In this document: in pieces, positions 1-41,135 of the stretch
How the letters are laid out: each line of letters starts with the position of its first letter
Position numbering within the stretch: the first letter of the stretch is position 1
UHGV virus genome: UHGV-0094207
Length of the DNA stretch: 41,135 bases
Origin: a virus
Strand: one strand, 5' to 3'
Notes under the pieces: model-generated
Seen by the model: the letters and a program-made list of their open reading frames with translations, nothing else
The model's database searches: none
Told to the model about the DNA's origin: nothing
Position numbers and translations under genes: made by a program

Positions 1-49
1 TACAGCGTGGTATTGCCCTCCACGCAGTTAACATGACGGGCGTTAGGGG

Positions 50-1363
50 TTAACTTACTGATTTTAATAATCCTCCCGTACTGCTCTCGTGGCTATGGGG
101 CATCAATGGGGCAAAATCTGCCAGCTTCTGATTGAGCATTGCGATCTGCTCTGCGCTGCTGTCAGCCATCCATGCACCGTAAACATTGAACACCATCTGC
201 GCGCTCGCATGCCCCATCTGACTGGCAATAAAACTCGGGTTTGCACCAGCAGATAATGACCAGCACGCATAAGTATGTCGTGACTGGTACGCCTTTCTGT
301 GTCTGATCCCCGCGCGCTTTAGTGCCGCTTCCCAGGAGTCGCCTACTGAATCGACCCGGTAGATAAATCCGACCTGCTTACTGCGTCTGACCACATGCGG
401 GTTAAAGACGAATGTACACTCATGGTTCACCGAACGGCCATACTCACGTAACTGAACTTCAATGTGATGTTGCCTGCCCAGCCTTGTCATTTCAGCCTGA
501 TTTTTCAGGATACTGATTGCGGGCTGGATAAGATGCACCACTCGATCTGTGCTTGCCTCGGTTTTCGGTAGAGTGAACTCACCAAGTTTCGTATAATTAC
601 GCCTGACGGTAATTGTTCCCGCCTTCAGATCGATATCTTCCCAGGCCAGGGAGACCAGTTCCCCGTGACGCATTCCTGTGTACACTGCTAATGACCACAG
701 GTTTTTAGTCTGCTGATGCCGGCATGCATCTATCAGGCGAATAAATTCATCACGAGAAAGAGGATCTGGTTCTGCCCTGGCTTTTTTCAGAGGCTTAATT
801 CCCTCGAATGGGTTCACCTCTAAGTAACCGTGATCCGCAGCAAACTGAAACATTCCGGCCATTGTCGTCATGTAATAGTTCACAGTAACAACGCTTCGCC
901 CTTTTGCCGGGAATTTGTTTTTCGTCGGATTCTGGTAACCAGTTAGCAAATCTTTCCTGAGATACAGCAATTCCTCTTTGGTTACTGCTGACACCAGGCG
1001 ATTACCTCCGAGCCTCGGCACCATATTCCTTGCGACAGACTCATAGCGATTGAATGCGTTCGCGCAGATTTCCATCCGTTTCAGATCCAGCCACTTTTCT
1101 TCAAGTTCTTTTACTGTAATGTCTTTTTTACTTACACCAAAAGCCTTGAGGTTAGGGGAGTCAGGAAACTGGGTTGCATAATCAAAGGTTCCTGTGCGGA
1201 TGGCAAAACATACTGATGTCCGCAGTTCCCCGGCTATCTTCCTGTTCTTAGAGGTGTCAGGGACACCGAGACTTTCCCTGACACGCTTACCTTTAAAATT
1301 AAACCAGATGCGTAATGTGCCACCGTGGTTTTCGACGCCTGTTGGATATGTGACTTTATCCAT
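50..1363 (-). CDS. int: Tyrosine-type phage integrase with N-terminal arm-binding domain
   Basis: 437 aa. N-terminal 'YPTGVENHGGTLRIWFNFKGKRVRESLG' arm-type domain; C-terminal region with 'TGMRHGEL', 'HTYA' and R/H/Y residues typical of tyrosine recombinases; sits at the prophage edge next to xis. Confidence 0.9.
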   Translation of the reverse strand: MDKVTYPTGVENHGGTLRIWFNFKGKRVRESLGVPDTSKNRKIAGELRTSVCFAIRTGTFDYATQFPDSPNLKAFGVSKKDITVKELEEKWLDLKRMEICANAFNRYESVARNMVPRLGGNRLVSAVTKEELLYLRKDLLTGYQNPTKNKFPAKGRSVVTVNYYMTTMAGMFQFAADHGYLEVNPFEGIKPLKKARAEPDPLSRDEFIRLIDACRHQQTKNLWSLAVYTGMRHGELVSLAWEDIDLKAGTITVRRNYTKLGEFTLPKTEASTDRVVHLIQPAISILKNQAEMTRLGRQHHIEVQLREYGRSVNHECTFVFNPHVVRRSKQVGFIYRVDSVGDSWEAALKRAGIRHRKAYQSRHTYACWSLSAGANPSFIASQMGHASAQMVFNVYGAWMADSSAEQIAMLNQKLADFAPLMPHSHESSTGGLLKSVS

Positions 1364-1421
1364 TGGTGTTACCTCCAGACGCCCAAGAGCGATACGAGCT
1401 TACCTTTTTCATGGCATCAAA

Positions 1422-1658
1422 TCACCCTGGCTGCTTGCTTTTCATTGAAGCGACCCAGGCATCTACAGCCTTTCTGTTATACATGCACTCACTGGAAGGT
1501 TTAGGATTCCCGTCAGGCGATACGTGGATATACTCCCTCCCGACCATCCAGCATTCTTTTCTTGCCCGTAGGATGGTACCGGGCTTGAGCCCGGTAACCG
1601 CGATAAGAACGCTTTCACAAACCCACTCGTTAGGGGCTAACTGGAAAATATTGCTCAT
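1422..1658 (-). CDS. xis: Excisionase-like small DNA-binding protein
   Basis: 78 aa, immediately upstream of int on the same strand; 'EW...TGLKPGTILRARKEC...GREY' resembles the winged-helix Xis architecture. Confidence 0.6.
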   Translation of the reverse strand: MSNIFQLAPNEWVCESVLIAVTGLKPGTILRARKECWMVGREYIHVSPDGNPKPSSECMYNRKAVDAWVASMKSKQPG

Positions 1659-1696
1659 GGTTATTTATCCATTACCCTGGCTGCACCCAGGGGAAA

Positions 1697-2269
1697 TTAA
1701 AGCTCGCTGCTGGTGGTCGGAATCAATTTCTGCCAGATCGCGGACACGTATTTTGCTTGATGTCGCGCATCGGACAGTGCGTTATGTGCAACCCCATCGA
1801 ATGGCATATCTCGCTTTGGATCGAAACCCACCACTCTGCCTAATGTGACGATGGTTCTGACGTCGTGATCGTTCCAAAATTGCCACGGGCAAACCTGGCC
1901 GGCGCGCTCATATGCGCCGCGCAATATAACGTTGTCGAAAGTAGCTCCATTGCCCCAAACTTTTAAATATTTTGGGTTATCAGAATGCCGATTAATGAAA
2001 TGGCTCAGTTCAGATAGGGCAGATGATATCGGCATCGCATCATCAACACAGATTGCTGAGCGTGCTTCTGAGCTTTGTCTTAACCACCACAGAATAGTGT
2101 CACCATCCGGCACCGCTCCCTGCTCCATAGCGCTTTCAAGGTTAACGGCGGTGTAAAACTCCTGACCCAGTTCACCGCTTTGCGGATCGAAAAACACGGC
2201 ACCAATGGAGACGATAGGGGCATTCGGTTTTTTGCCCATGGATTCGAGGTCGATCATTAAATTGTTCAC
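1697..2269 (-). CDS. DEDDh-type 3'-5' exonuclease (DnaQ-like)
   Basis: 190 aa. 'MIDLESMG' (Exo I D-x-E motif) and 'HNALSDARH' (Exo III H-x4-D motif). Confidence 0.65.
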   Translation of the reverse strand: MNNLMIDLESMGKKPNAPIVSIGAVFFDPQSGELGQEFYTAVNLESAMEQGAVPDGDTILWWLRQSSEARSAICVDDAMPISSALSELSHFINRHSDNPKYLKVWGNGATFDNVILRGAYERAGQVCPWQFWNDHDVRTIVTLGRVVGFDPKRDMPFDGVAHNALSDARHQAKYVSAIWQKLIPTTSSEL

Positions 2270-2270
2270 G

Positions 2271-2606
2271 TTAAATATTCTCCTGTTTTGGTGCTGCTTT
2301 AATCATTGCTGCCCAGCACAACTCAGCCCGGCGCGCTGCCTGTCGGCATCCACTCAATGCTTCGTATTCCTCCCACTCTTTTTCATCGCTGAAGTGTGGA
2401 TCTGGAACCGATTCGAAGCCGTTAATAATCATGTCCTCGGTCGGAACGATAGGCACCAGCACATAGCCATTCGGAATCACAGGAGAGTTGCCAGCTTTGC
2501 GGCGCTCACTATCCAGGTCTGTTTGCAACTGGATTACCCACCGGGCAAGCTCTCCTTTTTCACCACTTTCGCGCCGCATATCCTCCAAACGGTATTTATC
2601 AATCAT
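2271..2606 (-). CDS. Hypothetical early protein
   Basis: Start taken at the internal Met 'MIDKYRLEDM', which abuts the stop of the upstream gene; the longer ORF-track form (to 2732) overlaps that gene by about 130 nt. Confidence 0.4.
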   Translation of the reverse strand: MIDKYRLEDMRRESGEKGELARWVIQLQTDLDSERRKAGNSPVIPNGYVLVPIVPTEDMIINGFESVPDPHFSDEKEWEEYEALSGCRQAARRAELCWAAMIKAAPKQENI

Positions 2607-3144
2607 TACTGTTATCCTCGCAGCAGTAGTGCCGCCCCTCTGGGTCAGTAGATACATGCCCGCAGATATCGCATTCAATTCCCGGAAGCACTGATTCTGA
2701 CTGCTCTTTGATATGCAGTCGCGGTACACCATCTTTCGGCTCAGGCCATTCGCGCTGCTTGTTCATTGCCAGCTTTTCTACCATCGCCAGGGTAATCTGC
2801 TCATCAGTGATACCTGCACGACGTTGCGCATCCCATAACAGGAATTGGATGTCAGCCCATTCGCTAAGGTCGCCTGGATCCGCAGCAGCCTCGATCGCTT
2901 CTTTGGAAAGGTGCTTCAGCGAACCAACTGGACCGACATCGCCGAAAGTAGCCTGTGACCATACTGCATGCTCACGGCGTACCAGTTCGCGGACAATCAC
3001 TCCAGCAATCACCTTCACAGCATCAGCCATTGCGTAGCCGAGATTGCCGCCGTCGCTTTGTGCTGCTGCTTTGCTGAGTATTTCGCGTATCTGGTGCAGG
3101 CGATCGAGTGATACAGGACCGTGCGCCGGGTGGTTAGTTGTCAT
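2599..3144 (-). CDS. Hypothetical protein, possibly MazG/DUF550-like nucleotide pyrophosphohydrolase
   Basis: 181 aa; family assignment is from recollection of the DUF550 family only and is not verified. Confidence 0.35.
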   Translation of the reverse strand: MTTNHPAHGPVSLDRLHQIREILSKAAAQSDGGNLGYAMADAVKVIAGVIVRELVRREHAVWSQATFGDVGPVGSLKHLSKEAIEAAADPGDLSEWADIQFLLWDAQRRAGITDEQITLAMVEKLAMNKQREWPEPKDGVPRLHIKEQSESVLPGIECDICGHVSTDPEGRHYCCEDNSND

Positions 3145-3434
3145 GGTGTGCTCCAGTTATCTTCAATCGCCACGCCAAGTCGGTGTAGCCAGTCGGCCAG
3201 CTTCAGCATCGCTTCTCGTTCGCTTAATCTTTCTGGAAAGTCGGTAAGCTCGACCATCGGTTTAAACCGACCAAACGCATCGTTCTCAACAACAAGTTTT
3301 TGCTCAAGCGTGGTCTGCTTAACTTTGCTGTGATGCCGTAGCAGGTAAACTGACTTTGATTTTTTGGTTTCTGGGTCGTATTCGTAGGCAGTGAGTATCA
3401 TCTGGCTACCGCCGCGATTCGTTCCTCGCCACAT
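3141..3434 (-). CDS. Hypothetical early protein
   Basis: 97-aa ORF tightly packed in the minus-strand operon (4-nt overlap with the downstream gene). Confidence 0.35.
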   Translation of the reverse strand: MWRGTNRGGSQMILTAYEYDPETKKSKSVYLLRHHSKVKQTTLEQKLVVENDAFGRFKPMVELTDFPERLSEREAMLKLADWLHRLGVAIEDNWSTP

Positions 3435-3437
3435 ATC

Positions 3438-3896
3438 TCACTCCCCCTTCACGCCAATGCCAGCGGCGCGGTCAATGCGTTCAATTTCTGCCAGAATAAG
3501 AGCGCCAGCTTTTACCAGGTCGCGGCGTGCTCCTGATTGCTTCCACCAGTCAGGCGACCACGGCCAATGCGCTGGAGTGGAGAAACCTTGGTTGTGCGCA
3601 TGAATTGCGTAACAAGCCGCTGCATCTGCTAATTCGCTATTTTGATATGCGTTGTCATGTTCAGGAGTCCATCCTTCAACCGATTGTTGCCGCTGGCGTT
3701 CGGCTACCACATCCAGAATTGCGGGATTGAATGCGCGCGCCTCCAGTTCTGCTATGCGCTTCTCTGCGGCATCCAGTGCGCCAGTAATCACCTCAAACTC
3801 ATCCAAGCGAATGATTGGCGCGTAAACATCACCAGAGCCGCGCTTCAGTCTGATATCTGAAATAATCGCCTGAGCCTGCTTGTTGAGTGCTGTCAT
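3438..3896 (-). CDS. Hypothetical early protein
   Basis: 152-aa ORF in the operon; 4-nt overlap with the upstream gene. Confidence 0.4.
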   Translation of the reverse strand: MTALNKQAQAIISDIRLKRGSGDVYAPIIRLDEFEVITGALDAAEKRIAELEARAFNPAILDVVAERQRQQSVEGWTPEHDNAYQNSELADAAACYAIHAHNQGFSTPAHWPWSPDWWKQSGARRDLVKAGALILAEIERIDRAAGIGVKGE

Positions 3897-4468
3897 TGGG
3901 CTGCCTCCTGGCGAAGAATTTCAGCAAAGACTTTCAACTCGTAGATATCCCTGCGAATAGAATCCCGAACTGCACCAATAGCAAAAGTGTCAGGGTGCAT
4001 GCCGTCTAATTGCTGCTGTTTAACCTCAATCATGCGCTCCACACCCTGAGCCTGCACTTCAGCCTGGAAAGCTTGATATGCTGGAATCTGCAACACAGCC
4101 AGTGAGCGAATCATCTTCTGAACTTCTGACGGGCACTGTTCGTAATGGTCGTCGGTGATGAATACCGCCTCGTTGTGAATTTTGTCCACAGCGCTTAATT
4201 CCGCCGCCAGCTTCCTACACTTGCTCTCGGCGTTAGCGAGCTGTACTGCCATGTCTGTGAGCTTCAGTTCAAGATTGTGAATAGTCGCGTCTGCTGCCCG
4301 GAACTCGCGCTGGGATTCCGTTAAATTTGAGCATGCGTTCTGAATTGAGTAGGCAAAAATGGCAGTATCACGATCATCTGATTCTTCAGCTTTAACCTGC
4401 AACTGAACCGCCAGGCTGAAGAGATCAGCAATTTGATTTTCTGTCATACGGTTATTGATAGTTTGCAT
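3893..4468 (-). CDS. Hypothetical coiled-coil protein
   Basis: Start chosen at 'MQTINN' (AGGT about 9 nt upstream); the longest ORF-track form (to 4549) overlaps the ParB-like gene by about 100 nt. Confidence 0.4.
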   Translation of the reverse strand: MQTINNRMTENQIADLFSLAVQLQVKAEESDDRDTAIFAYSIQNACSNLTESQREFRAADATIHNLELKLTDMAVQLANAESKCRKLAAELSAVDKIHNEAVFITDDHYEQCPSEVQKMIRSLAVLQIPAYQAFQAEVQAQGVERMIEVKQQQLDGMHPDTFAIGAVRDSIRRDIYELKVFAEILRQEAAQ

Positions 4469-5492
4469 TGGTATGTACCTGCTGAAGTTTGTGTTGTTTA
4501 ACGAAGTGGGCCACTGCTTTTGACTGGCTGGCGATAATTTTTCTGTCACCTAGGTCGAGCGTGACGTTCTTACCGCGATAAATTATTGCCGAGCCGATTT
4601 CCTTACCGTCCAGCTTCACATACAGCAATTTCCCGATAATCTCTGTCGTAGGGATTGGCTGTGAAAGGCGATAGGTTTCGCGAGCTTCAGCAATGGTTTT
4701 ATGTTCGTCGATTATCGACAGGGCTTCAGCCAGTGCAGTGCCTTGCAAAGTGAACACGCCTTCATCGCTGATTGTCGCCATGGCCATCAGTTCGACGAAG
4801 CGGCGAGCACTTTTAATGTTGAGTTCAGGAGCGATAGAACTGCGCGTAACCTTTGTTTTCCCCTGGGCGGCGGCTACGGCTTTATCGTGCTGGAGAACTT
4901 CACCAGCCTGTTCACCAAACTCGCGAACGCGGTCAACAGCAACATCAACAGACACGGCACCAGATTTAACTTCCTGCTGAACGTCATAATTAGCGGTACT
5001 CAGAGTGAGCAACTTCTCAACGGTCGCTACAGACTTATTGACCAGCTTTGCAATCTCGCTGGTGGTCTGATTGAAAGCGTTATGAAGCTCCTGAATAACA
5101 GCAGCCTGTTCAATATCGGAAAGGGGGAGTTGGTTATTACTGGTCATGATGCGAGCCAGACGCTGCACATCGTTACCGTTAAACGGCATGATATGAATAC
5201 GGTCTACTGGCTTACCAGCTTCAGCACAACGCGCATAGCAACGGCGACGGCGGTGGCCTTCAACAACCCACACCCCACCTTCATCACGTGCGATAACCTC
5301 CAGCGGAGGAACGGTGCCACCGTTCATCAGATAGTTAAACAGGTCATCATCTGCCTGGCGAGTGCGTTCGTCGTCTTCACGCTTGTTGAAACCTTCACGC
5401 ACGTAGATATGTTCAAGGCTGATAAACATCCCGGTATCGGTGCGCTTGATGGTCCCATCACGTGACATTTGTTTGAATGAGTTAGCGGCCAT
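4452..5492 (-). CDS. ParB N-terminal-domain (ParB/Srx-like nuclease) protein with HTH
   Basis: 346 aa. 'VVEGHRRRR' arginine-rich ParB-type motif followed by an HTH-like segment 'LPLSDIEQAAVIQELHNAFNQTTSEIAKLVNKSVATVEKLL'; no ParA partner is present. Confidence 0.6.
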   Translation of the reverse strand: MAANSFKQMSRDGTIKRTDTGMFISLEHIYVREGFNKREDDERTRQADDDLFNYLMNGGTVPPLEVIARDEGGVWVVEGHRRRRCYARCAEAGKPVDRIHIMPFNGNDVQRLARIMTSNNQLPLSDIEQAAVIQELHNAFNQTTSEIAKLVNKSVATVEKLLTLSTANYDVQQEVKSGAVSVDVAVDRVREFGEQAGEVLQHDKAVAAAQGKTKVTRSSIAPELNIKSARRFVELMAMATISDEGVFTLQGTALAEALSIIDEHKTIAEARETYRLSQPIPTTEIIGKLLYVKLDGKEIGSAIIYRGKNVTLDLGDRKIIASQSKAVAHFVKQHKLQQVHTNANYQ

Positions 5493-6007
5493 TACGCAGT
5501 ACCTTCACGAAGTTGGTTAGCGAATAACAGAGCCTGATTACCAGCGTAAACAATGCTTTCTTCTTGCTCTTCTTTCCCTATGGTAATAGTGACATTTGCG
5601 TACTTTTCCACGCCAGTGGCTTGGATATCGCGAATAACTTGATCAGTTACTGGAGTTAACTCGCGTAATTCTCTCTGCGCCTCCAACATGTGCATATTGG
5701 TCGGCGATTTGGTATGACGTTCAACGATGCGGTCGCACTCTTTGGCCCAACAATTAACATCGTCGCGTAAAACGGTGTTCTCTATGGCCAGTGCTTTACG
5801 CTGTTCCATTGACTCGCACAGCGCGACACCCTGAACATCGTAGCGGTTCGCCAGTTCATTCATCAGCCACTGGGAAGCAGGTGGCAGGAGAGGGGCAGCT
5901 TTACGGGCTGCATCGATCAGTTGTTCTCTGGTCATACGTGGTTGTAACTCAGTGACGTTCTGTGTGGTCGTCATGGTTAGTTTCTCCGTGTTATATGCGC
6001 CCTGCAC
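5492..6007 (-). CDS. Hypothetical early protein
   Basis: 171-aa ORF in the operon; start uncertain (internal 'MTTTQN' is an alternative). Confidence 0.4.
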   Translation of the reverse strand: MQGAYNTEKLTMTTTQNVTELQPRMTREQLIDAARKAAPLLPPASQWLMNELANRYDVQGVALCESMEQRKALAIENTVLRDDVNCWAKECDRIVERHTKSPTNMHMLEAQRELRELTPVTDQVIRDIQATGVEKYANVTITIGKEEQEESIVYAGNQALLFANQLREGTA

Positions 6008-6033
6008 GGCGCTGAATTCTTTGGCCTTGATAC

Positions 6034-6291
6034 TTAAAAGAGGCCACCTTGGTCTTTAGGTTGGACACGTTTTCTTTTTGTGACTTCGGACTTTGAAACC
6101 TGCTTATCTGCCCAGGCTTTTGCGTGCCTCATCACATCGTCAAAAATCGCGCCTTTTTTACTGGCTTGTGACATACGCTTATATAAATCAAGTGCTTGCC
6201 ATGCCCCCCCCCCCTGAGCCACTGAAGAGGAAAAACCTTGTTTAATAAGGATTTCCCTTACGTTCTTCTCAATAAATTCGAGGTGGTTCAT
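6034..6291 (-). CDS. Hypothetical protein; first gene of the early-left operon; contains a G11 homopolymer
   Basis: Start placed at 'MNHLEF' because a GGAGG sits 5 nt upstream; the ORF track extends it to 6345. A run of 11 C on the plus strand (6204-6214) encodes 'QGGGA'. Confidence 0.45.
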   Translation of the reverse strand: MNHLEFIEKNVREILIKQGFSSSVAQGGGAWQALDLYKRMSQASKKGAIFDDVMRHAKAWADKQVSKSEVTKRKRVQPKDQGGLF

Positions 6292-6521
6292 TAGTCCTCC
6301 AGTGGAAAAATCCGCTGAATTTTGGTTGCACGAATCCCTCGCCAAAAGGCGAATAAAAGTTTGGGTTTCGTTTCAGTAAATGCCCCATGAAGAGGCACTT
6401 AGTGAAACGGGCGACTGCAATCGCCGGTTAGTTTCTCCACTCAATTGAAAGCGCGTTCCGCTGGTTTTGGATTTAACGAACTGGCACTTAATGACAAGTT
6501 ACAGAACGCGCTTTCAGTTGA

Positions 6522-6569
6522 GTAAAAAGGGCGGTACCAGGGACTTCAAAGGTTGGTACTGGTACCGCC
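6522..6569 (-). terminator. Candidate rho-independent terminator downstream of the tRNA
   Basis: Inverted repeat ggcggtaccag / ctggtaccgcc (11-bp stem, 18-nt loop) followed on the minus strand by CUUUUUAC. Confidence 0.5.
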
Positions 6570-6621
6570 AAGACTCCACACAGCTTTCTTACTTCCTGGT
6601 ACCACGCTGGCTACGTGATTC

Positions 6622-6699
<78 letters not shown>

Positions 6700-7540
6700 A
6701 CTGGAAGCGCACTCCACCTGTTTCACACCTGTCACCCATAACTGGTAAGTAAAGGAGTGCGCTTTCATGTTGTGTTCGCGGGGTCTACTTCCCTCCTGTC
6801 ACGGTTCTTTCCCCGCGTCATCATGTGTTCATTCGGTACATGAAACCCATTTGTCAGGATTCCACCGGCTCCCATCAGTTTTTAAAGACACTCAGATATC
6901 GTCTGGTCTGTGCCGTCTCTTCCGGCTGTCATCCGGGTTGAACTCGCCCTGAACGAGATTGAAGGGTTATAGCCCCTTACGGCATTCACGCCCTCTCACG
7001 TGTGTCGCGTATGCCACGCCAGCGCTAACGAGTTTTAACGACCTTTGCCGTTTGCATCATCTTGTCGCCGCTGTTATCGGTGCGGAACCGCCACTGTCCA
7101 GGACATTTAAAAGGACCGTCTCCAAGTGGTAACTCTTCCAGTCCCGGTAAGCACTCTGCGAAATACTTACCGTGACCGGCTGTTATTCCCTGAAAAAGGC
7201 TGGCGGTTACCGGACAAACGGGAAAACATCGGGCCGCCAGAACAGGGAGTTACTTGTTATTGCTTTGGCCTGCTTTTAACCACATCAGGCGCGGTGGTAG
7301 GTATCTTCGGGCGGGGTGCTAAGGGGGTGATTAGCCCTTGCCCTTAACACTCCTGCTGGTTTTGGTATTCCTGGCTTGGGTATCGCCACCAGCTATAGGA
7401 ATTTGACTACGAGTTGGGGTTAATCAGACCGCGTCTCTGTTACCCCTCCCGAAGACACCTGTCAGCGAATCATCCGGTTATTCATACGCCACCGGCGGCT
7501 ACTTCGTGGGCGTCCTGCCTGTTCGCTGCTGATGAATGGA

Positions 7541-7569
7541 ATCTAACTTAACTTAGCTTTTAGATCAAG
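7541..7569 (-). promoter_or_regulatory. Candidate pL promoter downstream of cI
   Basis: On the minus strand: TTGATC, 17-nt spacer, TAGATT; the spacer contains a CTTAG motif like those in the oR region. Confidence 0.35.
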
Positions 7570-7622
7570 AAAAAACACCAAACTATTCTTAGCTTGATGT
7601 TAAGAGGAAGGTTAGAGGTAGG

Positions 7623-8249
7623 TTAAAGCTCGTACTGAACGCCTTTGACAACTCCAATGATCAGGCAATTACCGTTTATTGAAATGTTTGGATAGCGTGG
7701 ATTTAAGGGAACCAAGAACTTTTGAGGCCCATCGATGACGAGTTTTTTTACAGTAGCCTCGTTTGTCCCATCAAGTCTGGCTACGACTATCTTTCCATTA
7801 AGTGGCTCTGCATCAGGGTCCACTATGACTGTTGCCCCTTCAGGGATTGTCGGAAGACCATTAGGGTTTGTCATCGAATCACCTTTGACCTCCAATGCAA
7901 ATGAGCTATCACCTATCCTGAGTGATGTTTCTACCCACTTATCTACTTCACTGAAAACTTCTGCTGCTTTACATTCTGTAAACTGTCCAGCCTGAACCCA
8001 AGATATCACCGGAATCCTTCGCATCTTGGTTATCAGATTTCCTTCGAATTCAGTGCCATAGAGTATGTAATCAATTGATGTGTTGAAATACTTTGCAAGT
8101 TTCGAAAGTGACTCACCGCCTGGCACATTAATGTCTTTTTCCCAATACCCAACCGCCACATCGCTAACACCACAGAACTTACCCAGTTCTTTCTGCGAAG
8201 TTTTGGTTACGCGCCTGAGAGCTTTGATGCGCTGACCGACAGTTTCCAT
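7623..8249 (-). CDS. cI: CI-like prophage repressor (HTH plus S24 LexA-like peptidase)
   Basis: 208 aa. N-terminal HTH 'QKELGKFCGVSDVAVGYWEK'; Ala-Gly cleavage site in 'WVQAGQF'; catalytic 'KGDSM' and 'VKKL'. Confidence 0.85.
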   Translation of the reverse strand: METVGQRIKALRRVTKTSQKELGKFCGVSDVAVGYWEKDINVPGGESLSKLAKYFNTSIDYILYGTEFEGNLITKMRRIPVISWVQAGQFTECKAAEVFSEVDKWVETSLRIGDSSFALEVKGDSMTNPNGLPTIPEGATVIVDPDAEPLNGKIVVARLDGTNEATVKKLVIDGPQKFLVPLNPRYPNISINGNCLIIGVVKGVQYEL

Positions 8250-8275
8250 TTGAACACCATAAAAAAATTAAAAGG

Positions 8276-8343
8276 CTAAGCAATCTTAGTTTTTATTGAC
8301 CAAAGTTAGATTGGTTATTAATATCTAATCAAACTTAGCTAAG
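8276..8343. promoter_or_regulatory. oR/pR region: three CTTAG-type palindromes and a sigma70-like pR
   Basis: Palindromes ctaagcaatcttag (8276-8289), ttagat-N11-atctaa (8306-8328) and cttagctaag (8334-8343). pR: TTGACC (8296-8301), 17-nt spacer, TAATAT (8319-8324), upstream of cro. Confidence 0.5.
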
Positions 8344-8351
8344 GGGGCATT

Positions 8352-8579
8352 ATGACAACCGATGACATTGAAAACTACTTCGGCAGTACTGAGAAAGTTG
8401 CCGAATTTTTTGGAATCACAAGCGAGGCCGTTTACCAGTGGCGTAATAGAACTGGTCGCCTAATCCCGAAAGGACGTGCAGCAGAAGCAGCCTATCGGAC
8501 TGGGGGAAAATTGGTTTTCCATCCCGACCTTTACGAAAAGCGTAGCGAAGCTTCAGTAAAACTCAAACCACAGGAATAA
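8352..8579 (+). CDS. cro: Cro-like HTH regulator
   Basis: 75 aa, divergent from cI across the operator region; HTH-like 'EKVAEFFGITSEAVYQWR'. Confidence 0.65.
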   Translation: MTTDDIENYFGSTEKVAEFFGITSEAVYQWRNRTGRLIPKGRAAEAAYRTGGKLVFHPDLYEKRSEASVKLKPQE

Positions 8580-8589
8580 GGGGGGAACC

Positions 8590-9141
8590 GTGGGTAACGA
8601 ACCTATTTGGAAAGTCGAACGTCAGCCTTCCTGGCTGGTGGTAGCGATTAAAAAAACCATTACCGATCTGCCAGGTGGATATGCTGAGGCGGCGGAATGG
8701 TTGGGAGTGACAGAGAACGCATTGTTTAACCGCCTTCGTGTTGACGGTGACCAGATCTTCCCGCTGGGCTGGGCAATGGTTTTACAACGTGCTGGTGGTT
8801 CAACTCATATCGCTGATGCCGTTGCGCGCCATTCTCAGGGCGTATTTGTACCGCTGGCAGATGTTGATGATCTGGATAACGCCGATATCAACCAGCGCTT
8901 GATGGAATCAATCGAATGGATAGGCCGTCATTCTAATTTTGTACGTAAAGCCACGGCTGATGGGGTGATTGACGCAGAGGAGCGCGCTCAGATTGAGGAA
9001 AACAGCTATCAGGTTATCGCGAAGTTCCAGGAGCACGTAGCGCTTCTTTATAGAGTTTTTTGTGTCGCTGAAAAGAGTGACGCCCGCGAGTGTGCAGCTC
9101 CGGGCGCCATGGCGAACAACTCTTCGAGTATGGAGAAATAA
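8590..9141 (+). CDS. CII-like phage regulatory protein
   Basis: 183 aa directly after cro; 'DLPGGYAEAAEWLGVTENALFNRL' HTH-like segment; family assignment from recollection only. Confidence 0.45.
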   Translation: MGNEPIWKVERQPSWLVVAIKKTITDLPGGYAEAAEWLGVTENALFNRLRVDGDQIFPLGWAMVLQRAGGSTHIADAVARHSQGVFVPLADVDDLDNADINQRLMESIEWIGRHSNFVRKATADGVIDAEERAQIEENSYQVIAKFQEHVALLYRVFCVAEKSDARECAAPGAMANNSSSMEK

Positions 9142-9313
9142 TCCGCATGAGCAGTTTAACGGCTTTTGACCGTCTACCGCAACTAAGGATGATCCCGGTT
9201 TCGGGTACTCCGTTGTTTCGGTATGAACGCAGATTATCAAACCGCTTGGTTCCGTGTAACCACAGTAGGGCGGTTTCAATTGTGGGGGTCTACAACCGGA
9301 GGGCAAAACGCCT

Positions 9314-9499
9314 GTGCGCGAACTTAACCGAAGGTTCAAAGACAACCGCGGAGTGCCAGTCCGTGTTATTCGCTGGGAGCCAGAAACACAGCGCGTTATC
9401 TATCTGCGTGATGGCTACCCGCACGAATGCTTCAGCCCACTTGAGCATTTCAGGCAAAAGTTCAGGGAGATAACGGACGACCATGAGCCAGATATTTGA
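9314..9499 (+). CDS. Hypothetical small basic protein
   Basis: 61 aa with GTG start; ends 17 nt into the O-like gene; weak support. Confidence 0.25.
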   Translation: MRELNRRFKDNRGVPVRVIRWEPETQRVIYLRDGYPHECFSPLEHFRQKFREITDDHEPDI

Positions 9500-10505
9500 A
9501 ATCGTTCAATCACTGTCGGGGCAAAGGAATTGCATCACCATTCCGGTCCCGTACCTAGATTATTTCTCCGGCGATCAGCAGGCGCATGCTTTGGGTGCTG
9601 TGCTAAACCAGCTTGTGTTCTGGTCCGGTAAATCAGACCTGAATGATGGCTGGTTTTACAAAGAACACAGTGAGCTGGCGGCAGAGATTCGCGGCGTGAG
9701 TGAAGATCAGGTGCAGCGTCTGGTAAACAAGATTTGTACCCGATGGTTACCAGGGGTTGTTGAGAAGGCCCAGCGACAGGTAAACGGCACTAAAAAGACG
9801 CATTACCGTATCAATGGCGAAGCTCTAATCAACGTTTTATTCCCGGTAACGCTGGATTCCGCAGAATCGCGGAACGGGAAACGTGAAGTCGCGGAACCCA
9901 TTCCGCAGAATCACGGAACCGAAAACGTAGAACCGCGGAACCCTAACCGCGAAGTCGCGGAACCTATTCTCTATACAGATCATTACTCAGATCACCACAA
10001 ACAGATCAGTAACCCTTCTTGTCCGGAAGCTTCGCAACCGGACGCTGAAAGTTCATCTCCTGTTGAACAGTTTCTTGCTAAACATCCTGAAGCAGTGACC
10101 TGGAATGTACCGAAGCGGCAGTGGGGCAGTCAGGATGATTTGACTTGTGCGGAATACCTATGGGTAAAAATCATCGCGATGTACGAGCAGGCCGCTGAAA
10201 GTGACGGTGAAGTAGTCCGACCTAAAGAGCCTAATTGGGCATCCTGGGCAAACGAAGTGCGCCTGATGGTGGCGCAGGACGGCAGAACGCATAAGCAAAT
10301 TTGCGCACTCTTCAAACGAGCTAATCAGGATTCCTTCTGGTGCAAAAACGTCCTCAGCCCTTCAAAACTTCGCGAAAAGTGGGACGAATTAAGTCTGAAG
10401 CTTTCCGTGTCCATGAAACAGCCTACAGGTGATTCACCAGTAGCACGGGCCAGTTATCAGACCGTTGATTACTCACTGCCAGAAAATTCGGGGTTCCGCT
10501 CATGA
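9483..10505 (+). CDS. Replication initiator (lambda O-like) containing the iteron origin
   Basis: 340 aa. N-terminal 'NQLVFWSGKSDLNDGWFYKEHSELAAEI' resembles the O-protein N-domain; a central repetitive linker 'REVAEPIPQNHGTENVEPRNPNREVAEPI' is encoded by the iterons. Confidence 0.65.
   Translation: MSQIFEIVQSLSGQRNCITIPVPYLDYFSGDQQAHALGAVLNQLVFWSGKSDLNDGWFYKEHSELAAEIRGVSEDQVQRLVNKICTRWLPGVVEKAQRQVNGTKKTHYRINGEALINVLFPVTLDSAESRNGKREVAEPIPQNHGTENVEPRNPNREVAEPILYTDHYSDHHKQISNPSCPEASQPDAESSSPVEQFLAKHPEAVTWNVPKRQWGSQDDLTCAEYLWVKIIAMYEQAAESDGEVVRPKEPNWASWANEVRLMVAQDGRTHKQICALFKRANQDSFWCKNVLSPSKLREKWDELSLKLSVSMKQPTGDSPVARASYQTVDYSLPENSGFRS
9856..9970. repeat. Candidate replication-origin iterons
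   Basis: Two 44-bp tandem copies (attccgcagaatc[g/a]cggaac...cgcggaaccc) plus a partial third; six CGCGGAAC-like cores in total. Confidence 0.6.
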
Positions 10506-11380
10506 TGCCAAATAAATATTGCCAGGCGCTGGCAGAACTGCGCAGTAAACCAGCTCACGAATTGAAAGAAGTTGGAGATCAGTGGAGGACACCGGATCTG
10601 CTTTTCTGGGGGATCAACGCGTTATTTGGCCCATTAGTCCTGGACTTGTTCGCTGACGACGACAACGCGAAGTGCCCGGCATGGTACACCGCCGAAGATA
10701 ACGCGCTGACACAGAACTGGTCTGAACGTCTGGATGAACTGGGCGGCGCGGCGTTTGCCAACCCTCCATATAGCCGCTCGCAGTATCACGACAAGCAGGC
10801 GATCACGGGTATGACACACATCATGAATCACACCATGGACATGCGTGAAAGAGGTGGTCGCTATATTTACCTGGTGAAGTCTGCCACAAGTGAAACATGG
10901 TGGCCGGAAGATGCCGATCACATCATGTTTATTCGTGGTCGTATTGGGTTCGATCTGCCTGTGTGGTTTGTACCTGCTGACGAAAAACAGAAACCCACCA
11001 GCGCGTTTTTTGCCGGTGCCATAGCTGTATTCGACAAGTCATGGCGTGGTGAGCGGTTCAGCTATATCAACCGCACAGAACTGGAGGCAAAAGGTCGGGC
11101 ATTTATGGCGCTGGCTCAATTCGCTGTTGGTAAAGAGCAAACCATTGCAGTGCGGACAGCCCAGGAACCTGTAATGCCATTAGAAACTGAGTCACGAATC
11201 TGGCCTCTAGAGGTTGGTCTGGTGTTTAACCAGGTGGAAGGCGTTGACGTATTGAGCGAGGCTCAGCAGAACAAGCTGAAAGCCAACATCAATCAACTCT
11301 GGCTGGAACGAACGGCCACCAGCGAAATCATTACTGTTGCTTCTGAACTTGTTCGCAATATGCGGGGAGAGATCGCGTGA
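10502..11380 (+). CDS. Phage Dam-type DNA N6-adenine methyltransferase
   Basis: 292 aa. 'DQWRTPDLLF' and the catalytic 'FANPPYS' (NPPY) motif. Confidence 0.7.
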   Translation: MMPNKYCQALAELRSKPAHELKEVGDQWRTPDLLFWGINALFGPLVLDLFADDDNAKCPAWYTAEDNALTQNWSERLDELGGAAFANPPYSRSQYHDKQAITGMTHIMNHTMDMRERGGRYIYLVKSATSETWWPEDADHIMFIRGRIGFDLPVWFVPADEKQKPTSAFFAGAIAVFDKSWRGERFSYINRTELEAKGRAFMALAQFAVGKEQTIAVRTAQEPVMPLETESRIWPLEVGLVFNQVEGVDVLSEAQQNKLKANINQLWLERTATSEIITVASELVRNMRGEIA

Positions 11381-11763
11381 AATTGGTCCTGCCTTTTCCT
11401 CCGAGCGTGAACTCTTACTGGCGCGCCCCTAACAAGGGGCCGCTGGCCGGTCGTCACCTCATTAGCGCTGATGGCCGCAAATACCAGAGCGCTGCCTGCA
11501 TGGCGATCATTGAACAATTACGACGTCTCCCGAAGCCATCGACTGAACTGGCAGCGGTAGAAATCACTCTGTACCCGCCGGATGCGCGCCGCCGGGATAT
11601 CGATAATTACAACAAAGCCCTGTTTGACGCGCTGACGCATGCGGGTGTCTGGGAAGACGACAGCCAGATTAAGCGCATGCTGGTGGAATGGGGACCCGTA
11701 GTGCCGAAAGGGCGGGTAGAGATAACGATCAGCAGATATGAACCGGCGGGTGCAGCCGCCTGA
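11377..11763 (+). CDS. rusA: RusA-family Holliday-junction resolvase
   Basis: 128 aa. 'PFPPSVNSYWR' and 'RRRDIDNYNKALFDALTHAGVWEDDSQI' match the RusA pattern. Confidence 0.85.
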   Translation: MKLVLPFPPSVNSYWRAPNKGPLAGRHLISADGRKYQSAACMAIIEQLRRLPKPSTELAAVEITLYPPDARRRDIDNYNKALFDALTHAGVWEDDSQIKRMLVEWGPVVPKGRVEITISRYEPAGAAA

Positions 11764-11776
11764 TATGGAGAAAAGT

Positions 11777-12463
11777 ATGAGCCAGTTAATCGTGAATGGT
11801 GTAGTAACAATGTCCAGCCGTGATATTGCGGATCTGGTTCAGAGTAAACACAGTGACGTGAAACGCTCGGCTGAGCGTCTTGTTGCTGCGGGAATTTTAA
11901 CCGCGCCATTGGCGCAGTTCGATTTTGAGCATAACGGTAATGTGTACCAGGAGTATCGTTTTAACAAACGCGACTCTCTGGTGATTGTTGCCAGATTATC
12001 ACCTGAATTTACCGCCGCGGTCGTCGATCGCTGGCAGGAACTGGAAGAAGGACAGAGTGTCAGTGTTCCGCGCTCATTACCGGAAGCGCTTCGCCTGGCT
12101 GCTGATTTAGCCGAGCAGAAAGAGCAACTGACCATCCAACTGGCAGCCGCGGCGCCAAAAGTGGAGTTTGTTGATCGTTATTGCTCTGCAAAAGGCTCCA
12201 TGTCATTCCGGCAGGTAGCCAAATTGCTTAACGCAAAAGAAACTGAGTTTCGTCTGTTCCTTATTGAACGCAATATCCTGTATCGCCTCGGCGGCACACT
12301 TACCCCCATGGCGCAGCACATTTCCGCGGGAAGATTTGAAGTTAAGACGGGAACATCGAGCACATCCAATCACGCATTCAGCCAGACGCGTTTCACTGCC
12401 AGGGGAGTACGCTGGATTGGTGGTTTGTGGGCTGAACATATTGCAGGGGGGCAGGCGGCGTGA
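11777..12463 (+). CDS. Rha-family phage regulatory protein, possible antirepressor C-terminal domain
   Basis: Start at 'MSQLIVNG' with GGAG 6 nt upstream; N-terminal 'SSRDIADLVQSKHSDVKRSAERL' is Rha-like. Confidence 0.55.
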   Translation: MSQLIVNGVVTMSSRDIADLVQSKHSDVKRSAERLVAAGILTAPLAQFDFEHNGNVYQEYRFNKRDSLVIVARLSPEFTAAVVDRWQELEEGQSVSVPRSLPEALRLAADLAEQKEQLTIQLAAAAPKVEFVDRYCSAKGSMSFRQVAKLLNAKETEFRLFLIERNILYRLGGTLTPMAQHISAGRFEVKTGTSSTSNHAFSQTRFTARGVRWIGGLWAEHIAGGQAA

Positions 12464-13455
12464 GGGCTTTGTTAACTCCTGAAGTCGCCCATCGCATGGG
12501 GATTGTGTTGTTTCGTCCCGGCGCGGAACTGATGCACCTCTTTATGCGCGGTCGCGTTCTGCTCGAGCCTGAACCAGAAGAAATGGCGTCATTCAGTACA
12601 GGAGCTGTTCCCGCCGCCATTCAGCCGCTGGCTGATGATCCGGTAATGCGGCAGGTCTTCGGGAATGAGCGGGTTATTCAGCGTGCCGGCGGGCTTCCTT
12701 CCCTTGAGCAATGGTTGAGTAATCGATTTGAATGCCAGTGGCCACATTCAACGTGGCACGACAAGAACTTCACAACAATGCGGCACCCACCAGGAAGTAT
12801 TCGCCTGTGCTGGCATTGCGATCACACTTTGTCGGGGCAGCATACCGAACAGCTTGCAGGTATAGCGGCAGGAAACCTGGTATCCTGGATTCTGGAAGTC
12901 ATTCTGCGTGATTCTGGTTTTCCCGAGTCGCATATCCTGACGCTTCCGGAACTGTGCTGGTGGATGGTCAGAAACGACCTGGCTGATGTTATGCCGGAAA
13001 GCGTTGCGCACAAGGGGCTACGCCTTCCGGATGAGAAGATCCGCTCGGTCATGAGGGAAAGCGACATTGTGCCTTCCGCTTCTGCAACCAGCCTCGTGCA
13101 GGAGAAGGCGAAGAAGATCCTCACGCTCTCTGTTGATCCGGAATCTCCAGAATCTTTCATGCTCAGGCCAAAGCGACGCCGCTGGATAAATGAGACGTAC
13201 ACCCGCTGGGTTAAAACACAACCCTGTGAGTGTTGCCGACGGCCAGCAGATGATCCGCACCATATCGTAGGGCATGGTATGGGTGGTACAGCAACAAAAG
13301 CCCATGACCTCTTCGTGATCCCTCTGTGCAGAGAGTGCCACGACGAGTTACACGCCGATGTACCGGCATTCGAGCAGAAGCATGGTACGCAGCTTGAGCT
13401 GCTACTGCGTTTTATGGATCGGGCGCTGGCGATCGGCGTAATTGCGAAAGCTTAA
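12460..13455 (+). CDS. DUF968/YdfU-like protein with C-terminal Cys/His cluster
   Basis: 331 aa. C-terminal 'CECCRRPADDPHHIVGHGMGG...PLCRECHDELH' metal-binding-like cluster; sits before Q as in other lambdoid prophages. Confidence 0.5.
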   Translation: MRALLTPEVAHRMGIVLFRPGAELMHLFMRGRVLLEPEPEEMASFSTGAVPAAIQPLADDPVMRQVFGNERVIQRAGGLPSLEQWLSNRFECQWPHSTWHDKNFTTMRHPPGSIRLCWHCDHTLSGQHTEQLAGIAAGNLVSWILEVILRDSGFPESHILTLPELCWWMVRNDLADVMPESVAHKGLRLPDEKIRSVMRESDIVPSASATSLVQEKAKKILTLSVDPESPESFMLRPKRRRWINETYTRWVKTQPCECCRRPADDPHHIVGHGMGGTATKAHDLFVIPLCRECHDELHADVPAFEQKHGTQLELLLRFMDRALAIGVIAKA

Positions 13456-14166
13456 GTGTATGGAGCGCAAAGAAGCATGAATCAACAAGACCTGAATTTT
13501 GTCAGAATAGAATTGCGCCGCGCGCTACCTGACCTCTCTGGGGGAACAAAAGGGCAGCTTGAGGCTTTCAGTGAACACCCACCAGCAGATAAAAATGCCA
13601 CCCCGCGCCGTGGAATTCATCTCGTCGAACTCGAAGGAGATAAGGGGCCACGCTTTGTTAACTCGCTTTCCGCGCCACTGTATGTGCTGGAAACACGCAG
13701 CCGCCGTAGGCCAATGCCGCCGATAAAAGATGCGGAATTTGAGTCAGCGCCGTGGCGTAGGGCAGTGTCCGCGCTTAGTGGATACCAGCAGGCCTGGTTG
13801 CGGTACTGTTACGGTTTTGACCTTAGCTATAAGCACCAGGTGATGATGTGTGAATACGTCTGGAAAACTTATCAGAAATGCCTGGGTGATAATTCCCTTC
13901 AGGAGCGCGTAGTAAAGAAACTGATTGGCCTGGTATGGCTGGCAGGGCAGGAAATTGCCGCAACCAGAAATAATGAAACCTATAAAGACTATGCTGGTGC
14001 AGCGTTGGCCCGCATGGTTAGCGTTGACCGTTCGACATGGTTGCGTGTCTATTCAGGGCACTGGGCTGGGTTAAAGGCCGCTTTTACCCAGCTTGATGAA
14101 TCTGCGCTGGCCATGGCTCTTGAATACTATGAGGAAGAAGACGCCCTCAAAGTGGCAGAAATGTGA
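13456..14166 (+). CDS. Late-gene antiterminator Q
   Basis: 236 aa in the canonical position before the lysis cassette; GTG start in the ORF track, ATG 'MNQQD' at 13477 is an alternative. Confidence 0.65.
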   Translation: MYGAQRSMNQQDLNFVRIELRRALPDLSGGTKGQLEAFSEHPPADKNATPRRGIHLVELEGDKGPRFVNSLSAPLYVLETRSRRRPMPPIKDAEFESAPWRRAVSALSGYQQAWLRYCYGFDLSYKHQVMMCEYVWKTYQKCLGDNSLQERVVKKLIGLVWLAGQEIAATRNNETYKDYAGAALARMVSVDRSTWLRVYSGHWAGLKAAFTQLDESALAMALEYYEEEDALKVAEM

Positions 14167-14260
14167 AGTAAATTTCACTATCTCCTTCAAACGCGCTTGC
14201 AAAATGCAACAAAATAAGCCATATTTGAAGCATATTTGATATGTTGCCAAAGTTCTATAA

Positions 14261-14287
14261 ACCCGCCTGTGAGCGGGTTTTTCTTTA
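14261..14287 (+). terminator. Rho-independent terminator (tR'-like)
   Basis: acccgcctgtgagcgggt hairpin followed by tttttcttt. Confidence 0.7.
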
Positions 14288-14367
14288 ACCTCTTTTGGCA
14301 CTCAATCTACGTCAAAATCAATATGTTATAATTCCGCTGGTCAAAACAAGCCACCGGAGGCAGTGCT

Positions 14368-14607
14368 ATGAAAATCACATCTGTACATTTCGAAATTCTG
14401 CGTCGAGCAGATGCACTTGGTCCACGTGAAACAATTCAATCTTCTGATCTTCCTCACATTCCAGCGAAAACGGTAGATTTTGCCATTTCAGATCTTGCTG
14501 ATTTGGGATTGGTAAATGCTGTTCAAAGTAAGTCTGATGAAGGTGGGTGGATAGCGATTGAAATCACGTCAAAGGGTGATCGCTATTTAAATGAACTAGA
14601 GGCTTAA
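14368..14607 (+). CDS. Hypothetical small protein (moron between Q and lysis genes)
   Basis: 79 aa; GGAGG before the ATG; visibly AT-richer than neighbours; bracketed by two terminators. Confidence 0.45.
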   Translation: MKITSVHFEILRRADALGPRETIQSSDLPHIPAKTVDFAISDLADLGLVNAVQSKSDEGGWIAIEITSKGDRYLNELEA

Positions 14608-14642
14608 TTCACTCTCTAGTAAAACGCGGGACATAATCTATA

Positions 14643-14671
14643 GGCTGCCATTTGGCGGCCTTTTCTATTTC
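14643..14671 (+). terminator. Rho-independent terminator
   Basis: ggctgcc-attt-ggcggcc hairpin (one G-U pair) followed by ttttctatttc. Confidence 0.5.
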
Positions 14672-14772
14672 AGGCTCTGGGAATCACCCTTACTTTCACC
14701 TTTGCATAAGAGCCCAGAAGCCTGATCCTCCTTTCATCACACAGCGCCATCCGAACTATCGGAGGTGAGGCT

Positions 14773-15051
14773 ATGACCAGAATGAGCACCATTTACAGCA
14801 GACTTTCATATGGAACAGGAACCACGCTGACCGGCTGCGGTGTATCAGCGAAGGCATACGCCGAAACAGCTAAAACAGCAAAAGAGGTGTCCTGGATGTT
14901 GGCCGACAGAATTGCAGGGTTAAGCCTGAGCGACTGGGCAATTATTGTCGGTATCGCATGCACCGTTATTACCTGTGCAGTGAACTGGTATTTCCGCTGG
15001 AAAGAACGGGAGGATCGTCGCAATGGCTATGCCACAAAAGCTGAAGAATAA
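14773..15051 (+). CDS. Holin with dual-start motif
   Basis: 92 aa. Starts 'MTRM' (two Met separated by a basic residue); hydrophobic 'WAIIVGIACTVITCAVNWYF' segment then a charged tail 'RWKEREDRR'. Confidence 0.65.
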   Translation: MTRMSTIYSRLSYGTGTTLTGCGVSAKAYAETAKTAKEVSWMLADRIAGLSLSDWAIIVGIACTVITCAVNWYFRWKEREDRRNGYATKAEE

Positions 15052-15571
15052 ACTGAGCGCAGCTGTCGTTGGGTTAATTCTTGCCGGGGCTTCCGCACCC
15101 GTAATTCTCGATCAGTTTCTGGATGAGAAAGAGGGTAACAGCACAACAGCGTACAAGGACGGCTCTGGTATATGGACCATTTGTCGTGGCGCAACGATGG
15201 TTGATGGTAAGCCAGTAGTTCAGGGCATGAAGCTGCCTGCTGAGAAATGCGCTCAGGTAAATGCTATTGAACGCGATAAAGCGCTGGCGTGGGTTGACCG
15301 AAATATCAAAGTACCACTGACGGAACCACAGAAAGCGGGTATCGCTTCTTTCTGCCCATATAACATCGGCCCCGGAAAATGTTTCCCGTCTACGTTCTAT
15401 AAGCGAATTAATGCTGGCGACCGTAAAGGAGCCTGTGAAGCGATCCGCTGGTGGATAAAAGACGGTGGCCGCGATTGTCGCCTGACCAAAGGGCAGAAGA
15501 ATGGTTGTTATGGGCAGGTAGAAAGGCGAGACCAGGAAAGCGCGCTGGCTTGCTGGGGGATAGACCAGTGA
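15023..15571 (+). CDS. SAR endolysin (T4-lysozyme-like)
   Basis: 182 aa. N-terminal signal-anchor-like 'LSAAVVGLILAGASAPVIL'; catalytic spacing 'EGNSTTAYKDGSGIWT'. Confidence 0.8.
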   Translation: MAMPQKLKNKLSAAVVGLILAGASAPVILDQFLDEKEGNSTTAYKDGSGIWTICRGATMVDGKPVVQGMKLPAEKCAQVNAIERDKALAWVDRNIKVPLTEPQKAGIASFCPYNIGPGKCFPSTFYKRINAGDRKGACEAIRWWIKDGGRDCRLTKGQKNGCYGQVERRDQESALACWGIDQ

Positions 15572-16092
15572 ACAGAAGCCTCGTTATTGTTGGGATGGCA
15601 GCAATCATCTTCATCGCGGTGCTCTGTGTACTACTGGCGCGCAGCAATGCAGCGTTGACCACGTCAGAGAGTGACAACCGGATACTGCGCAACGATAACG
15701 CACTGCAGGCAACGGTGATAACTACCCAGGCGTTCAACTTCAACCGGTTTAACCAGGTAGCGGAGAACGCCAGTCGCCTGAACTCGCTGATTGATGCCGG
15801 AACCGAAAAGACCGTTATCGAATACCGGGAGATTCTTCGCCGTGAAAAAACCTGTGATCTGCCTGTTCCTGCTAATGTCGCTGGTGGGCTGCTCAACTAC
15901 GCGAACCGTTTACGTGCCAGCGCAATGCACCCCGATACCGGGGACACTGACGCAGCCGATGATAGTACCGCTGCCGCCAGCTCAATAACCTATTGTCAGG
16001 CCGTTCTCTGGATTCAATCATTACTTGCAGAGATAGAGAAGGGTAACAACCAACTGGCAGGGATTAGGGATATTGAGGAAGGGAGACATTAG
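15568..16092 (+). CDS. Rz-like i-spanin
   Basis: GTG start overlapping the endolysin stop; N-terminal TM 'LVIVGMAAIIFIAVLCVLL' then a periplasmic coiled-coil region. Confidence 0.65.
   Translation: MNRSLVIVGMAAIIFIAVLCVLLARSNAALTTSESDNRILRNDNALQATVITTQAFNFNRFNQVAENASRLNSLIDAGTEKTVIEYREILRREKTCDLPVPANVAGGLLNYANRLRASAMHPDTGDTDAADDSTAAASSITYCQAVLWIQSLLAEIEKGNNQLAGIRDIEEGRH
15842..15988 (+). CDS. Rz1-like o-spanin lipoprotein embedded in Rz (+1 frame)
   Basis: 'KKPVICLFLLMSLVGC' signal peptide with lipobox; Pro-rich mature part; entirely inside the Rz gene. The ORF-track start is 15791. Confidence 0.55.
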   Translation: MKKPVICLFLLMSLVGCSTTRTVYVPAQCTPIPGTLTQPMIVPLPPAQ

Positions 16093-16128
16093 AAATAGGG
16101 CCACTTAAAGGTAGCCCAAACGATTCGA

Positions 16129-16386
16129 TTAAGATTTAGAAAGTAGGGCTACAACTCTTTTATGTAACTCTTCTGCATAACCTTCATTTACTGGGTTTTC
16201 AAACTCCACAGGCGGCGCTGATTTAAAAGCTTTATCGTAGCTATCGCCAAGCATACCAGGCTGTTTGGCAAGGGAGTTCCAAGCTGTGGATATCGTGGTA
16301 ATAGCAATTCTTGCTGCATGCTGATCTAAAAGTAGCTCTTCAATAGTTTTTTCGAGTTCATCAATGCGTTTCTGCAGATCTGTCAT
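16129..16386 (-). CDS. Hypothetical small coiled-coil protein, antisense to the late operon
   Basis: 85 aa on the opposite strand between Rz and the glycosyltransferase gene; visibly AT-rich. Confidence 0.45.
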   Translation of the reverse strand: MTDLQKRIDELEKTIEELLLDQHAARIAITTISTAWNSLAKQPGMLGDSYDKAFKSAPPVEFENPVNEGYAEELHKRVVALLSKS

Positions 16387-16494
16387 GAAATTACCTCTAA
16401 AGGGTTGTGTAAATGAGCTGCGATTATATCATTTTGGTGTCAGCAAAAGTGATGTCCAGATAGGAGTCCTGAACCATTTTATTTTGGAGAAATT

Positions 16495-17952
16495 ATGCAG
16501 GTCACTATCGATGGTGTTCCATACGCGCCTGTCTGCAATTCGGTGTCACGCATAGGAATAGCAATCACAACGCATAATCGCCCTGACGTATTGAAGCGGA
16601 CACTGGCGCAGCATCATCAATTTTTACCGTCCGGCGCGCTCGTGGTTGTCATAGATGATGGTTCAAAACCTGCCGCAGTCGTTCCCGACGGCGTGCAGCT
16701 GCTTCGCAATGAAACATCCCTCGGCATTGTGGCCTCGAAAAACCGAAGCCTCGAAGCGCTGGTGGACGCCGGATGTGAGCATCTCTTCCTGTGGGATGAT
16801 GACGCATGGCCGGTTGCCGATAACTGGCACCTGCCTTACATCGAATCACCTGAGTCACACCTGGCTTACCAGTTTCTCGATCTGGCTGGTCCACGAAAGA
16901 TAAACGATATGACCGTCCTGCACCAGGATGATAAGCATATCGCTTACACCGGGCAGCGCGGTGTGATGCTGTACTACCACCGCAGCGCCATTGAGAAGGT
17001 TGGCGGATTCGATCCGGTATACGGTCGAGGCATGTATGAGCATCCTGATTTGGCGCTTCGGATTTATAACGCTGGCTTAACGTCCTGGGCGTTTGCTGAT
17101 GTGGTTGGCTCTGAAAAGCTGATTCACTCAATGGATGAATACGAAGAGGGCGCGCGCAGCATACCGAGGCCTGAACGTGAAGCGCTCTATAAAAAGAACG
17201 CTGTAATTTACGGGCAGCGCCGGGATTCAGGATATACAGGCTATGCCGAATATCGATCTCAGCGCGACGTGGTAATCACAACGTTGCTTACCAGCCAGCC
17301 AGACCCGCAGCGCGGTACGAAAATGGCGGCCGTATCAGACATGCTGACCAGGTGGGCTGCCTCGCTTCGGAATTGTGGCCGTATTGCGCTGGTGGATGAG
17401 CTGCAGACGGCATCGGCAGACGTTGAGTTGTATCGCGTCCCTGACGTGAAGATGAATGTCTACTTCCGGCGCTGGCTGCATATCTGGCAGCACCTGCGCG
17501 ATCACCCTGAATACCGGTTCGTCTGGTGTACCGATGGTACCGATGTCGAAATGCTCCGCGCACCGTGGGAAGAAATGCAGCCCGGGAATGTTTACGTCGG
17601 TTCTGAACCGAAGATCTACGCCGACACCTGGGCGAAACAGAATCATCCTGAGCGTATCTATCAGGAATTCATTGAAGCGCACCGCGGCGATGTGATGCTT
17701 AATGCTGGTCTTCTGGGAGGCACCCGCGCTGATGTGATGGCGTTCGCTCATGGCATCATCCGTCTTTACTACCGGATCGAGAGTTATCGTTTCTGGAAGA
17801 AAGAACAGGCTGGCGCAGCGGTGGGTGACATGCTGGCGTTCGGTATCGTTGCGCAGTCATTCGCTGACAGGTTGGTCACCGGCCCTCTGGTACATACCGT
17901 TTTCAAAACTGATGGTATCGGTAAGGAGGCAGCATGGTGGAAACACAAGTGA
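16495..17952 (+). CDS. Two-domain glycosyltransferase (N-terminal GT2/GT-A domain plus a second GT-A-like C-terminal domain)
   Basis: 485 aa. N-terminal 'GIAITTHNRPDVLKRTL...VVVIDDGS...LWDDDAWP...GGFDPVYGRGMYEHPDLALR' are GT2 hallmarks; C-terminal half has 'RFVWCTDGTDVEM'. Confidence 0.6.
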   Translation: MQVTIDGVPYAPVCNSVSRIGIAITTHNRPDVLKRTLAQHHQFLPSGALVVVIDDGSKPAAVVPDGVQLLRNETSLGIVASKNRSLEALVDAGCEHLFLWDDDAWPVADNWHLPYIESPESHLAYQFLDLAGPRKINDMTVLHQDDKHIAYTGQRGVMLYYHRSAIEKVGGFDPVYGRGMYEHPDLALRIYNAGLTSWAFADVVGSEKLIHSMDEYEEGARSIPRPEREALYKKNAVIYGQRRDSGYTGYAEYRSQRDVVITTLLTSQPDPQRGTKMAAVSDMLTRWAASLRNCGRIALVDELQTASADVELYRVPDVKMNVYFRRWLHIWQHLRDHPEYRFVWCTDGTDVEMLRAPWEEMQPGNVYVGSEPKIYADTWAKQNHPERIYQEFIEAHRGDVMLNAGLLGGTRADVMAFAHGIIRLYYRIESYRFWKKEQAGAAVGDMLAFGIVAQSFADRLVTGPLVHTVFKTDGIGKEAAWWKHK

Positions 17953-18524
17953 AGTTTGTTGTGGTTGGCCATCATTCCCGTTACGCCTCAGCTGCATTGC
18001 TGGCTGGTGAACTTGGCGCGCACCTTCTTATCGATGAAGGGAATCACGGGGCTAACTGGAATCACCGGCGCGCTATCGAATGGGCTGCTGAGCAGCCTTG
18101 CCGGGTGGTGGTACTGGAAGACGACGCGCTGCCTGTACGTGGATTCAGAGACAAGCTTACGGGCTGGCTGGCTCGTTTCCCTGGCGACATGCTTAGTTTT
18201 TATCTGGGCACCGGGCGGCCACCGCAATACCAAATGCAGATAGCTGAACGCCTGATTAATGCGGATAAGGTGAGGTCTGACTTCATTATGCTGCAACGCC
18301 TGATACATGGCGTGTGCTACAGCATACCGCCTCAAAGCATCAGCCGTGTGCTGTCTCAATGGGACGGCAGTAAGCCTGCCGATTATGCCGTGGGCGATGC
18401 TTATGGTGGCGTTGTCGTCTATCCCTGTTGGTCGCTGGTGGACCACGCAGACGGCGAACCGGTTGAGCGTCACCCTGACTCAGCACCACGAACAGAACGC
18501 CGCCGGGCGTGGAGGTTAGCCTGA
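17934..18524 (+). CDS. Hypothetical protein, possible GT-A/GT25-like glycosyltransferase
   Basis: 196 aa; 'KFVVVGHHSRY...CRVVVLEDDALP' resembles the N-terminal strand and acidic motif of LPS-type glycosyltransferases; overlaps the upstream gene by 19 nt. Confidence 0.35.
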   Translation: MVETQVKFVVVGHHSRYASAALLAGELGAHLLIDEGNHGANWNHRRAIEWAAEQPCRVVVLEDDALPVRGFRDKLTGWLARFPGDMLSFYLGTGRPPQYQMQIAERLINADKVRSDFIMLQRLIHGVCYSIPPQSISRVLSQWDGSKPADYAVGDAYGGVVVYPCWSLVDHADGEPVERHPDSAPRTERRRAWRLA

Positions 18525-18874
18525 TGCCTGCGTTAATACCGAGAGCATGCCGCAAGCGTGGCTGCTCTGGCACAACCACTGAACGCTCAGGCTATTGTCC
18601 CAAGCACCTTAACGAAGGCTGGCAGCAGCATCAGCGAGGACAGAGCAGGCATCAGCGAGGTTATGGCAGCAAGTGGGACAGGCTGCGGCCAATCGTTCTC
18701 GACAGGGATAAACACCTTTGTCAGGAATGCCTGCGAAATGGAAGGTATACACCCGCTGAGACGGTGGACCACATCACCGCCAAAGCAAATGGGGGGACCG
18801 ATGACCTTTCCAACCTCGAAAGCCTCTGCAAGCCTTGCCACAGGGCGAAGACAGCAGTTGAAAGACTCAAATGA
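18524..18874 (+). CDS. HNH endonuclease (terminase-associated)
   Basis: Start ATG overlaps the upstream stop (TGATG). Cys/His pattern 'CRKRGC...CPKH...CQEC...VDHI...NLESLCKPCH'. Confidence 0.8.
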   Translation: MPALIPRACRKRGCSGTTTERSGYCPKHLNEGWQQHQRGQSRHQRGYGSKWDRLRPIVLDRDKHLCQECLRNGRYTPAETVDHITAKANGGTDDLSNLESLCKPCHRAKTAVERLK

Positions 18875-19031
18875 CATCAATTCTCATTTGAATCGACCGA
18901 GGGGGAGGGCGGGTTGAAAGTTCAGGAACGACGCGCCAAAGGACCGCCGCCTAACCTCTTTTCACATCGCCGCAGGTTAGAAAACTTTTTTATGGGGTCC
19001 CCCACTCGATGATTAATAGGAGTTTTCGATT

Positions 19032-19529
19032 ATGTCTGGACCACCGAAAACCCCGACCCATCTACGTTTGGTGAGGGGTAACCCATCAAAACGCCCGATT
19101 AATGAAAACGAACCAAAGCCAGCTGCAGGGGTACCCCCAACGCCGAAGCATTTCGACAAGCAGGGAAAATACTGGTTCAAGCGTATGGCTGAAGAGCTCG
19201 ATGCGCTTGGCGTCATGTCGCAGCTGGACGCGAGAGCGCTTGAGCTTTTGGTTGAGGTTTACACCGAGTACCGGCATCACTGCGATACTCTGGAGAGAGA
19301 AGGCTATACCTACGCCGTATATAGCGACGAAGAACCAGACGAAGGCAAAGAGCGAGAGATTCGCATGATCAAGGCTCACCCGGCGGCCATCATGAAAGCT
19401 GATGCCTGGAAACGTCTTCGCGCCATGCTCGGAGAGTTCGGTATGACGCCAGCCAGCCGCTCTAAAGTGAATGCAAAAGGTCCTGATGCGGTTGACCCGC
19501 TGACCGAGTTTATGAAAGCGAGGGATTAA
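19032..19529 (+). CDS. Terminase small subunit (P27-family type)
   Basis: 165 aa immediately upstream of the large terminase; 'TPTHLRLVRGNPSKRP...' N-terminus. Confidence 0.75.
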   Translation: MSGPPKTPTHLRLVRGNPSKRPINENEPKPAAGVPPTPKHFDKQGKYWFKRMAEELDALGVMSQLDARALELLVEVYTEYRHHCDTLEREGYTYAVYSDEEPDEGKEREIRMIKAHPAAIMKADAWKRLRAMLGEFGMTPASRSKVNAKGPDAVDPLTEFMKARD

Positions 19530-21265
19530 TGGCTAAGGTTGCAGAAGGCATCCGCTACGCCGAGAGGGTGGTGGCGGGGGAAATTATTGCCTGTGAGTAT
19601 GTGCGCCTTGCCTGTCAGCGTTTTCTTGACGATCTGGCCCACGGCGAAGAGCGCGGTATTTTCTTCAGTGAGCCGCGCGCGCAGCACATTCTGAATTTCT
19701 ATAATTTTGTCCCTCACGTCAAAGGCGCGCTGGCAGGCCAGCCTATTGAGCTGATGGACTGGCATGTTTTCATCCTGATTAATATTTTTGGTTTTGTTAT
19801 CCCGCTGGTTAACGAAGATACGGGGGAAAACGTCCTGCGTAACGACGGCAGCGGTCGACCGGTGATGGTTCGGCGTTTCCGTACAGCAGATGTTGAGGTG
19901 GCCCGTAAAAATGCCAAATCAACGCTTTGCTCCGGCGTAGGGCTGTATATGGCTGGTGCCGACGGCGAGGGAGGGGCGGAGGTTTATTCCGCTGCTACAA
20001 CCCGTGACCAGGCGAGAATTGTTTTTGAAGACGCGAAAAATATGGTCAAGAAGGCGAAAGCCACTCTTGGGCGGATCTTCGAATTCAACAAGCTCGCTAT
20101 CTACCAGGAGCAAACGGCCTCCAAATTCGAGCCATTATCATCAGATGCAAACAACCTCGACGGCCTGAACATCCACTGCGCCATCGTTGACGAGCTGCAT
20201 GCTCATAAAACGCGTGACGTCTGGGACGTTCTGGAGACGGCCACCGGCGCGCGCCTGCAATCTCTGCTTTTCGGTATCACCACCGCTGGTTTCAACAAAG
20301 AAGGTATCTGTTACGAATTGCGTGATTACGCCATCAAGGTCCTGCGCGGCCTGGTTAAAGACGATACGTTTTTTGCCATCATCTACACCTTAGATGAAGG
20401 TGACGATCCATTTGATGAAAAAGTCTGGCAGAAGGCCAATCCGGGGCTGGGTATCTGTAAGCGCTGGGATGACTTGCGGCGTCTGGCAAAAAAAGCGAAA
20501 GAGCAGGTTTCGGCCAGGATTAACTTTTTCACCAAGCACATGAATATCTGGGTTACGGCAGAGTCTGCCTGGATGGACATGATGAAATGGGAGAAATGCG
20601 AGTTTATCGCCCCGCAGCACGAACTTAAAACCTATCCCTCCTGGGTGGGCGTTGACCTTTCAAACAAAATTGATATCTGTGCGGCCGCTAAAGTCTGGCG
20701 CGCGCCAGGTGGCCACGTTCACGCGGATTTTAAATTCTGGCTTCCGGAAGGACGCCTTGAGAAATGTTCACGCCAGATGGCAGAGCTCTATCGTAAGTGG
20801 GCTGAGCTGGACAAGCTGATCCTTACCGACGGGGATGTAATCGACCATGCTCAGATTAAGGAAGAGCTGCAGGTGTGGGTTGCTGGCGAGAATCTGAAAG
20901 AAATTGGCTTCGATCCCTGGAGTGCTACGCAGTTCAGCCTTGCGCTGGCAGAAGAAGGGTTGCCACTGGTGGAGGTGCCGCAGACGGTTCGCAATTTCTC
21001 TGAGGCGATGAAAGAGGTCGAAGCACTGGTATATGGTGGCCGCTTCCATCACAGCGATCACCCGGTAATGAACTGGATGATGTCCAACGTAACCGTCAAA
21101 CCTGACAGGAACGAGAATATTTTCCCGAACAAGTCCACACCAGAGGCCAAGATTGATGGCCCGGCGGCATTGTTCACAGCAATGAGCCGCGTTCTGGTTA
21201 ACGGTGGCAACGACCAGCAGGATCTTTCCGGATTCTTCAATAATCCCATCATGGTAGGTTTCTGA
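19529..21265 (+). CDS. Terminase large subunit
   Basis: 578 aa with ATPase and nuclease regions, followed by the portal gene. Confidence 0.9.
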   Translation: MAKVAEGIRYAERVVAGEIIACEYVRLACQRFLDDLAHGEERGIFFSEPRAQHILNFYNFVPHVKGALAGQPIELMDWHVFILINIFGFVIPLVNEDTGENVLRNDGSGRPVMVRRFRTADVEVARKNAKSTLCSGVGLYMAGADGEGGAEVYSAATTRDQARIVFEDAKNMVKKAKATLGRIFEFNKLAIYQEQTASKFEPLSSDANNLDGLNIHCAIVDELHAHKTRDVWDVLETATGARLQSLLFGITTAGFNKEGICYELRDYAIKVLRGLVKDDTFFAIIYTLDEGDDPFDEKVWQKANPGLGICKRWDDLRRLAKKAKEQVSARINFFTKHMNIWVTAESAWMDMMKWEKCEFIAPQHELKTYPSWVGVDLSNKIDICAAAKVWRAPGGHVHADFKFWLPEGRLEKCSRQMAELYRKWAELDKLILTDGDVIDHAQIKEELQVWVAGENLKEIGFDPWSATQFSLALAEEGLPLVEVPQTVRNFSEAMKEVEALVYGGRFHHSDHPVMNWMMSNVTVKPDRNENIFPNKSTPEAKIDGPAALFTAMSRVLVNGGNDQQDLSGFFNNPIMVGF

Positions 21266-22569
21266 TGAAAAAAAACAAACAGCCTGGCAGGGTGAAAAGC
21301 GCTCTGCTTAACTGGCTCGGTGTGCCTATCAGCCTCACTACCGGCTCGTTCTGGGAGGAATGGTTTGGTACCAGCAGCAGCGGAAAGGTGGTAACGGCCG
21401 ATAAAGCCATTCAGCTATCGGCTGTGTGGGCATGCGTAAGGCTGTTAAGTGAGTCTATTTCAACCCTTCCGCTGAAAATATACATTCGACAGCCTGACGG
21501 TTCACGAAAAGCAGCAACCGATCACCCTGCCTATTCGATACTGTGCCGCCGTCCCAATTCAGAAATGACGCCATCACGCTTTATGTTGATGGTGGTCGCC
21601 AGTATCTGCCTGCGCGGGAACGCCTTCATTGAGAAGAAATTCATCGCAAATCGCCTGGTTTCGCTGGTGCCTTTGCTGCCGCAGAACATGGTGGTTAAAC
21701 GTCTCACTTCCGGGGCGCTGGAATACAAATACACTGAAAACGGTAGCGAGCGCGTCATTTCCGTCAAAAACATCATGCACATTCGCGGGTTCGGTCTGGA
21801 CGGTGTTTGCGGCATGATGCCGATGAAAACCGGACGGGATGTGATCGGTTCAGCAATGGCGGTTGAGGAGTCTGCTGCGAAGATATTTGAACAGGGGCTT
21901 CAGAGTTCAGGTTTTCTCTCCGCTGATAATGCGCTGAGTGACGAACAACGTGAAAGACTCCGTAGCTACATGGCTGCATTTACCGGTTCAAAAAACGCCG
22001 GGAAAATCATGGTACTTGAAGGCGGATTGAAGTATCAGGGCGTTACCATGAATCCGGAAGACGCCCAGATGCTGGAAAGCCGCTCTTTCAGTATTGAGGA
22101 AATCTGCCGCTGGTTTCGTGTACCTCCTTTCATGGTTGGCCACACCACGAAACAAAGCAGCTGGGCATCCAGCCTCGAGGGTATGAACCTGCAGTTCCTG
22201 ACTCATACTCTTCGACCGCTGCTGGTGAATATTGAGCAGGAAATTGGCCGGTGCTTACTCGACAGCGATGACGAAGTGTTTGCAGAATTCTCTGTTGAAG
22301 GTCTACTGCGAGCCGATAGTGCCGGTCGCGCGGCATACTATACCAGCGCGCTTCAGAATGGCTGGATGTCCCGTAATGACGTTCGTCGTCTTGAGAACAT
22401 GCCGCCAATTGAAGGGGGAGATATTTACACCGTTCAGCTCAACCTGACGCAACTGAAAAATCTCGAAAGCAGCAACCCTGCTGTTCAGGCCCTGGCCCTG
22501 CGAGAGCTGCATAACCACGTATTCCCCGATATTTCCTTTGAACAATCTCCGCTGAAACAGGCCGCTTAG
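21265..22569 (+). CDS. Portal protein (HK97-family type)
   Basis: 434 aa between terminase and protease; 'AVWACVRLLSESISTLPLKIY' portal-like N-terminal region. Confidence 0.85.
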   Translation: MKKNKQPGRVKSALLNWLGVPISLTTGSFWEEWFGTSSSGKVVTADKAIQLSAVWACVRLLSESISTLPLKIYIRQPDGSRKAATDHPAYSILCRRPNSEMTPSRFMLMVVASICLRGNAFIEKKFIANRLVSLVPLLPQNMVVKRLTSGALEYKYTENGSERVISVKNIMHIRGFGLDGVCGMMPMKTGRDVIGSAMAVEESAAKIFEQGLQSSGFLSADNALSDEQRERLRSYMAAFTGSKNAGKIMVLEGGLKYQGVTMNPEDAQMLESRSFSIEEICRWFRVPPFMVGHTTKQSSWASSLEGMNLQFLTHTLRPLLVNIEQEIGRCLLDSDDEVFAEFSVEGLLRADSAGRAAYYTSALQNGWMSRNDVRRLENMPPIEGGDIYTVQLNLTQLKNLESSNPAVQALALRELHNHVFPDISFEQSPLKQAA

Positions 22570-22582
22570 GAGCACTTTCCTG

Positions 22583-23431
22583 ATGAGCAAAAAACAACTT
22601 CCGGTAGCACCGGCGGGTCGCCCCTGCGCGCGCGTTACCTGTGAAACATTACCGTCTGCACTGGACCGCTGGGACGGCGGGATCAAAGCGGCGGCCACCG
22701 ACGATAACAGCATTTCTGTTTTTGATGTGATCGGACAGGACTATTGGGGCGAAGGGGTAACAGCTAAACGTATTGCCGGTGCGCTTCGGGCTATGAACGG
22801 CGCCGACGTCACGGTGAATATCAACTCACCGGGCGGCGATATGTTCGAAGGTCTGGCTATTTATAACCTGCTCCGCGAATACGAAGGCAGTGTAACGGTG
22901 AAGGTACTGGGCATTGCCGCCAGCGCCGCCTCGATAATTGCGATGGCCGGGGATGATATTCAGATTGGCCGGGGTGCCTTCCTGATGATCCACAACTGCT
23001 GGGTATACGCGATGGGAAACCGCCATGATTTTGCAGAACTGGCACAGTCACTGGAACCCTTCGATACCGCTATGGCTGACATCTACGCGGCGCGCTCCGG
23101 CCTTGATATGGCCGCCGTGCAGAAGCTGATGGACGCGGAAAGCTATATCGTTGGCAGTGATGCTGTGGCGAAGGGACTGGCAGATAGCTTGCTTTCTGCT
23201 GATGCGGTCAGCGACGGCGACGAATCGCCTGCAGCCGCGCTTCGCAAACTTGATGCATTGCTGGCCAAGACCAACACCCCGCGCTCTGAGCGCAGAAAAC
23301 TTATTAAAGCCTTATCCGGTGGCATGCCTGGCGCTGTCACCACCCACGAAGGTACGCCGGGCGCTGCCGAAGATATCAAACCTGAAACCATCAATTCACT
23401 TGAAAGCGCCCTGGCGGCGTTAGTCAAATAA
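22583..23431 (+). CDS. Prohead maturation protease (ClpP-like)
   Basis: 282 aa. 'INSPGGDMFEGLAIYNLL...AASAASIIAMAGD...LMIHNCW' ClpP-like motifs. Confidence 0.8.
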   Translation: MSKKQLPVAPAGRPCARVTCETLPSALDRWDGGIKAAATDDNSISVFDVIGQDYWGEGVTAKRIAGALRAMNGADVTVNINSPGGDMFEGLAIYNLLREYEGSVTVKVLGIAASAASIIAMAGDDIQIGRGAFLMIHNCWVYAMGNRHDFAELAQSLEPFDTAMADIYAARSGLDMAAVQKLMDAESYIVGSDAVAKGLADSLLSADAVSDGDESPAAALRKLDALLAKTNTPRSERRKLIKALSGGMPGAVTTHEGTPGAAEDIKPETINSLESALAALVK

Positions 23432-23440
23432 GGACCCTTT

Positions 23441-24652
23441 ATGTCTGAAGTAAACGATATTCTGAAAAAAGTCACCGCCAGCATTGAAGAGGCAACCGGC
23501 AAGTTCAACGCGAAAGCAGAAGAAGCAGTGAAGGAGGCGCAGAAGTCCGGCAAGCTTTCAGAAGAAACAAAGGCGGCCGTCGATAAAATGGCTTCTGAGT
23601 TCAACGCCCTGCGTGAGGCAGAAAAAACGTTGAAGGCAGCTATGGGAGAACTGGAGCAACATGTTGCCCAGATGCCGCTGGCAAACGCGAAGCATGTTGT
23701 GGAATCAATCGGCCAGCAGGTGATCTCTGCTGAAGCGCTGAAAACCTTTGCCTCCGGCGTGGAAGGTGGAAAACGTATCAGTATCCCGGTTAAGGCGGCA
23801 CTGACTTCTGCGGATGTGCTTGATGGTGTTGTCGAACCCCAGCGAATTCCTGGCATCGATACGGCACCAAAACAACGCCTGTTCATTCGCGATCTGATTG
23901 CTCCTGGCCGCACTTCCTCCCCGGCTATTTTCTGGGTGCAGCAGACGGGTTTTACCAATAACGCGAAAGTGGTTCCTGAGAATACGCAGAAACCCTACAG
24001 CGACATTGAGTTTACGCCGAAAATCACTGGCGTCAGCACCATCGCTCACCTGTTCAAAGCCTCCAAGCAGATCCTGGATGATTTCGCACAGCTGCAGTCA
24101 ACCGTTGATGCCGAAATGCGCTACGGACTGAAGTACGCGGAAGAGCAGGAAATTCTCTTCGGTGACGGCACCGGTGTGCATCTGCATGGCATCGTTCCTC
24201 AGGCGTCAGCGTTTAACCCGGCGTTTACTGTTGAACAGCAGAGCGGTATTGACGATCTGCGTCTGGCAATGCTGCAGGCACAGTTGGCGCGCTTCCCGGC
24301 ATCCGGCCACGTTCTTCACTTCATTGACTGGGCACGGATCGAGCTGACGAAAGATAGCCTGGGCCGCTACATCCTGGCTAACCCTGCAGCGCTGACTGGT
24401 CCGACGCTGTGGGGCTTGCCGGTTGTTGCCACGGAAGCGGCAGCCTTCCAGGGTAAATTCCTGACTGGTGCTTTCAACGCTGGCGCGCAAATCTTCGACC
24501 GCGAAGATGCGAACGTTGTTATCTCCACGGAGAACGCCGACGACTTCGAGAAAAACATGATCACCATCCGTTGCGAGGAACGTCTGGCGCTGGCCGTCAA
24601 ACGCCCTGAAGCATTTGTATACGGTGCATTCCGCACTGGCGCTGGTAGCTGA
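23441..24652 (+). CDS. Major capsid protein (HK97-fold)
   Basis: 403 aa after the protease; coiled-coil scaffold-like N-terminal delta domain. Confidence 0.85.
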   Translation: MSEVNDILKKVTASIEEATGKFNAKAEEAVKEAQKSGKLSEETKAAVDKMASEFNALREAEKTLKAAMGELEQHVAQMPLANAKHVVESIGQQVISAEALKTFASGVEGGKRISIPVKAALTSADVLDGVVEPQRIPGIDTAPKQRLFIRDLIAPGRTSSPAIFWVQQTGFTNNAKVVPENTQKPYSDIEFTPKITGVSTIAHLFKASKQILDDFAQLQSTVDAEMRYGLKYAEEQEILFGDGTGVHLHGIVPQASAFNPAFTVEQQSGIDDLRLAMLQAQLARFPASGHVLHFIDWARIELTKDSLGRYILANPAALTGPTLWGLPVVATEAAAFQGKFLTGAFNAGAQIFDREDANVVISTENADDFEKNMITIRCEERLALAVKRPEAFVYGAFRTGAGS

Positions 24653-24691
24653 TGAAATAGCGGCCTTCGGGCCGCTATTACAGGTGGGAAA

Positions 24692-24904
24692 ATGAAACTG
24701 ATTGCACTTAAACCGATTTATTTCGGCGGTACCGTCGTTACTGAGGGGCTTCCGCTGGAAACTCTGGAACAGCACGGTCGCGAGCTCATCAAAAAAGGCT
24801 ATGCGATGCTCGATGAATCAGAAAATCCTGCAGAGCAGGAACAGCAGCAGGAACAGCAGCAGGAACAGCCCGAAGTAAAAGCGGAAAAAAAGGCGAAAAA
24901 ATAA
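24692..24904 (+). CDS. Hypothetical small head-module protein with Q/E-rich repeat tail
   Basis: 70 aa; C-terminus '(QEQQ)x3...KAEKKAKK' encoded by a 12-bp tandem repeat. Confidence 0.4.
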   Translation: MKLIALKPIYFGGTVVTEGLPLETLEQHGRELIKKGYAMLDESENPAEQEQQQEQQQEQPEVKAEKKAKK

Positions 24905-25230
24905 TGGTCGATCTTGATGTGGTGAAACAGCACTGCCGCATTGATACCGATTTTTCCGGAGACGATGCCCTGCTGACTTTATACACCGGTGCGGCAGCCC
25001 GGTACGTCCAGACATGGACAAGGCGAACGCTCTATGAAAATCAAAGCTCCCCTGGCTACGCAGACGACCCGGACTCGATTCTTCTTAATGACGATGTGAA
25101 GGCGGCCATGTTACTGCTGATCGGACACTGGTACGCCAATCGTGAATCCGTCGTCATTGGTGAAACTGTGGCTCAGGTTCCTCTCGCTGTCGAAGCCCTT
25201 CTTCAGCCTTATAGGATTTATGGCCTATGA
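24904..25230 (+). CDS. Head-tail connector (gp6-like)
   Basis: 108 aa; size, position and 'CRIDTDFSGDDALLTLYTGAAARYV' pattern. Confidence 0.65.
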   Translation: MVDLDVVKQHCRIDTDFSGDDALLTLYTGAAARYVQTWTRRTLYENQSSPGYADDPDSILLNDDVKAAMLLLIGHWYANRESVVIGETVAQVPLAVEALLQPYRIYGL

Positions 25231-25571
25231 GTTCTTTACGTGCTGGCGAGCTTAATAAACGCATCAGATTAGAGAAGCTGGAAACTCAGCGAGGATCGCT
25301 TGGCGAGCCACTCCCGTCAATTACGGTGGATGTTGCGACTGTATGGGCAAAGGCAGAAAACGTATCTAACCGAAAAATCCGCACCCTTGACCAGCAGCAG
25401 GTAGTTGAAACCTGGCTGTTTACCATCAGATCCCGTAAGGATGTTCAAACCGACTGGAAAATCGTCTGGGGTGATGAGGTCTATACCGTGCGGGCTGCCG
25501 ACTGTAGCCAGTCCGATCGCACTGTCATTACAGCTGAGAGAGATAACCGCCATGATAGAGCAGGCAATTAA
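25227..25571 (+). CDS. Head closure / head-tail joining protein
   Basis: 114 aa; position and size in the module. Confidence 0.6.
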   Translation: MSSLRAGELNKRIRLEKLETQRGSLGEPLPSITVDVATVWAKAENVSNRKIRTLDQQQVVETWLFTIRSRKDVQTDWKIVWGDEVYTVRAADCSQSDRTVITAERDNRHDRAGN

Positions 25572-25935
25572 AACCGCCCTGGAACGCCTGTCTGGTATGT
25601 CGGTTTATCCGTTGCTGCTTCCTGATAGTGAGCAGAACGGTGTGACGTTCCAACGTATCTCTGATCCTGAAATTGAAACTGGCATGGTCCGTACAGGGCT
25701 TATCGCTGGCCGCTTCCAAATCTCGATGTACAAAGTGAATGACTACACCGGGCTGGTTCAGCTGGATAAAGCCGTCTGGGCTGAATGGAAAAAGATTACC
25801 CACGGCACACTTGAGGGCTATCCGGTTCAGTATGTTCAGCGCGGCAATATCCTGCAGGATAAAACCACGTTGACAAGTAACCAGGTCCAGTATCGGCTAA
25901 TCCGCGATTACGTACTTTATTTTTATGAGGAGTAA
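25552..25935 (+). CDS. Tail-completion / neck protein
   Basis: Start taken at 'MIEQAIKTAL' (20-nt overlap with the upstream gene); the ORF track extends it to 25405. Confidence 0.5.
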   Translation: MIEQAIKTALERLSGMSVYPLLLPDSEQNGVTFQRISDPEIETGMVRTGLIAGRFQISMYKVNDYTGLVQLDKAVWAEWKKITHGTLEGYPVQYVQRGNILQDKTTLTSNQVQYRLIRDYVLYFYEE

Positions 25936-25937
25936 TC

Positions 25938-26342
25938 ATGATCCGCATGGAAGTAAAAGGGCTTCAGGAACTCGAGCGTCAGCTACTTGCCCTTGGTGAA
26001 AAGGTTGGTACGCAGGTTTTGCGGGATGCCGGGAAAGCGGCTCTTGAGCCTGTTCTGGAGGATATGAAAGCGCATGCTGGATATGACGAATCGGCAAAAG
26101 ATGAGCACATGCGCGATTCTATAAAAATCCGCTCCTCTTCTTCGAAAGCTAAAGGAAATGCGGTTGTTTATCTCCGCGTTGGCCCGAGCAAAAAACACTT
26201 CATCAAAGCGCTGGCACAGGAGATGGGCACCGTGAAGCAGGTCGCCAGTCCCTTCATTCGTCCGGCGCTGGATTATCAGAAAGCGAAAGTTCTCCGCATC
26301 CTTGCGATAGAAATACGCGATCGCATTGAAAACCACCGGTAG
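25938..26342 (+). CDS. HK97 gp10-like tail component
   Basis: 134 aa; position before the major tail protein. Confidence 0.6.
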   Translation: MIRMEVKGLQELERQLLALGEKVGTQVLRDAGKAALEPVLEDMKAHAGYDESAKDEHMRDSIKIRSSSSKAKGNAVVYLRVGPSKKHFIKALAQEMGTVKQVASPFIRPALDYQKAKVLRILAIEIRDRIENHR

Positions 26343-26374
26343 CGCTCGCTGCCACCTTCAAAGAGAGAGAAATT

Positions 26375-26827
26375 ATGGCTGATAAAACTTCGCCAGAGTA
26401 CGCGATGCTGCCTGCTGGCACCGTCGTTATGTGGGGGGCTGCGGGCAGCAACGTAGCAACAATGAAACCACTCATTAACTGTAGAGCGCTGGGCGCTACA
26501 GGACAGACGGGCAGTTTTGTGGACTGCACTACGCTGATCGATACCAGTAAACAGTTTATCTCTGACCTGCCTGAAGGACCTGAAAAATCTCTGGGCTTTA
26601 TTGACGATCCAGCCAACCAGGACTTTGCTGATTTCCTCAACGCAGCAGAGAACCGGGAAACCGTACAGTTTTACGTTGAGTTGCCAAATGGTCGAACGGC
26701 GAACATGATTCTGGCCCTGTCTGGCTGGCAGATGAATGAAATTACTGCCCCGGCAAGTGAAGTCATTCAAATCACTGTTCAGGGAAAACAGAACAACATC
26801 ACCTGGGGTACCGCAGCTGGCAGCTGA
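26375..26827 (+). CDS. Major tail tube protein (lambda V-like)
   Basis: 150 aa followed by a strong terminator; position before the G/G-T chaperone pair. Confidence 0.7.
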   Translation: MADKTSPEYAMLPAGTVVMWGAAGSNVATMKPLINCRALGATGQTGSFVDCTTLIDTSKQFISDLPEGPEKSLGFIDDPANQDFADFLNAAENRETVQFYVELPNGRTANMILALSGWQMNEITAPASEVIQITVQGKQNNITWGTAAGS

Positions 26828-26845
26828 TTCCCGAAACCATTCATT

Positions 26846-26872
26846 AGCCGCCTTCTGGCGGCTTTTTATTAT
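26846..26872 (+). terminator. Rho-independent terminator after the major tail protein gene
   Basis: agccgccttctggcggct hairpin followed by ttttatt. Confidence 0.7.
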
Positions 26873-26891
26873 CTAATTCTCAGGAAAAACT

Positions 26892-27254
26892 ATGTCCGCC
26901 ATCGATGTCTCAGCATTGAAATCTGCTCTTCTGAAACCTAAAAGCGCCATTATTACTGCCGAAATCTTTGGCACGACCGTTTATCTTCGTCGCATGACGG
27001 CGGGTGAACTCATCGATCATGAAGAAGCGCTGCGTGACAGCCAGATTGCCGAAGATGCTCGTAAAGCCTCAGAACTCAGCGTGCAGTTGATTGTCGATTG
27101 TCTGGTTCAGCCCGACGGCAGTCCAATCTCAGTTGAAGACAAGCCCACCGCATCGGAGTTGCTGCAGGCACATGACAACGTGGCGCTGCTTGAAGCTATT
27201 GCCACCGTGAAAAAGCATGCCCTTGGTAAACTTGAGGATGCGGAAAAAAACTAA
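26892..27254 (+). CDS. Tail assembly chaperone G
   Basis: 120 aa immediately upstream of the tape-measure gene; ends in a slippery A-run. Confidence 0.7.
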   Translation: MSAIDVSALKSALLKPKSAIITAEIFGTTVYLRRMTAGELIDHEEALRDSQIAEDARKASELSVQLIVDCLVQPDGSPISVEDKPTASELLQAHDNVALLEAIATVKKHALGKLEDAEKN

Positions 27255-27493
27255 CCAACTCGCCCTGGCTTGAGCTGATTTTCTGGCTGGCTGACCGCTG
27301 GGGCGAGCCCGATCCATCAAAGATAGCTTCACTCCCGGTAGACACTCTCTACCACTGGCGCGCGTATTTCCTGCGTACTGGTGCCATCAGCCGTCCAGGC
27401 GAGGAGAGTGGGCCACCTCCTGAAAACCCGCCACCCGCTGCAGTCAGTAATGTTGACGATCAGTGCGCGGCCGTAATGAGAGCGTTAATGTAA
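26892..27493 (+). CDS. Tail assembly chaperone G-T fusion by programmed -1 frameshift
   Basis: Slippery heptamer A AAA AAC at 27245-27251 near the end of G; the -1 frame is open for 81 codons with no Met until near its end, and stops at TAA 27491-27493 overlapping the tape-measure ATG. Confidence 0.6.
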
Positions 27494-30400
27494 TGGCTGA
27501 CGTTGCCTCCCTTGCCGTCGGGCTGCATCTCAACGCAGCCAATTTTAAATCTCAGCTGATGGGTGCATACGGTGATGCTGAGAATTCCTCAAGGCGCTTC
27601 AATCGTAGCGCGCAGGAAGATGCAAAAAAGACCGATGAAGCCTATTCCCGAATGGGTAAAACCATCGCGGGAGTTGCCGGTCGTCTGGCGGGCTTTGCCG
27701 GTGCCGGGTTATCGCTCGGCGCGATCATCACGACTACGCGCGAATATGGACAGGCCCTGTCCGATCTGTCGGCTATCACTGGTGCCACCGGAGCCCAGTT
27801 AAAGACGCTTGATGAAGCTGCGCAGGAAATGGGGCGAAGCACTGAATACAGTGCGAGTCAGGCGGTGGAAGCCCTTAAGTTGATGGCATCCGCTAAGCCT
27901 GAACTTCTTCAGACCGCAGACGGGCTTACTGAGGCGACAAAGAGCGCGCTTACGCTTGCTCAGGCCGCAGGCTCAACTTTACCTGATGCAACCCGCACTC
28001 TTGCTCTTTCGCTTAACCAGTTCGGAGCGGGTGCTCAGGAGGCTGATCGCTACATCAACGTGCTGGCAGCCGGTGCCAAGTTCGGGGCTTCTGAAATTGC
28101 AGATACCGCCGCAGCTATCAAAAATGGAGGTGTGGCCGCTGCACAGGCAGGAGTCGGTTTTGAAACGCTGAATGCAGCAATTCAGGTTCTGGCCGAACGC
28201 GAAATCAAAGGCGGCGAAGCAGGCACGGCGCTTAGAAACGTGATCCTGGCGCTGGAGAAAGGTACCGACAAAACCCTGAAACCCTCGATTGTGGGGCTTA
28301 GCGGCGCGCTGGAGAATCTGTCGAAGAAAAACCTTTCCACTGCGCAGGCCGTGAAGCTCTTCGGCGTTGAGAACATCAACGCGGCTTCGGTGCTGGTGGA
28401 CAACCGCAGCAAACTTGATGCCCTGACACAGGCTCTCACCGGCACCCAGACGGCGCATGAGCAGGCCGCTATTCGCGTGAATAACCTGAATGGCGACATC
28501 ATGGGGCTGACCAGCGCCTTCGAAGGCATGATCATTAAAATTGGTCAAAGCAGTACCGGCCCACTGCGTTCAGGCATTCAGTCAGTAACCGATGGAATAA
28601 ACCTGCTCACCGATAATTTCAATGCTGTTGCAAGCGTAGCTTTGTACACATTGATCCCCGTTCTCTCGACAAAACTAACTGCAGGTCTTCGCGAAAACGT
28701 AAGCGCCTGGCAACAAAATCAGGCAGCCGTAAAAGCTGCGGCTGCTGCCCAGGCTGACGGTGCACGCAAAACGCTTGAAGCAACTGCCGCCACACTTAAG
28801 CGAAATGATGCCGAGTTTGGGTACTACCGCCAGATGGAGAAGATCGCCAGGCAACAAGGTCTGAACGTTAATTACCAGGGGGAGTTTAACCGGTTAATTC
28901 GAGAAGAAACCGAGCAAACGAATCTGGCAACCCGAGCGAAAATGCAGCTGGCTGCAGCAAATCGCCAGATCTCAGTATCTGCTCGGGCTGCCTCGGTTGC
29001 AGTTGGGCTTGCTCGTGGGGCTTTAGCTCTGGTTGGTGGGCCGTTCGGTGCTGCAATGCTGGCAGGTTCGGCGCTACTGTATTTTCATCAGCAGGCGAAG
29101 GACGCCCGGCAGTCAGCGATTAACCTTAAGGATGCTGTCATTGAGACTACTGCTGCGCTGATGCAGATGTCTGATAAACAGCTGGCCGTTAAGCAGATTG
29201 ACCTGCAGGACCAGTATGATAATCAGGTCACCCAGCGTAACCAGCTTATCAAGGAGATTCAGGACGCAGACAGCAGGCTTGATAGCCTCGGAGGTTTTGA
29301 CCCATTCCGACAGAAAAAAGGCGTAGAGGACAGTAAAAAACGAGCTGAAGCTGATCTCGAATCTGTGAATAAGGGGTTAGAAACAACACAGTCTAATCTT
29401 GAGAACGTCAGCAAGGCGCGCTTCTTGGTCCAGACAGGGATTGCAGATCAAGCCAAATCGCTCGCGAGTGACATCAAAACTATTACTGCGGAGACGGCTA
29501 AGGCCGGTGAGGGGGTTACTACTCCGTGGACCGGTGAAGATACTCAAAAGGCTAAGAAGGAAACTGTTAATCAGTACCTTCAGTTGCGCAGGGAAATCGA
29601 AGAAGCTCATGCAACCAGCCTTGGAAAAATTGATCTCCAGGAGAAAGCCAGTCAGGAAAAGCTAATCGCTGCGGCGCGTAAAAATGGGGCAAGCCAGCAG
29701 GACCTACAGCGTGCGCTGTTAATGAATGCTGATAATTACCAGAAGCAACGAGCTGAACTTGCCGAGCAGTACTCACCTGCGCGCTCGGCAATCAATCAGG
29801 AAAAGGAAGCCAGCCAGGATCTGAAATCGCTTCTTGATGCCCGCCTGCTCACTGAGAAGGAATACATGGCGGCGCGGGTGAAACTGTCACAGGAAACCTC
29901 CCGGCAAATTCTGCAGGCGCAGGCTGATGCTCTTTCGGCTCCGCGCATTGATCTTGGCGGTGATGTTGATCCGCTTGTTGCGATTCGCAATCAACTGGCG
30001 CAGCGACAATCGCTGTTGCAGGCGTATTACGCTGGTAATGCCATCAGTAAGAACCAGTACGAAATGCTGATGAAGCAAAGCAGTAAGGAATCTGCAGATG
30101 CACAGTATCAGACCGCGCTGGAATTATATCGCTCACAGAGTGACTTCAATAATCTGGCTATCGGCCTGGTTGAGGCTACTCGTGAGCGTACCACTAATGT
30201 CCTGACGGGGCTGCTGACTAAAACGCAGACCTTTAAAGAGGGCATGATCAACCTGTTCTCCACGCTCACTCAGTCGATAATTCAAAACCTCGTCGATATG
30301 GCAGCCCAGGCGTTGCTAACCAATACGATTCTGAGCTCCATCATGAGCGTAGGTTCGAGTGTATTTGGGGCTGTTGGTAGCAGCGCGGCAGCCAGTTCAG

Positions 30401-30822
30401 GAACAGCCATTGCCGACTATGGCAGCAACTTCCAGTTCAACGCTAAAGGCGGTGTTTATTCCTCATCAGATTTGAGCGCTTACAGCGGTCAGGTCGTCGA
30501 TAACCCTACATTCTTCGCTTTCGCAAAAGGTGCCGGGGTAATGGGGGAGGCTGGTCCAGAGGCAATCATGCCGCTAACCCGAGCCGCGGATGGGTCGCTT
30601 GGTGTGCGTGCTGTAAATAGTGGTGCAGCGGGAGGTGACACGGCACCGAAGGTTTATATCACCATCGATTCAAGCGGAAACACATCGACACAGGCACCTG
30701 CAGGGCTGGAACAATTCGGTTCTGATGTAGGCCGATACGTCGATCAGCGATACAAGCAGAATGTGATGCGTGATATCCGTCCTGGCGGCGACATCTGGAA
30801 CGCAATGAAAGGAACCCGATAA
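27493..30822 (+). CDS. Tail tape measure protein
   Basis: About 1,100 aa, largely coiled coil; start at the ATG coupled to the G-T stop (the ORF-track start 27463 is an in-frame upstream alternative). Confidence 0.85.
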   Translation: MADVASLAVGLHLNAANFKSQLMGAYGDAENSSRRFNRSAQEDAKKTDEAYSRMGKTIAGVAGRLAGFAGAGLSLGAIITTTREYGQALSDLSAITGATGAQLKTLDEAAQEMGRSTEYSASQAVEALKLMASAKPELLQTADGLTEATKSALTLAQAAGSTLPDATRTLALSLNQFGAGAQEADRYINVLAAGAKFGASEIADTAAAIKNGGVAAAQAGVGFETLNAAIQVLAEREIKGGEAGTALRNVILALEKGTDKTLKPSIVGLSGALENLSKKNLSTAQAVKLFGVENINAASVLVDNRSKLDALTQALTGTQTAHEQAAIRVNNLNGDIMGLTSAFEGMIIKIGQSSTGPLRSGIQSVTDGINLLTDNFNAVASVALYTLIPVLSTKLTAGLRENVSAWQQNQAAVKAAAAAQADGARKTLEATAATLKRNDAEFGYYRQMEKIARQQGLNVNYQGEFNRLIREETEQTNLATRAKMQLAAANRQISVSARAASVAVGLARGALALVGGPFGAAMLAGSALLYFHQQAKDARQSAINLKDAVIETTAALMQMSDKQLAVKQIDLQDQYDNQVTQRNQLIKEIQDADSRLDSLGGFDPFRQKKGVEDSKKRAEADLESVNKGLETTQSNLENVSKARFLVQTGIADQAKSLASDIKTITAETAKAGEGVTTPWTGEDTQKAKKETVNQYLQLRREIEEAHATSLGKIDLQEKASQEKLIAAARKNGASQQDLQRALLMNADNYQKQRAELAEQYSPARSAINQEKEASQDLKSLLDARLLTEKEYMAARVKLSQETSRQILQAQADALSAPRIDLGGDVDPLVAIRNQLAQRQSLLQAYYAGNAISKNQYEMLMKQSSKESADAQYQTALELYRSQSDFNNLAIGLVEATRERTTNVLTGLLTKTQTFKEGMINLFSTLTQSIIQNLVDMAAQALLTNTILSSIMSVGSSVFGAVGSSAAASSGTAIADYGSNFQFNAKGGVYSSSDLSAYSGQVVDNPTFFAFAKGAGVMGEAGPEAIMPLTRAADGSLGVRAVNSGAAGGDTAPKVYITIDSSGNTSTQAPAGLEQFGSDVGRYVDQRYKQNVMRDIRPGGDIWNAMKGTR

Positions 30823-30824
30823 GC

Positions 30825-31163
30825 ATGGCTATCGAAACTTTTACCTGGAGCCCCAGAGTCAGCCCGACGCAAACCGTCTCATTCAGAACGAGAAGCGCCA
30901 GGTTTGGGGATGGTTACGAGCAGATTTCTGGCGACGGACTCAATCCGCGCAGCCAGCAATGGGATCTGAATTTTGTTGGTACGGAAGAATATATTCAGGC
31001 GATCAAAACCTTTCTTGACAGGCATGGAGGAACAAAATCGTTCCAGTGGAAGCCGCCGCTTGAGCCGCTTGGTTTATATCGTTGCGCCGAGTATAAACCC
31101 ACTCCGATGGGAGGTGAGAACTATTCCCTTTCCGCAACTTTCCAGCAGGCATTTAAACCATGA
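30825..31163 (+). CDS. Minor tail protein M
   Basis: 112 aa; 'RFGDGYEQ...HGGTKSFQWKPP' parallels lambda gpM. Confidence 0.8.
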   Translation: MAIETFTWSPRVSPTQTVSFRTRSARFGDGYEQISGDGLNPRSQQWDLNFVGTEEYIQAIKTFLDRHGGTKSFQWKPPLEPLGLYRCAEYKPTPMGGENYSLSATFQQAFKP

Positions 31164-31915
31164 GTCTGAACGCTGATTATCAAAAGCTCGAGCCCGGCGA
31201 TGAAGTCAGGCTTTACGAGGTCGACGGAACGGCCTTTGGTACAGGGGAGGTGCTGCGATTTCACAGCTACAGCCTGGCACATACTGAAGCGGCAATTACT
31301 GCCGCCGGAGGTGATGAAAATAAACTGCCTGCAAAATCGATCTGGTGGCAGGGCGAGGAGTATAAAGCCTGGCCCTGCCAGATTGAGGGGATCGAGGCAT
31401 CTACCAATGGAAGCGGCGCGCAGCCAAAATTATCGGTAGCTAACCTTGATAGCTCCATAACGGCACTTTGTCTGGCTTATGACGATATGCTGCAGGCGAA
31501 GGTGACCATTCATGACACGCTGGGCAAATATCTTGATGCAAATAACTTTGTCGATGGCAACCCCACAGCAGATCCGACTCAGGAAAAGCTGAAGGTTTTC
31601 TACATCGATGCAAAGAGTGGTGAAACCAACGAAGTGGTTGAGTTCACACTCTCCAGCCCGATGGACCTGCAGGGATTAATGATCCCTACCCGGCAACTTC
31701 ATTCGCTATGCACCTGGTGCATTCGTAATAAATACCGCACCGGCGACGGCTGTGACTATGCCGGCACCCGCTATTTCGACAAAAACAACAACCCGGTAAG
31801 CGATCCGTCGTTGGATGAATGCAACGGCACGCTGACGGCCTGCAAACTCCGATTCGGCGAAAATAACGAGCTTTCGCATGGTGGTTTCCCCGGAACATCT
31901 TTGATCAGGAGCTGA
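31160..31915 (+). CDS. Minor tail protein L
   Basis: 251 aa; C-terminal Cys cluster 'CTWCIRNKYRTGDGCDYAG...CNGTLTACKLRFG' as in lambda gpL. Confidence 0.8.
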   Translation: MSLNADYQKLEPGDEVRLYEVDGTAFGTGEVLRFHSYSLAHTEAAITAAGGDENKLPAKSIWWQGEEYKAWPCQIEGIEASTNGSGAQPKLSVANLDSSITALCLAYDDMLQAKVTIHDTLGKYLDANNFVDGNPTADPTQEKLKVFYIDAKSGETNEVVEFTLSSPMDLQGLMIPTRQLHSLCTWCIRNKYRTGDGCDYAGTRYFDKNNNPVSDPSLDECNGTLTACKLRFGENNELSHGGFPGTSLIRS

Positions 31916-31916
31916 T

Positions 31917-32627
31917 ATGCGTCAGAAAACCATCGATGCGATTATGGCGCATGCTGCAGCAGAATATCCTCGTGAGTGTTGCGGCGTGGTGGCGCAGAAA
32001 AGCCGTGTTGAACGTTATTTTCCGTGCCGGAATCTTGCCGCGGCGCCGGAGGACAATTTTGTCCTTTGCCCCGAGGACTATGCAACTGCTGAGGACTGGG
32101 GAACGGTGATCGCCATCGCTCACAGTCACCCTGATGCCACGACGCAACCGAGCGAACTGGATAAAGCGCAATGCGATGCGACGCTTTTACCCTGGCATAT
32201 CGTGAGCTGGCCGGAGGGGGATTTACGTACCATCCAGCCGCGTGGAGAACTGCCGCTGCTGGAGCGTCCGTTTGTGCTTGGTCACTTCGACTGCTGGGGG
32301 CTGGTAATGAGCTATTTCCGGCAAACTCATGGTATCGAGCTCCATGATTACCGGGTGGATTATCCCTGGTGGGAAAACGACTATCCGGACAACTTCTATC
32401 AGGATTGCTGGTATGAGTGCGGATTCCGTGAATTCGACGGGCCACCGAAACCAGGGGATATGGTGATCATGCAGGTCCAGGCTGATAAGTGGAACCACGC
32501 GGGAATCCTGCTGGAGGGTAATATGTTGCTACACCACCTGTACGGTCATCTGAGTCAGCGCGTGCCGTATGGCGGTTACTGGCAAGAAAGAACGATGAAG
32601 ATTCTACGTTATAAATCTCTGTGCTAA
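31917..32627 (+). CDS. Tail assembly protein K (JAB/MPN plus NlpC/P60)
   Basis: 236 aa; 'ECCGVV...IAHSHPD' JAMM-like motif and 'HFDCWGLV' NlpC/P60-like Cys. Confidence 0.8.
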   Translation: MRQKTIDAIMAHAAAEYPRECCGVVAQKSRVERYFPCRNLAAAPEDNFVLCPEDYATAEDWGTVIAIAHSHPDATTQPSELDKAQCDATLLPWHIVSWPEGDLRTIQPRGELPLLERPFVLGHFDCWGLVMSYFRQTHGIELHDYRVDYPWWENDYPDNFYQDCWYECGFREFDGPPKPGDMVIMQVQADKWNHAGILLEGNMLLHHLYGHLSQRVPYGGYWQERTMKILRYKSLC

Positions 32628-32655
32628 CCTTTGCTCAAAACAAAGGAGCGAAACC

Positions 32656-33006
32656 ATGAAATTTGTATTAAGTCTATTGTTATTATCGACATTATTTAAT
32701 TCATACGCAGGAACTGTAGACGATTATCTTGAACGTCATTCTGAAATAAAATCAAATTCTGTTGCTGAAACTTATGTGAGCCATTACGCCTTTATGATTG
32801 CGATGATGGAAGCACAACAGAAGCATAATAGATCTGATAATGAGTTTATCACTGGATTACTTTCAAATAATGGTGATGTATATGCAAGATTAGCAGTTAG
32901 AAAACTTGCCAATGATTGTTTAACGCAAAGGGATATTGGTCAGTCCGGAGAGTTAAATAATAAAGAATGTAATATTGTGATTAGAGCAAATAAATCACAA
33001 CAATAG
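32656..33006 (+). CDS. Hypothetical secreted protein (AT-rich moron between K and I)
   Basis: 116 aa; signal peptide 'MKFVLSLLLLSTLFNSYAG'; strongly AT-rich relative to neighbours. Confidence 0.5.
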   Translation: MKFVLSLLLLSTLFNSYAGTVDDYLERHSEIKSNSVAETYVSHYAFMIAMMEAQQKHNRSDNEFITGLLSNNGDVYARLAVRKLANDCLTQRDIGQSGELNNKECNIVIRANKSQQ

Positions 33007-33010
33007 CCAA

Positions 33011-33619
33011 TTGAAAGTCGAGGGTACGATGCAAGAGGTAATGACGCGAATTGAACTAGGTGGAGAGCCGGGTAAGATCTTTGGAAAGATACACCATCGC
33101 CTTATCAATAAAGTATCAGAAGCTGGAACGGCCCTCGCTAAAACTATCCCCGGCTTTGAAAGTTATATGATTAGCAGTAAAAGCCGTGGGCTAACATTTG
33201 CCATCTTCAAAGGTAAAAAGAATATTGGAGTTGACGACCTTGGCTTTCCCGTTACAGGTGAAGTAATCAGAATTGTGCCTGTAATCATTGGGGGCAAAAA
33301 AGCCGGGGTGCTGCAAACAGTTTTAGGTGCCGTGTTGGTTGCCGCTGGTGCCGTGCTTAGCTTCACCCCATGGGCTGCAGCCTCACCATTTTTATATAAA
33401 TTTGGTGCTGCAATGATGCTAGGCGGAGTTGTACAGATGCTTTCTCCACAGCCATCTGGCATAGCCAGCAAACAAAGTGCAGATAACCGTGCATCCTACG
33501 CATTCGGTGGAGTTACGAACACCGCAGCTCAGGGTTACCCGGTCCCGCTTCTTTATGGTCGTCGGCGAATCGGCGGAGCGATTATTTCTGCCGGAATTTA
33601 TGTCGAAGATCAGCAGTAG
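33011..33619 (+). CDS. Tail assembly protein I
   Basis: 202 aa between K and J; 'MQEVMTR' at 33029 is an alternative start. Confidence 0.75.
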   Translation: MKVEGTMQEVMTRIELGGEPGKIFGKIHHRLINKVSEAGTALAKTIPGFESYMISSKSRGLTFAIFKGKKNIGVDDLGFPVTGEVIRIVPVIIGGKKAGVLQTVLGAVLVAAGAVLSFTPWAAASPFLYKFGAAMMLGGVVQMLSPQPSGIASKQSADNRASYAFGGVTNTAAQGYPVPLLYGRRRIGGAIISAGIYVEDQQ

Positions 33620-33637
33620 ATAACACACCTTTTTCAG

Positions 33638-33660
33638 GCCACCTTCGGGTGGCTTTTTTT
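33638..33660 (+). terminator. Terminator-like hairpin between I and J
   Basis: gccacc-ttcg-ggtggc hairpin followed by seven T, 11 nt before the J start. Confidence 0.6.
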
Positions 33661-33671
33661 ATGGGCGCAAT

Positions 33672-36600
33672 ATGGCTAAAGAAAAAGTGTTAAAGGGCCG
33701 CAAGGGCGGCAGCTCCAGTTCCAGAACCCCTACCGAACAGCCTGATGATCTGCAATCTGTAGCGAAAGCCAAAATCCTCGTTGCGCTTGGCGAAGGTGAA
33801 TTTGCAGGACAATTAACCGGCAAAGATATCTACCTGGACGGAACGGCGCTGGAGAACGCCGATGGCTCCCAAAACTTCAGCGGCGTGACGTGGGAGTTTC
33901 GCGCGGGAACGCAGGCGCAAAAGTATATTCAGGGTATTCCCGGTACCGAAAACGAAATCAGCGTGGGAACTGAGGTATCAAGCGCCACAGCCTGGACGCG
34001 AACGTTTACCAATACGCAGCTTTCGGCAGTTCGCCTGCGTCTGAAATGGCCATCGCTTTTCAAACAGGAGGACGACGGTGATCTGGTCGGTTACTCGGTC
34101 AATTATGCGATTGACCTGCAGACGGGCGGCGGCGCATGGCAGACGGTACTCAATACCAGCGTGACCGGAAAAACAACGTCTGGTTACGAGCGCAGCCACC
34201 GTATTGATTTACCGCAGGTTGGAAGCACCTGGACAATCCGCCTGCGTAAGATAACCTCTGACGCCAACAGCGCGAAGATCGGCGACACGATGACGCTGCA
34301 GAGCTTCACTGAGGTGATTGACGCCAAGTTACGCTATCCAAACACAGCGTTACTCTACATCGAATTCGATTCCAGCCAGTTTAACGGTTCTATCCCGCAG
34401 ATCTCCTGCGAGCCCCGCGGTCGTGTTATCCGCGTTCCAGATACCTACGACCCTGAAACCCGTATTTATAGCGGTACATGGACCGGTGCGTTTAAGTGGG
34501 CATGGACGGATAACCCTGCGTGGATTTTTTACGATCTGGTTGTTTCTGACCGGTTCGGCCTCGGTCACCGTTTGACTGCCGCTAACATCGATAAATGGAC
34601 GCTTTATCAGGTTGCCCAGTATTGTGATCAGATGGTGCTAGACGGCAAAGGGGGCAACGGTACCGAACCACGTTATACCTGCAACGTGTACATTCAGGAC
34701 CGAAACGACGCTTACACAGTCCTGCGTGATTTTGCTGCTATCTTCCGTGGCATGACCTACTGGGGCGGTGATCAGATTGTTGCGCTTGCCGATATGCCGA
34801 GAGATGTGGATTACGCTTACACCCGCGCTAACGTTATCGACGGACGCTTTACCTATTCCAGCAGCACGACAAAAACGCGGTATACCACGGCGCTGGTTTC
34901 CTGGTCTGATCCGGGTAACGCCTATGCAGATGCGATGGAGCCGGTGTTTGAGCAGCCTCTGGTGGCCCGGTACGGATTTAATCAGCTGGAAATGACAGCC
35001 ATCGGCTGTACCAGGCAATCAGAAGCGAACCGAAAGGGGCGCTGGGGTATTCTCACCAACAACAAGGATCGCGTTGTTTCGTTTGATGTTGGCCTGGACG
35101 GAAACATTCCGCAGCCGGGATACATCATCGCCGTGTCAGACGAGCTTCTGTCCGGCAAAGTTATGGGCGGCCGCATCAGTGCTGTTAACGGTCGCGTGAT
35201 TAAACTTGACCGCGTAGCTGATGCAGCAGCAGGCGATCGCCTTATTCTCAATCTTCCCTCCGGTGCGTCACAGAGCAGGACTATTCAGGCGGTTAACGGG
35301 GAATCAGTCACAGTCACCACGGCATACAGTGAGACACCACAGGCCGAAGCTGTATGGGTGGTTGAGTCAGATGAACTCTACGCCCAGCAGTATCGTGTTG
35401 TCAGTGTCTCCGATAACAATGATGGTACCTTCTCGATTACTGGCGCATGGCACGATCCGGATAAATATGCCCGTATTGATACCGGAGCCATCATTGACCA
35501 GCGGCCGGTGAGTGTGATCCCGCCGGGTAACCAGTCGCCGCCTGCGAACATCGTGATCAGCTCCTTTTCAGTGGTGCAGCAGAATATTAGCGTCGAAACG
35601 ATGCGCGTGAGCTGGGACCAGGCGCAGAACGCTATCGCCTATGAAGCGCAATGGCGCCGCAACGACGGGAACTGGGTTAACGTGCCGCGCAGCTCCACCA
35701 CGTCATTTGATGTATCGGGTATTTATGCCGGGCGCTACCTCGTGCGTGTGCGCGCTATTAATGCCTCTGAAATTTCCTCTGGCTGGGGCTACTCCGAAGA
35801 GAAAACGCTGACGGGCAAGGTGGGAAATCCGCCGAAACCTGTCGGCTTTGCGACAACGCCGATCAACTGGGGGATTCGCCTGAACTGGGGATTCCCGGCT
35901 AATACCGGGGACACGCTGAAAACGGAAATTCAGTACACCGCGAACAGTGATTTCTCAAATCCCCTTTTGTTGTCGGATGTGCCTTATCCGTCTGCCGAAT
36001 ACACCCAACTGGGTTTGAAGGCTGGTCAGGAGTTCTGGTACCGCGCGCAGCTGGTAGACAGAACGGGTAATGAATCAGGGTGGACCGACTGGGTTCGTGG
36101 TGAATCTAATGCGAATGCTGACGACTACCTGGGCGATATTGCTGATGACTTCCTGACATCTGCCGACGGTGACCGCCTGACCGGCGACATTGATACCAAT
36201 CTTGAAGCCGCATTGCAGAACGCGCTGGCCAACCATGCAACCGTGGAACACCAGTGGGCGCAGTACGGCGAGGTACGCGCGGATATTCTGGTGGTTAAAA
36301 CGACCATTGCGCAGGTCGATAAGGCCATGGCTGAAATGTCGACGCAGGTGCAGGCGCAGTTCAATGATGTGACTGCTGCGCTGGAAGATAAGCTCACCGC
36401 CGTGGTTGATGCGACCGGGGCATCTGCAATTTACACCCTTAAAACCGGAGTTCGAATAAACGGTGTGATGTATAACGCCGGGATGTCGATCGCGGTGCTG
36501 GCCGAAGCGGGTAAGCCAGTGGTCACTCGTGTCGGGTTTAACGCAAACCAGTTCGTCCTGATGAGTGGCAGCGGTGATACGCAATATTCACCCTTTGCTG

Positions 36601-36848
36601 TTGTTAATGGTCAGGTGTTTATCAGCGATGCGTTTATTCAGAATGGAAGTATAACAAGCGCCAAAATTGCTAACGCCGCAATCAACAATGCGAAAATCTC
36701 AGGTTCTATCTGGTCAGAAGGTTACAAAGTTGCAAATCAGGGGGGGTGGTGTCTTTCTAAAGCCGACAACAATCTTTCCTTTACGGGGCCGGAAGGTCGT
36801 GTGCTTGTGCAGATTGGTAAACTAACAGGAGTGGCTCCCAATGTCTGA
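33672..36848 (+). CDS. Host specificity / tail tip protein J
   Basis: 1,058 aa; 'RVIRVPDTYDPETRIYSGTWTGAFK' parallels the lambda gpJ segment 'RILQVPSNYNPQTRQYSGIWDGTFK'. Confidence 0.9.
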   Translation: MAKEKVLKGRKGGSSSSRTPTEQPDDLQSVAKAKILVALGEGEFAGQLTGKDIYLDGTALENADGSQNFSGVTWEFRAGTQAQKYIQGIPGTENEISVGTEVSSATAWTRTFTNTQLSAVRLRLKWPSLFKQEDDGDLVGYSVNYAIDLQTGGGAWQTVLNTSVTGKTTSGYERSHRIDLPQVGSTWTIRLRKITSDANSAKIGDTMTLQSFTEVIDAKLRYPNTALLYIEFDSSQFNGSIPQISCEPRGRVIRVPDTYDPETRIYSGTWTGAFKWAWTDNPAWIFYDLVVSDRFGLGHRLTAANIDKWTLYQVAQYCDQMVLDGKGGNGTEPRYTCNVYIQDRNDAYTVLRDFAAIFRGMTYWGGDQIVALADMPRDVDYAYTRANVIDGRFTYSSSTTKTRYTTALVSWSDPGNAYADAMEPVFEQPLVARYGFNQLEMTAIGCTRQSEANRKGRWGILTNNKDRVVSFDVGLDGNIPQPGYIIAVSDELLSGKVMGGRISAVNGRVIKLDRVADAAAGDRLILNLPSGASQSRTIQAVNGESVTVTTAYSETPQAEAVWVVESDELYAQQYRVVSVSDNNDGTFSITGAWHDPDKYARIDTGAIIDQRPVSVIPPGNQSPPANIVISSFSVVQQNISVETMRVSWDQAQNAIAYEAQWRRNDGNWVNVPRSSTTSFDVSGIYAGRYLVRVRAINASEISSGWGYSEEKTLTGKVGNPPKPVGFATTPINWGIRLNWGFPANTGDTLKTEIQYTANSDFSNPLLLSDVPYPSAEYTQLGLKAGQEFWYRAQLVDRTGNESGWTDWVRGESNANADDYLGDIADDFLTSADGDRLTGDIDTNLEAALQNALANHATVEHQWAQYGEVRADILVVKTTIAQVDKAMAEMSTQVQAQFNDVTAALEDKLTAVVDATGASAIYTLKTGVRINGVMYNAGMSIAVLAEAGKPVVTRVGFNANQFVLMSGSGDTQYSPFAVVNGQVFISDAFIQNGSITSAKIANAAINNAKISGSIWSEGYKVANQGGWCLSKADNNLSFTGPEGRVLVQIGKLTGVAPNV

Positions 36849-37158
36849 TTTTGGATTTGCCTCATGGGACACTAACGGCGTCCCGAATAACTATGGCATT
36901 AAACCTGTAACCGTGGTGGGTATCATCGATCTTGCTTTAGGTCAGAAAACGGGAAGCTACCAGTTCAGTCTGGAGCCTGGTTTAAAGGTTGGTTTTGCGG
37001 TTGGTACTCTGGAGGATAAAGGGACAATAAGTTATACAGACAAAAGAAGCATTATTGCATCTGGAAACACCATAACAATACAGCCTTCAGGTAGTGATGG
37101 GATTAATGATTACCCGGCAGTCAAAGTGCAGTTAATCGTTTTTGCGGAGACTGCGTAG
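36841..37158 (+). CDS. Hypothetical protein downstream of J
   Basis: 105 aa; 8-nt overlap with J; lower GC than J. Confidence 0.4.
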   Translation: MSDFGFASWDTNGVPNNYGIKPVTVVGIIDLALGQKTGSYQFSLEPGLKVGFAVGTLEDKGTISYTDKRSIIASGNTITIQPSGSDGINDYPAVKVQLIVFAETA

Positions 37159-37833
37159 ATGGCTAAATATGGCGCATTGATTTCATTACCTAACGGGAAC
37201 CCTTTTATCACGCCTGATTCCACACCAATGACGCTTTACCGGAAAGTCACTGTAAACTCAACTTTTGGAGGGGATTTTAACAGTGCTTCGGCGTCCGTGA
37301 CTGTCGACGGTCAGAAGGGAGGGATTGCATTTGCACGAACCAGCGCCCCGGCGAAGATATCAGCTTCAAAAAGTGGCAACACGTTCAGTGTTGATGCGTC
37401 TAATTACAGAGGTTCGGCTTTCGTGCTGGAGGCGTATTTTTTTGCTATATATCCGCTCACCCTTCCTGCCTGGGGTGTGGCTATATGGGATGCCGAAGGG
37501 ACACTGGTACTTACGAATGAGTCCCGGGTATTAAGCGACCTTACAACTATAGGCTCACCCGGCGCTGCAACGGGTGGGCTTAACATCGATACATACATGG
37601 CAGGCAAATGGGCCGTAAATCCGATGGGGCTGGGGTCTGTTCTTCTGCATGCTGGTTCAGCACCTGGCGGACAACCAATAATCCAGCCTGTGGATGTGGG
37701 AACGGGGTGCTTCAATGAAGGTGTAGGAACAAGAATAAAAGGACTTTCATCAACAACAGCAAGTGGTTCTTCAGTCGGAACGACGAATAGCGGGATTGTA
37801 ATAACGGCGATAAACACAGCCGCATATGATTAA
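37159..37833 (+). CDS. Hypothetical protein downstream of J
   Basis: 224 aa, Gly/Ser/Thr/Ala-rich; contiguous with the preceding ORF. Confidence 0.4.
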   Translation: MAKYGALISLPNGNPFITPDSTPMTLYRKVTVNSTFGGDFNSASASVTVDGQKGGIAFARTSAPAKISASKSGNTFSVDASNYRGSAFVLEAYFFAIYPLTLPAWGVAIWDAEGTLVLTNESRVLSDLTTIGSPGAATGGLNIDTYMAGKWAVNPMGLGSVLLHAGSAPGGQPIIQPVDVGTGCFNEGVGTRIKGLSSTTASGSSVGTTNSGIVITAINTAAYD

Positions 37834-37941
37834 ACCGATCGATTTAAACGATCAATTTAAGAATATTGATCTATTAAAACTATTTTTATTATTCAATGCC
37901 ATTGGTTATTTTTTGTTTAAATAATTAACTCTGGTGTCGAA

Positions 37942-38178
37942 ATGAAAAATATAATTATTCCAGTTATTGCCTGTCTGGTGCTTTCAGCATGTTCAGGACC
38001 TGTTCTGGAGAAACAGAAACCTGTTTGTCAGGCTGAGTTAGTGGTTGGTGGGCTGCCCCAGTCAGTGCAGATTTACGGTGTACGAAAAGTTGCAAATCAG
38101 ACTGAGTACAGAGCCGGTTATCCATTTAACTGGCGATGGGTGAATAAAAATAACTTCACCCGTTCGAATTGCTCTTAA
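37942..38178 (+). CDS. Small lipoprotein, candidate Cor-like superinfection-exclusion protein
   Basis: 78 aa; signal peptide with lipobox 'LVLSAC'; AT-rich upstream spacer; terminator directly after; position between J and the tail fibre. Confidence 0.4.
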   Translation: MKNIIIPVIACLVLSACSGPVLEKQKPVCQAELVVGGLPQSVQIYGVRKVANQTEYRAGYPFNWRWVNKNNFTRSNCS

Positions 38179-38196
38179 TGCCTTACCAAAAAACAA

Positions 38197-38217
38197 CCCG
38201 CTCCGGCGGGTTTTTTA
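38197..38217 (+). terminator. Rho-independent terminator
   Basis: cccgc-tccg-gcggg hairpin followed by tttttt. Confidence 0.7.
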
Positions 38218-38240
38218 TTATCTGAATTCAGGAGATATCC

Positions 38241-39335
38241 ATGTCAGCAGGAACCTTAACCCTGACGAATAACTCTGCTGCGGTCGCTGGCAGCGGGACC
38301 GCGTTTACCACCGAGGTGGCAGCCGGAGATTTTATTGTTGTTACTGTCGGTGGCATTCCCTACACGCTCCCGGTTAAATCTGTGGAAAGTGGTACAGCGT
38401 TGACGCTGGTCAGTAACTTTACCGGGCCAACACAATCTGGCGCGGCCTGGTCAGCTGTTCCTCGTGTGGCGCTGAATATGGTCACCGCGGCGCTGGTGGC
38501 GCAAAGTGCTGAAGCGCTGCGAGGCCTGAATTACGACAAACAGAACTGGCAGCAGGTTTACAGTGGTGCTGGCAGCATCACCGTGAAGTTACCGGATGGC
38601 ACTACATTCACCGGGCCGTCATGGAAATATCTTTCTGACAACCTCGCGGATAAAGTAGACAGCAAAGATCCCCAACTAGGTACTGTGAATGGGAAAACAG
38701 GCGGAACCATTTCCACCCCAGTTTATAGCGTTGGAGCTAGTGGGGTAGTAACTCAGGACTCAAGTTATGGTGAGTGGTCATTTCTTTATCCATCCACTTT
38801 AAAAAAGATGGCCTACGGATTTTGTGAGAATTTTGGTGATCTGGTTTTTGTAACTACCGTTGCAACAAATACCGGGACAGAAAAATATTTTGCTATGCGT
38901 CAGAACGGTAATTTCAATACACAAGGAAATATTACCTGCGTCTCGCTGACCCAGACTTCAGATGCCGATAAAAAAAACGACATAAAACCCATTGAAGACG
39001 CACTTGGTAAAGTGATGGCTCTAAACGGTGTAACCTTCAACTGGAAGGACAGCGGCCTGCCATCTTCCGGTGTGATTGCCCAGGAGCTTATAAAAGTCCT
39101 GCCGGAGGCTGTCGGATCAGTCTTTGAAGATCATGATCAGTATGAGTCTGTTGAAGAAATCAATGCGGGCGGCGAGACGACAATCACCCGTCATCTTGTT
39201 AAAAAACGAGATGACAGCAAGCGTAGCTATACGGTGGAATATTCTGGCGTCGTTGCACTCTGTCTTCAGGCAATAAAAGAATTGAATGAAAAAGTTGACA
39301 GTTTGCTGGAACAGTCATCTGCCGTTAAAAATTGA
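38241..39335 (+). CDS. Tail fibre protein with C-terminal S74-type intramolecular chaperone domain
   Basis: 364 aa; N-terminal 'MSAGTLTLTNNSAAVAGSGTAFTT' fibre-type start; C-terminal 'DIKPIEDALGKVMALNGVTFNWKD' chaperone-like segment; GC drops in the distal half. Confidence 0.65.
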   Translation: MSAGTLTLTNNSAAVAGSGTAFTTEVAAGDFIVVTVGGIPYTLPVKSVESGTALTLVSNFTGPTQSGAAWSAVPRVALNMVTAALVAQSAEALRGLNYDKQNWQQVYSGAGSITVKLPDGTTFTGPSWKYLSDNLADKVDSKDPQLGTVNGKTGGTISTPVYSVGASGVVTQDSSYGEWSFLYPSTLKKMAYGFCENFGDLVFVTTVATNTGTEKYFAMRQNGNFNTQGNITCVSLTQTSDADKKNDIKPIEDALGKVMALNGVTFNWKDSGLPSSGVIAQELIKVLPEAVGSVFEDHDQYESVEEINAGGETTITRHLVKKRDDSKRSYTVEYSGVVALCLQAIKELNEKVDSLLEQSSAVKN

Positions 39336-39463
39336 TAGTTGCCGCAACCACACCGTATGCAAGAGCATGATTGCGGCCGACTGGCGAACGTTCGATAGTG
39401 CGAGTATTGAATGATTGCCAGTCACGGCGGATTGTACTTAAGCAATATGACGGTTCAAGGCGT

Positions 39464-39706
39464 TTAATCTGAAACCAGCCACATATCAGCCTCTTCAAAC
39501 ATTTCCTGAACAGTACGGCTTATCTGCTCCTTCTCATGCTTGCTGGCGTCAGTGTTGATCGCTGGCAGTGTCATCATCGGTTTAACCCGGACATCAGCAT
39601 CGGGGAAGATCCGGTGAACCCTCCTGGTCAATTCGCCCAGAATGATATCTTTTGCACGGGGCAGACCATCAAAATTCCTTTTGTCATAAACGAGTTCCAC
39701 GAACAT
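39464..39706 (-). CDS. dinI: DinI-family DNA-damage-inducible protein
   Basis: 80 aa; 'GELTRRVHRIFPD' and 'EKEQISRTVQEMFEEADMWLVSD' align with DinI as recalled. Confidence 0.8.
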   Translation of the reverse strand: MFVELVYDKRNFDGLPRAKDIILGELTRRVHRIFPDADVRVKPMMTLPAINTDASKHEKEQISRTVQEMFEEADMWLVSD

Positions 39707-39721
39707 TGCTTATTGCCTCTT

Positions 39722-39770
39722 TACTGGATGGATATACAGTATTTATACTGTGTTTTTATGCGGTATTCAA
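39722..39770 (-). promoter_or_regulatory. SOS promoter with LexA box upstream of dinI
   Basis: On the minus strand: TTGAAT (39765-39770), 17 nt, TATAAA (39742-39747), then TACTGTATATCCATCCAGTA (39722-39741), i.e. CTGT-N8-CCAG. Confidence 0.55.
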
Positions 39771-39781
39771 GAGAGGGCGTG

Positions 39782-40024
39782 ATGATGCCACGACGCAGCG
39801 ATATTGAAATAGCCTGGTATGCTTCGATACAGCAGGAACCAAATGGCCGGAAGACCGTCACCACGCAACGGTTTGTCCAGGAACTGAGCAAGGTTAACTG
39901 GAACTGGACAATGAAGCAGGCCAACGAATGGATCGAGTGGTATGTGACAACCTTCCGCGATGTATCAACGCAGGAAGGGGAGAACCGTACCTTTCAGCTG
40001 TTCAATCCAAACGGAGGACTATAG
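39782..40024 (+). CDS. Hypothetical protein, first gene of the divergent SOS operon
   Basis: 81 aa; purine-rich RBS before 'MMPRRSD'; stop 2 nt before the UmuD'-like start. Confidence 0.45.
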   Translation: MMPRRSDIEIAWYASIQQEPNGRKTVTTQRFVQELSKVNWNWTMKQANEWIEWYVTTFRDVSTQEGENRTFQLFNPNGGL

Positions 40025-40026
40025 CC

Positions 40027-40416
40027 ATGGGCTTCCCTTCACCTGCCAGTGATTACGTTGAAACAAGGATCTCCCTCGATCAGCAGCTAATCAGCCAGTC
40101 CGCAGCGACTTATTTCATGCGGGCATCGCGTTCACATTTCAGGGAAGGGATAATCCAGGGGGCGCTGCTTGTTGTTGATGCGTCACTTTCTCCCTGTGAT
40201 GGCTCGCTGCTGATATGCGCGATAGACGGAGAATTCAGGATCAAGCGATATCGGACTCATCCTCAGCCCCACCTGGTTAATCTGGAGAACGGGAGAAGGG
40301 AGGCGCTGCCAGCAGATGATGACGGTTACAGTTCTGCACCCGCTATATTCGGGGTGATCACGTACATCATTAATGATGCCAGGAACGCGGAGTTTGATGA
40401 CTGCCCGGTGATGTAA
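40027..40416 (+). CDS. UmuD'-like S24-family protein lacking the N-terminal pro-segment
   Basis: Starts 'MGFPSPASDYVETRISLDQQLI', which matches UmuD directly after its Cys24-Gly25 cleavage site; conserved Lys in 'GEFRIKRY'; the Ser-region is altered ('ASRSHF'). Confidence 0.65.
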   Translation: MGFPSPASDYVETRISLDQQLISQSAATYFMRASRSHFREGIIQGALLVVDASLSPCDGSLLICAIDGEFRIKRYRTHPQPHLVNLENGRREALPADDDGYSSAPAIFGVITYIINDARNAEFDDCPVM

Positions 40417-41085
40417 TCATATTGGCTGTATTAGTTCGGAGCCCTGATGTTTCACATTCCCGACGGCACGCGTCACGGCATGCCATATAAATTTATCAGC
40501 CGGCACGGAACCGTCGGCTGCAATTTCCGCCGCTTCTTTCCCTCCAATGTCCTGCCTCATCCATTCTCGAGCAGCATCTGGTGACAGTACCAGTGGCCGC
40601 CTATCGTGAATATCTACCAGTCCTTTGTCTGCAGCAGCCGTCACTATCAGGAATCCTTCTGCTTCATCTCCACGTTCGAATGGTGTGCTGCCGATCGCCG
40701 CCATGAATATCGGCTGGCCATCGGCTCGATGAATGAAGTAGGGCTGCTTTTTGTCACCTTCCTTTTTCCATTCATACCAGCCATCAGCAAAGCAAATGGC
40801 ACGACCATGCTGCCAGAGTGGTTTGAACATTCTGCTGGTGGCCGCAGTTTCAGAGCGTGCGTTAATTAGCGGTGGTTTATCCCACCATCCGGGGGCGTAT
40901 CCCCAGATAACTGGATCAAGATGGAGTTTCTCGTCACGTTCGCTCAGAAGCAGAACTTTGGTGCCTGGCGCGACATTAAAACGTCCGATCGGTTCGGGAT
41001 CGTAAGGGATATCGCGTTCTGCTTCTTCAGTAAGCAGAGCGAGATAGTCTTCACGCGTCATTGATTGTGAAAAGCGTCCACACAT
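40417..41085 (-). CDS. yedK: SRAP-family protein (YedK-like abasic-site processing protein)
   Basis: 222 aa starting 'MCGRF' (catalytic Cys2 hallmark of SRAP/YedK); stop codon directly abuts the UmuD'-like stop. Confidence 0.8.
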   Translation of the reverse strand: MCGRFSQSMTREDYLALLTEEAERDIPYDPEPIGRFNVAPGTKVLLLSERDEKLHLDPVIWGYAPGWWDKPPLINARSETAATSRMFKPLWQHGRAICFADGWYEWKKEGDKKQPYFIHRADGQPIFMAAIGSTPFERGDEAEGFLIVTAAADKGLVDIHDRRPLVLSPDAAREWMRQDIGGKEAAEIAADGSVPADKFIWHAVTRAVGNVKHQGSELIQPI

Positions 41086-41135
41086 AGAAACCTCCCAATT
41101 TACAACATACAGAAAGTATAGAAGTTATAGGCAGC

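Follow-up and report, generated by a model that had tools for sequence, protein, structure and literature searches.

An orphan ParB-like gene among exchangeable accessory genes in a probable delayed-early left operon from a lambdoid prophage of Citrobacter freundii

Rec-less lambdoid phages account for ~22% of a panel of 314 phages and have been explained by an enrichment of Chi sites (PMC12315714); the Rec-less/high-Chi class appeared earlier in Bobay et al. 2013, as cited in that study. One representative, LLS, carries 23 Chi sites, 20 of them on the top strand, and ParB-like and DnaQ-type genes were described near cI and int, where they were not counted as Rec module genes. No gene was universal among the Rec-less phages, and the existence of unrecognised Rec proteins in them was admitted as possible (PMC12315714). 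Orphan ParB proteins with a divergent Box III that are encoded on prophages are likewise a known category (PMC12704722).

Here, we analysed a window of 41,135 nucleotides (UHGV virus genome UHGV-0094207), in which nine tightly packed genes on the minus strand occupy positions 1697-6345 between xis/int and the cI repressor gene. Taking our explanation as a whole, we consider it probable that the window derives from a lambdoid prophage of Citrobacter freundii and that this region is its delayed-early left operon. Neighbouring genes abut or overlap by 1-17 nt (p191/p152 and p97/DUF550 by 4 nt, DUF550/p111 by 8 nt, ParB/p191 by 17 nt), which indicates an operon layout read leftward from the cI side towards xis and int. 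A preliminary description of this DNA had delimited the operon to 1697-6007. The operon itself proved real and all named ORFs are present at the given coordinates on the minus strand; its right limit, by contrast, lies at 6345 and takes in one extra gene with a likely start at 6291. Two starts were also revised, from 4549 to most likely 4468 for the gene after ParB, and from 2732 to most likely 2606 for the gene after DUF550. The features are as follows:

50-1363: int
1422-1658: xis
1697-2269, minus strand: DEDDh 3'-5' exonuclease, 190 aa (PF16473, phrog_255)
1709-1716, plus strand (late-gene, 'top' strand): Chi site GCTGGTGG within the exonuclease gene
2271-2606, minus strand: small protein, 111 aa from ATG 2606, ORF open to 2732 (PHROG matches only)
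2599-3144, minus strand: DUF550 dATP/dGTP pyrophosphohydrolase, 181 aa (PF04447)
3141-3434, minus strand: 97-aa protein, p97 (phrog_1258)
3438-3896, minus strand: Ead/Ea22-like protein p152, 152 aa (homologue names, PF13935)
3893-4468, minus strand: Ea22-like coiled-coil protein p191, 191 aa from ATG 4468, ORF open to 4549 (phrog_614/492/368)
4452-5492, minus strand: orphan ParB-like protein, 346 aa (HTH_ParB, phrog_1033, AF2/Foldseek)
5058-5065, plus strand (top strand): Chi site within parB
5492-6007, minus strand: p171, 171-aa all-helical coiled-coil protein (locus conservation, AF2)
6034-6291, minus strand: 85-aa protein, ORF open to 6345 (phrog_4439)
6346-6621, minus strand: conserved non-coding structured leader (in 70/82 ParB loci, RNAalifold)
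6622-6698, minus strand: tRNA-Arg, anticodon TCT (ARAGORN, Rfam RF00005)
8634-18441, plus strand: Chi cluster, 9 of the window's 14 top-strand sites
11377-11763, plus strand: RusA Holliday-junction resolvase (PF05866, E=2.4e-16)

The gene adjoining xis encodes a DnaQ-like (DEDDh) exonuclease, as the preliminary description had read it: it matches PF16473 (Rv2179c-like 3'-5' exonuclease) at E=2e-74 and phrog_255 'exonuclease', and the catalytic residues D7, E9, D112, H162 and D167 are all readable. Its nearest solved structures, 8KEL/8KEN (E~2e-10), are those of T4 DexA (PMC12153337), and by its sequence the protein belongs to the Rv2179c-like T4 DexA/EcD family. It shares the Pfam family and all five catalytic residues with T4 DexA and E. 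coli EcD ('HREX'), and keeps the Trp of the FWN motif, which is said to contact 5hmC (PMC12153337). Asp90, which forms the DexA tetramer, is missing, as it is from EcD. The protein differs in being only 37% identical to an EcD-like 189-aa prophage protein (E=3e-40), and the acidic equivalent of DexA D169 is not conserved. Its exact sequence was found in Citrobacter freundii. The enzyme is probably a DNA exonuclease that would serve nucleotide scavenging or the attack on modified incoming phage DNA; the only functional lead published for the family points to a defensive role towards 5hmC phages rather than to counter-defence (PMC12153337).

The suspected MazG-like protein could be assigned to DUF550 (PF04447, E=4.6e-40; 136 bits, cutoff 23), a family of all-alpha dATP/dGTP pyrophosphohydrolases of the MazG superfamily whose members convert dGTP/dATP to dNMP and PPi (PMC12884076), and it would alter purine dNTP pools. 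It shares PF04447 and the all-alpha MazG-like fold family with the MazZ/DUF550 proteins of Z-genome phages (PMC12884076) and shows a weak PDB match to MazG-like MazZ (7ODY, E=0.008), but differs from MazZ by an additional Cys-rich C-terminal tail. No PurZ or DatZ was recognised among the annotated genes, which places the protein outside a Z-DNA pathway.

Three proteins that had been listed as unknowns, p152, p191 and p171, are Ead/Ea22-like modular proteins as judged from sequence comparison. Homologues of p152 bear the names ead or Ea22-like and contain PF13935, and p152 itself has a C-terminal domain that is widespread; a profile search gave no PDB match for p152, and hhalign detected no relation to DUF550. 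Protein p191 matches phrog_614/492/368, and its equivalent in relatives starts 17 nt inside parB (PGAP). The 111-aa protein matches phrog_12449, 5913 and 60 (function unassigned) over its C-terminal part only, and the 97-aa protein matches phrog_1258 (E=1.8e-47), also of unassigned function; neither has a Pfam match at E<=10. The gene for the 85-aa protein (phrog_4439) has GGAGG ahead of ATG 6291 and carries a G10 homopolymer run.

We then compared 82 related ParB loci. Protein p171 is present in 77 of them and the leader in 70, while p191, with variable identity, occurs in 40, DUF550 in 20, the 85-aa protein (p103) in 12, p97 in 11, the exonuclease in 8 and p152 in none. Only p171 and the leader travel with ParB; the exonuclease and DUF550 do not. 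A coherent set for host takeover or counter-defence, as had been suggested, finds no support, the genes being shuffled independently. The operon would rather be a mosaic whose accessory genes can be exchanged independently, without a single system: the exonuclease, DUF550, three Ead/Ea22-like and three small proteins of unassigned function, and a p171-ParB unit with its leader.

Within this mosaic, p171 and the orphan ParB-like protein would form one genuine, translationally coupled two-gene unit behind the structured leader. The p171 gene lies directly upstream of parB in the 77 loci, and in the window there is a 1-nt overlap between its stop and the start of ParB. The protein has a conserved core of ~110 aa with variable tails; its AF2 model consists of long helices only (pLDDT 73.5), and a profile search against all PDB sequences returned no homologue. 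Right behind the tRNA, the leader shows a terminator-like hairpin with a U-run; it further contains a long-range stem of 20 bp and two more hairpins, and RNAalifold on 29 sequences predicted 45 pairs, six of them with compensatory changes. Since the leader begins with a putative intrinsic terminator, expression of the genes would require that the leftward early transcript be antiterminated.

To place the ParB-like protein, we turned to profile and structure comparisons. HTH_ParB scores 29.1 bits against the Pfam cutoff of 22.6, TIGR00180 reaches E=1.8e-10 but stays under its own cutoff, phrog_1033 matches at E=1.4e-82, and PF02195 gives no score in the Pfam search. The protein consists of a ParB N-terminal NTP-binding fold, an HTH and a variable C-terminal alpha/beta domain. 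Its AF2 model (pLDDT 91.7) finds ParB-CTPgammaS, KorB, Noc and Spo0J as best PDB matches in Foldseek (E about 1e-8), with a TMt of 0.69 to KorB-KorA and of 0.66 (rmsd 3.9) to C. crescentus ParB. Like KorB of RK2, Noc and chromosomal ParB, which are CTP-gated sliding clamps, it combines the N-terminal ParB fold and GxxR with a ParB-type HTH, and like KorB and Noc it lacks a ParA partner. We found no LG(K/R)GL ParA-binding motif in the protein and, by a Walker A regex that deviant motifs can escape, no Walker A ORF in the window's six frames except for a chance match in the tape-measure gene. This bears out the description of a ParB-fold protein with an HTH and without ParA.

N36, G79, R82 and G106 are invariant in the family, and GxxR is kept in 64 of 64 diverse homologues. 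In contrast to KorB, Noc and ParB, T-S stands in place of Box III (ENxxR), the two residues with which canonical ParB hydrolyses CTP, Q of Box I and E of GERR, have become N and H, and the C-terminal domain differs, being alpha/beta with a long helix. No enriched palindrome that could be an operator or parS was found. The ParB-like protein would act on phage DNA as a site-specific, nucleotide-gated clamp or regulator, like KorB and Noc, with coiled-coil p171 as its partner; this loosely recalls the locking of KorB by KorA or TrbA, although p171 does not resemble KorA. The failure to find a binding site and the diverged Box III and CTP-hydrolysis residues count against this reading and leave nucleotide binding and clamp behaviour hypothetical. 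As in orphan prophage proteins with a ParB-CTPase fold, the gene lies on a prophage outside a parAB operon, and the protein lacks LG(K/R)GL, has a divergent Box III and keeps GxxR; in its accessible part, the survey of these proteins describes neither this family nor the coiled-coil partner or the location behind the early-left terminator (PMC12704722).

As part of the overall explanation, the ParB-like protein is likely to act neither as a nuclease nor in partition. The preliminary description had read it as a nuclease, with host takeover or counter-defence as its purpose, and an ATP-using enzyme of Srx/SerK type would be a related reading. A catalytic motif is not missing, the GxxR P-motif reading G79-H-R-R82. 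The His in place of the canonical Glu may make this Box II resemble the GHHR/GCHR motifs of the divergent ParB/Srx branch, and Box III is non-canonical as well. Divergent orphan ParB folds can, moreover, bind ATP or GTP (PMC12704722). Against this, the structural neighbours are the HTH-bearing, CTP-dependent DNA clamps ParB, KorB and Noc, whereas Srx and SbnI match marginally (E 0.05-0.14 over about 100 residues). HTH_ParB lies above its cutoff, there is no fused nuclease domain, and no PADLOC or anti-defence family was matched. We regard an enzyme of this kind as unlikely, and the label 'nuclease' as unsupported.

With respect to recombination, none of the nine operon proteins matched a recombination family (recombinase, exonuclease, Gam or SSB) in Pfam, PHROGs or NCBIfam, and profile searches on the unknowns turned up no canonical recombination protein, in Pfam even at E<=10. 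Profile and fold searches, the fold data covering all but the 111-, 97- and 85-aa proteins, recognised no strand-annealing protein, recombination exonuclease, SSB or RecBCD inhibitor; RusA is the sole recombination-related gene found in the window. The reported lack of a classical recombinase thus holds. Chi occurs 18 times in the window against 1.71+/-1.38 expected from shuffles (none of 100 shuffles reached 18), ties as the commonest octamer and has a density of 1 per 2.29 kb. Fourteen sites lie on the late-gene strand, the correct orientation, and four on the other; nine of the 14 are found at 8.6-18.4 kb, within the ~10 kb that immediately precede terS (19032; terL was also located in the window). 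If cos lies there, its position being derived solely from that of terS, the virion map would have its right end at this cluster.

These properties suggest, again within an explanation that we judge probable overall, that the phage falls into the published 'no Rec module/high Chi' class and its LLS functional type (also phiNP, ST64B-like and mEp390; PMC12315714). It shares with this type the lambdoid gene order, the lack of an SAP, Exo, SSB or anti-RecBCD gene, Chi as top or joint-top octamer with a strong bias to the late-gene strand and a concentration toward the right end, no N homologue seen, and RusA and DUF968 in the nin region; part of the cI-adjacent non-coding leader is 88% identical to LLS. 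It differs from LLS in its host, Citrobacter, in a somewhat lower Chi density (18 sites over 41 kb; LLS, 23 over 43 kb) with four sites on the other strand, and in a left operon with p171-ParB, Ea22-like, DUF550 and DexA-like exonuclease genes in place of yfbR/yfdQ/yfdP-like ones. On the basis of this class, the phage apparently uses host RecBCD, which together with RecA, acting at Chi sites, would supply recombination for concatemer formation (following PMC12315714). As the class, ParB-like and DnaQ-type genes included, is already described, the operon is largely ordinary and the novelty implied earlier finds no support.

One could suppose that p171-ParB is tied to the Rec-less, Chi-dependent lifestyle, for instance by organising or shielding replicating DNA for RecBCD/RecA concatemers. 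All temperate phages examined with ParB in the early-left operon, a set chosen as ParB carriers (the window, mEp390, Serratia BZS1, Pseudomonas phi2 and MD8), are Rec-less and Chi-rich: Chi is found 19 times on the top and never on the bottom strand of mEp390, 14 and 0 times in BZS1, GCTGGCGC 34 and 0 times in phi2, and MD8, Rec-less according to PMC12315714, carries the ParB-like gp48. Over 80 close loci, Chi counts are 352 (top) against 5 (bottom), with no Rec family among 76 downstream gene clusters, and over 80 distant loci GCTGGCGC is found 399 against 44 times. However, the loci are phylogenetically related, so that simple co-inheritance may explain the association. A Rec+ Klebsiella phage (Exo, Bet, GamL) with only 5 Chi sites carries a 33%-identical homologue in its early-right operon, and a 42%-identical one is encoded by Xanthomonas phage FoX2, which brings its own exonuclease VIII as well as an SSB and whose record lists neither an integrase nor a repressor. 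No gene is reported as universal to Rec-less phages (PMC12315714). We consider the functional link improbable; the co-occurrence of ParB in the early-left operon with a Rec-less, Chi-rich state is a new lead, and the early-right homologue weakens the functional side of it.

It is very unlikely that a non-canonical recombinase hidden among p171, p191, p152, p97, p111 or p85 makes the phage self-sufficient for recombination. Six of the nine operon proteins are without assigned function, and unrecognised Rec proteins have been conceded (PMC12315714); yet the unknowns lack Pfam matches even at the relaxed threshold, p171 and p152 found nothing among all PDB sequences, and p171 is predicted as long helices throughout, unlike a Rad52/Erf/RecT-type fold (AF2). 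Moreover, p152, p191 and p171 are of the Ea22-like type known in Rec+ phages too, p171 alone is kept with the locus, the other candidates being missing from most relatives, and strong Chi enrichment is a signature of phages without their own system. A partition protein of a plasmid-like prophage state, as the NCBI annotation 'chromosome partitioning protein ParB' and the MD8 authors suggest, is hardly credible, given that integrase and excisionase are encoded, the element is located in chromosomes, neither ParA, by the Walker A regex, nor a ParA-binding motif was found in window and protein, and the gene sits behind a terminator in a lytic early-left operon.

Upstream of the leader, the tRNA-Arg (TCT; RF00005, 68.8 bits) lies inside the leftward early transcript and is annotated in E. 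coli relatives too.

The window is a lambdoid prophage and follows the order int-xis, early-left operon, cI/cro, O, nin, Q, lysis and late genes. The features that frame and make up its left part are as follows.

Features of the left part of the window
50-1363, integrase, left end of the window
1422-1658, DUF1233 excisionase, left end of the window
1697-2269, minus strand, DEDDh exonuclease
2599-3144, minus strand, DUF550 protein
3438-3896, minus strand, p152, an Ead/Ea22-like protein
4452-5492, minus strand, ParB-like protein
5492-6007, minus strand, p171, a coiled-coil protein
7623-8249, minus strand, LexA-type cI repressor, facing the P22-Cro-like gene
8352-8579, plus strand, P22-Cro-like gene, opposite cI

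Rightward of cro lie genes for a CII-like protein, a Dam methylase, RusA, an antirepressor, a DUF968 protein, Q, a holin and a lysozyme, and the late genes are of HK97 type (terS at 19032, terL, portal, ClpP protease and capsid). Between xis and cI, nine minus-strand ORFs fill 1697-6345 without gaps, most of them abutting or overlapping by 1-17 nt, which is the layout expected of a single leftward operon. Sequences identical to the exonuclease, the ParB-like protein and the DUF550 protein are found in Citrobacter freundii chromosomes, and public records already carry an annotation for each of the three. As a whole, the region represents an ordinary early-left operon, mosaic in make-up, of a phage class already known.

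The preliminary description had seen here a ParB-like nuclease, a DEDDh exonuclease, a possible MazG-like protein and several unknowns, with no classical recombinase; this observation stands, and its interpretation holds in part only. The unknowns (named by their length in amino acids) could be resolved to some extent: p152 is Ead/Ea22-like, p191 and p171 match the Ea22-type coiled-coil PHROGs, and three small proteins stay unknown. The conserved C-terminal domain of p152 was considered as a second MazG-like domain and rejected, as hhalign against DUF550 gave a probability of 0.45% and profile searches of the PDB were empty. A PADLOC scan of the nine left-operon proteins returned only a weak generic DEDDh match and a coiled-coil LmuB match; thus, no defence system is recognised in the operon.

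The missing recombinase is real. Pfam, PHROGs and NCBIfam searches of the nine contiguous proteins, with Pfam extended to E<=10 for the unknown ones, revealed no recombinase, recombination exonuclease, SSB, strand-annealing or Gam/anti-RecBCD family, so that no canonical recombination protein came to light among the unknowns. Neither by profile nor by fold did any early-left protein match Red-beta/RecT, Erf, Rad52-like Sak, Sak4, lambda Exo/RecE or Gam/Abc2, and the lack of a Walker-A ORF in the window counts against the Sak4/RecA types. The classical recombinase families are also absent from 76 gene clusters located downstream of ParB in 80 related loci. RusA is the sole recombination-related gene detected in the window.

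This absence is already explained and published. In a 2025 survey, 22% of 314 enterobacterial lambdoid phages had no Rec module, and nearly all of these carried many top-strand copies of Chi, the octamer recognised by RecBCD, concentrated near the right end, and thus appear reliant on host RecBCD (PMC12315714). LLS, the type phage, carries 23 Chi sites (20 on the top strand), and its growth suffers when RecB or RecC is missing (PMC12315714). In a subset of early-left operons, the survey also noted very distant ParB relatives and DnaQ-type nucleases, mostly adjacent to cI or int, and left them out of its Rec gene tally (PMC12315714). Our window contains 18 copies of the enterobacterial Chi, GCTGGTGG, as compared to 1.71 ± 1.38 in dinucleotide shuffles, none of 100 of which reached 18. 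Fourteen of the 18 are on the late-gene (top) strand, where Chi shares the first rank among octamers, and nine of these fall in the interval 8.6-18.4 kb, no more than ~10.4 kb upstream of terS; with cos near terS, this Chi-dense segment would form the right end of the map in the virion. As in the surveyed phages, ParB is encoded near cI and the exonuclease adjoins xis. With the LLS type the window shares the lambdoid order, a left operon devoid of Rec, SSB and anti-RecBCD genes, and the top-strand Chi excess; moreover, no helicase or helicase-loader gene was seen in it, in keeping with the replication module of LLS, which is described as 'O only'. Membership of this class accounts for the absent recombinase, a finding that matters little by itself: the class was published in 2025, and the enzyme families concerned are of known biochemistry.

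To see which genes of the operon belong together, we compared 82 loci, comprising 80 IMG/VR loci that encode close ParB relatives (86-99% identity) and two E. coli prophages. Narrower ParB alignments seeded the locus searches, the broad 64-sequence alignment being unsuitable.

Homologues of the left-operon proteins at the 82 ParB loci
p171, directly upstream of ParB: 77
p191: 40
DUF550 protein: 20
p103 (the 85-aa gene taken as the full ORF 6034-6345): 12
p97: 11
exonuclease: 8
p152: 0

Across the related loci, the stretch from ParB to int holds 112 gene clusters, which together with the patchy recurrence makes the operon a mosaic of accessory genes. The left operon is therefore not one system; only p171 and ParB travel together, and the stop codon of p171 shares one base with the start codon of ParB. 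As a side observation, the 85-aa gene (6034-6291) includes a run of ten C at 6208-6217 (G10 on the coding strand, encoding GGG); such a homopolymer is slippage-prone, and a frameshift might turn the gene off.

The p171-ParB unit, together with the leader that precedes it, is uncharacterised and the only part that may repay further work. That the larger protein is a ParB-fold protein with an HTH and no ParA, as initially proposed, is borne out by HTH_ParB (PF17762; 29.1 bits, cutoff 22.6) and by the lack of a ParA in the window. TIGR00180 remains below its cutoff (40.9 against 58.45 bits), PF02195 is unreported even at E<=10, and phrog_1033 matches with E=1.4e-82. With 1840 representative clusters at E<=1e-3, the family is a large one; its members are conserved over residues 1-225 and variable at the C-terminus. 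Given 64 homologues as input, AlphaFold produced a confident model (pLDDT 91.7). The PDB structures closest to this model are M. xanthus ParB with CTPgammaS, KorB (TMt 0.69), Noc, C. crescentus ParB (TMt 0.66) and T. thermophilus Spo0J, and sulfiredoxin and SbnI reach E values of 0.05-0.14 only. The HTH aligns with the DNA-binding domains of KorB and ParB. The word nuclease, in contrast, finds no support here and is a legacy domain name: the protein has no fused HNH or other nuclease domain, and its structural neighbours are DNA clamps.

A closer inspection of the nucleotide-binding motifs shows a partly altered site. The GxxR P-motif of Box II is present as G79-H-R-R82, with the G and R invariant in the 64 homologues, and aligns to the GERRxR of H. 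pylori, M. xanthus and B. subtilis ParB. Unlike canonical ParB, the protein lacks the ENxxR of Box III and reads T117-S118-N-N-Q instead; furthermore, the residues of CTP hydrolysis are replaced, the Q of Box I by N36 (G-F-N36-K-R) and the E of Box II by H80. A recent survey describes the same motif pattern for orphan, mobile-element-borne ParB folds, which may bind CTP, ATP or GTP with a specificity that is unpredictable from sequence (PMC12704722). In p171, only long helices are predicted, and we found no solved relative of it. The ParB-like protein would thus be a clamp or regulator that binds DNA under the control of a nucleotide, with the coiled-coil p171 as its partner.

A role in partition is contradicted by the integrase, the absent ParA and the position of the gene. 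In contrast to canonical ParABS systems, there is no adjacent ParA, no LG(K/R)GL motif and no Walker-A ORF in the window, and the neighbours of ParB are p171 and an Ea22-like gene. A palindrome search of the window and the related loci found no ParB binding site: the window holds nine perfect palindromes of >=12 bp, as compared to 5-14 in shuffles, and none is common to the related loci. A general repeat scan of the window yielded origin iterons and chance pairs only. The one inverted repeat standing out in the parS search, 6439-6458 / 6504-6523, lies in the conserved leader.

This leader is a non-coding segment of 276 nt (6346-6621, minus strand) upstream of p171-ParB and recurs in 70 of the 82 loci. 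On its transcribed strand, a GC-rich hairpin with a U-run directly follows tRNA-Arg(UCU), so that in the early transcript running leftward an intrinsic terminator precedes p171-ParB. Beyond this hairpin, the leader contains two more hairpins and the inverted repeat as a 20-bp long-range stem. Compensatory changes affect six of 45 predicted pairs and represent few independent events. A simple promoter and terminator scan performed no better than on shuffles, and the long loop of the terminator behind the tRNA caused it to be overlooked. The inner stem of the terminator-like hairpin differs between clades. The leader also has a hairpin in which GGCGA/TCGCC is exchanged for GGCGG/CCGCC in 14 sequences.

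The tRNA-Arg(UCU) gene itself (6622-6698, minus strand) belongs to the early-left transcript, after the presumed PL promoter and ahead of the first protein gene, an arrangement also annotated in E. coli prophage relatives. Between it and cI extends a stretch of 862 nt (6699-7560) with 9-16 stop codons in every frame. A decayed moron of the sieB/ECs1072 family, as occupies this place in E. coli relatives, was rejected since tblastn was empty. Folded as a leftward transcript, the stretch gives z=-3.99 (none of 20 shuffles as stable), compared to z=-1.53 for the other strand, and pieces of it are 79-95% identical in mEp390, Kp4865-1, phiNP and LLS. Rfam at permissive thresholds detected only the tRNA within 6300-7650. 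As no N homologue is present, the stretch could harbour a large RNA, for instance a put-like antiterminator.

We then asked how early-left ParB genes relate to the Rec-less, Chi-rich lifestyle. All temperate phages with this ParB in the early-left operon are Rec-less and Chi-rich in our sample, which is made up of ParB-bearing loci that are related to one another. The pattern comprises Escherichia, Citrobacter and Serratia with GCTGGTGG and Pseudomonas with its own Chi octamer, GCTGGCGC.

Chi in ParB-bearing phages and loci
80 close loci (840 kb), GCTGGTGG: top 352, bottom 5; three times as frequent as any permutation; no Rec family in the 76 downstream gene clusters
mEp390, GCTGGTGG: top 19, bottom 0; commonest octamer; no annotated Rec module
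Serratia BZS1, GCTGGTGG: top 14, bottom 0; commonest octamer; no annotated Rec module
Pseudomonas phi2, GCTGGCGC: top 34, bottom 0; commonest octamer
80 distant loci (L083-L162, GC ~0.59), GCTGGCGC: 399 on the strand opposite parB, 44 on the same strand; about three times commoner than any non-overlapping permutation

MD8, a Rec-less Pseudomonas example (PMC12315714), has a ParB-like gene as well. From the excess of GCTGGCGC in the distant loci, the Chi-rich class, so far described for only four Pseudomonas phages, appears to include many uncultured ParB-bearing phages. In this distant ParB subfamily (about 35-45% identity), the conserved neighbour is not p171; at 49 of the 80 loci, a LuxR/GerE-type HTH protein of ~148 aa is encoded directly downstream, and in phi2 (7798-9359, L191) this neighbour is annotated as a LuxR family regulator.

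Two homologues speak against a functional link. One, 33% identical, is encoded between the cII and O genes of a Klebsiella phage with Exo, Bet, GamL and only five Chi sites; the other, 42% identical, belongs to Xanthomonas phage FoX2, a phage that encodes an exonuclease VIII and an SSB of its own and for which neither an integrase nor a repressor is annotated. We consider a real functional connection of ParB with the Rec-less, Chi-rich lifestyle unlikely. It is likewise a long shot that p171, the orphan ParB and the leader form a distinct module of the Rec-less, Chi-rich lambdoid phages of enterobacteria and pseudomonads, one that would aid RecBCD-dependent replication or control of the early-left transcript. 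ParB might, for example, act as an NTP-gated clamp on phage DNA in place of a Rec module or an N-type function. Should the association survive phylogenetic correction, ParB would be a candidate gene for the RecBCD-dependent growth of Rec-less phages.

The two enzymes named at the outset are confirmed at the level of the family. The DnaQ-like exonuclease is a full-length Rv2179c-like DEDDh protein (PF16473, E=2e-74 over the whole protein) with the catalytic residues D7, E9, D112, H162 and D167 readable in its sequence, and its closest solved relatives, 8KEL and 8KEN, are T4 DexA. EcD, an E. coli homologue of DexA, has 5hmC DNA as its only substrate and defends cells against T4, and 'bacterial' homologues of this kind occur most often in Escherichia and Citrobacter (PMC12153337). 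The features to look for are a Trp plus an acidic residue for 5hmC recognition and the loss of the tetramer-forming Asp90 (PMC12153337). Our exonuclease keeps the Trp (W132, in FWN). Compared to T4 DexA, HMMER and BLAST alignments place a non-acidic residue at the 5hmC-contacting D169, and the Asp90 position is a Ser. An EcD-like gene, recovered via the published primers, encodes Ala at position 78, as reported for EcD; the 3' primer is one base off, making identity with EcD probable rather than certain. The window exonuclease is 37% identical to this EcD-like protein.

The EcD-like gene resides in viral contigs, at least once within an apparent temperate-phage left operon, and the 'bacterial' defence gene thus looks prophage-borne. 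The contigs with a gene matching the EcD ('HREX') primers are L165, L170, L180, L181, L183 and L186. In L186, it occupies 6401-6991 (minus strand) in a leftward operon, flanked by a 370-aa unannotated ORF and by a divergent gene pair, which, from the ORF layout, looks like a repressor/cro switch. By analogy to DexA and EcD, the prophage exonuclease could serve in scavenging or in the exclusion of phages with modified DNA, which we regard as a lead and not a result.

For the possible MazG-like protein, DUF550 (PF04447, dATP-dGTP pyrophosphohydrolase) scores 136.2 bits against a cutoff of 23 (E=4.6e-40), with a weak match to the MazG-like MazZ structure 7ODY (E=0.008). DUF550 members of Z-genome phages convert dGTP/dATP to dNMP and PPi (PMC12884076). 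Neither PurZ nor DatZ was recognised among the annotated genes of the window.

Three further regions drew our attention. Three or four tandem units of ~22 nt (ATTCCGCAGAATCGCGGAAC-like) at 9856-9965, inside a 340-aa ORF (9483-10505) without a Pfam match, look like origin iterons within an O-type initiator gene. Between the lysis genes and terS (16495-18524) lie ORFs of 485 and 196 aa with three Chi sites within, the larger with a weak glycosyltransferase-2 match (E=6e-4); two ORFs of equal length (485 and 196 aa) occur in mEp390 at the corresponding map position (36724-39305), a likeness of length and position. At the far right and on the opposite strand, a gene for an SOS-response-associated peptidase (SRAP, YedK-like; 40417-41085, minus strand) is either a prophage-end moron or a flanking host gene.

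What the first reader, a model, noticed from the sequence alone, without database searches (positions are those of the whole stretch)
6204..6214. Homopolymeric C11 (G11 on the coding strand) inside the first early-left gene
A run of 11 C encodes QGGGA in the 85-aa protein at 6034-6291. Homopolymers of this length are rare in enterobacterial coding sequence and are prone to slipped-strand indels, so the gene could be phase-variable; or the run is an assembly artefact.
Basis: seen in the sequence. Interest (0 to 1): 0.4.

Follow-up and report, generated by a model that had tools for sequence, protein, structure and literature searches.

The report
Length-variable poly-G switch in prophage gene
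A run of 11 G inside a small early gene of a lambda-like prophage is real, is kept as an unbroken G run in related phages of many enterobacterial genera, and differs in length between near-identical phages so that the gene is in frame in some and out of frame in others, which is the signature of a mutational on/off switch (a contingency locus) carried by a temperate phage.

Summary
The C11 run at 6204-6214 (G11 on the coding strand) is there, and it is the only G/C run longer than 7 in the window. It encodes Q-G-G-G-A in an intact 85-aa ORF (6034-6291, minus strand) with a GGAGG ribosome-binding site.

It is not an assembly artefact of this window, because the same G11 allele occurs in 10 other public contigs.

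Across 110 related loci the run ranges from G6 to G11. Thirty-seven loci are out of frame, and 36 of those keep the downstream frame open to the normal stop. Sequences within 2% of the window carry G7, G8, G10 or G11.

The run is held at the nucleotide level: the tract Gly codons are essentially always GGG and the preceding Gln is CAG in 90 of 92 haplotypes. Other Gly columns use all four codons. More distant Serratia and Yersinia phage homologs also carry G8.

My best reading is a slipped-strand on/off switch, a phage contingency locus. Switching within a clone is inferred, not shown.

The protein's function is unknown. It has three predicted helices, a disordered basic linker and a conserved C-terminal Q-x-G-L-F. 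That motif resembles a sliding-clamp-binding motif, and the gene often sits beside replication genes.

It is a new member of a known kind and of moderate interest.

The parts
6204..6214 (-). Homopolymeric tract: G11 on the coding (minus) strand, C11 on the plus strand. It spans the third base of Gln26 (CAG), Gly27-29 (GGG x3) and the first base of Ala30 (GCA). In-frame lengths are 3n+2 (G5, G8, G11).
   Evidence: sequence and run statistics. (length polymorphism G6-G11 in relatives). (synonymous-site conservation of the run).
6034..6291 (-). 85-aa ORF (ATG 6289-6291, stop 6034-6036), a member of PHROG 4439 (function unknown). Predicted as three helices (residues 3-18, 22-41, 46-71) followed by a disordered basic tail.
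   Evidence: ORF. (phrog_4439, E 6.6e-31, full length). (no Pfam match). (AlphaFold2 model, mean pLDDT 64.8). (83 homologous protein clusters).
6296..6300 (-). Shine-Dalgarno sequence GGAGG, with 4 bases between it and the ATG.
   Evidence: Read directly from the sequence.
6037..6051 (-). Last five codons, Q-G-G-L-F. This is a C-terminal short linear motif conserved as Q-x-G-L-F across the family and is a candidate sliding-clamp-binding motif.
   Evidence: Q81, G83 and F85 nearly invariant, L84 invariant; terminal hexamers include DQGGLF, DQAGLF, KQQGLF, NQAGLF. (residues 69-80 have pLDDT below 50). (consensus QL[SD]LF, with functional variants QHDLF and QPDLF in phage Mu MuC).
6010..6321 (.). 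A 303-bp gene cassette bounded by the 9-bp direct repeat CGCTGAATT (6010-6018 and 6313-6321). It holds the RBS, the ORF and about 15 bp after the stop codon. It is precisely absent from otherwise 97-99% identical E. coli prophages.
   Evidence: E. coli relatives lack about 300 bp. (pairwise alignment showing the junctions).
6524..6569 (-). Terminator-like hairpin (GGCGGTACCAG...CTGGTACCGCC followed by CTTTTT), located downstream of the tRNA and upstream of the gene. Expression of the gene from PL would need read-through.
   Evidence: fold of 6292-6625, minimum free energy -131 kcal/mol, z-score -8.2. (sequence).
6622..6698 (-). Phage-borne tRNA-Arg (anticodon TCT), on the same strand upstream of the gene.
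   Evidence: Rfam tRNA, 68.8 bits. (ARAGORN).
7623..8249 (-). cI-like repressor (HTH_3 plus Peptidase_S24 domains), which defines the immunity region. Operator-like repeats lie at 7541-7595 and 8303-8340.
   Evidence: domains. (repeats D5, D7 and I3).

Best explanation
The G11 run is a genuine, heritable, hypermutable homopolymer that works as a translational on/off switch, that is, an SSR-type contingency locus. The switched gene is a small accessory early gene of lambdoid temperate phages of Enterobacterales. Slipped-strand mispairing during replication of the prophage or the phage adds or removes a G. Lengths of 3n+2 (G8, and G11 as in this window) give the full 84- or 85-aa protein. In this lineage, lengths of 3n+1 (G7, G10) give a 51- or 52-aa peptide that shares only the first 28 or 29 residues. 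Lengths of 3n (G6, G9) terminate a few codons after the tract. This window carries a long ON allele, and by the known length dependence of slippage it should be the least stable of the observed alleles. Shown here: the tract, its length polymorphism across near-identical sequences, the integrity of OFF alleles, and nucleotide-level conservation of the run. Inferred: that switching is fast and reversible within populations, and that mutability itself is what selection maintains. The protein's function is unknown. My working guess (probability about 0.3) is that it contacts the host beta sliding clamp through its C-terminal Q-x-G-L-F and acts on replication. That could make its expression advantageous in some infections or lysogens and costly in others.
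For: (1) The tract is real and unique in the window. The G11 allele is reproduced on 10 independent contigs.
(2) Lengths in 110 loci were G6 x2, G7 about 19, G8 about 66, G9 x12, G10 x3 and G11 x9. Thirty-seven loci are out of frame, including 14 of 26 in the one-genome-per-species set.
(3) A neighbour-joining tree of the gene without the tract needs at least 34 length changes and at least 25 ON/OFF changes.
(4) Sequences differing from the window at no more than 12 of 600 flanking bases carry G7, G8, G10 or G11. L034 differs at 1 of 500 flanking bases (3 of 600) and has G8.
(5) 36 of 37 OFF alleles keep the true downstream frame open to the normal stop, and none has a stop in the N-terminal part. 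OFF alleles are therefore not decaying pseudogenes.
(6) The tract Gly codons are GGG in essentially all of 92 distinct haplotypes. Gln26 is CAG in 90 of 92, against 48 of 92 for Gln32. Conserved Gly columns elsewhere in the gene use all four codons (G19: GGC 55, GGT 19, GGA 14, GGG 3), and GGG is 21% of Gly codons outside the tract.
(7) The run persists in homologs of only 36-45% identity: Serratia phage BZS1 and Yersinia phage YeP1 have G8. A Proteus/Providencia clade has a G8 that aligns 5 codons upstream and also varies (G9 in L138), and many 82-aa frameshift-derived ORF calls occur in that clade.
(8) Family members without the run have unrelated residues at these positions (SM, SA, SS, PA, IA), so Gly-Gly is not required by the fold.
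(9) Other 5-6 nt homopolymers in the same loci are essentially invariant: T5 24/24, A5 29/29, T6 12/12.
(10) Published context: indel rates rise exponentially with run length in E. coli, and 8-bp G:C runs are outlier hot spots (PMC8510543). Phage contingency loci have been shown for T2/T4 (bioRxiv 10.1101/2025.10.21.683753) and for Campylobacter phage polyG tracts (Sorensen 2021, cited in PMC10877375).
Against: No read-level or single-clone data were available, so within-population switching and its rate are not shown. The OFF allele G7 of this lineage is very widespread (64 blocks) and looks stably inherited, so switching may be slow in mismatch-repair-proficient hosts. Part of the plus-or-minus-1 variation in public assemblies could be homopolymer sequencing error. 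The controls are shorter runs, so they do not fully exclude this. No phenotype or trade-off is known for the protein. Ancestry shared among the sampled sequences inflates the apparent strength of the codon-conservation argument.
Confidence: 0.6

Rival explanations
1. The tract is a neutral mutational hot spot in a dispensable accessory gene. It is real and variable, but the variation has no adaptive role, and OFF alleles are simply tolerated loss-of-function states.
For: OFF alleles are common: 14 of 26 species representatives and all four closest sequenced phage genomes. The G7 OFF allele is widespread and apparently stable. E. coli relatives lack the whole cassette, so the gene is dispensable for prophage maintenance.
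Against: 36 of 37 OFF alleles are otherwise intact. The run is preserved at synonymous sites over a tree of about 4 substitutions per site, while other Gly codons drift. Interrupted, locked alleles are very rare: L049, L079, L090 and L106. The Proteus/Providencia clade carries a run at a different aligned position.
Confidence: 0.2
2. The tract is a recoding site. RNA polymerase slippage or ribosomal frameshifting on the G run yields full-length protein, or alternative C-termini, from any DNA length, so the DNA length matters little.
For: Many DNA lengths coexist with an intact downstream frame. In the Klebsiella/Raoultella clade the +1 frame after the tract stays open for 73-129 codons. From my own knowledge, polymerase slippage on long homopolymers is known for A/T runs.
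Against: Programmed sites normally have one fixed out-of-frame arrangement. Here the in-frame G8 is by far the commonest state and length is not fixed. From my own knowledge, efficient slippage in E. coli is documented for A/T runs rather than G/C runs. The alternative-frame peptides look like out-of-frame junk (Cys/Arg-rich), and in this lineage they end after 23 codons.
Confidence: 0.1
3. The run length in this window, and the variation among database sequences, is a sequencing or assembly artefact at a homopolymer.
For: Homopolymers of 7-11 bases are error-prone on several platforms. Some assemblies break exactly at the tract: L056/L141 and L145 from one genome, and L061.
Against: The identical G11 allele is on 10 contigs from four data sources. 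The identical G7 allele is in 64 blocks, in prophages with different immunity regions. Lengths differ by 2-4 bases (G7 versus G11) between near-identical flanks. Other homopolymers in the same loci are invariant.
Confidence: 0.07

Closest known systems
Simple-sequence-repeat contingency loci (translational phase variation by polyG/polyC tracts), as in Campylobacter, Neisseria and Haemophilus genes
   Same: A homopolymeric G/C tract lies in the 5' third of an ORF. Strain-to-strain length polymorphism includes frameshifting lengths. OFF alleles are otherwise intact. The repeat is conserved at synonymous sites.
   Different: The host clade is Enterobacterales, where SSR phase variation is uncommon and mismatch repair is normally intact. 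The gene is a phage early gene of unknown function rather than a surface-structure or restriction-modification gene. No switching rate has been measured.
Phage contingency loci: hypermutable polyG tracts in receptor-binding-protein genes of Campylobacter Fletchervirus phages (Sorensen et al. 2021, Cell Rep 35:109214), and SSRs in T2 agt and T4 rIIA (Gomez, Barrick and Waters 2025, bioRxiv 10.1101/2025.10.21.683753)
   Same: A homopolymer inside a phage gene gives a mixed population of ON and OFF genomes. It sits in an accessory or 'hypothetical' gene class, which the 2025 preprint found enriched for SSRs.
   Different: Those cases are virulent phages, with A6-A9 runs in the T-even phages or polyG in structural genes. 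This one is a temperate lambdoid phage, the run is G7-G11 in an early-region accessory gene, and it is conserved across many genera. The evidence here is comparative only.
Beta sliding-clamp-binding motif (QL[SD]LF) proteins, for example phage Mu MuC/Mor (PNAS 2026, PMC12867686)
   Same: The family has a conserved pentapeptide Q-x-G-L-F at the extreme C-terminus, after a disordered basic linker. It is a small phage regulatory or early protein. In many phages the gene lies directly upstream of the replication genes O/P, helicase or primase.
   Different: Only 3 of the 5 consensus positions match (Q, L, F), and position 3 is Gly rather than Ser/Asp. There is no sequence or fold relation to Mor/MuC. 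No binding test was possible.
PHROG 4439
   Same: Full-length HMM match (residues 1-75 to profile positions 1-74 of 74, E 6.6e-31).
   Different: The family has no annotated function and carries no information about the tract.

Membership tests
SSR-type phase-variable (contingency) locus | A hypermutable simple sequence repeat within the ORF or promoter | tested here: met
   G11 run at codons 26-30 of an 85-codon ORF.
SSR-type phase-variable (contingency) locus | Repeat-number polymorphism between closely related genomes, including lengths that shift the frame | tested here: met
   G6-G11 in 110 loci, 37 of them out of frame. G7, G8, G10 and G11 occur within 2% flank divergence of the window.
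SSR-type phase-variable (contingency) locus | OFF alleles are otherwise intact, so reversibility is possible | tested here: met
   36 of 37 OFF loci keep the downstream frame open to the normal stop, and none has a stop upstream of the tract.
SSR-type phase-variable (contingency) locus | The repeat is maintained by selection and is not interrupted by synonymous changes | tested here: met
   Tract Gly codons are essentially all GGG, and Gln26 is CAG in 90 of 92 haplotypes. Other Gly columns use four codons, and Gln32 is CAG in 48 of 92.
SSR-type phase-variable (contingency) locus | High-frequency, reversible switching within a clonal population | not testable with these tools
   This needs read pile-ups or single-colony and single-plaque amplicon sequencing. 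The only hint is that some assemblies break at the tract.
SSR-type phase-variable (contingency) locus | A phenotypic difference or trade-off between ON and OFF states | not testable with these tools
   Protein function is unknown: no Pfam, NCBIfam, PADLOC, PDB or fold match.
Phage contingency locus | The locus lies in a phage genome | tested here: met
   The window is a lambdoid prophage with an integrase at 50-1363, a cI-like repressor at 7623-8249 and rightward ORFs filling the rest of the window (not scanned here). Homologs occur in sequenced Klebsiella, Citrobacter, Serratia, Yersinia and Proteus phages.
Beta-clamp-binding protein (clamp-binding motif QL[SD]LF) | A pentapeptide matching the consensus, in an exposed or terminal disordered region | tested here: inconclusive
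   The C-terminal Q-x-G-L-F is conserved after a linker with pLDDT below 50. It matches Q, L and F, but not position 2 or the S/D at position 3 (consensus taken).
Beta-clamp-binding protein (clamp-binding motif QL[SD]LF) | Physical binding to DnaN that depends on the motif | not testable with these tools
   No complex prediction or assay was available.
Programmed recoding site (transcriptional slippage or ribosomal frameshift) | A fixed, conserved out-of-frame gene arrangement that requires the shift for the main product | tested here: not met
   The commonest allele (G8) and this window's G11 are in frame, and length is not fixed.
PHROG 4439 | A significant full-length match to the family HMM | tested here: met
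   E 6.6e-31, residues 1-75 matched to profile positions 1-74 of 74.

The most novel reading that the evidence does not exclude
Temperate lambdoid phages across Enterobacterales carry an ancient, selectively maintained polyG contingency locus. It stochastically switches a small early protein that binds the host sliding clamp. Each lysogen or burst therefore contains subpopulations that do or do not interfere with host replication, which is a bet-hedging device acting on replication or host takeover rather than on receptors. The offset tract in the Proteus/Providencia clade would then be a second, convergent origin of the switch.
Probability: 0.15. Interest if true: 0.75.

Novelty: new member of a known kind. 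Interest (0 to 1): 0.55.

Why it matters
Homopolymer-driven phase variation is a hallmark of Campylobacter, Neisseria and Haemophilus. It is considered rare in Enterobacteriaceae, and it has only just been described in phages (virulent ones). This tract would extend it to temperate phages of Citrobacter, Enterobacter, Klebsiella, Serratia, Yersinia and Proteus. Comparative evidence suggests that the switch itself has been maintained for a long time.

There is also a practical consequence. Genome annotation pipelines currently split or truncate this gene into 46-, 51-, 52- or 82-aa 'hypothetical proteins', and variant callers may flag the site as an error.

The locus also offers a simple experimental handle. 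ON and OFF alleles occur naturally in near-isogenic prophages, so they could be used to find out what an uncharacterised, widespread early phage protein does.

Tried and rejected
- **Protein family scans.** Pfam, NCBIfam and PADLOC gave nothing for the 85-aa protein. PHROGs gave only an unannotated family.
- **Structure.** The AlphaFold2 model built on a 43-sequence alignment is a low-to-moderate-confidence three-helix model (pLDDT 64.8). A Foldseek search against the PDB gave no match with E below 2. A profile search of PDB sequences gave no credible hit. I did not pursue structure-based function further.
- **Exhaustive profile search of 1.84 billion representatives.** The family is small: 99 clusters. 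Two large proteins matched in several stretches (P0133, P0149), and I treated them as spurious repetitive matches without further test; a Pfam scan showed only EF_assoc_2 (P0133) and a sub-threshold TetR_C hit (P0149).
- **DNA searches.** The near-identity search of the phage collection with the locus found nothing. Protein-mode search was needed.
- **Metagenome pattern scan.** It returned only one locus, a G9 allele, so it gave no distribution.
- **Fusion with the replication gene.** I considered that the open +1 frame after the tract might fuse with the downstream O gene in Klebsiella phages. I rejected this because O is in the +2 frame relative to the true frame (coordinates).
- **Structural roles for the G run.** I considered an internal Shine-Dalgarno, hairpin or G-quadruplex role. 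There is no complementary C run in the window. A single run cannot form an intramolecular quadruplex (from my own knowledge). The ATG that follows the run is not conserved in other clades.
- **Independent origin of the Proteus/Providencia tract.** I considered claiming this. The alignment puts it 5 codons upstream, but the local motif Q-G-G-A recurs in Providencia. Homology with local indels therefore cannot be excluded, and I make no firm claim.
- **The ORF-free region 6700-7570.** An Rfam search at permissive E-values gave nothing.

Full report
**Observation.** Positions 6204-6214 are eleven consecutive C. On the minus strand the run reads CAG GGG GGG GGG GCA, which encodes Gln26, Gly27-29 and Ala30. 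The ORF runs from the ATG at 6289-6291 to a stop at 6034-6036 and encodes 85 aa. A GGAGG Shine-Dalgarno sequence lies 4 bases upstream of the ATG. The run is the only C run longer than 5 and the only G/C run longer than 7 in the 41-kb window. Composition-based models expect about 0.01-0.02 such runs per window.

**Setting.** The window is a lambdoid prophage.
- A tyrosine integrase lies at 50-1363.
- A leftward operon includes a ParB-like gene at 4452-5492 and a PHROG-14171 gene at 5492-6007.
- A cI-like HTH plus S24 repressor lies at 7623-8249.
- Operator-like repeats flank the repressor at 7541-7595 and 8303-8340.
- Rightward ORFs fill the rest of the window; I did not scan them.

Three features lie between the putative PL and the 85-aa gene:
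- about 870 nt without ORFs;
- a tRNA-Arg(TCT) at 6622-6698;
- a strongly structured leader (6292-6625, minimum free energy -131 kcal/mol, z-score -8.2). It contains a terminator-like hairpin at 6524-6569.

The 85-aa gene is therefore the first real protein-coding gene of the early-left transcript. Reaching it from PL would need read-through. The promoter scan found no sigma-70-like site directly upstream.

The gene is a compact 303-bp cassette bounded by the 9-bp direct repeat CGCTGAATT, at 6010-6018 and 6313-6321. E. coli prophages that are 97-99% identical on both sides lack exactly this segment.

**Is the run an artefact?** The exact 85-aa product, and hence G11, is encoded on 10 other contigs. 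These come from an ENA gut metagenome, an NCBI assembly, two Logan assemblies and a JGI metagenome. The G11 length is therefore reproducible.

**Comparative data.** A protein search returned 83 clusters. The full-length forms fall into three series:
- ...VAQGAW... (83 aa, G5);
- ...VAQGGAW... (84 aa, G8, the commonest);
- ...VAQGGGAW... (85 aa, G11).

Many truncated ORF calls are exactly what G7, G10 or G9 would produce:
- 51-52 aa ending in ...QGG(G)HGKHLIYIS...;
- ...QGGGMASD;
- 46-aa C-terminal fragments that start at Met40.

I then fetched DNA. This comprised 26 loci from one genome per species, 80 loci from IMG/VR and loci from exact-protein look-ups. I measured the run between the Ala25 and Ala30 codons.

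| Run length | Loci (of 110) |
|---|---|
| G6 | 2 |
| G7 | about 19 |
| G8 | about 66 |
| G9 | 12 |
| G10 | 3 |
| G11 | 9 |

Thirty-seven loci are out of frame. In the species-representative set, which is not ranked by alignment quality, 14 of 26 are out of frame.

On a neighbour-joining tree of the gene with the tract removed, parsimony needs at least 34 length changes and at least 25 frame changes.

Sequences that differ from the window at no more than 12 of 600 flanking bases carry G7, G8, G10 or G11. L034 differs at 1 of 500 flanking bases (3 of 600) and has G8.

In viral contigs with exactly the window's flanks, the lengths are G7 x4, G8 x2 and G9 x3. The G7 protein of this lineage occurs in 64 blocks of the collection, in prophages with different repressors.

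The four closest sequenced phage genomes are all out of frame:
- Klebsiella phage 5 LV-2017;
- Klebsiella phage ST16-OXA48phi5.1;
- Klebsiella phage Kpn_R1;
- Citrobacter phage Omnitron.

**Signs that this is a maintained switch rather than decay.** Four results point this way.

First, 36 of 37 out-of-frame loci keep the true downstream frame open to the normal stop, and none has a stop upstream of the tract.

Second, the run is preserved at synonymous sites:
- In 92 distinct haplotypes the tract Gly codons are essentially always GGG.
- Gln26 is CAG in 90 of 92, whereas Gln32 splits CAA 42 and CAG 48.
- The conserved Gly19 column uses GGC 55, GGT 19, GGA 14 and GGG 3.
- GGG makes up 21% of Gly codons outside the tract, and 17% in the window's long ORFs.
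- Codons flanking the tract vary freely (TCA, TCG, GCA, CCG; GCT, GCG, GCC; GCA, GCG).

Only four loci have an interrupted run: L049, L079, L090 and L106.

Third, the run persists in distant homologs:
- G8 occurs in Serratia phage BZS1 and Yersinia phage YeP1, at 37-38% identity in the A4 alignment (43-45% over the tblastn local match).
- G6 occurs in phage EKP1.
- A Proteus/Providencia clade has a G8 that aligns five codons upstream. It also varies (G9 in L138), and many 82-aa frameshift-derived ORF calls occur in that clade.

Family members that lack the run have unrelated residues there (SM, SA, SS, PA, IA). The protein therefore does not need Gly-Gly.

Fourth, the tract is exceptional in its surroundings. 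Only 4 other G/C runs of 7 or more occur in 755 kb of fetched loci. Other 5-6 nt homopolymers with conserved flanks are invariant in the same assemblies.

**Mechanism.** The best-supported model is slipped-strand mispairing at the G:C run during replication. This gives heritable changes of one base. Lengths of 3n+2 are ON and the others are OFF.

This is the classical translational phase-variation, or contingency-locus, mechanism. In E. coli, indel rates rise exponentially with run length, and 8-bp G:C runs are outlier hot spots (PMC8510543). The window's G11 should therefore be a comparatively unstable ON allele.

Contingency loci in phages have been demonstrated for A-runs in T2 agt and T4 rIIA (bioRxiv 10.1101/2025.10.21.683753). 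They have also been demonstrated for polyG tracts in Campylobacter phage receptor-binding genes (Sorensen 2021, reference seen).

The following steps are inferred rather than shown:
- the switching rate;
- reversibility within clones;
- that mutability is the selected trait.

The wide, apparently stable distribution of the G7 allele warns that switching may be slow in repair-proficient hosts.

**Protein.** The protein has no Pfam, NCBIfam or PADLOC match. It is a full-length member of the unannotated PHROG 4439. The exhaustive profile search found only 99 clusters.

AlphaFold2 predicts three helices and a disordered tail, with mean pLDDT 64.8. No fold or PDB sequence match is meaningful. The tract encodes the start of predicted helix 2, residues 27-29.

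The extreme C-terminus is conserved as Q-x-G-L-F (DQGGLF, DQAGLF, KQQGLF, NQAGLF, TQPGLF). L84 is invariant and Q81, G83 and F85 are nearly so. It follows a variable, basic linker of low confidence. This resembles the beta-clamp-binding motif QL[SD]LF, whose functional phage Mu variants are QHDLF and QPDLF (PMC12867686).

In Klebsiella, Serratia and Proteus phages and in phage EKP1, the gene sits between the cII or cro region and the replication genes O/P, helicase or primase. This supports a replication-related role by association only. I rate clamp binding at about 0.3. It could not be tested here.

**Rivals.**
- *Neutral hot spot in a dispensable gene (0.2).* This fits the frequency of OFF alleles and the absence of the cassette in E. 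coli prophages. It does not fit the intact OFF alleles or the synonymous-site conservation.
- *Recoding by polymerase or ribosome slippage (0.1).* I cannot exclude it. However, in-frame alleles predominate, length is not fixed, and the alternative-frame peptides look like noise.
- *Sequencing artefact (0.07).* This is contradicted by reproducibility across data sets, by length differences of 2-4 bases between near-identical sequences, and by invariant control runs. Some plus-or-minus-1 calls in public assemblies may still be errors. A few assemblies break exactly at the tract, which could reflect either real heterogeneity or chemistry.

**Verdict.** The locus is a new member of a known kind, an SSR contingency locus. 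It is unusual for sitting in temperate phages of Enterobacterales and for its long-term conservation. Interest is moderate, at 0.55.

Noticed in passing
window 6700-7570 (minus strand): About 870 nt between the repressor and the tRNA have no ORF longer than 73 aa. The stretch is a mosaic of short modules that recur, mostly unannotated, in 1383 of 5426 complete E. coli genomes and 131 phage records (mEp390, mEp460, ST64B and Klebsiella phages). There was no Rfam match even at E up to 5. It could be a PL leader with nut- or put-like elements, or non-coding RNAs.
   Followed up: partly
window 6292-6625 (minus strand): The leader upstream of the 85-aa gene is very strongly structured (minimum free energy -131 kcal/mol, z-score -8.2). 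It has a terminator-like hairpin at 6524-6569 and a long hairpin with 20-nt arms at 6439-6458 and 6504-6523. It is conserved in about 56 related loci and also in E. coli prophages that lack the gene. It could be an antitermination (put-like) or processing element.
   Followed up: partly
window 6622-6698 (minus strand): A phage-borne tRNA-Arg with anticodon TCT (reads AGA) sits inside the early-left leader. Three of the five Arg codons of the 85-aa gene are AGA or AGG.
   Followed up: no
window 6010-6018 and 6313-6321: The 9-bp direct repeat CGCTGAATT bounds the 303-bp gene cassette. Near-identical E. coli prophages have a single copy of the repeat and no cassette. This implies insertion or deletion by recombination at the repeat.
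   Followed up: yes
L008, L009, L011, L012, L017, L019-L023 and other Klebsiella/Raoultella-type loci, downstream of the tract: The +1 reading frame after the polyG stays open for 73-129 codons, beyond the normal stop, in about 45 of 110 loci. In the window's own lineage it closes after 23 codons. This is probably compositional, but it was not tested for coding signal.
   Followed up: partly
L056/L141 and L145 (both from IMGVR_UViG_2874293822), and L061: Contigs begin or end exactly at the polyG tract, so the assemblies broke there. This is compatible with tract heterogeneity within the sample or with polyG sequencing trouble.
   Followed up: no
L119 1501-1758 and L138 10770-11027 (Proteus phage and prophage); Providencia proteins P0195-P0202: In the Proteus/Providencia clade the polyG (G8 or G9) aligns five codons upstream of the tract position in the other clades. 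This is either an independent origin of the run or the result of local indels around a shared Q-G-G-A.
   Followed up: partly
window 7541-7595 and 8303-8340: Related 15-18-nt repeats and a palindrome flank the repressor gene. They are likely the OL and OR operators of this phage's immunity region.
   Followed up: no

Follow-up and report, generated by a model that had tools for sequence, protein, structure and literature searches.

In the 41,135-nt viral genome UHGV-0094207 (hereafter the window, the whole stretch of DNA that was analysed), an O-like replication gene carries tandem repeats in its middle and is followed by a methyltransferase gene at the place where lambda has P. This locus raises the question of whether the repeats form a replication origin of the lambda type, and how such an origin could fire without a phage helicase loader. 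Our results suggest that positions 9856-10043 are probably a lambda-type intragenic origin of a Citrobacter lambdoid prophage, situated in the linker-coding part of the initiator gene.

The replication initiator gene (9483-10505, plus strand) encodes 340 aa with a lambda-O-like architecture. Upstream, a DUF4222 ORF of 61 aa (9314-9499, plus strand; PF13973, E 4.5e-17) extends past the initiator start, and downstream the initiator stop overlaps the start of a Dam gene. The protein matched the PHROG families 'replication initiation O-like' (phrog_9773, E 3e-68; phrog_391, E 5e-63) and was 99% identical to a 'hypothetical protein' of Citrobacter freundii, with relatives named 'replication protein 15'. 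Scans of the initiator against Pfam (E 0.01 or better), Phage_rep_O included, and against NCBIfam gave no match, and its sequence and profile searches against the PDB returned nothing meaningful. In the AlphaFold model, two confidently predicted domains flank a low-confidence linker (pLDDT below 50), and the proposed origin maps onto this linker. The three parts are an N-terminal domain (aa 1-122, 9483-9848), a disordered inter-domain linker (aa 123-188, 9849-10046; pLDDT below 50 at residues 123-167 and 169-188), whose length differs among homologs, and a C-terminal domain (aa 189-311, 10047-10415), all on the plus strand.

The C-domain is homologous to the C-domains of lambda O (BLASTP E 6e-26; hhalign probability 99.8%) and phi80 gp15 (BLASTP E 2e-23). 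Its model reached a pLDDT of 92.6, its BFVD matches were the C-termini of phage replication proteins, and Foldseek returned no neighbour in the PDB (best E 3.5). The N-domain was modelled as helices plus a beta-hairpin at 93-110, with pLDDT of 63-64 for aa 1-20 and of 75-93 from there to aa 120 (about 63-93 overall), and it could not be aligned with the lambda O N-domain, hhalign detecting no similarity. Foldseek with the full model gave weak PDB matches only (E 0.04-1), to winged-helix regulators of the MarR/PadR/HxlR type, and on these the N-domain is predicted to be a winged-helix-like origin-binding domain. The O-like gene named in the first-pass annotation was therefore recovered in its PHROG assignment and its C-domain, whereas the N-domain is not that of lambda O. 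A DnaD-like or replisome-organizer identity was also considered and rejected. Only PHROG profiles (phrog_2514, phrog_6493, phrog_4880) and short stretches matched by tblastn in proteins of Gram-positive phages pointed to it; neither Pfam DnaB_2 nor Phage_rep_org_N matched, and the label 'DnaD-like helicase loader' was not adopted because Foldseek and PDB searches, the C-domain search included, gave no supporting match.

The iteron array was located at 9856-9965, inside the initiator ORF, as five repeats phased at 22 nt, and it codes for aa 125-161 (DSAESRNGKREVAEPIPQNHGTENVEPRNPNREVAEP). Tandem Repeats Finder recovered it both with a period of 44 (9856-9943, 2.0 copies, 86% matches, score 132; 9859-9964, 2.4 copies) and with a period of 22 (9863-9964, 4.6 copies), and it was the only substantial array that the program reported in the window. 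A repeat search placed three 44-nt copies in register, starting at 9856, 9900 and 9922. Shuffled sequences gave an expectation of 1.68 for the exact core CGCGGAAC, which the window contains six times; four of these six occurrences lie in the array, at 9868, 9890, 9934 and 9956. With the core at 9912, which is CACGGAAC and has one mismatch to CGCGGAAC, there are five direct cores on a single strand in exact 22-nt steps, and GCGGAA half-sites in inverted orientation are present at 9857 and 9901. Two and a half tandem 44-bp repeats with six cores, lying inside the initiator gene and encoding a linker, had been described for this array. The repeats themselves (period 44, 2.4 copies) and their place in a predicted disordered linker were confirmed, while the six cores resolved into five direct cores and two inverted half-sites.

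The five units, all given on the plus strand, keep the symmetry to different degrees. Iteron 1 (9856-9877) contains the 18-mer TTCCGCAGAATCGCGGAA (9857-9874), a perfect 6+6 dyad with 6/6 matching positions. Iteron 2 (9878-9899; AAACGTGAAGTCGCGGAA, 9879-9896) keeps the right half-site, with a degenerate left half, and iteron 3 (9900-9921; TTCCGCAGAATCACGGAA, 9901-9918) matches the dyad at 5/6 positions. Iteron 4 (9922-9943) carries AAACGTAGAACCGCGGAA (9923-9940). Iteron 5 (9944-9965; AACCGCGAAGTCGCGGAA, 9945-9962) has 4/6 dyad matches, adjoins an AT-rich tract, and is the best conserved unit within the specificity group of the window. An antisense ORF of 48 aa (9837-9983) also runs through this region and was taken as a chance ORF, and an Rfam scan of the window returned one tRNA only.

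The iterons were compared across 29 loci, namely the window and 28 relatives. More than 1000 initiator homologs were detected in all, mostly annotated as 'hypothetical protein'. The repeats on which the first-pass annotation had staked its reading were present in homologs. The array lies directly upstream of TATACAGATC, which was found in 28 of the 29 loci, and the 22-nt phasing was kept across the set while both half-sites changed together. By group, the unit reads TTCCGC..GCGGAA, TTCGGCA..TGCCGAA, TTCGGC..GCCGAA, AACGGCT..AGCCGAA or GGAACGGC..GCCGTTCC. The identity of the N-domain tracked that of the iterons (Mantel r 0.73, reached by none of 5000 permutations), a correlation that is not taken as proof because physical linkage and shared ancestry confound it. 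A homolog with an unrelated N-domain had different repeats in the same place (the 15-nt TCTGACGCGTCAAAA, 4.3 copies).

To the right of the iterons lies an AT-richer tract (9966-10013), a putative DNA-unwinding element. It contains three (A/T)CAGATC heptamers (9975-9981, 9987-9993 and 10001-10007) and three Dam sites (GATC at 9978, 9990 and 10004); on the bottom strand the heptamers form three tandem 12-14-nt units, each beginning with GATCTG. The AT content right of the iterons (9963-10010) was about 60-63%, compared with 50% for the whole gene, and the tract, conserved and overall roughly 65-70% AT, averaged 69% in 24 distinct relatives. Two to three heptamers were present in each of the 29 loci, and the bottom-strand units started with GATCTG in 62 of 62 cases. 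Codon identity at the L-Y-T-D codons was 0.90, compared with 0.43 at identical residues of the N-domain. The heptamers are translated in two frames, as T-D-x and Q-I, and the residue after Asp is variable (H, L, Q or P), yet its first base is always C. Within the window, four clusters of three GATC sites within 40 nt were counted, so the cluster of the tract is unexceptional there, and WCAGATC occurred 14 times against 9.7 expected. The heptamers are meaningful because of their conservation across species only, not because of window statistics. They do not mark loader-less origins in general, since the SfII-type, HannyBb and Vibrio solo initiators are without them, as are lambda and phi80. The CAGATC heptamers are part of the proposed origin cassette that travels with the N-domain family of this initiator.

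Such a region could also be read as a flexible-linker peptide repeat that arose by slippage and has no function at the DNA level; it is predicted to be disordered (pLDDT below 50), varies in length among homologs, and gives a repetitive-looking peptide (..REVAEP..REVAEP). However, the 22-nt DNA period is not a multiple of three, and successive units therefore translate the same 8-mer core in three different frames, giving SRN/PRN, AE(P) and (H)GT. The units are dyads whose half-sites co-vary across relatives while the peptide changes, and the adjacent heptamers, in two frames, are almost completely conserved at synonymous sites. A peptide repeat without DNA function is thus extremely improbable. 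The length difference between two natural alleles (P0019 and P0100) was exactly 22 aa, or 66 nt, which equals three units. The three frames, the dyads and the co-varying half-sites support the view that the repeats would act at the DNA level, as sites for protein binding, rather than through the peptide that they encode.

The tract is followed by a short palindrome whose arms measure no more than 6 nt, GTCCGG-N11-CCGGAC (10021-10043), located where ori-lambda has its right-arm palindrome. In many relatives the sequence here is TTCGTCGCAGAATTCTGGCGAATCC..GAC, with nucleotide homology to both lambda (GTCAGAG-N14-CTCTGAC) and phi80. The order of iterons, then AT-rich tract, then palindrome would therefore give a layout as in ori-lambda, and the proposed origin lies entirely within the segment coding for the predicted disordered linker. 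Plasmid iteron arrays are generally known to serve in autoregulation, copy control or incompatibility, through titration or handcuffing, and the iterons might have such roles only, with the true origin elsewhere in the phage. Against this stand the lack of a second substantial repeat array in the window, the AT-rich tract and short palindrome that directly follow the array, as they typically do in ori-lambda, the homology of the relatives' right arm to the lambda and phi80 ori right arm, and the position within the gene, where the ori of both lambda and phi80 is annotated. We consider a purely regulatory array very unlikely and keep the reading of a lambda-type origin, for which every part of the earlier proposal of a lambda O/ori-like origin that can be checked in the sequence holds.

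In comparison with lambda O and ori-lambda, the window shares the mid-gene position of the proposed origin, the tandem dyad-symmetric iterons of about 18 bp spaced about two helical turns apart and the AT-rich tract, followed by a candidate counterpart of the palindrome (PMC7466680). The annotated ori of lambda has four iterons with a spacing of 20/24/23. Iteron number differs between relatives, with four in lambda and six in Stx phages (PMC7466680), and it varies likewise between relatives in the family of the window. The C-domains of window and lambda are homologous, and in both the part of the protein that the origin segment encodes is a linker that tolerates change. Unlike lambda, the window has an N-domain that cannot be aligned, five iterons of other sequence and no P gene, and its AT-rich tract is far less AT-rich and built of GATC-containing heptamers. 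The annotated ori of phi80 consists of four gp15 sites inside gene 15, with a spacing of 20/21/21. There, too, the C-domain is homologous, database relatives of the window protein are named after gp15, and the right arm TTCGTCCGAGAATTCTGACGAATCC resembles that of many window relatives. Phi80 differs in the sequences of its N-domain and iterons and in having gene 14, a lambda-P homolog, directly downstream. We know of no member of this initiator's N-domain family with a mapped origin.

In lambda, the C-domain of O recruits P-DnaB. A homolog of lambda P or phi80 gp14 was not found in any frame of the window by tblastn (best E 0.8), and family scans revealed no helicase or loader among its early, accessory and some of its late genes. 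Similarly, none of the 78 ORFs within three genes downstream of the initiator in 28 loci (window and 27 relatives) belonged to the lambda_P, IstB/DnaC or DnaB families. The gene that stands where lambda has P (10502-11380, plus strand) encodes a phage Dam-type N6-adenine DNA methyltransferase (PF05869, E 7e-45; TIGR01712, E 7e-62). The first-pass annotation was right that no P-like loader follows and that the next gene is a methyltransferase, and the search for a loader elsewhere, which it had suggested, found no helicase or loader family in the scanned window genes or in the ORFs of the relatives.

Weigel and Seitz are said to have classified phage replication modules, in 2006, into initiator-helicase-loader (IL), initiator-helicase (IH) and 'initiator-solo' types, the last a term that had no match in our literature searches. 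The IL and IH types are cited in two papers (PMC11131426, PMC5499656). The window resembles the initiator-solo modules in its O-like initiator, its intragenic iteron origin and its lack of a phage helicase or loader. With internal iterons, no helicase or loader found and kin in viable phages, its module can be placed, at the level of sequence, in the initiator-only ('solo') lambdoid type.

Behind a lambda-O-type C-domain, lambda, phi80, Klebsiella phage 2b and PhiR12_2 each carry a P-type gene, and the module could in principle be a defective remnant that has lost its P-type loader, in a prophage that does not replicate alone or borrows P from another prophage. However, the loader-less order was kept in the 28 loci, which come from many genera, and in the propagating phages SfII, SfIV, Providencia phage PSTRCR_117lys, HannyBb and Vibrio phages NF and K68. 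Among these, SfII, SfIV and HannyBb are plaque-forming phages that share the layout, and SfIV is reported to be UV-induced and plaque-forming (PMC3851460). The C-domains of the solo clade were 46-100% identical to one another and about 35% identical to P-associated C-domains, and the window otherwise has a complete set of integrase, immunity, lysis, packaging and tail genes. Taken together, there is hardly any likelihood that the module is a remnant, and we treat it as an initiator-only module in what follows.

For such a module, the origin reading could be right and the helicase be loaded by an unrecognised phage factor, such as the small DUF4222 protein coupled to the initiator or the non-catalytic C-terminal extension of the methyltransferase, or by a PriA-dependent primosome on a transcription-generated R-loop. 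The neighbouring genes speak for this. In 18 of 32 related loci, which span different N-domain types, DUF4222 abuts or overlaps the start of the initiator gene; in at least 22 of 28 loci (window and 27 relatives), one of the first three ORFs after the initiator encodes a DNA methyltransferase, and the Dam proteins have a conserved extra C-terminal segment. The SfII initiator, moreover, is annotated as a 'primosomal protein'. On the other hand, DUF4222 has only 61 aa and was detected by tblastn in only 19 of the 32 loci, and family scans tie none of these proteins to helicase binding. SfIV is without the methylase (PMC3851460) and yet propagates, which shows that the phage Dam is not required for the loader-less module. 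Loading by one of these other routes is accordingly judged unlikely.

The preferred reading is that the initiator itself recruits host DnaB-DnaC, which by analogy with iteron plasmids is a realistic possibility, though we put it at somewhat below even. Iteron-plasmid Rep proteins (pSC101 RepA, R6K pi, RK2 TrfA) are single winged-helix initiators that work with iterons beside an AT-rich element and with host DnaB-DnaC. The window likewise has a single initiator, predicted to be winged-helix, with iterons beside an AT-rich element. It differs from them in having no sequence or fold match to the Rep_3 type, no DnaA boxes, and an origin inside coding sequence. A DnaA box (TTATCCACA, at most one mismatch) was not found in 9300-10600, the nearest being at 8871 inside a cII-like gene, so the plasmid analogy is incomplete.

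In the proposed mechanism, dimers of the initiator N-domain would bind the iterons, as five 18-bp dyads or half-dyads on GCGGAA(C), and build an O-some-like complex, which would strain and open the adjacent AT-rich tract. Host DnaB-DnaC might then be recruited directly, as by iteron-plasmid Rep, through the initiator C-domain or through a conserved C-terminal tail. This tail, ..IPxGFRG in the window protein and a W..W helix in others, is found on all three interchangeable C-domain types. Speculatively, host Dam or the neighbouring phage Dam may methylate the three GATC sites and in this way ease melting or time the firing. In a paper cited in PMC2865523, Abeles and Austin reportedly found in 1987 that P1 plasmid replication needs methylated DNA. 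The tandem short GATC-carrying units beside an initiator array are like the 13-mers of oriC and the GATC heptamers of P1 oriR, which are unwinding elements sensitive to methylation and adjoin initiator sites. The bottom-strand units (GATCTGTnT..) are similar to the middle 13-mer of oriC, GATCTGTTCTATT as given by an oligonucleotide in PMC7466680, and one relative has GATCTGTTCTTTT, which is a resemblance only. Unlike oriC and P1 oriR, the window origin has no DnaA boxes and its units are not T-rich. The GATCTG-unit tract as such is, to our knowledge, not traceable to any earlier description. In its fullest form, the proposal is that this large and unannotated initiator family would fire a lambda-type origin independently of P, the C-domain or tail docking host DnaB-DnaC directly and placing the helicase onto an unwinding element of 13-mer-like GATCTG units. 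The Dam methylation of these units, set by the methyltransferase found a few genes behind the initiator in most relatives, would gate melting or re-firing. We advance this tentatively and consider it rather unlikely.

The element itself appears from its sequence to be an ordinary lambda-style origin type, apart from belonging to a phage family that is without its own helicase-loader gene. The five iterons, the GATC-heptamer tract and the palindrome provide a concrete origin map for widespread prophages and phages of Enterobacterales. It can serve prophage annotation, the prediction of replication specificity and incompatibility from the type of iteron, and the construction of phage-derived replicons. 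The family also contains natural domain swaps, in which one N-domain and origin occur with three C-domains and two tails; for example, the N-domain is also fused, at 85-98% identity, to the different C-domain PF09524. What is known mechanistically of lambdoid initiation stems almost entirely from the O-P system, and the family raises the question of how a lambda-O-type C-domain can act in the absence of P in many viable phages. If the P-independent scheme is true, the lambda O C-domain would originally have served to capture the host helicase, and P would have been added later.

Tandem Repeats Finder detected a repeat array at 9856-9943 (period 44, 2.0 copies), 9859-9964 (period 44, 2.4 copies), and 9863-9964 (period 22, 4.6 copies), and a second repeat search gave identical units in register. 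This result confirmed the 44-bp tandem repeats which the first-pass annotation had placed inside the initiator gene, and Tandem Repeats Finder found no comparable second array in the 41-kb window. The exact 8-mer CGCGGAAC was found 6 times in the window, where 1.68 occurrences would be expected. Cores were indeed present, although five direct copies were found instead of the six first proposed, four of them exact CGCGGAAC and one with a single mismatch, all on one strand at exact 22-nt steps (9868, 9890, 9912, 9934, and 9956), together with two inverted GCGGAA half-sites at 9857 and 9901. Full dyads (TTCCGC-N6-GCGGAA) were seen in units 1 and 3 and in part in unit 5, and units 2 and 4 were degenerate in the left half (AAACGT-N6-GCGGAA); this alternation gives rise to the 44-nt super-period.

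The array was compared among 28 loci from a one-genome-per-species collection, together with E. coli prophages and phages. The motif TATACAGATC was present in 29 loci including the window (28 exact, one as TATCCAGATC), with the array directly upstream of it and the 22-nt phasing kept; repeats were thus clearly not missing from homologs. These loci usually had five units, and some had two or six. The unit sequence was TTCCGCagaatcGCGGAA in the window's group, TTCGGCAgtatTGCCGAA, TTCGGCacaaacGCCGAA, AACGGCTctcAAGCCGAA, or GGAACGGCgaaggtGCCGTTCC in other groups, and AACGTCGAAAGTG(A/C)GGAA in Proteus, Providencia, and Morganella. Where the left half-site was altered between groups, the right one was altered in a complementary way, as should be expected if a symmetric dimer binds the site. 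The N-terminal domain tracked iteron type (Mantel r 0.73, reached by 0/5000 permutations), a correlation confounded by physical linkage, and residues in helix 74-88 were QRL versus RKA/RRA between the CCGC and CGGC groups. In a homolog with an unrelated N-domain at the equivalent prophage position, another array stood in place (TCTGACGCGTCAAAA x4.3), and SfII was similar. One locus, L011 (contig DAINBV010000046.1, from a MAG labelled Geobacteraceae), was essentially identical to the E. coli prophage locus L001, with identical iteron, AT-rich-tract, and linker sequences and a 98% identical downstream gene; an artefact of binning or contamination most likely accounts for its label.

It is at the DNA level that the repeat is a feature. 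As 22 nt is not a multiple of three, one core is read in different frames, translated as S-R-N or P-R-N, A-E-(P), and (H)-G-T in successive units. Natural alleles differed in length by exactly 22 residues, or 66 nt, which corresponds to three units and is the least multiple of the 22-nt unit that stays in frame: the two-iteron alleles P0019 (C. braakii, 318 aa) and P0100 (288 aa) have five-iteron counterparts in the window protein (340 aa) and P0050 (310 aa), respectively. For the frame to be kept, iteron number can therefore change only in threes.

To the right of the iterons, the stretch at 9966-10013 was ~60-63% AT, versus 50% for the gene, and contained (A/T)CAGATC at 9975, 9987, and 10001. 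Two or three such heptamers were found in 29/29 loci, spaced by 12-15 nt, or by 26 nt if the middle copy was lost, and on the bottom strand 62/62 units (24 distinct sequences) start with GATCTG. Heptamers 1-2 are translated as T-D-x and heptamer 3 as Q-I; the residue following Asp varies (H, L, Q, P) with a constant C as first codon base, and codon identity was 0.90 for L-Y-T-D versus 0.43 for identical N-domain residues. The heptamers, like the iterons, are a DNA-level feature. The tract recalls, by resemblance only, the 13-mers of oriC and the GATC heptamers of P1 oriR, and no DnaA boxes were found near the origin. A short palindrome with 6-nt arms, GTCCGG-N11-CCGGAC, followed at 10021-10043, and many relatives carried at this position TTCGTCGCAGAATTCTGGCGAATCC..GAC, a segment with nucleotide homology to ori-lambda and ori-phi80 in the region of their right-arm palindromes. 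The layout is like that of lambda and phi80, whose annotated iterons, AT-rich tract, and palindrome lie mid-initiator gene; PMC7466680 describes this lambda-type arrangement within the initiator gene. The origin anatomy and its DNA-level conservation were plainly observed.

AlphaFold was run on 49 homologs. The N-domain (aa 1-120) was mostly confident, with helices and a beta-hairpin, the linker (aa 123-188), which coincides with the origin, had pLDDT <50, and the C-domain was confident (pLDDT 92.6 when modelled alone), so that the domain structure was clear. Foldseek gave only weak matches for the N-domain, to winged-helix regulators, and it was not alignable with lambda O. The C-domain (aa 189-311) was homologous to lambda O (E 6e-26; hhalign 99.8%), which bore out the naming of the gene as O-like, and to phi80 gp15 (E 2e-23). 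It had no solved structural relative, and in BFVD it matched the C-termini of other phage replication proteins. One N-domain with its origin was joined to C-domains of at least three unrelated kinds (the lambda-O type, PF09524, and one more), and these swaps are classic lambdoid mosaicism, in which the origin travels with the DNA-binding domain. Initiators ended in either of two tails (10416-10502 in the window), a short ..D(Y/T)xIPxGFR(G/S) or a long one of ~60 aa, ..ERDxAY..W(N/R)xIW..AA, both found on all three unrelated C-domain types, whichever gene follows (P0036, P0050, P0110, and P0114). The tails look like modular docking motifs.

The window is an almost complete lambdoid prophage from a Citrobacter host, and its initiator was 99% identical to Citrobacter freundii entries. 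An integrase gene (50-1363, minus) is followed by exonuclease and ParB-like genes, the LexA-like cI repressor gene (7623-8249, minus), cro (8352-8579), a YmfL/cII-like regulator gene (8590-9141), a 61-aa DUF4222 ORF (9314-9499), the initiator gene (9483-10505), a Dam-type methyltransferase gene (10502-11380), and then RusA, Ant/Rha, DUF968-HNH, and Q. To the right of Q lie lysis genes, glycosyltransferase morons, HNH, terminase, portal, and tail genes in order. Several other features were seen. A tRNA-Arg(TCT) gene (6622-6698, minus; Rfam 68.8 bits, ARAGORN) lies in the prophage, flanked by the leftward early genes and cI. The ~900 nt from there to cI (~6700-7600) held no ORF of at least 90 aa on either strand and no Rfam family at E <=1; at this immunity-region position it could encode a long non-coding RNA, be the remains of a decayed gene, or hold an unrecognised moron. 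Two glycosyltransferase/glucosyltransferase morons (16495-18524; phrog_1579 and phrog_854), between the lysis cassette and the HNH-terminase block, resemble a gtr-like cassette for O-antigen modification (serotype conversion), unusually placed. Between the end of the major capsid gene (24652) and the start of the next ORF (24904), a 12-nt unit is perfectly repeated three times in tandem (AGCAGGAACAGC, 24834-24869), and a 13-nt x2.3 repeat with GATC sites, TTAAACCGATCAAT (37830-37860), lies just past a membrane-protein moron (37159-37833), upstream of the tail-fibre gene. Past the tail fibre, the right end carries a UmuD-like gene (39928-40416) and one for a 222-aa protein of unknown function (phrog_1599; 40417-41085), both minus.

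The first-pass annotation had also reported a methyltransferase gene, and no P-like loader, after the initiator, and both statements held. Searching any frame of the window by tblastn with lambda P and phi80 gp14 gave nothing (best E 0.8), and no helicase or loader family was found in the window ORFs scanned (early, accessory, and some late genes). For 28 loci (the window and 27 relatives), up to three ORFs following the initiator were scanned with Pfam, 78 in all; lambda_P, IstB/DnaC, and DnaB had zero matches, and those obtained included Dam (20), C5-methylase (9), MT-A70 (2), D12 (1), RusA (10), and Ant/Rha (7), and a DNA methyltransferase lay within three ORFs in at least 22 of the 28 loci. 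No recognisable loader is present among the genes scanned. The post-initiator gene was often a large fusion of DNA-modification domains (L001 7111-10375, L009, L006, and others), such as a 1031-aa ORF joining C5-methylase, PAPS-reductase-like, and Dam domains (L009, 5720-8815) or a C5 and Dam fusion (L006, 5080-6864); the window Dam has a ~90-aa C-terminal extension common to E. coli versions.

A defective remnant that had lost its loader was considered and rejected, because the loader-less arrangement also occurs in phages that propagate, namely SfII, SfIV, PSTRCR_117lys of Providencia, HannyBb of E. coli, and NF and K68 of Vibrio. SfIV is described in PMC3851460 as UV-induced, plaque-forming, and without a methylase. 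In contrast, lambda, phi80, Klebsiella phage 2b, and PhiR12_2 have more distant lambda-O-type C-domains (~35% identity) followed by P. Among phage replication modules, the one in the window is of the initiator-only type, a class reportedly recognised by Weigel & Seitz 2006. PMC11131426 and PMC5499656 cite the IL and IH module types of Weigel & Seitz 2006.

As a mechanism, initiator dimers would bind the five iterons via the winged-helix N-domain, and the iteron-bound initiators would form an O-some-like complex destabilising the adjoining GATC-heptamer tract. Host DnaB-DnaC might then be caught directly by the C-domain or C-terminal tail, in the way of iteron-plasmid Rep proteins, a tentative step to which we give somewhat less than an even chance. 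The main alternative is that the helicase step depends on a cryptic phage factor, for instance DUF4222, or follows a PriA route. A DUF4222 ORF overlapped or abutted the initiator start in 18/32 loci across different N-domain types (besides the window, L001, L002, L005, L008-L012, L014-L017, L019-L021, and L030-L032), and in another E. coli prophage it lay upstream of a Rha gene and an HTH initiator; DUF4222 may be a replication accessory. More speculatively, Dam methylation of the three GATC sites could modulate melting or timing; the phage methylase is not essential, since SfIV has none. As far as sequence analysis reaches, the origin interpretation is supported, and the origin is a further, well-defined case of an already known kind of element. 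Its map is useful for annotation, and it raises the mechanistic question of how the helicase is recruited without P.

Follow-up and report, generated by a model that had tools for sequence, protein, structure and literature searches.

A small gene for a predicted winged helix-turn-helix protein, with a candidate promoter of its own, in the Q-to-lysis interval of a lambdoid prophage

Anatomy of the interval between Q and the lysis genes

The 41,135-nt stretch of DNA analyzed in this study, UHGV-0094207 (hereafter the window), was recognized by its gene content as a lambdoid prophage, which encodes an integrase, a CI-type repressor, an Ant protein, a DUF968 protein, the antiterminator Q, lysis genes and a terminase. 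Between Q and the lysis cassette lies a 79-aa open reading frame (ORF), and the features around it are collected in Table 1. The original prediction had described a small gene with a strong ribosome-binding site and a lower GC content, located directly downstream of Q in the slot where Stx phages carry stx, and each of these points was borne out. The ATG is preceded at 7 nt by GGAGG, and a Shine-Dalgarno sequence at equivalent spacing was present in all subfamilies of the ORF family. The GC content was 0.404 for the ORF and 0.424 for the module as a whole compared with a window mean of 0.512, and the GC3 of the ORF was 0.241 compared with 0.515 for Q and 0.505 for the lysozyme gene. Moreover, the Pfam assignments of Q, holin and lysozyme confirmed that the gene occupies the Q-to-lysis interval on the late strand.

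Table 1. Positions of the genes and sequence elements discussed in the text, counted from the first nucleotide of the window
Feature	Position	Strand	Remarks
Integrase	50-1363	-	
tRNA-Arg gene	6622-6698	-	Anticodon TCT; inside the prophage early region; sole Rfam match of the window at gathering thresholds (6625-6698)
CI-type repressor	7623-8249	-	
Q antiterminator gene	13477-14166	+	PF06323 type (Pfam E 2.1e-36; phrog_304 E 6e-72)
Putative late promoter PR'	14197-14239	+	TTGCAA 14197-14202, 17-nt spacer, CATATT 14220-14225
Terminator 1, tR' equivalent	14259-14286	+	AAACCCGC-CTGTGA-GCGGGTTT followed by a T run
Conserved block, candidate promoter	14302-14332	+	TCAATCTACGTCAAAATCAATATGTTATAAT; 31 nt, between terminator 1 and the Shine-Dalgarno sequence
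Extended -10	14324-14332	+	TGTTATAAT; perfect, 3' end of the 31-nt block
Shine-Dalgarno sequence	14356-14360	+	GGAGG
79-aa ORF	14368-14607	+	ATG start; predicted acidic mini winged helix-turn-helix; PHROG 32916; distantly DUF2513-like at most
Terminator 2	14642-14671	+	AGGCTGCC-ATTT-GGCGGCCT followed by TTTCTATTTC
Lysis-cassette leader	14672-14772	+	Conserved ahead of unrelated holins; putative right-hand linker of the slot
Holin	14773-15051	+	PF16080, E 1.7e-11
Lysozyme	15023-15571	+	PF00959, E 4.7e-23

Rho-independent terminators had been predicted on both sides of the ORF, and the top two sites of the terminator scan were indeed found there, both folding below shuffled sequences. Terminator 1 consists of an 8-pair stem (14259-14280) with a T-rich tail (-12.0 kcal/mol, z -3.35 against shuffles), and terminator 2 of a stem of 8 pairs, 6 of them G-C (14642-14661; -14.9 kcal/mol, z -4.64). 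The stems of both were approximately invariant within each type of locus and replaced wholesale between types, so covariation counts would be uninformative for either of them.

The late promoter of the window was assigned by analogy with lambda PR'. The candidate matched the promoter consensus at 8 of 12 positions, which was below the threshold of the promoter scan, and its region was kept together with the Q gene in E. coli prophages. A -10-like sequence, CATATTTGA, at 14231-14239 forms a repeat 11 nt apart within 14220-14239, just 5' of terminator 1, and by the same analogy the second copy could act as a sigma-dependent pause element for the PF06323-type Q. In loci with a lambda-type Q, PR' was clear by motif, and the sequences TATATTTGACATTAACGATGGG, TAAGATTTTCTCAACGATGGG and TAGTATTTGTCTAACGATGGG just 5' of terminator 1 mirror lambda PR' (TAAATTTGACTCAACGATGGG), which marks terminator 1 as the tR' equivalent of the late leader, approximately 35-55 nt from the presumed start. 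The arrangement resembles the lambda PR'-tR' leader (the 6S RNA region) in that terminator 1 follows a late promoter directly after Q and in that lambda-type loci carry the lambda -10/AACGATGGG pause motif. It differs from lambda, where the terminator lies at +194 and where there is no comparable gene between tR' and S.

These observations changed one part of the original prediction. Two terminators flank the gene, but they do not appear to be a symmetrical bracket belonging to it, because terminator 1 is the late-leader terminator, which is common to prophages with other cargo and to lambda-type Q loci, and because terminator 2 probably insulates the lysis genes and also flanks other cargo in E. 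coli KSC64.

No relative of 14167-14772 was found with megablast among 50,697 phage records, and no known RNA family matched this interval at Rfam gathering thresholds; the relaxed Rfam matches at 14217-14289 were terminator-driven and far below threshold. For P0018, no relatives were found in IMG/VR.

A gene family in one slot behind three families of Q

A word-indexed search returned 14 clusters, named only as hypothetical proteins of Citrobacter, and an exhaustive profile search of 1.84 billion representatives returned only 6 proteins at E <= 0.001, which indicated that the family is small. With scans of IMG/VR and BLAST searches of annotated collections, the family grew to four subfamilies, which occur in prophages of Citrobacter, E. 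coli and Klebsiella, as follows: the window type (79-80 aa; Citrobacter and one E. coli genome); the E. coli type, represented by locus L030 (89 aa, 58% identical; 41 of 5,426 complete genomes, including APEC O78); the L043 type (37% identical); and the Klebsiella-phage type (39-44% identical; e.g. ST405-OXA48phi1.2). In total, 71 loci were compared. Many of them are near-identical prophages, and they correspond to approximately 14 independent combinations of Q, subfamily and holin.

A lack of conservation in related phages had been named as the finding that would speak against the gene. Instead, the frame was intact in all 71 loci with lengths of 79, 80 or 89 aa, down to a protein identity of 37%. 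Among the 19 distinct coding sequences of the first 43 loci, the indels were in-frame, and the NG86 dN/dS had a median of 0.31 (147 pairs with dS > 0.05) and fell to 0.12-0.22 at the deepest usable divergence. The ORF is thus a real gene under purifying selection. The opposite reading, a chance reading frame in an untranslated late leader, might be raised because the ORF is short, has no Pfam match above threshold and has been annotated only as hypothetical; it is, however, extremely improbable and already effectively refuted by the intact frame and in-frame indels, by the dN/dS values, by the conserved Shine-Dalgarno sequence and by a confidently predicted fold. The homologues are also mosaic: N-terminal variants (MKITP..F.. 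or MKLTS..I..) and wing variants (KSD-EGGWIAIE or TSDCDDRWIVNR) occur in different recombined combinations (L021 and L023 versus the window, L018 and L005).

In all 71 loci the gene has the same strand as Q, and in all but one of them it starts 149-214 nt after Q, the exception being L092 with a distance of 588 nt. Such a constant arrangement is more than would be expected by chance, but its weight is reduced by the small number of independent combinations. Three Q families precede the gene, namely PF06323 (the window), PF03589 (lambda type, with a match to PDB 7UBM at E 2e-43) and DUF1133/PF06530 (Klebsiella, weakly Q21-like); a PDB sequence search returned no solved homologue for the PF06323-type Q of the window. 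Downstream of the gene, at least five holin types were found, with lysozyme, GH19 or CHAP endolysins. Dependence of the gene on one Q type or on one lysis cassette was therefore rejected. In addition, the gene was intact in prophages with a truncated or split Q (APEC O78, L037 and L040), and related loci had no conserved partner gene nearby. No tRNA genes lie in the slot, so tRNA cargo was also rejected.

The contents of the slot vary in relatives with the same ends. When the window was compared with 48 other E. coli genomes, homology covered only Q, PR' and terminator 1 (query positions 1-123) and ended right after the T run; the ORF was present in 1 of the 49 E. coli genomes with the tR' of the window. 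In Nissle 1917 (L002, 4110-7160), the same Q, PR' and tR' are followed by a small ORF, an SDH-family Clp-fold serine protease and a DNA methyltransferase. In KSC64 (L095, 2600-3530), they are followed by a 261-aa hypothetical gene, which is flanked by the same terminator 1 and by the terminator 2 sequence AAGGCTGCC-N4-GGCGGCCTTTT. Conversely, the loci with a lambda-type Q share with the window the stretch from the terminator 1 stem through terminator 2 and the lysis leader, but not Q and PR'. Since both cargo and Q are swapped around shared ends, the two terminators and the lysis leader behave as conserved linkers of a cargo slot. A truly empty slot was not found among the relatives. It is mildly unusual that, behind three unrelated families of Q, this gene family is strictly confined to the first position of the late operon, and this positional conservation could reflect descent together with recombination at the conserved linkers rather than function.

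The terminator 2 sequence was found in 38 further loci, and the Klebsiella and L043 types have different hairpins at its position. A downstream hairpin followed by a T run was read in 58 of the 71 loci (53 under a strict automatic rule), and the L030 type has a hairpin 3' of the gene without a T run. At the position of terminator 1, the L030 type has a non-homologous terminator. Between terminator 2 and the holin lies a leader of approximately 100 nt, CAGGCTC.GGGAATCA...GCCTGATCC.CTTTCATCACACAGCGCCATCCGAA..ATCGGAGGTGAG, which is kept in the window and in L001, L005, L018, L026, L066 and L002, and of which a Klebsiella phage and Nissle 1917 retain a part. The leader may serve as a linker for recombination or may regulate the lysis genes. 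In the loci with the 89-aa variant, approximately 500 nt devoid of annotated genes separate the hairpin from the gene of a 164-aa protein, which has no match in Pfam and precedes the holin (L030, 5271-6274; APEC O78, L068, 3985-4987). The 89-aa variant gene and the 164-aa gene may form an operon.

The conserved promoter block and the predicted protein

The original prediction did not include a conserved extended -10, which may constitute the gene's own promoter. In each of the 71 loci, the pattern TGnTAnAAT lies 3' of the first terminator and 29-38 nt upstream of the ATG. In the window it forms the end of a 31-nt block with the consensus TCAATCTAC[G/A/T]TCAAAATCAAT[A/G]TGTTA[T/C]AAT. Between the window and the L030 type, 29 of the 31 positions of this block are identical at a dS of 1.36 and a protein identity of 58%, and the adjacent terminator and 5' leader are unrelated. 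The block is thus conserved far above the synonymous rate, which argues for a cis-regulatory element belonging to the 79-aa gene. Furthermore, all 22 IMG/VR contigs that contained the block also contained the ORF, and the pattern of the block had 0 matches in GTDB species-representative genomes. The Klebsiella and L043 types carry TGGTAAAAT and TGTTAAAAT at the equivalent place. The block occurs once in the window, and the extended -10 pattern TGNTATAAT occurs twice in 41 kb compared with 0.76 sites expected.

These data indicate from sequence that the block is probably the promoter of the gene, with the 21 nt upstream of the -10 (14302-14322, over the -35/spacer region) perhaps serving as an operator. 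No recognizable -35 was present for the TGTTATAAT promoter, and a consensus promoter scan made no call at the block. Extended -10 elements of sigma-70 promoters do without a -35. Because every member of the family has the extended -10 downstream of terminator 1, expression of the gene independently of Q would be expected as well. Two other assignments for the block were rejected: a minus-strand promoter, for which the -10 was poor, and a Q-binding element, since the block travels with the ORF and not with Q. An IHF consensus match (AATCAATATGTTA, 14316-14328) overlaps the block and is retained in both block variants; the window contains 4 such sites compared with 1.7 expected, which is statistically weak, and the match is absent from the Klebsiella type.

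The AlphaFold2 model of the 79-aa protein, made from a 15-sequence alignment, reached a pLDDT of 92.1 and a pTM of 0.82 and contained helix 5-15, a short turn helix, helix 33-45, a beta hairpin (49-53/61-66) and helix 68-78. According to the model, the protein is a winged helix-turn-helix with one extra C-terminal helix. The best fold matches were overwhelmingly DNA-binding regulators; the small stand-alone winged helices 2obp, 3b73, 2qvo, 2hgc and TubR came next, and the matches also included the Rio2 N-domain and the T4 MotA activation domain, which do not bind DNA. Matches to viral structures were weak and generic.

By sequence, the protein matched phrog_32916 over its full length (E 9.7e-27; residues 1-78 against positions 1-79 of 89 of the profile). 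The DUF2513 model (PF10711) gave 17.7 bits with the window protein and 21.8 bits with the E. coli 89-aa variant compared with a gathering score of 29.6, and the exhaustive search also returned a DUF2513-like protein of 119 aa. DUF2513 is thus at most a distant relative, from whose proteins the 79-aa protein differs in being shorter, and neither PHROG 32916 nor DUF2513 has an assigned function. The literature search returned one irrelevant paper on DUF2513 and, among papers on morons, Q and holins, nothing on the 79-aa family; NCBIfam contained nothing significant.

The predicted winged helix-turn-helix lobe resembles the DNA-binding lobe of MarR regulators (PDB 3bpx, 5h3r and ST1710, 2eb7), with an ITSKG turn like that of MarR and the core pattern of helix 3 preserved. 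Unlike MarR proteins, which have about 140 aa, it has half that size, lacks the N- and C-terminal dimerization helices and the basic wing motif, and is acidic. A phmmer search of PDB sequences returned only MarR chains at E 0.2 or worse, and the best alignment covered only residues 39-105 of the 146-aa ST1710. Because the dimerization helices are lacking and the Pfam MarR models (PF01047/PF12802) gave no match at E up to 0.1, the protein is a MarR-like lobe and not a member of the MarR family.

The window copy has a pI of 4.77 and a net charge of -5.3, and the family as a whole ranges from acidic to neutral (pI 4.5-6.9). Residues D37, S41, D42 and D45, which are exposed on the presumed recognition helix, are acidic or polar, as is the wing SKSDEGG; this would be unusual in a protein that recognizes a specific DNA sequence. 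The original prediction of a small, helical and possibly DNA-binding domain was therefore only partly supported: a small winged helix-turn-helix is predicted with confidence, and the fold makes DNA binding plausible, although not assured for so acidic a protein. The two subfamilies with the shared block agree at 12 of the 15 positions of the presumed recognition helix, and both helix and block differ in the other two subfamilies. This co-variation points to possible autoregulation, and it amounts to only about one evolutionary event.

Expression and possible role of the gene

Taken together, the gene is probably a moron with two modes of expression, one in the lysogen from a promoter of its own and one in lytic growth through Q read-through, and its product would be a small regulator, perhaps an autoregulatory one. 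In the lysogen, host sigma-70 polymerase would start at the TGTTATAAT promoter, approximately 7 nt after 14332, and transcription of the 79-aa gene would end at terminator 2, so that holin and lysozyme are kept silent. After induction, Q-modified polymerase from PR' would read through terminator 1, the gene and terminator 2, which would make the 79-aa gene also the first late gene to be expressed. The product would be a minimal winged helix-turn-helix regulator (a MarR-type lobe and one C-terminal helix), the most likely DNA target of which would be the conserved 21 nt over the -35/spacer of its own promoter. Against a regulator stands the observation that the block occurs only once in the phage, so that an autoregulator with no other target has no evident purpose.

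The moron concept reportedly derives from HK97/HK022 and the studies of Juhala, Hendrix and colleagues. Like lambdoid morons, the locus is a promoter-gene-terminator unit with a base composition unlike that of its neighbors, located between conserved modules, present in some phages and absent from others that are otherwise syntenic. It has at sequence level an extended -10 as candidate promoter, the terminator 2 hairpin and T run directly downstream of the gene, a foreign GC3 and, among syntenic relatives, replacement by other cargo in Nissle 1917 and KSC64. It differs from morons in general, which are scattered, in that the 79-aa family is confined to one slot. At the same time, its position after Q, the putative PR' and tR' and before the lysis genes on the same strand is that of Q-dependent late cargo. 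The classic cargo of this slot is stx, which is strongly switched on at induction, and stx1 has its own Fur-regulated promoter in addition to read-through from PR' with Q. By analogy, the same dual transcription logic would be expected for the 79-aa gene, which shares with stx operons the slot between Q/PR'/tR' and holin and the late strand. It differs in that its product is a predicted winged helix and not a toxin, that no tRNA genes accompany it and that nothing at the locus suggests virulence; toxin or virulence cargo was rejected for want of support. The candidate Q-dependent cargo gene of the original prediction thus kept its slot and strand, and expression that depends purely on Q became unlikely, given the extended -10 in every family member.

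Strict Q dependence, in which the gene would be transcribed from PR' only and the TGTTATAAT block would be, for example, an RNA or pause element of the late leader, agrees with the location of the gene, which in all 71 loci follows Q/PR'/tR' on the late strand, and with the missing -35 and scan call. It is nevertheless improbable, because four subfamilies with surrounding sequences that are no longer recognizably similar keep a perfect extended -10 at a constant distance from the ATG, because a second terminator right after the gene is what would be expected if a promoter had to be insulated from the lysis genes, and because the gene is intact where Q is truncated or split. A serious rival, although clearly less probable than the moron with a regulator as its product, keeps the expression architecture and lets the acidic winged helix bind a protein instead of DNA, such as a host factor, a defense component or RNA polymerase/sigma, with the block as a site for a host factor. 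The overwhelmingly DNA-binding fold matches and the retained ITSKG turn and helix-3 core pattern speak for DNA, and many MarR proteins are mildly acidic themselves. No conserved partner gene lies nearby, and a search of PADLOC-DB returned no defense-system match below E 0.01 (the best, at E 0.018, being to generic winged-helix parts of CARF/Csa3 models). As for a host-factor site, the IHF match is weak, and the Klebsiella type lacks it.

Located between tR' and the lysis genes, the block is part of a module that always brings a second hairpin before these genes, and the family is confined to a single slot, with three unrelated Q families on one side and many lysis cassettes on the other. These facts would suit a protein that binds the block 15-40 nt after tR' and, together with terminator 2, stops leaking polymerase, which Q-modified polymerase would override; the lysogen would be shielded from leakage of holin and endolysin, or the timing of lysis would be tuned. 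This proposal is improbable, to about the same degree as strict Q dependence. Related phages with the same Q manage without the gene and lambda has none such, descent and recombination at the linkers would suffice to explain the slot rule, DNA binding is a prediction from the fold, and the second hairpin of the L030 type lacks a T run. In a broader form, the family would be a dedicated late-leader component that gates non-antiterminated polymerase with respect to leakage, lysis timing or superinfecting relatives; such a role, for which the chances are also low, would explain the restriction to one slot behind three unrelated Q families. The moron with its own promoter and Q read-through is preferred here, as an accessory gene that is dispensable for Q function.

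The locus is a compact and well-delimited Q-to-lysis cargo slot with two conserved terminators as boundaries, in which a small gene of predicted winged-helix type persisted in Citrobacter, E. coli and Klebsiella while Q type and lysis cassette were exchanged. Should its protein regulate host genes or late/lysis transcription, the gene would encode a new small prophage regulator; otherwise, it would be one more uncharacterized moron. In either case, the locus provides a clean test case for an insulated promoter placed upstream of lysis genes.

Other cargo-like features were observed in the window. A second moron-like unit on the minus strand (16098-16431; GC 0.37-0.43) comprises a coiled-coil-like ORF of 85 aa (16129-16386; phrog_16546, E 8e-18), a perfect extended -10 (TGATATAAT, 16431-16423) and a terminator-like hairpin (16117-16098). 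Between the lysis region and the terminase, a 485-aa ORF on the plus strand (16495-17952) has an N-terminal match to glycosyltransferase family 2 that is below threshold (E 6e-4; 20.3 bits compared with a cut-off of 23.3), and this ORF may be further cargo.

Follow-up and report, generated by a model that had tools for sequence, protein, structure and literature searches.

The pid gene of phage P22 encodes an 86-aa antisense moron product, and it is the protein rather than an RNA that derepresses the host dgoRKAT operon (PMC3573128). Pid has been identified by mass spectrometry, and a frameshift at its start codon abolished the phenotype; in Salmonella, deletion of dgoR renders dgo expression constitutive and multicopy dgoR abolishes the Pid effect (PMC3573128). 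Direct binding of Pid to DgoR is not reported in the P22 Pid studies cited here. The P22 pid promoter is weak, with an eroded -10 element (AATCCT) and a transcription start site (TSS) 174 nt upstream of the ATG; promoter activity is absent from the proximal 244 bp, pid mRNA needs the 3' hairpin, a functional Rho-independent terminator, for its stability, and the locus yields more than one RNA species (PMC8835761). In wild-type P22 lysogens Pid is too scarce to derepress dgo, and -10 up-mutations lead to constitutive derepression in lysogens (PMC8835761). The pid gene of phage BTP1, which is identical to P22 pid, is transcribed in lysogens at TPM > 100 (PMC7067206). Antisense placement in the late region has been stated for P22 and for an Enterobacter homologue (PMC3573128, PMC3694060), the latter noted in 2013 in an Enterobacter cloacae prophage, where it lies antisense to the late genes (PMC3694060). 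P22 Pid is the core of phrog_16546, a PHROG family that carries no functional label, and P22 pid is still called an ORFan in the literature, its purpose and regulation being unclear.

Here we describe an antisense gene at positions 16129-16386 of a viral genome (UHGV-0094207), the whole 41,135-nt stretch of which is referred to below as the window. The original prediction was that these positions encode an 85-aa coiled-coil protein in the place where lambda carries bor, that the protein is expressed in lysogens, and that it perhaps regulates the adjacent glycosyltransferase operon; it also called for a homology and structure search. That search was run and gave full-length homology to P22 Pid together with a four-helix AlphaFold model. 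Because an Enterobacter cloacae pid homologue was noted in 2013 and a PHROG family exists, the 85-aa gene is not categorically new; what it adds is a Pid member from a host genus and a phage backbone that are new for the family, and its predicted promoter is built differently.

Results

Genomic context of the antisense gene

Gene-by-gene annotation across the 41-kb window identified a complete lambdoid prophage, an HK97-like phage whose host is the Citrobacter freundii complex. The main features are as follows:

50-1363, minus strand: integrase
7623-8249, minus strand: CI-like repressor
13456-14166, plus strand: Q, preceded by CII, replication genes, Dam and DUF968
up to 16092 (Rz stop), plus strand: holin, lysozyme and Rz/Rz1
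16093-16494: low-GC moron segment, GC 0.398, from the Rz stop to the glycosyltransferase start
16129-16386, minus strand: Pid-family ORF, 85 aa, 9.5 kDa, pI 5.1, all-helical
16495-18524, plus strand: two glycosyltransferases
3' of the glycosyltransferases, plus strand: HNH, small and large terminase, HK97-type head, tail and tail fibres

The long ORFs that tile 13.4-40.4 kb (Q, holin, lysozyme, Rz, glycosyltransferases, HNH, terminase, head and tail) all lie on the plus strand, and ORF 16129-16386 is therefore antisense to the late operon; the opposite orientation that had been predicted is thus confirmed by the coordinates and strand of every neighbouring long ORF. The likeness in position to lambda bor also held, since bor is antisense and starts 31 nt past Rz in lambda. 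From the Rz stop (16092) to the glycosyltransferase start (16495) there is a gap of 402 nt with no other ORF; the 85-aa ORF is separated from the glycosyltransferase start by an intergenic region of 108 nt (16387-16494). On its other side 36 nt separate it from Rz. Its start is the earliest possible ATG, and a Shine-Dalgarno sequence, GAGG, lies 7 nt from that ATG at 16394-16397 on the minus strand. An Rz1 (o-spanin) ORF with the lipobox LVGC is embedded in the +1 frame inside Rz (15791-15988, plus strand), and the lysis cassette is therefore a full holin-endolysin-Rz/Rz1 set.

Windowed GC calculation bore out the claim that the segment is AT-rich: GC content was 0.407 for the ORF and 0.398 for the segment 16093-16494, against a window mean of 0.512 and flanks of 0.53-0.55, and only 3.5% of 258-nt sliding windows over the stretch were as AT-rich as the ORF. 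A drop in GC was present in every Pid-family locus examined (ORF, 0.39-0.47; flanks, 0.46-0.57), and in related phages, namely HK542 and most of the IMG/VR glycosyltransferase loci, the slot of the pid-like gene is empty or otherwise occupied. Moron boundaries are not definable by DNA comparison with HK542, as homology begins only inside the glycosyltransferase gene. Deviant composition, presence or absence among related phages, and an autonomous unit of predicted promoter, ORF and predicted terminator support the view that the 85-aa gene is a genuine moron.

The 485-aa glycosyltransferase next to the gene has 92% identity to HK542 gp55. Its full-length identity to the glycosyltransferases of more than 560 mycobacteriophages is 42-44%, which is strikingly high for proteins from different phyla. 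Capsid glycosylation has been suggested as the role of such gene pairs in cluster F1 mycobacteriophages (PMC11256854), and by analogy enterobacterial HK97-like phages may glycosylate their virions rather than the host O-antigen.

Homology to P22 Pid and distribution of the family

In a translated search (tblastn) of phage genomes, pid of P22, BTP1 and their kin was the single group of relatives found. P22/BTP1 Pid was 39.8% identical to the 85-aa protein over residues 1-83 in an ungapped alignment, pairwise BLASTP against P22 Pid gave an E value of 5e-23, and both the 85-aa protein (E 1e-18) and P22 Pid (E 9e-51) matched phrog_16546 end to end. Judged by this similarity, the 85-aa gene product is a distant relative of P22 Pid and a member of its family (phrog_16546).

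The Pid family is small and narrowly distributed. An exhaustive profile search (E <= 1e-3) found 26 representatives among 1.84 billion cluster representatives, mostly 80-92 aa in length with a few shorter fragments or N-terminal extensions of up to 112 aa, and a scan of genome contigs with a 17-sequence alignment returned one Buttiauxella locus, a low yield that we attribute to the rarity of this prophage in species-representative genomes. The exact 85-aa protein was present on 192 contigs of the Citrobacter freundii complex, where it is annotated as 'hypothetical protein'.

Database homologues form two clades that are bridged by intermediate sequences. The window-like clade (Citrobacter, Pseudescherichia, Enterobacter) spans 69-99% identity, the P22-like clade comprises sequences from Salmonella, Enterobacter and Pantoea, and identity between the clades is 36-48% in an ungapped alignment. 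Common to both are the core motif LxLDxHAxRVAIxxLS and G47, Y50, Y70 and LL81-82, the best-conserved polar positions being D21, H23, R26, S33, Y50 and Y70. Three Enterobacter representatives (P0004, P0010 and P0014) place both clades, at ~40% identity to each other, in prophages of one genus.

Predicted structure of the 85-aa protein

The proposed coiled coil survived in part. A heptad a/d pattern is conserved, in residues 4-18 only (L4, I8, L11, I15 and L18), whereas the AlphaFold model (AF2 monomer, pLDDT 72.8) has four short helices (residues 3-17, 22-40, 45-56 and 70-84) rather than one long coiled coil. Matches to the coiled-coil proteins HSBP1 (Pfam) and ZapB were sub-threshold, and sub-threshold HSBP1 was all that the Pfam search returned. 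A profile search of PDB sequences gave nothing below E 0.07, PADLOC gave a chance-level PbeC match only and NCBIfam gave none; no DNA-binding domain was recognisable with Pfam or NCBIfam. The N-terminus, MTDLQKRIDELEK, is charged and lacks a hydrophobic stretch and cysteine, and the protein has no signal peptide or lipobox.

Purifying selection on the reading frame

For pairs of pid-family genes spanning 12% to 60% protein divergence, dN/dS was 0.08-0.27, and reading frame and length are kept in relatives down to about 30% protein identity. The ORF is thus a real gene under purifying selection. Lack of conservation of the ORF in related prophages had been named, together with lack of a transcript, as an outcome that would speak against the gene; the ORF proved to be conserved in relatives, at equal length. 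Constant length among family representatives, together with the low dN/dS, also rules out a spurious ORF. A search of positions 15800-16800 against Rfam gave zero matches.

Conserved locus anatomy and terminator

At every Pid-family locus examined the gene is antisense, with its 3' end toward the lysis cassette and its 5' end toward the terminase/head genes, and this placement holds across three unrelated packaging systems:

lambda-type Nu1/GpA packaging: pid homologue in Enterobacter loci L006-L010
HK97-type TerL with HNH: pid-like gene in the window, L003 and L011
P22-type packaging: pid in P22, BTP1 and Pantoea loci L012/L013

In the Enterobacter loci of the first group a non-coding gap of ~430 nt (about 4575-5000) lies between the pid homologue and the Nu1-like small terminase gene; cos presumably lies in this gap, in which case pid would sit at the very right-hand end of the chromosome in the virion. 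Two IMG/VR loci (L067, 2663-2914; L094, 2659-2913) carry pid alleles that diverge from each other and have 61% and 49% identity to other members; both lie antisense and 86-87 nt upstream of homologues of the 485-aa glycosyltransferase. Apparently, different alleles have come to occupy this slot on repeated occasions, or else alleles and flanks recombine independently of one another.

The elements that flank the window ORF, all predicted, are as follows:

16088-16117, minus strand: intrinsic terminator, stem-loop GGGCUACCUUUAAGUGGCCC (16117-16098) followed by UAUUUCUAAU (16097-16088)
16387-16416, minus strand: 5' UTR of ~30 nt, carrying the Shine-Dalgarno GAGG
16423-16431, minus strand: sigma-70 extended -10 TGATATAAT (perfect TGnTATAAT), the -10 ending 36 nt before the ATG
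16476-16505, minus strand: weaker alternative promoter-like site GTGACC-18-TAAAAT (9/12 in a consensus scan), overlapping the glycosyltransferase start codon, a possible alternative source of a TSS

The hairpin of the terminator, found by a terminator scan, has a folding energy of -12.1 kcal/mol (z -2.46). We assign it to the minus strand because there is no U-tract on the plus strand; its own U-tract overlaps the last codons and stop of Rz on the opposite strand. A hairpin of -9.5 kcal/mol or lower within 55 nt of the stop codon occurred at 12 of 13 distinct family loci and in 1% of shuffles, and among these loci the stem sequences differ while the pairing is kept.

Promoter and leader

Two perfect extended -10 matches occur in the window (0.76 expected), one upstream of the 85-aa gene and the other preceding a second moron described below. 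The former would place the TSS at about 16414-16418 on the minus strand and yield a transcript of ~320 nt (from ~16416 to ~16090) that overlaps neighbouring genes by the last few bases of Rz only. The predicted leader has next to no structure (-1.5 kcal/mol, a weaker fold than that of shuffles), and the ribosome-binding site should therefore be accessible. The element TGnTAnnnT recurs at -45 to -48 in four window-clade lineages, the window (WIN), L011, L006/L010 and L014, which represent Citrobacter, Pseudescherichia, Enterobacter and Buttiauxella; there is little conservation around it, and the P22 clade lacks it. The promoter region contained no LexA box, no CI-operator-like sites and no k-mers common to immunity-region operators. 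A 6-nt inverted repeat, AAATGA/TCATTT (16411-16416 and 16429-16434, 12 nt apart), brackets the predicted -10 hexamer, and related loci also have a CATTT element downstream of the -10; the repeat could be an operator or a chance occurrence and is too short to interpret.

Expression of the 85-aa gene from the prophage is plausible, given the predicted promoter and the transcription of BTP1 pid in lysogens. Of the proposal of a lysogeny-expressed moron, moron status is thus upheld by composition, patchy presence and the build of the unit, and prophage expression stands as plausible by analogy. The divergent intergenic region that had been described likewise proved to be real as a 108-nt interval, but a shared divergent promoter in it is not supported, since a plus-strand promoter was not predicted there.

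A second self-contained low-GC moron (GC 0.375-0.425) lies between Q and the holin gene at 14259-14661 on the plus strand:

14259-14280, plus strand: terminator, probably tR' of the late leader
14324-14332, plus strand: extended -10 TGTTATAAT, the window's only other perfect match
14368-14607, plus strand: 79-aa ORF matching phrog_32916 (E 1e-26), with weak winged-helix-like DUF2513 similarity
14642-14661, plus strand: terminator at the end of the second moron

Its build is that of the pid-like unit, but it lies on the late-operon strand.

Conservation of the presumed host target

DgoR is at least 86% identical across Escherichia coli, Salmonella, Enterobacter, Klebsiella and Pantoea (86-96% across hosts), among which Salmonella, Enterobacter and Pantoea carry pid genes, and Enterobacter has a single DgoR that is 96% identical to that of E. 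coli. No Citrobacter names were present among the sampled members of the DgoR cluster, and for this genus the literature gave only dgoR of Citrobacter rodentium, in which dgoR and dgoD are expressed.

Discussion

Proposed function

The explanation that fits best, and that we consider probable though well short of secure, is that the locus is a self-contained Pid-family moron unit which is expressed from the prophage and acts on host DgoR and the dgo operon. Transcription would start at the unit's own sigma-70 extended -10, TGATATAAT, and end at the intrinsic terminator inside the 3' end of Rz. The predicted promoter would require no phage activator, and since the region also holds no CI-operator- or LexA-like site, expression would be expected as long as the late operon is silent, both in the lysogen and in any unintegrated carrier state; during lytic growth, convergent Q-antiterminated late transcription would oppose the gene. 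By homology, the small acidic helical protein would act on the host rather than on the phage, relieving repression by the GntR/FadR-family regulator DgoR so that D-galactonate uptake and catabolism (the dgo operon) would be turned on. The protein would most likely do so as a stoichiometric antagonist of the repressor, given that in Salmonella the effect is titrated by additional DgoR. Conversion of lysogens by the window allele may be constitutive and not limited to carrier cells.

Alternative explanations

The reading that competes most directly keeps the Pid fold and the moron but changes the target: the window clade would antagonise a different host protein, either another GntR/FadR-family sugar-acid repressor or an unrelated factor, and the output would not be D-galactonate catabolism. 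The two clades are only 36-48% identical while DgoR is 86-96% identical across their hosts, and, because both clades occur in Enterobacter with one highly conserved DgoR, Pid divergence does not track the presumed target. The P22 residue T84 is not conserved, and DgoR was not found in C. freundii among the sampled cluster members. At 40% identity, transfer of the target from P22 Pid to the 85-aa protein is uncertain. Yet the top conserved polar positions are found in both clades, which points to a shared surface of interaction; the clades do not differ in length, predicted helices or genomic placement, and none of the data indicate an alternative target. We regard a change of target as unlikely, and action on DgoR remains the preferred reading.

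Three further readings concern the locus itself. That the 85-aa protein regulates the adjacent glycosyltransferase genes (16495-18524) through the 108-nt divergent region, as had been suggested, draws on the adjacency seen in the window as well as in relatives from C. freundii and Pseudescherichia, and on the two other divergent pid alleles that lie 86-87 nt upstream of a homologue of the first glycosyltransferase; but most pid lineages (Enterobacter, Pantoea, Salmonella and other loci) have no such neighbour, of 78 IMG/VR loci that encode a close relative of the 485-aa glycosyltransferase 73 lack pid, and HK542 has an unrelated plus-strand gene in the slot. The promoter scan predicted no plus-strand promoter in the 108-nt region, the glycosyltransferase genes belong to the Q-dependent late operon, the 85-aa protein has no recognisable DNA-binding domain, and P22 Pid targets the host operon dgoRKAT rather than phage genes. 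The pid and glycosyltransferase modules occur independently and adjoin because both occupy the lysis/terminase junction, so that this part of the original prediction was not borne out and is very improbable. Similarly improbable is a functional product that is an antisense RNA, or convergent transcription that damps late read-through into the structural genes, with the ORF being incidental. In favour of this are the convergence of the unit with the late operon, the overlap between its terminator U-tract and the Rz stop, and the more than one RNA species made from P22 pid (PMC8835761); against it stand the dN/dS of 0.08-0.27, the retention of ORF length and frame to about 30% protein identity, the good Shine-Dalgarno sequence and open leader, the absence of an Rfam match, the overlap of the predicted transcript with neighbouring coding sequence by a few Rz nucleotides only, and the loss of the P22 phenotype on frameshifting of the start codon (PMC3573128). 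Position and orientation, finally, match those of lambda bor, which would fit a Bor-like lysogenic-conversion surface lipoprotein; however, no alignment with Bor was obtained at E <= 100, Pfam Lambda_Bor was unmatched, and the N-terminus MTDLQKRIDELEK is charged and has neither signal peptide nor lipobox. These sequence results rule out Bor membership, and a Bor-like function is next to impossible.

Significance

The Pid-type unit acting on host DgoR, as favoured above, does not reveal a new kind of system; the value of the locus lies in annotation and in natural promoter variants. The Pid assignment gives a functional lead for annotating genes now listed as 'hypothetical protein', and a conserved unit is shown, with antisense lysis/head placement, a 3' terminator and purifying selection, that spans several enterobacterial genera and three phage architectures. 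Among the natural alleles the promoters differ widely, which makes control of dgo derepression by Pid dosage testable, and the same variants allow a test of whether temperate phages adjust the sugar-acid metabolism of their hosts. Host sugar-acid metabolism is implicated in gut colonisation. A more far-reaching proposal, which we advance tentatively as possible but not probable, is that the window clade has a naturally strong promoter that needs no activator and would therefore convert every lysogen constitutively by rewiring a sugar-acid regulon of the host, through DgoR or, in view of the 60% divergence between clades with hosts in common, through another GntR/FadR-type repressor. If that is true, Pid would be the founder of a small family of phage anti-repressors aimed at host carbon metabolism, rather than an oddity of P22 confined to the carrier state.

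Comparison with known systems

The locus shares features with several described systems. Like the morons of HK97/HK022-type lambdoid phages, it is an autonomous unit inserted between two operon genes, with deviant composition and variable occupancy of the slot, that class being set by architecture and not by homology. The HK542 gp73-like gene occupies the equivalent slot but lies on the plus strand and is unrelated to the 85-aa ORF. Lambda bor resembles the 85-aa gene as a small lysogen-expressed accessory gene, antisense and directly downstream of Rz (lysogen expression of the 85-aa gene being predicted), whereas Bor is a secreted outer-membrane lipoprotein and the 85-aa protein is cytoplasmic and helical, with no signal peptide and no sequence similarity to it. 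Repression of pckA by lambda CI, discussed in PMC3573128, is alike in that a temperate-phage product alters a specific host carbon-metabolism locus; CI, however, is a DNA-binding repressor at a host promoter, while Pid-type proteins have no recognisable DNA-binding domain and derepress, probably by antagonising a host repressor.

The closest likeness is to P22 Pid, which agrees with the 85-aa protein and its gene in length (86 and 85 aa), acidity, all-helical structure, low GC, antisense lysis/head placement and moron behaviour, and in having its own promoter and a 3' Rho-independent terminator, both of which are predicted for the 85-aa gene. The P22 function (dgo derepression and carrier-state expression) may carry over to the 85-aa protein by homology. 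P22 differs in its Salmonella host and P22-type backbone, as opposed to the Citrobacter freundii complex and an HK97-type head/terminase with HNH, and T84 of P22 Pid, the only residue known to matter (T84M mutant), is K84 in the 85-aa protein. In place of the eroded -10 and 174-nt 5' UTR of P22 pid, the window allele has a predicted consensus extended -10 and a leader of ~30 nt. A weak distal promoter with a long leader is a locus-level trait of P22/BTP1 and not a defining one for the Pid family, and the window allele looks like a natural 'promoter-up' version of P22 pid.

Follow-up and report, generated by a model that had tools for sequence, protein, structure and literature searches.

The window analysed here, the whole 41,135-nucleotide stretch of the viral genome UHGV-0094207, is a lambdoid prophage of the HK97-like kind, from an enteric bacterium. 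Two adjacent glycosyltransferase (GT) genes lie between its lysis genes and its HNH/terminase genes, in the late operon and 15 kb from int. An earlier note on this DNA had placed GT genes between the lysis cassette and the packaging genes; all of its open reading frames (ORFs) are present at their coordinates, as are the motifs it named, and PHROG matches at E 2e-246 for the 485-aa product and 9e-72 (phrog_854) for the 196-aa product bear it out. The first ORF (485 aa, 16495-17952) has a GGAG ribosome-binding site (RBS) 7 nt upstream of its ATG, and the second (196 aa, 17934-18524) has AAGGAGG just upstream. The two share 19 nt (17934-17952), as the note had reported, and the TGA of the 196-aa gene (18522-18524) shares one base with the ATG of the HNH gene at 18524 (cc-TGATG-cc), which is itself preceded by GGAGG. 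Neither cassette ORF is interrupted; both have a strong RBS and retain the conserved catalytic motifs. The features of the window on which we draw are the following:

13456-14166, Q-like antiterminator gene (phrog_304 at 7e-72), upstream of the promoter-like site
14608..14661, plus strand, promoter-like site followed directly by a terminator-like hairpin (consensus scan only)
16495..17256, plus strand, N-terminal domain of the 485-aa GT (aa 1-254), GT2/Glyco_transf_7C-type GT-A
17257..17952, plus strand, C-terminal domain of the 485-aa GT (aa 255-485), presumed second transferase domain
17934..18524, plus strand, 196-aa GT25-like GT-A enzyme, homologue of Che8 gp110, Firecracker gp36 and Sixama gp92
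18524..18874, plus strand, HNH endonuclease, HK97 gp74-type packaging accessory (PF01844, 1.5e-15)
18875..19031, no strand, HNH-TerS intergenic gap of 157 nt, likely cos region
23441..24652, plus strand, major capsid protein of the HK97 fold family, 403 aa, ending ...FRTGAGS
26375..26827, plus strand, 150-aa major tail (tube) protein, limited to the tube domain and ending ...WGTAAGS

The site at 14608..14661 is probably a late promoter/tR' arrangement that would drive the lysis, GT, HNH and virion genes; in phage HK542, a PR'/qut is annotated at the corresponding position. The consensus scan found no plus-strand terminator-like site between 14939 and 19600 and no plus-strand promoter-like site directly upstream of the cassette. 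The translational coupling that had been proposed to both HNH and terminase holds for HNH, through TGATG, but not for the terminase, given the 157-nt gap before TerS. The HNH gene, whose product is 34% identical to the HNH protein of mycobacteriophage Gandalph (gp104), travels with GT genes in enteric and mycobacterial phages and is not part of the glycosylation chemistry itself. DNA similarity to cassette-less relatives restarts precisely at 18524, and the cassette site is a variable slot, with different cargo in other phages. The linear records of HK542 and Che8 have TerS at the start and stop just after the HNH gene; the gap is therefore likely to contain cos, the end of the packaged DNA, which would put the GT genes at the right-hand end of the chromosome in the virion, the arrangement seen in HK542 and Che8.

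Searched directly against Pfam and the PDB, the two GT sequences of the window matched almost nothing, and the families were therefore placed through sets of homologues. The 196-aa protein (more than 1,800 database homologues) contains VVVLEDDALP at aa 58-67, with the motifs L61-E-D-D64 and H171-x-D173. In this acidic DxD-type motif, which follows beta-4, E62 and D64 are invariant in the family, D63 is found in at least 90% of its members, and close homologues retain the family-invariant columns. The window protein had no Pfam match at E<=1, PF01755 (GT25) included; PF01755 was matched weakly by 32 of 85 homologues (best E 1e-7) and is a precomputed annotation on many relatives of Che8 gp110, making membership of GT25 indirect, through homologues. 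An AlphaFold2 (AF2) model (pLDDT 89.7, pTM 0.87) has a GT-A fold, with Foldseek matches to POMGnT1, COLGALT1, mimivirus R699, LH3 and ppGalNAc-T2, while R655 (9crz) is the sole PDB profile match for the gp110-like family. Several of these structural neighbours (COLGALT1, POMGnT1, ppGalNAc-T and LH3) are protein-directed transferases. Against phage proteins, the identity of the 196-aa enzyme is 35% over 192 aa with Che8 gp110 (E 2e-29), 34% with Sixama gp92 and 31% with Firecracker gp36, and a gp110-like enzyme is the only GT common to all the systems compared. Neither it nor the 485-aa protein has a transmembrane segment by 19-residue hydropathy (maxima of 1.37 and 1.0 for the two GTs).

The 485-aa protein, with more than 800 database homologues, carries LVVVIDDGS (aa 49-57), LWDDDAW (99-105) and VGGFDP (169-174). 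Its N-domain thus presents DDG (54-56) and DDD (101-103), as well as an E182-H183 motif, and D55, N83, D103 and H183 are invariant columns of the family. The GT2/GT-A assignment claimed for this domain is borne by its homologues and by a PDB profile, whereas the Pfam GT2 (PF00535) match of the window protein itself is sub-threshold (20.3 vs 23.3 bits). PF00535 was found in 71 and PF02709 in 64 of 83 diverse homologues (E<=0.1; best above cut-off), and the family profile matched chondroitin polymerase, TagF, heparosan synthase, PglI, b4GalT7 and ppGalNAc-T in the PDB, through the N-domain only and with E 1e-7 at best. The N-domain is 47-50% identical to mycobacteriophage GTs and is predicted to extend a glycan. 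Weak matches to PF20691, the TET-associated glycosyltransferase (TAGT) family, occur in 37 of the 83 diverse homologues (best E 2.5e-5); in the 10 inspected, they stayed below the gathering cut-off and lay over the generic GT2 part of the N-domain, and this signal was rejected as generic sub-threshold GT-A similarity.

The C-domain has 40-43% identity with the C-terminal half of GTs from cluster F mycobacteriophages and is fused to the N-domain in all of at least 249 family representatives. It conserves D347-x-x-D350, after a predicted beta-strand, and L402-N-A-G-x-x-G-G409. The second GT-A domain that the note had seen here was not demonstrated, as the C-domain had no match in Pfam, PDB profile or hhalign searches; hhalign found no relation of it to the N-domain or to the gp110 family, and it is hence not a duplicate of either. 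The AF2 model of the full protein, for which the alignment was limited to homologues 77-97% identical, is poor (pLDDT 54) and shows alternating beta/alpha elements. All its Foldseek matches are GT-A enzymes, the two-domain polymerases PmHS2 and K4CP being the best; given the quality of the model, we take them only as a weak hint, with which a GT-A fold for the C-domain is plausible. A GT-A fold with an EDD motif in the 196-aa protein and a GT2/7C-like N-domain in the 485-aa protein were thus found, and the homologues of both proteins lie in phage or prophage late regions and not in LPS/capsule loci.

We considered Che8 gp108/gp109 as homologues of the 485-aa protein and rejected them, finding no similarity. 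The true mycobacteriophage counterpart is of the gp101 type: Gandalph gp101 (479 aa) aligns with it end to end at 44% identity (E 2e-132), and about 350 other mycobacteriophage records carry such a two-domain GT. According to PMC12363180, citing Freeman 2023, Che8 gp110 and Corndog gp38 are essential glycosyltransferases for capsid glycosylation, and the glycans are found at the C-termini of capsid and tail-tube subunits (PMC12619734, PMC11600133). The order GT, gp110-like GT, HNH, cos and TerS is common to the window, HK542, Che8 and Gandalph. Similarity between the structural proteins of the window and those of its mycobacteriophage counterparts was not detectable. The capsids of Che8 and Gandalph end in ...NKTGS and their tail tubes in ...YSDGS.

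Both the capsid (...TGAGS) and the tail tube (...TAAGS) of the window end in -AGS. The C-terminal Ser codon of the capsid gene lies at 24647-24649, preceded by Gly at 24644-24646, and that of the tail-tube gene at 26822-26824. The tail tube matches phrog_158 (major tail protein), but over no more than the first 158 positions, at the N-terminal end, of a profile of 376. Gly-Ser (GS) ends are found in 4 of the 261 frames in the window, and the only real genes among these four are the capsid and tail-tube genes. The C-terminal Ser of each is a predicted acceptor.

We assessed the co-variation of GS ends and the cassette in 240 related viral loci, 189 after deduplication. The capsid ends in GS at 109 of 110 deduplicated loci with the cassette and at 1 of 27 without it (Fisher 1e-25), and the tail tube at 94 of 100 with and 0 of 42 without (Fisher 6e-30), values that overstate independence because the loci share ancestry and tail-protein type was the criterion by which one set was chosen. 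GS-ending C-terminal octamers at loci with the cassette are of 16 different kinds in the capsid and 17 in the tail tube. Capsid proteins that are 81-90% identical differ only at the tail, GAGS vs GGGA or PAGA, with the cassette-less relatives ending in ...APAAGGGA or ...TVPAPAGA. At cassette-less loci, the tail tube has an Ig-like domain instead of GS, and tube domains 93% identical bear one or the other, the two being mutually exclusive.

The association has exceptions. At one locus with the cassette (L009), capsid and tail tube both lack GS; at two others (L008 and L033), the capsid lacks it; and six deduplicated cassette loci keep an Ig-domain tail tube. Conversely, HK97 has no cassette, yet GS is present on its capsid and adaptor proteins. 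A further candidate for a cassette-less locus with GS ends, L159, was rejected as a deleted, defective prophage. Beyond the sample, the capsids of Firecracker, Keelan and Sixama, unrelated phages with a gp110-like GT, end in GS, but the tail tubes of Firecracker (...GDS) and Keelan (...PAS) indicate that the penultimate Gly is not universal, softening a strict GS rule. The jumbo phage KpSz_1 carries this gene pair far from its structural genes; no capsid-size ORF ending in GS was found, and one of its three GS-ending ORFs encodes a small virion structural protein.

The homology of the GTs to mycobacteriophage enzymes, together with the matching Gly-Ser ends, suggests that this phage probably glycosylates its own particle. 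We consider it likely that the two enzymes carry out cytoplasmic O-glycosylation of the C-terminal Ser on capsid and tail-tube subunits. Homology, synteny, the fold of the 196-aa protein, the lack of membrane segments and the co-variation of cassette and GS ends support this reading. Both GTs would be produced from the late transcript along with the structural proteins and, being soluble and cytoplasmic, would use host nucleotide sugars. The 196-aa protein is predicted to be the initiating enzyme, which would recognise capsid and tail-tube subunits by their free C-terminal ...Gly-Ser and attach a first sugar, O-linked, to the terminal Ser; the two-domain 485-aa enzyme would then extend it by one or two sugars. 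The particle would thereby display hundreds of short glycans on its head and tail surfaces, those of the tail tube sitting where cassette-less relatives show an Ig-like domain. We infer glycan attachment, the terminal Ser as acceptor and the order of the enzymes from these comparisons, and the benefit may be surface shielding or adhesion. The earlier note, which expected the GT genes to be expressed along with the virion genes, had listed virion glycosylation first among the possible roles; gp110/gp101 homology, synteny and GS co-variation favour it over envelope modification and other sugar transfer.

Unlikely in our view, although the best placed of the alternatives, is that the enzymes act on some other target during lytic growth (a host protein, a sensor or signal of a defence system, or a small molecule) and that the GS ends are linked to the cassette for another reason. 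A GT-A fold does not reveal substrate specificity, and the cassette loci without GS on the capsid and/or tail tube (L009, L008 and L033) fit such a target, as does KpSz_1, with its distant gene pair and no GS-ended capsid-size ORF. However, capsid and tail tube are the reported targets of the homologous enzymes in mycobacteriophages, the GS association is very tight over many sequence types, and even KpSz_1 has a virion structural protein among its only three GS-ending ORFs.

Decidedly unlikely is lysogenic conversion, in which the enzymes would alter the LPS core, the O-antigen or another envelope glycan of the host, changing serotype or blocking superinfection in the manner of Gtr and further GTs of prophages. 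The GT25 family, to which the 196-aa protein is tied by its homologues, is named for LOS/LPS glycosyltransferases, PHROGs assigns both protein families to the category 'moron, auxiliary metabolic gene and host takeover', and a variable slot would suit conversion genes. Yet neither GT has a transmembrane segment, no flippase or GtrA/B/C-like partner is present, and there is no promoter-like site upstream nor terminator-like site downstream, as an autonomous moron would have. The coupling of the cassette to HNH in the late operon points to expression only shortly before lysis, which counts against conversion. The cassette lies beside packaging genes in 80 of the 80 homologous loci examined, and conversion leaves the co-variation of capsid and tail-tube C-termini with the cassette unexplained.

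That the cassette is an idle or vestigial passenger, its genes intact but of no effect on the virion, is very improbable. Mosaic exchange does sometimes uncouple the parts, leaving GS without GTs in HK97 and GTs without GS at L009, but the window combines intact ORFs, strong RBSs and conserved catalytic motifs with the GS tag on both predicted substrates, and abundant close homologues keep the family-invariant columns. Finally, glycosylation of modified DNA bases against restriction, as by the T4 alpha/beta-glucosyltransferases or TET-associated GTs, deserves hardly any credence, even with the weak TAGT matches and a cassette adjoining DNA-packaging genes, since those matches are sub-threshold and generic, the window proteins scanned include no TET/JBP dioxygenase, dCMP/dUMP hydroxymethylase or other hypermodification gene, only an ordinary DNA methyltransferase, and the mycobacteriophage homologues are assigned to protein glycosylation.

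Virion glycosylation was reportedly demonstrated by experiment for the mycobacteriophages Che8, Corndog and Myrna (Freeman et al. 2023, Cell Host Microbe 31:1216), in a study that reportedly saw few signs of it among phages at large. To our knowledge, phage virion glycosylation has been demonstrated only for mycobacteriophages. Our literature searches found no report of a glycosylated virion for any Gram-negative phage and no characterisation of the Gandalph-type cassette variant; a virion glycosylation cassette in a Gram-negative phage is thus apparently unreported so far. A broader reading, to which we give even chances, is that of a portable module working across bacterial phyla, made up of a gp110-like protein O-glycosyltransferase and a minimal tag, (Gly-)Ser at the free C-terminus of whichever virion protein is to be decorated. 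The cassette (GT, GT, HNH) would have travelled between phages that infect Actinobacteria and phages that infect Enterobacteriaceae. Capsid, tail-tube and at times adaptor proteins, unrelated to one another, would have gained or lost the tag accordingly, and the tail-tube glycan would be an evolutionary alternative to the Ig-like domain.

If the phage glycosylates its own particle as proposed, the same machinery would be common in enteric temperate phages, including the culturable E. coli K-12 phages HK542, mEp390 and ECP1, which are built on HK97, the best-studied capsid model. Its enzymology and its role, whether shielding against antibodies or capsid-sensing defence or adhesion to mucus or surfaces, would become testable in a tractable host, and surface glycans of gut phages would be relevant to phage immunogenicity and therapy. 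The C-terminal tag would be a candidate minimal acceptor for cytoplasmic protein glycoengineering, and the recurrent, previously unremarked alternation of an Ig-like domain and a GS stub on tail-tube proteins would be accounted for. Should the module also be portable, a large proportion of the HK97-like prophages of Enterobacter, Citrobacter, Cronobacter and Klebsiella, and some of E. coli, would produce glycosylated particles, and protein glycosylation in the cytoplasm of E. coli could be achieved with a two-residue tag and a single small soluble enzyme.

Among known systems, members of CAZy GT25/PF01755 (Lic2A/LgtB/LpsA, COLGALT1 and mimivirus R655/R699) share with the 196-aa protein a GT-A fold, a metal-binding (L)EDD motif at the same place and a small size. 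Proteins are the substrates of COLGALT1 and of the mimivirus enzymes, and COLGALT1 (9evk) and R699 (9dyt) rank with the best structural matches, the GT25 matches having modest TM-scores of 0.45-0.59. We know of no GT25 enzyme with a C-terminal Ser as acceptor. The N-domain of the 485-aa protein shares the GT2 plus 7C signature and the DxD and E-H motifs with K4CP, PmHS2 and ppGalNAc-T, and in the low-confidence model its two-domain layout resembles that of K4CP and PmHS2. The sequence similarity is remote, the 485-aa protein has no lectin domain, and its C-domain has no detectable relative among solved structures. The GtrABC systems of Shigella and Salmonella phages resemble the cassette in that prophages of enteric bacteria carry them and that their catalytic domain is of the GT2 type. 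They differ in that the Gtr proteins sit in the membrane, are encoded beside int/att and are expressed in the lysogen, whereas the cassette proteins lack transmembrane segments, belong to the late operon and are not accompanied by a flippase. The Ig-like domains of lambda gpV and HK97 gp12 occupy the same site as GS, on the surface of the tail at the C-terminus of the tube domain; the former is a folded domain and the latter a two-residue tag presumed to bear a glycan, which may, purely hypothetically, be its functional equivalent.

The closest system is that of the mycobacteriophages. Che8 (gp108-gp110), Corndog/Firecracker (gp33-gp36) and Myrna also have a gp110-like GT25-type enzyme (31-35% identity), with at least one partner GT immediately upstream of its gene. 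As in cluster F, the cassette of the window would sit at the right genome end, directly followed by HNH, the likely cos and terminase. Capsid and tail-tube proteins end in Ser, mostly Gly-Ser, in both systems, and the mycobacteriophage glycans are reported at the C-termini of precisely these two proteins. Unlike the mycobacteriophage system, the cassette belongs to an HK97-like lambdoid prophage of a Gram-negative enteric host and has no O-methyltransferase; its partner enzyme, unlike that of Che8, is the two-domain 485-aa GT and not gp108/gp109. Gandalph has an extra 70-aa ORF between its GT genes, absent from the window, and its structural and packaging proteins have no detectable similarity to those of the window. 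Gandalph gp101-gp104 nevertheless resemble the cassette gene for gene (two-domain GT, gp110-like GT at 34% identity, HNH at 34% identity, genome end), and the capsid and tail tube of Gandalph end in GS, as those of the window do.

A complete lambdoid prophage of HK97-like type makes up the window, and its closest protein relatives come from Citrobacter and Enterobacter. Two glycosyltransferase (GT) genes, encoding proteins of 485 and 196 aa and referred to here as the cassette, are present exactly where the earlier note had placed them, and the glycosyltransferase motifs that it quoted are found in the proteins.

Features of the window
50-1363, minus strand: integrase, followed by the early genes
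4452-5492, minus strand: ParB-like protein (phrog_1033), other prophage cargo
10502-11380: DNA methyltransferase with a PAPS-reductase/ParB-like region (phrog_111/33262), other prophage cargo
13456-14166: Q-like antiterminator
14608-14661: promoter-like site, then terminator-like hairpin, downstream of Q, as in lambda PR'/tR'
14773-16092: lysis genes
16129-16386, minus strand: 85-aa ORF (phrog_16546, unknown function), antisense between Rz and the GT genes
16495-17952: 485-aa ORF, with a GGAG ribosome-binding site upstream
17934-18524: 196-aa ORF, with AAGGAGG upstream, overlapping the 485-aa ORF by 19 nt
18524: ATG of the HNH gene, sharing one base with the stop codon TGA of the 196-aa gene (TGATG)
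39928-40416: UmuD-like protein (phrog_811) near the right end, other prophage cargo

After the lysis genes, the order continues with HNH, TerS/TerL, portal, protease, capsid and tail genes. Translational coupling of the cassette as far as terminase, as had been proposed, does not hold, because HNH and the small terminase gene are 157 nt apart; this gap (18875-19031) is probably the cos region. When the window DNA was compared with cassette-less relatives (viral loci L223, L232, L243 and L246), similarity ended inside Rz (~16064) and returned exactly at the HNH start codon (18524). These are sharp recombination boundaries, and the interval is therefore an exchange slot. The 85-aa antisense ORF within it has its own minus-strand promoter-like site (16458-16431) and terminator-like hairpin (16117-16098), and looks like a 'reverse moron'. 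The GT genes themselves are predicted to be read with the late operon, since no plus-strand promoter-like site was seen directly upstream of them, no terminator-like site was seen from the lysis genes to terminase, and a PR'/tR'-like site follows Q.

The assignment of the 196-aa protein as a glycosyltransferase is borne out by both its family and its predicted fold. Its own sequence matched no Pfam family, and neither protein alone matched a solved structure by sequence search; in PHROGs it fell into phrog_854, labelled glucosyltransferase (E 9e-72). In a family alignment of 85 sequences, comprising enteric homologues and relatives of gp110 of mycobacteriophage Che8, 32 matched PF01755 (glycosyltransferase family 25), and E62 and D64 of an L-E-D-D motif, H171 and D173 were invariant. 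The AlphaFold2 model is confident (pLDDT 89.7, pTM 0.87), and its Foldseek neighbours are GT-A enzymes, namely POMGnT1, C1GalT1, mimivirus R699, LH3, ppGalNAc-T2 and the GT25 collagen galactosyltransferase COLGALT1, with E-values from 8e-5 to 1e-3. No membrane segment was found in either cassette protein.

The 485-aa protein belongs to phrog_1579, labelled glycosyltransferase (E 2e-246), and has 249 relatives at E<=1e-30 among 1.8 billion cluster representatives, nearly all of them full-length two-domain proteins. Alone, it gave a sub-threshold GT2 match to Pfam (residues 22-107); among 83 diverse family members, GT2 was matched by 71 and Glyco_transf_7C by 64, both in the N-terminal half. The family profile retrieved chondroitin polymerase, TagF, heparosan synthase, PglI, b4GalT7 and ppGalNAc-T from the PDB. 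The proposed GT2-type N-terminal domain (N-domain, aa 1-254) is likely. A second GT-A domain in the C-terminal half (C-domain, about aa 255-485), proposed at the same time, is plausible but unproven: the C-domain has conserved D347-x-x-D350 and L-N-A-G-x-x-G-G motifs, matched no Pfam family or solved structure and showed no relation to the N-domain or to the gp110 family, and the structure model is poor (pLDDT 54), since the alignment contained close homologues only. In Foldseek this model matched GT-A enzymes exclusively, the two-domain polymerases PmHS2 and K4CP first, which is only a hint.

In E. coli phage HK542 the GT pair precedes HNH at the right genome end, an E. coli prophage has it between lysis and HNH/terminase, and it is also present in ECP1, mEp390, Fostie, LMessi, Fraca and Cronobacter ENT39118. 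Host distribution is uneven, given that only 22 out of 5,426 complete E. coli genomes had a megablast match to the cassette region, whereas Enterobacter, Citrobacter, Cronobacter and Klebsiella have many homologues. Translated searches of a phage collection retrieved mostly mycobacteriophages: 662 of the 719 records matching the 196-aa protein (~34% identity), 568 of 612 for the N-domain (47-50%) and 350 of 383 for the C-domain (40-43%), with the same gene order kept near the right genome end. Against Che8 gp110, the 196-aa protein shows 35% identity (E 2e-29), and the 485-aa protein aligns over its full length with that of gp101 from the cluster F mycobacteriophage Gandalph (44%, E 2e-132).

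The major capsid and major tail (tail-tube) proteins of the window end in Gly-Ser (...FRTGAGS and ...WGTAAGS), the Ser being the predicted glycan acceptor; only four of the 261 open frames of at least 60 aa do so, and of the four only these two are real genes. We retrieved IMG/VR loci with 10-kb flanks in three sets (80 with the 196-aa gene, 80 with an HK97-type capsid gene and 80 with an HK97 gp12-type tail-tube gene), which left 189 loci once duplicates were removed. Capsid proteins ended in GS in 109 out of 110 cases with the cassette versus 1 out of 27 without it (Fisher p 1e-25), and tail tubes in 94 out of 100 versus 0 out of 42 (p 6e-30), although relatedness among the loci and the selection of one set by tail type mean that the p-values overstate independence. 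The pattern is not limited to one clade; GS-ending C-terminal octamers in cassette loci took 16 different forms in capsid and 17 in tail-tube proteins. All these tails share a single hydroxyl residue, the terminal Ser (e.g. ...RIRVQQGS, ...AVMAAGS).

Close relatives differ precisely at these ends. Capsid proteins 81-90% identical to that of the window end in ...FTAPAAGGGA or ...TVPAPAGA without the cassette and in ...FSTGAGS with it, the difference being confined to the tail. Tail tubes with 93% identical tube domains carry the HK97 gp12 Ig-like domain without the cassette, whereas those with it stop in GS at the domain boundary; the switch follows KGKPxxI(E/D)x (HK97, L005 6733-7437, versus genes of L021, L019 and HK542, L006). 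Given this shared boundary, glycan and Ig-like domain may be alternative ways of decorating the surface. Among 43 plus-strand genes of HK542, only capsid, adaptor and tail tube end in GS. The HK97 gp6-type head-tail adaptor (L005 5219-5545; L006 5170-5496; 88 IMG/VR loci) ends in ...E(P/S)EEGS with or without the cassette, and may be a third substrate.

GS-ended capsid proteins also occur in distant phages with a gp110-like gene, namely Firecracker (...PLVGS), Keelan (...PHSGS) and Gordonia phage Sixama (...PAVGS). The tail tubes of Firecracker gp47 (L252 70-885; ...KGDS) and Keelan gp43 (L253 1347-1904; ...EEPAS) keep the Ser but not the Gly, so that the rule becomes 'terminal Ser, usually after Gly', and the tag may be a small residue plus Ser-COOH instead of strict GS. 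Sixama (L251 11462-15279) has four consecutive GS-ended structural proteins, major capsid gp81, gp82, major tail gp83 and adaptor gp84, encoded a few kb upstream of its GT pair gp91/gp92.

Exceptions were found in both directions. With the cassette present, one locus (L009) has GS on neither protein (capsid ...VGKAP, Ig-domain tail tube), two (L008 and L033) lack it on the capsid protein, others (L150/L166, L214/L229/L231) lack it on capsid and/or tail tube, and six deduplicated loci keep an Ig-domain tail tube; cassette loci without GS ends reflect either mosaic mismatches or other targets. HK97 has no cassette, yet carries GS on its adaptor and on a capsid protein identical to that of HK542, for which recent module exchange is the simplest explanation. 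Another apparent cassette-less locus with GS-ended capsid and tail-tube genes, L159, was rejected as a defective deleted prophage, with a truncated TerL and no HNH, TerS or GT region. The Serratia/Klebsiella jumbo phage KpSz_1 (299 kb, MN871448; L254 18538-20597) encodes a GT pair of identical lengths, 485 and 196 aa (45-60% identity), as an isolated plus-strand islet amid minus-strand genes. Three of its 298 ORFs of at least 100 aa end in GS, none of them of capsid size, and just one is annotated, as a 'virion structural protein' of 178 aa (phrog_2935, record 113779-114315, ...DGFGS).

Virion glycosylation, the role that the earlier note had put first, is thus supported by the homology to gp110 and gp101 and by GS ends that co-vary with the cassette. 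We consider it probable that the cassette O-glycosylates capsid and tail-tube subunits at their C-terminal Ser. In this scheme the 196-aa enzyme, the gp110 relative, would add the first sugar and the two-domain 485-aa enzyme would lengthen the glycan, a division of labour on which our judgement is evenly balanced. Some other target is less likely and may apply in odd genomes such as KpSz_1, where the same-sized pair stands isolated. Modification of host LPS or O-antigen (conversion) would agree with the GT25 label and the 'moron' category, but is disfavoured, as the enzymes are soluble and come without a flippase, the cassette is coupled into the late operon, and conversion does not fit its co-variation with virion protein termini. 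DNA glycosylation, hinted at by weak TAGT matches, is also disfavoured, as those matches are sub-threshold and generic to the N-domain in ten homologues inspected, and no enzyme making a hydroxymethyl base was found in the window.

Glycosylation of capsid and tail-tube subunits at their C-termini would have a counterpart in mycobacteriophages. Their glycans are reportedly O-linked, and Freeman et al. 2023 are said to have found few signs of glycosylation in phages more widely. We found no literature report of glycosylated virions in phages of Gram-negative bacteria, and our reading is open to immediate test with existing E. coli phages. Papers citing Freeman et al. 2023 describe mycobacteriophage capsid and tail-tube proteins as glycosylated by the phages' own glycosyltransferases, with Che8 gp110 and Corndog gp38 as the essential enzymes (PMC12363180), capsid and tail tube modified by cluster O genes (PMC11600133) and glycans at the C-termini of both subunits (PMC12619734). 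The Che8 right end reads gp108, gp109, gp110 (glycosyltransferases), gp111 and gp112 (HNH), and its left end opens with terminase; gp108 and gp109 were rejected as homologues of the 485-aa protein, to which they are unrelated. In Gandalph, a 70-aa ORF, the gp110-like gp103 (34%) and HNH (34%) come in that order between gp101 and the genome end, and BLASTP detected no similarity between its packaging and structural proteins and those of the window. Only the gp110-like enzyme recurs in all four of Che8, Firecracker (cluster O), Sixama and the window; the partner enzymes differ. The Che8 capsid protein gp6 ends in ...NKTGS and its tail tube gp11 in ...YSDGS, and Gandalph has identical endings.
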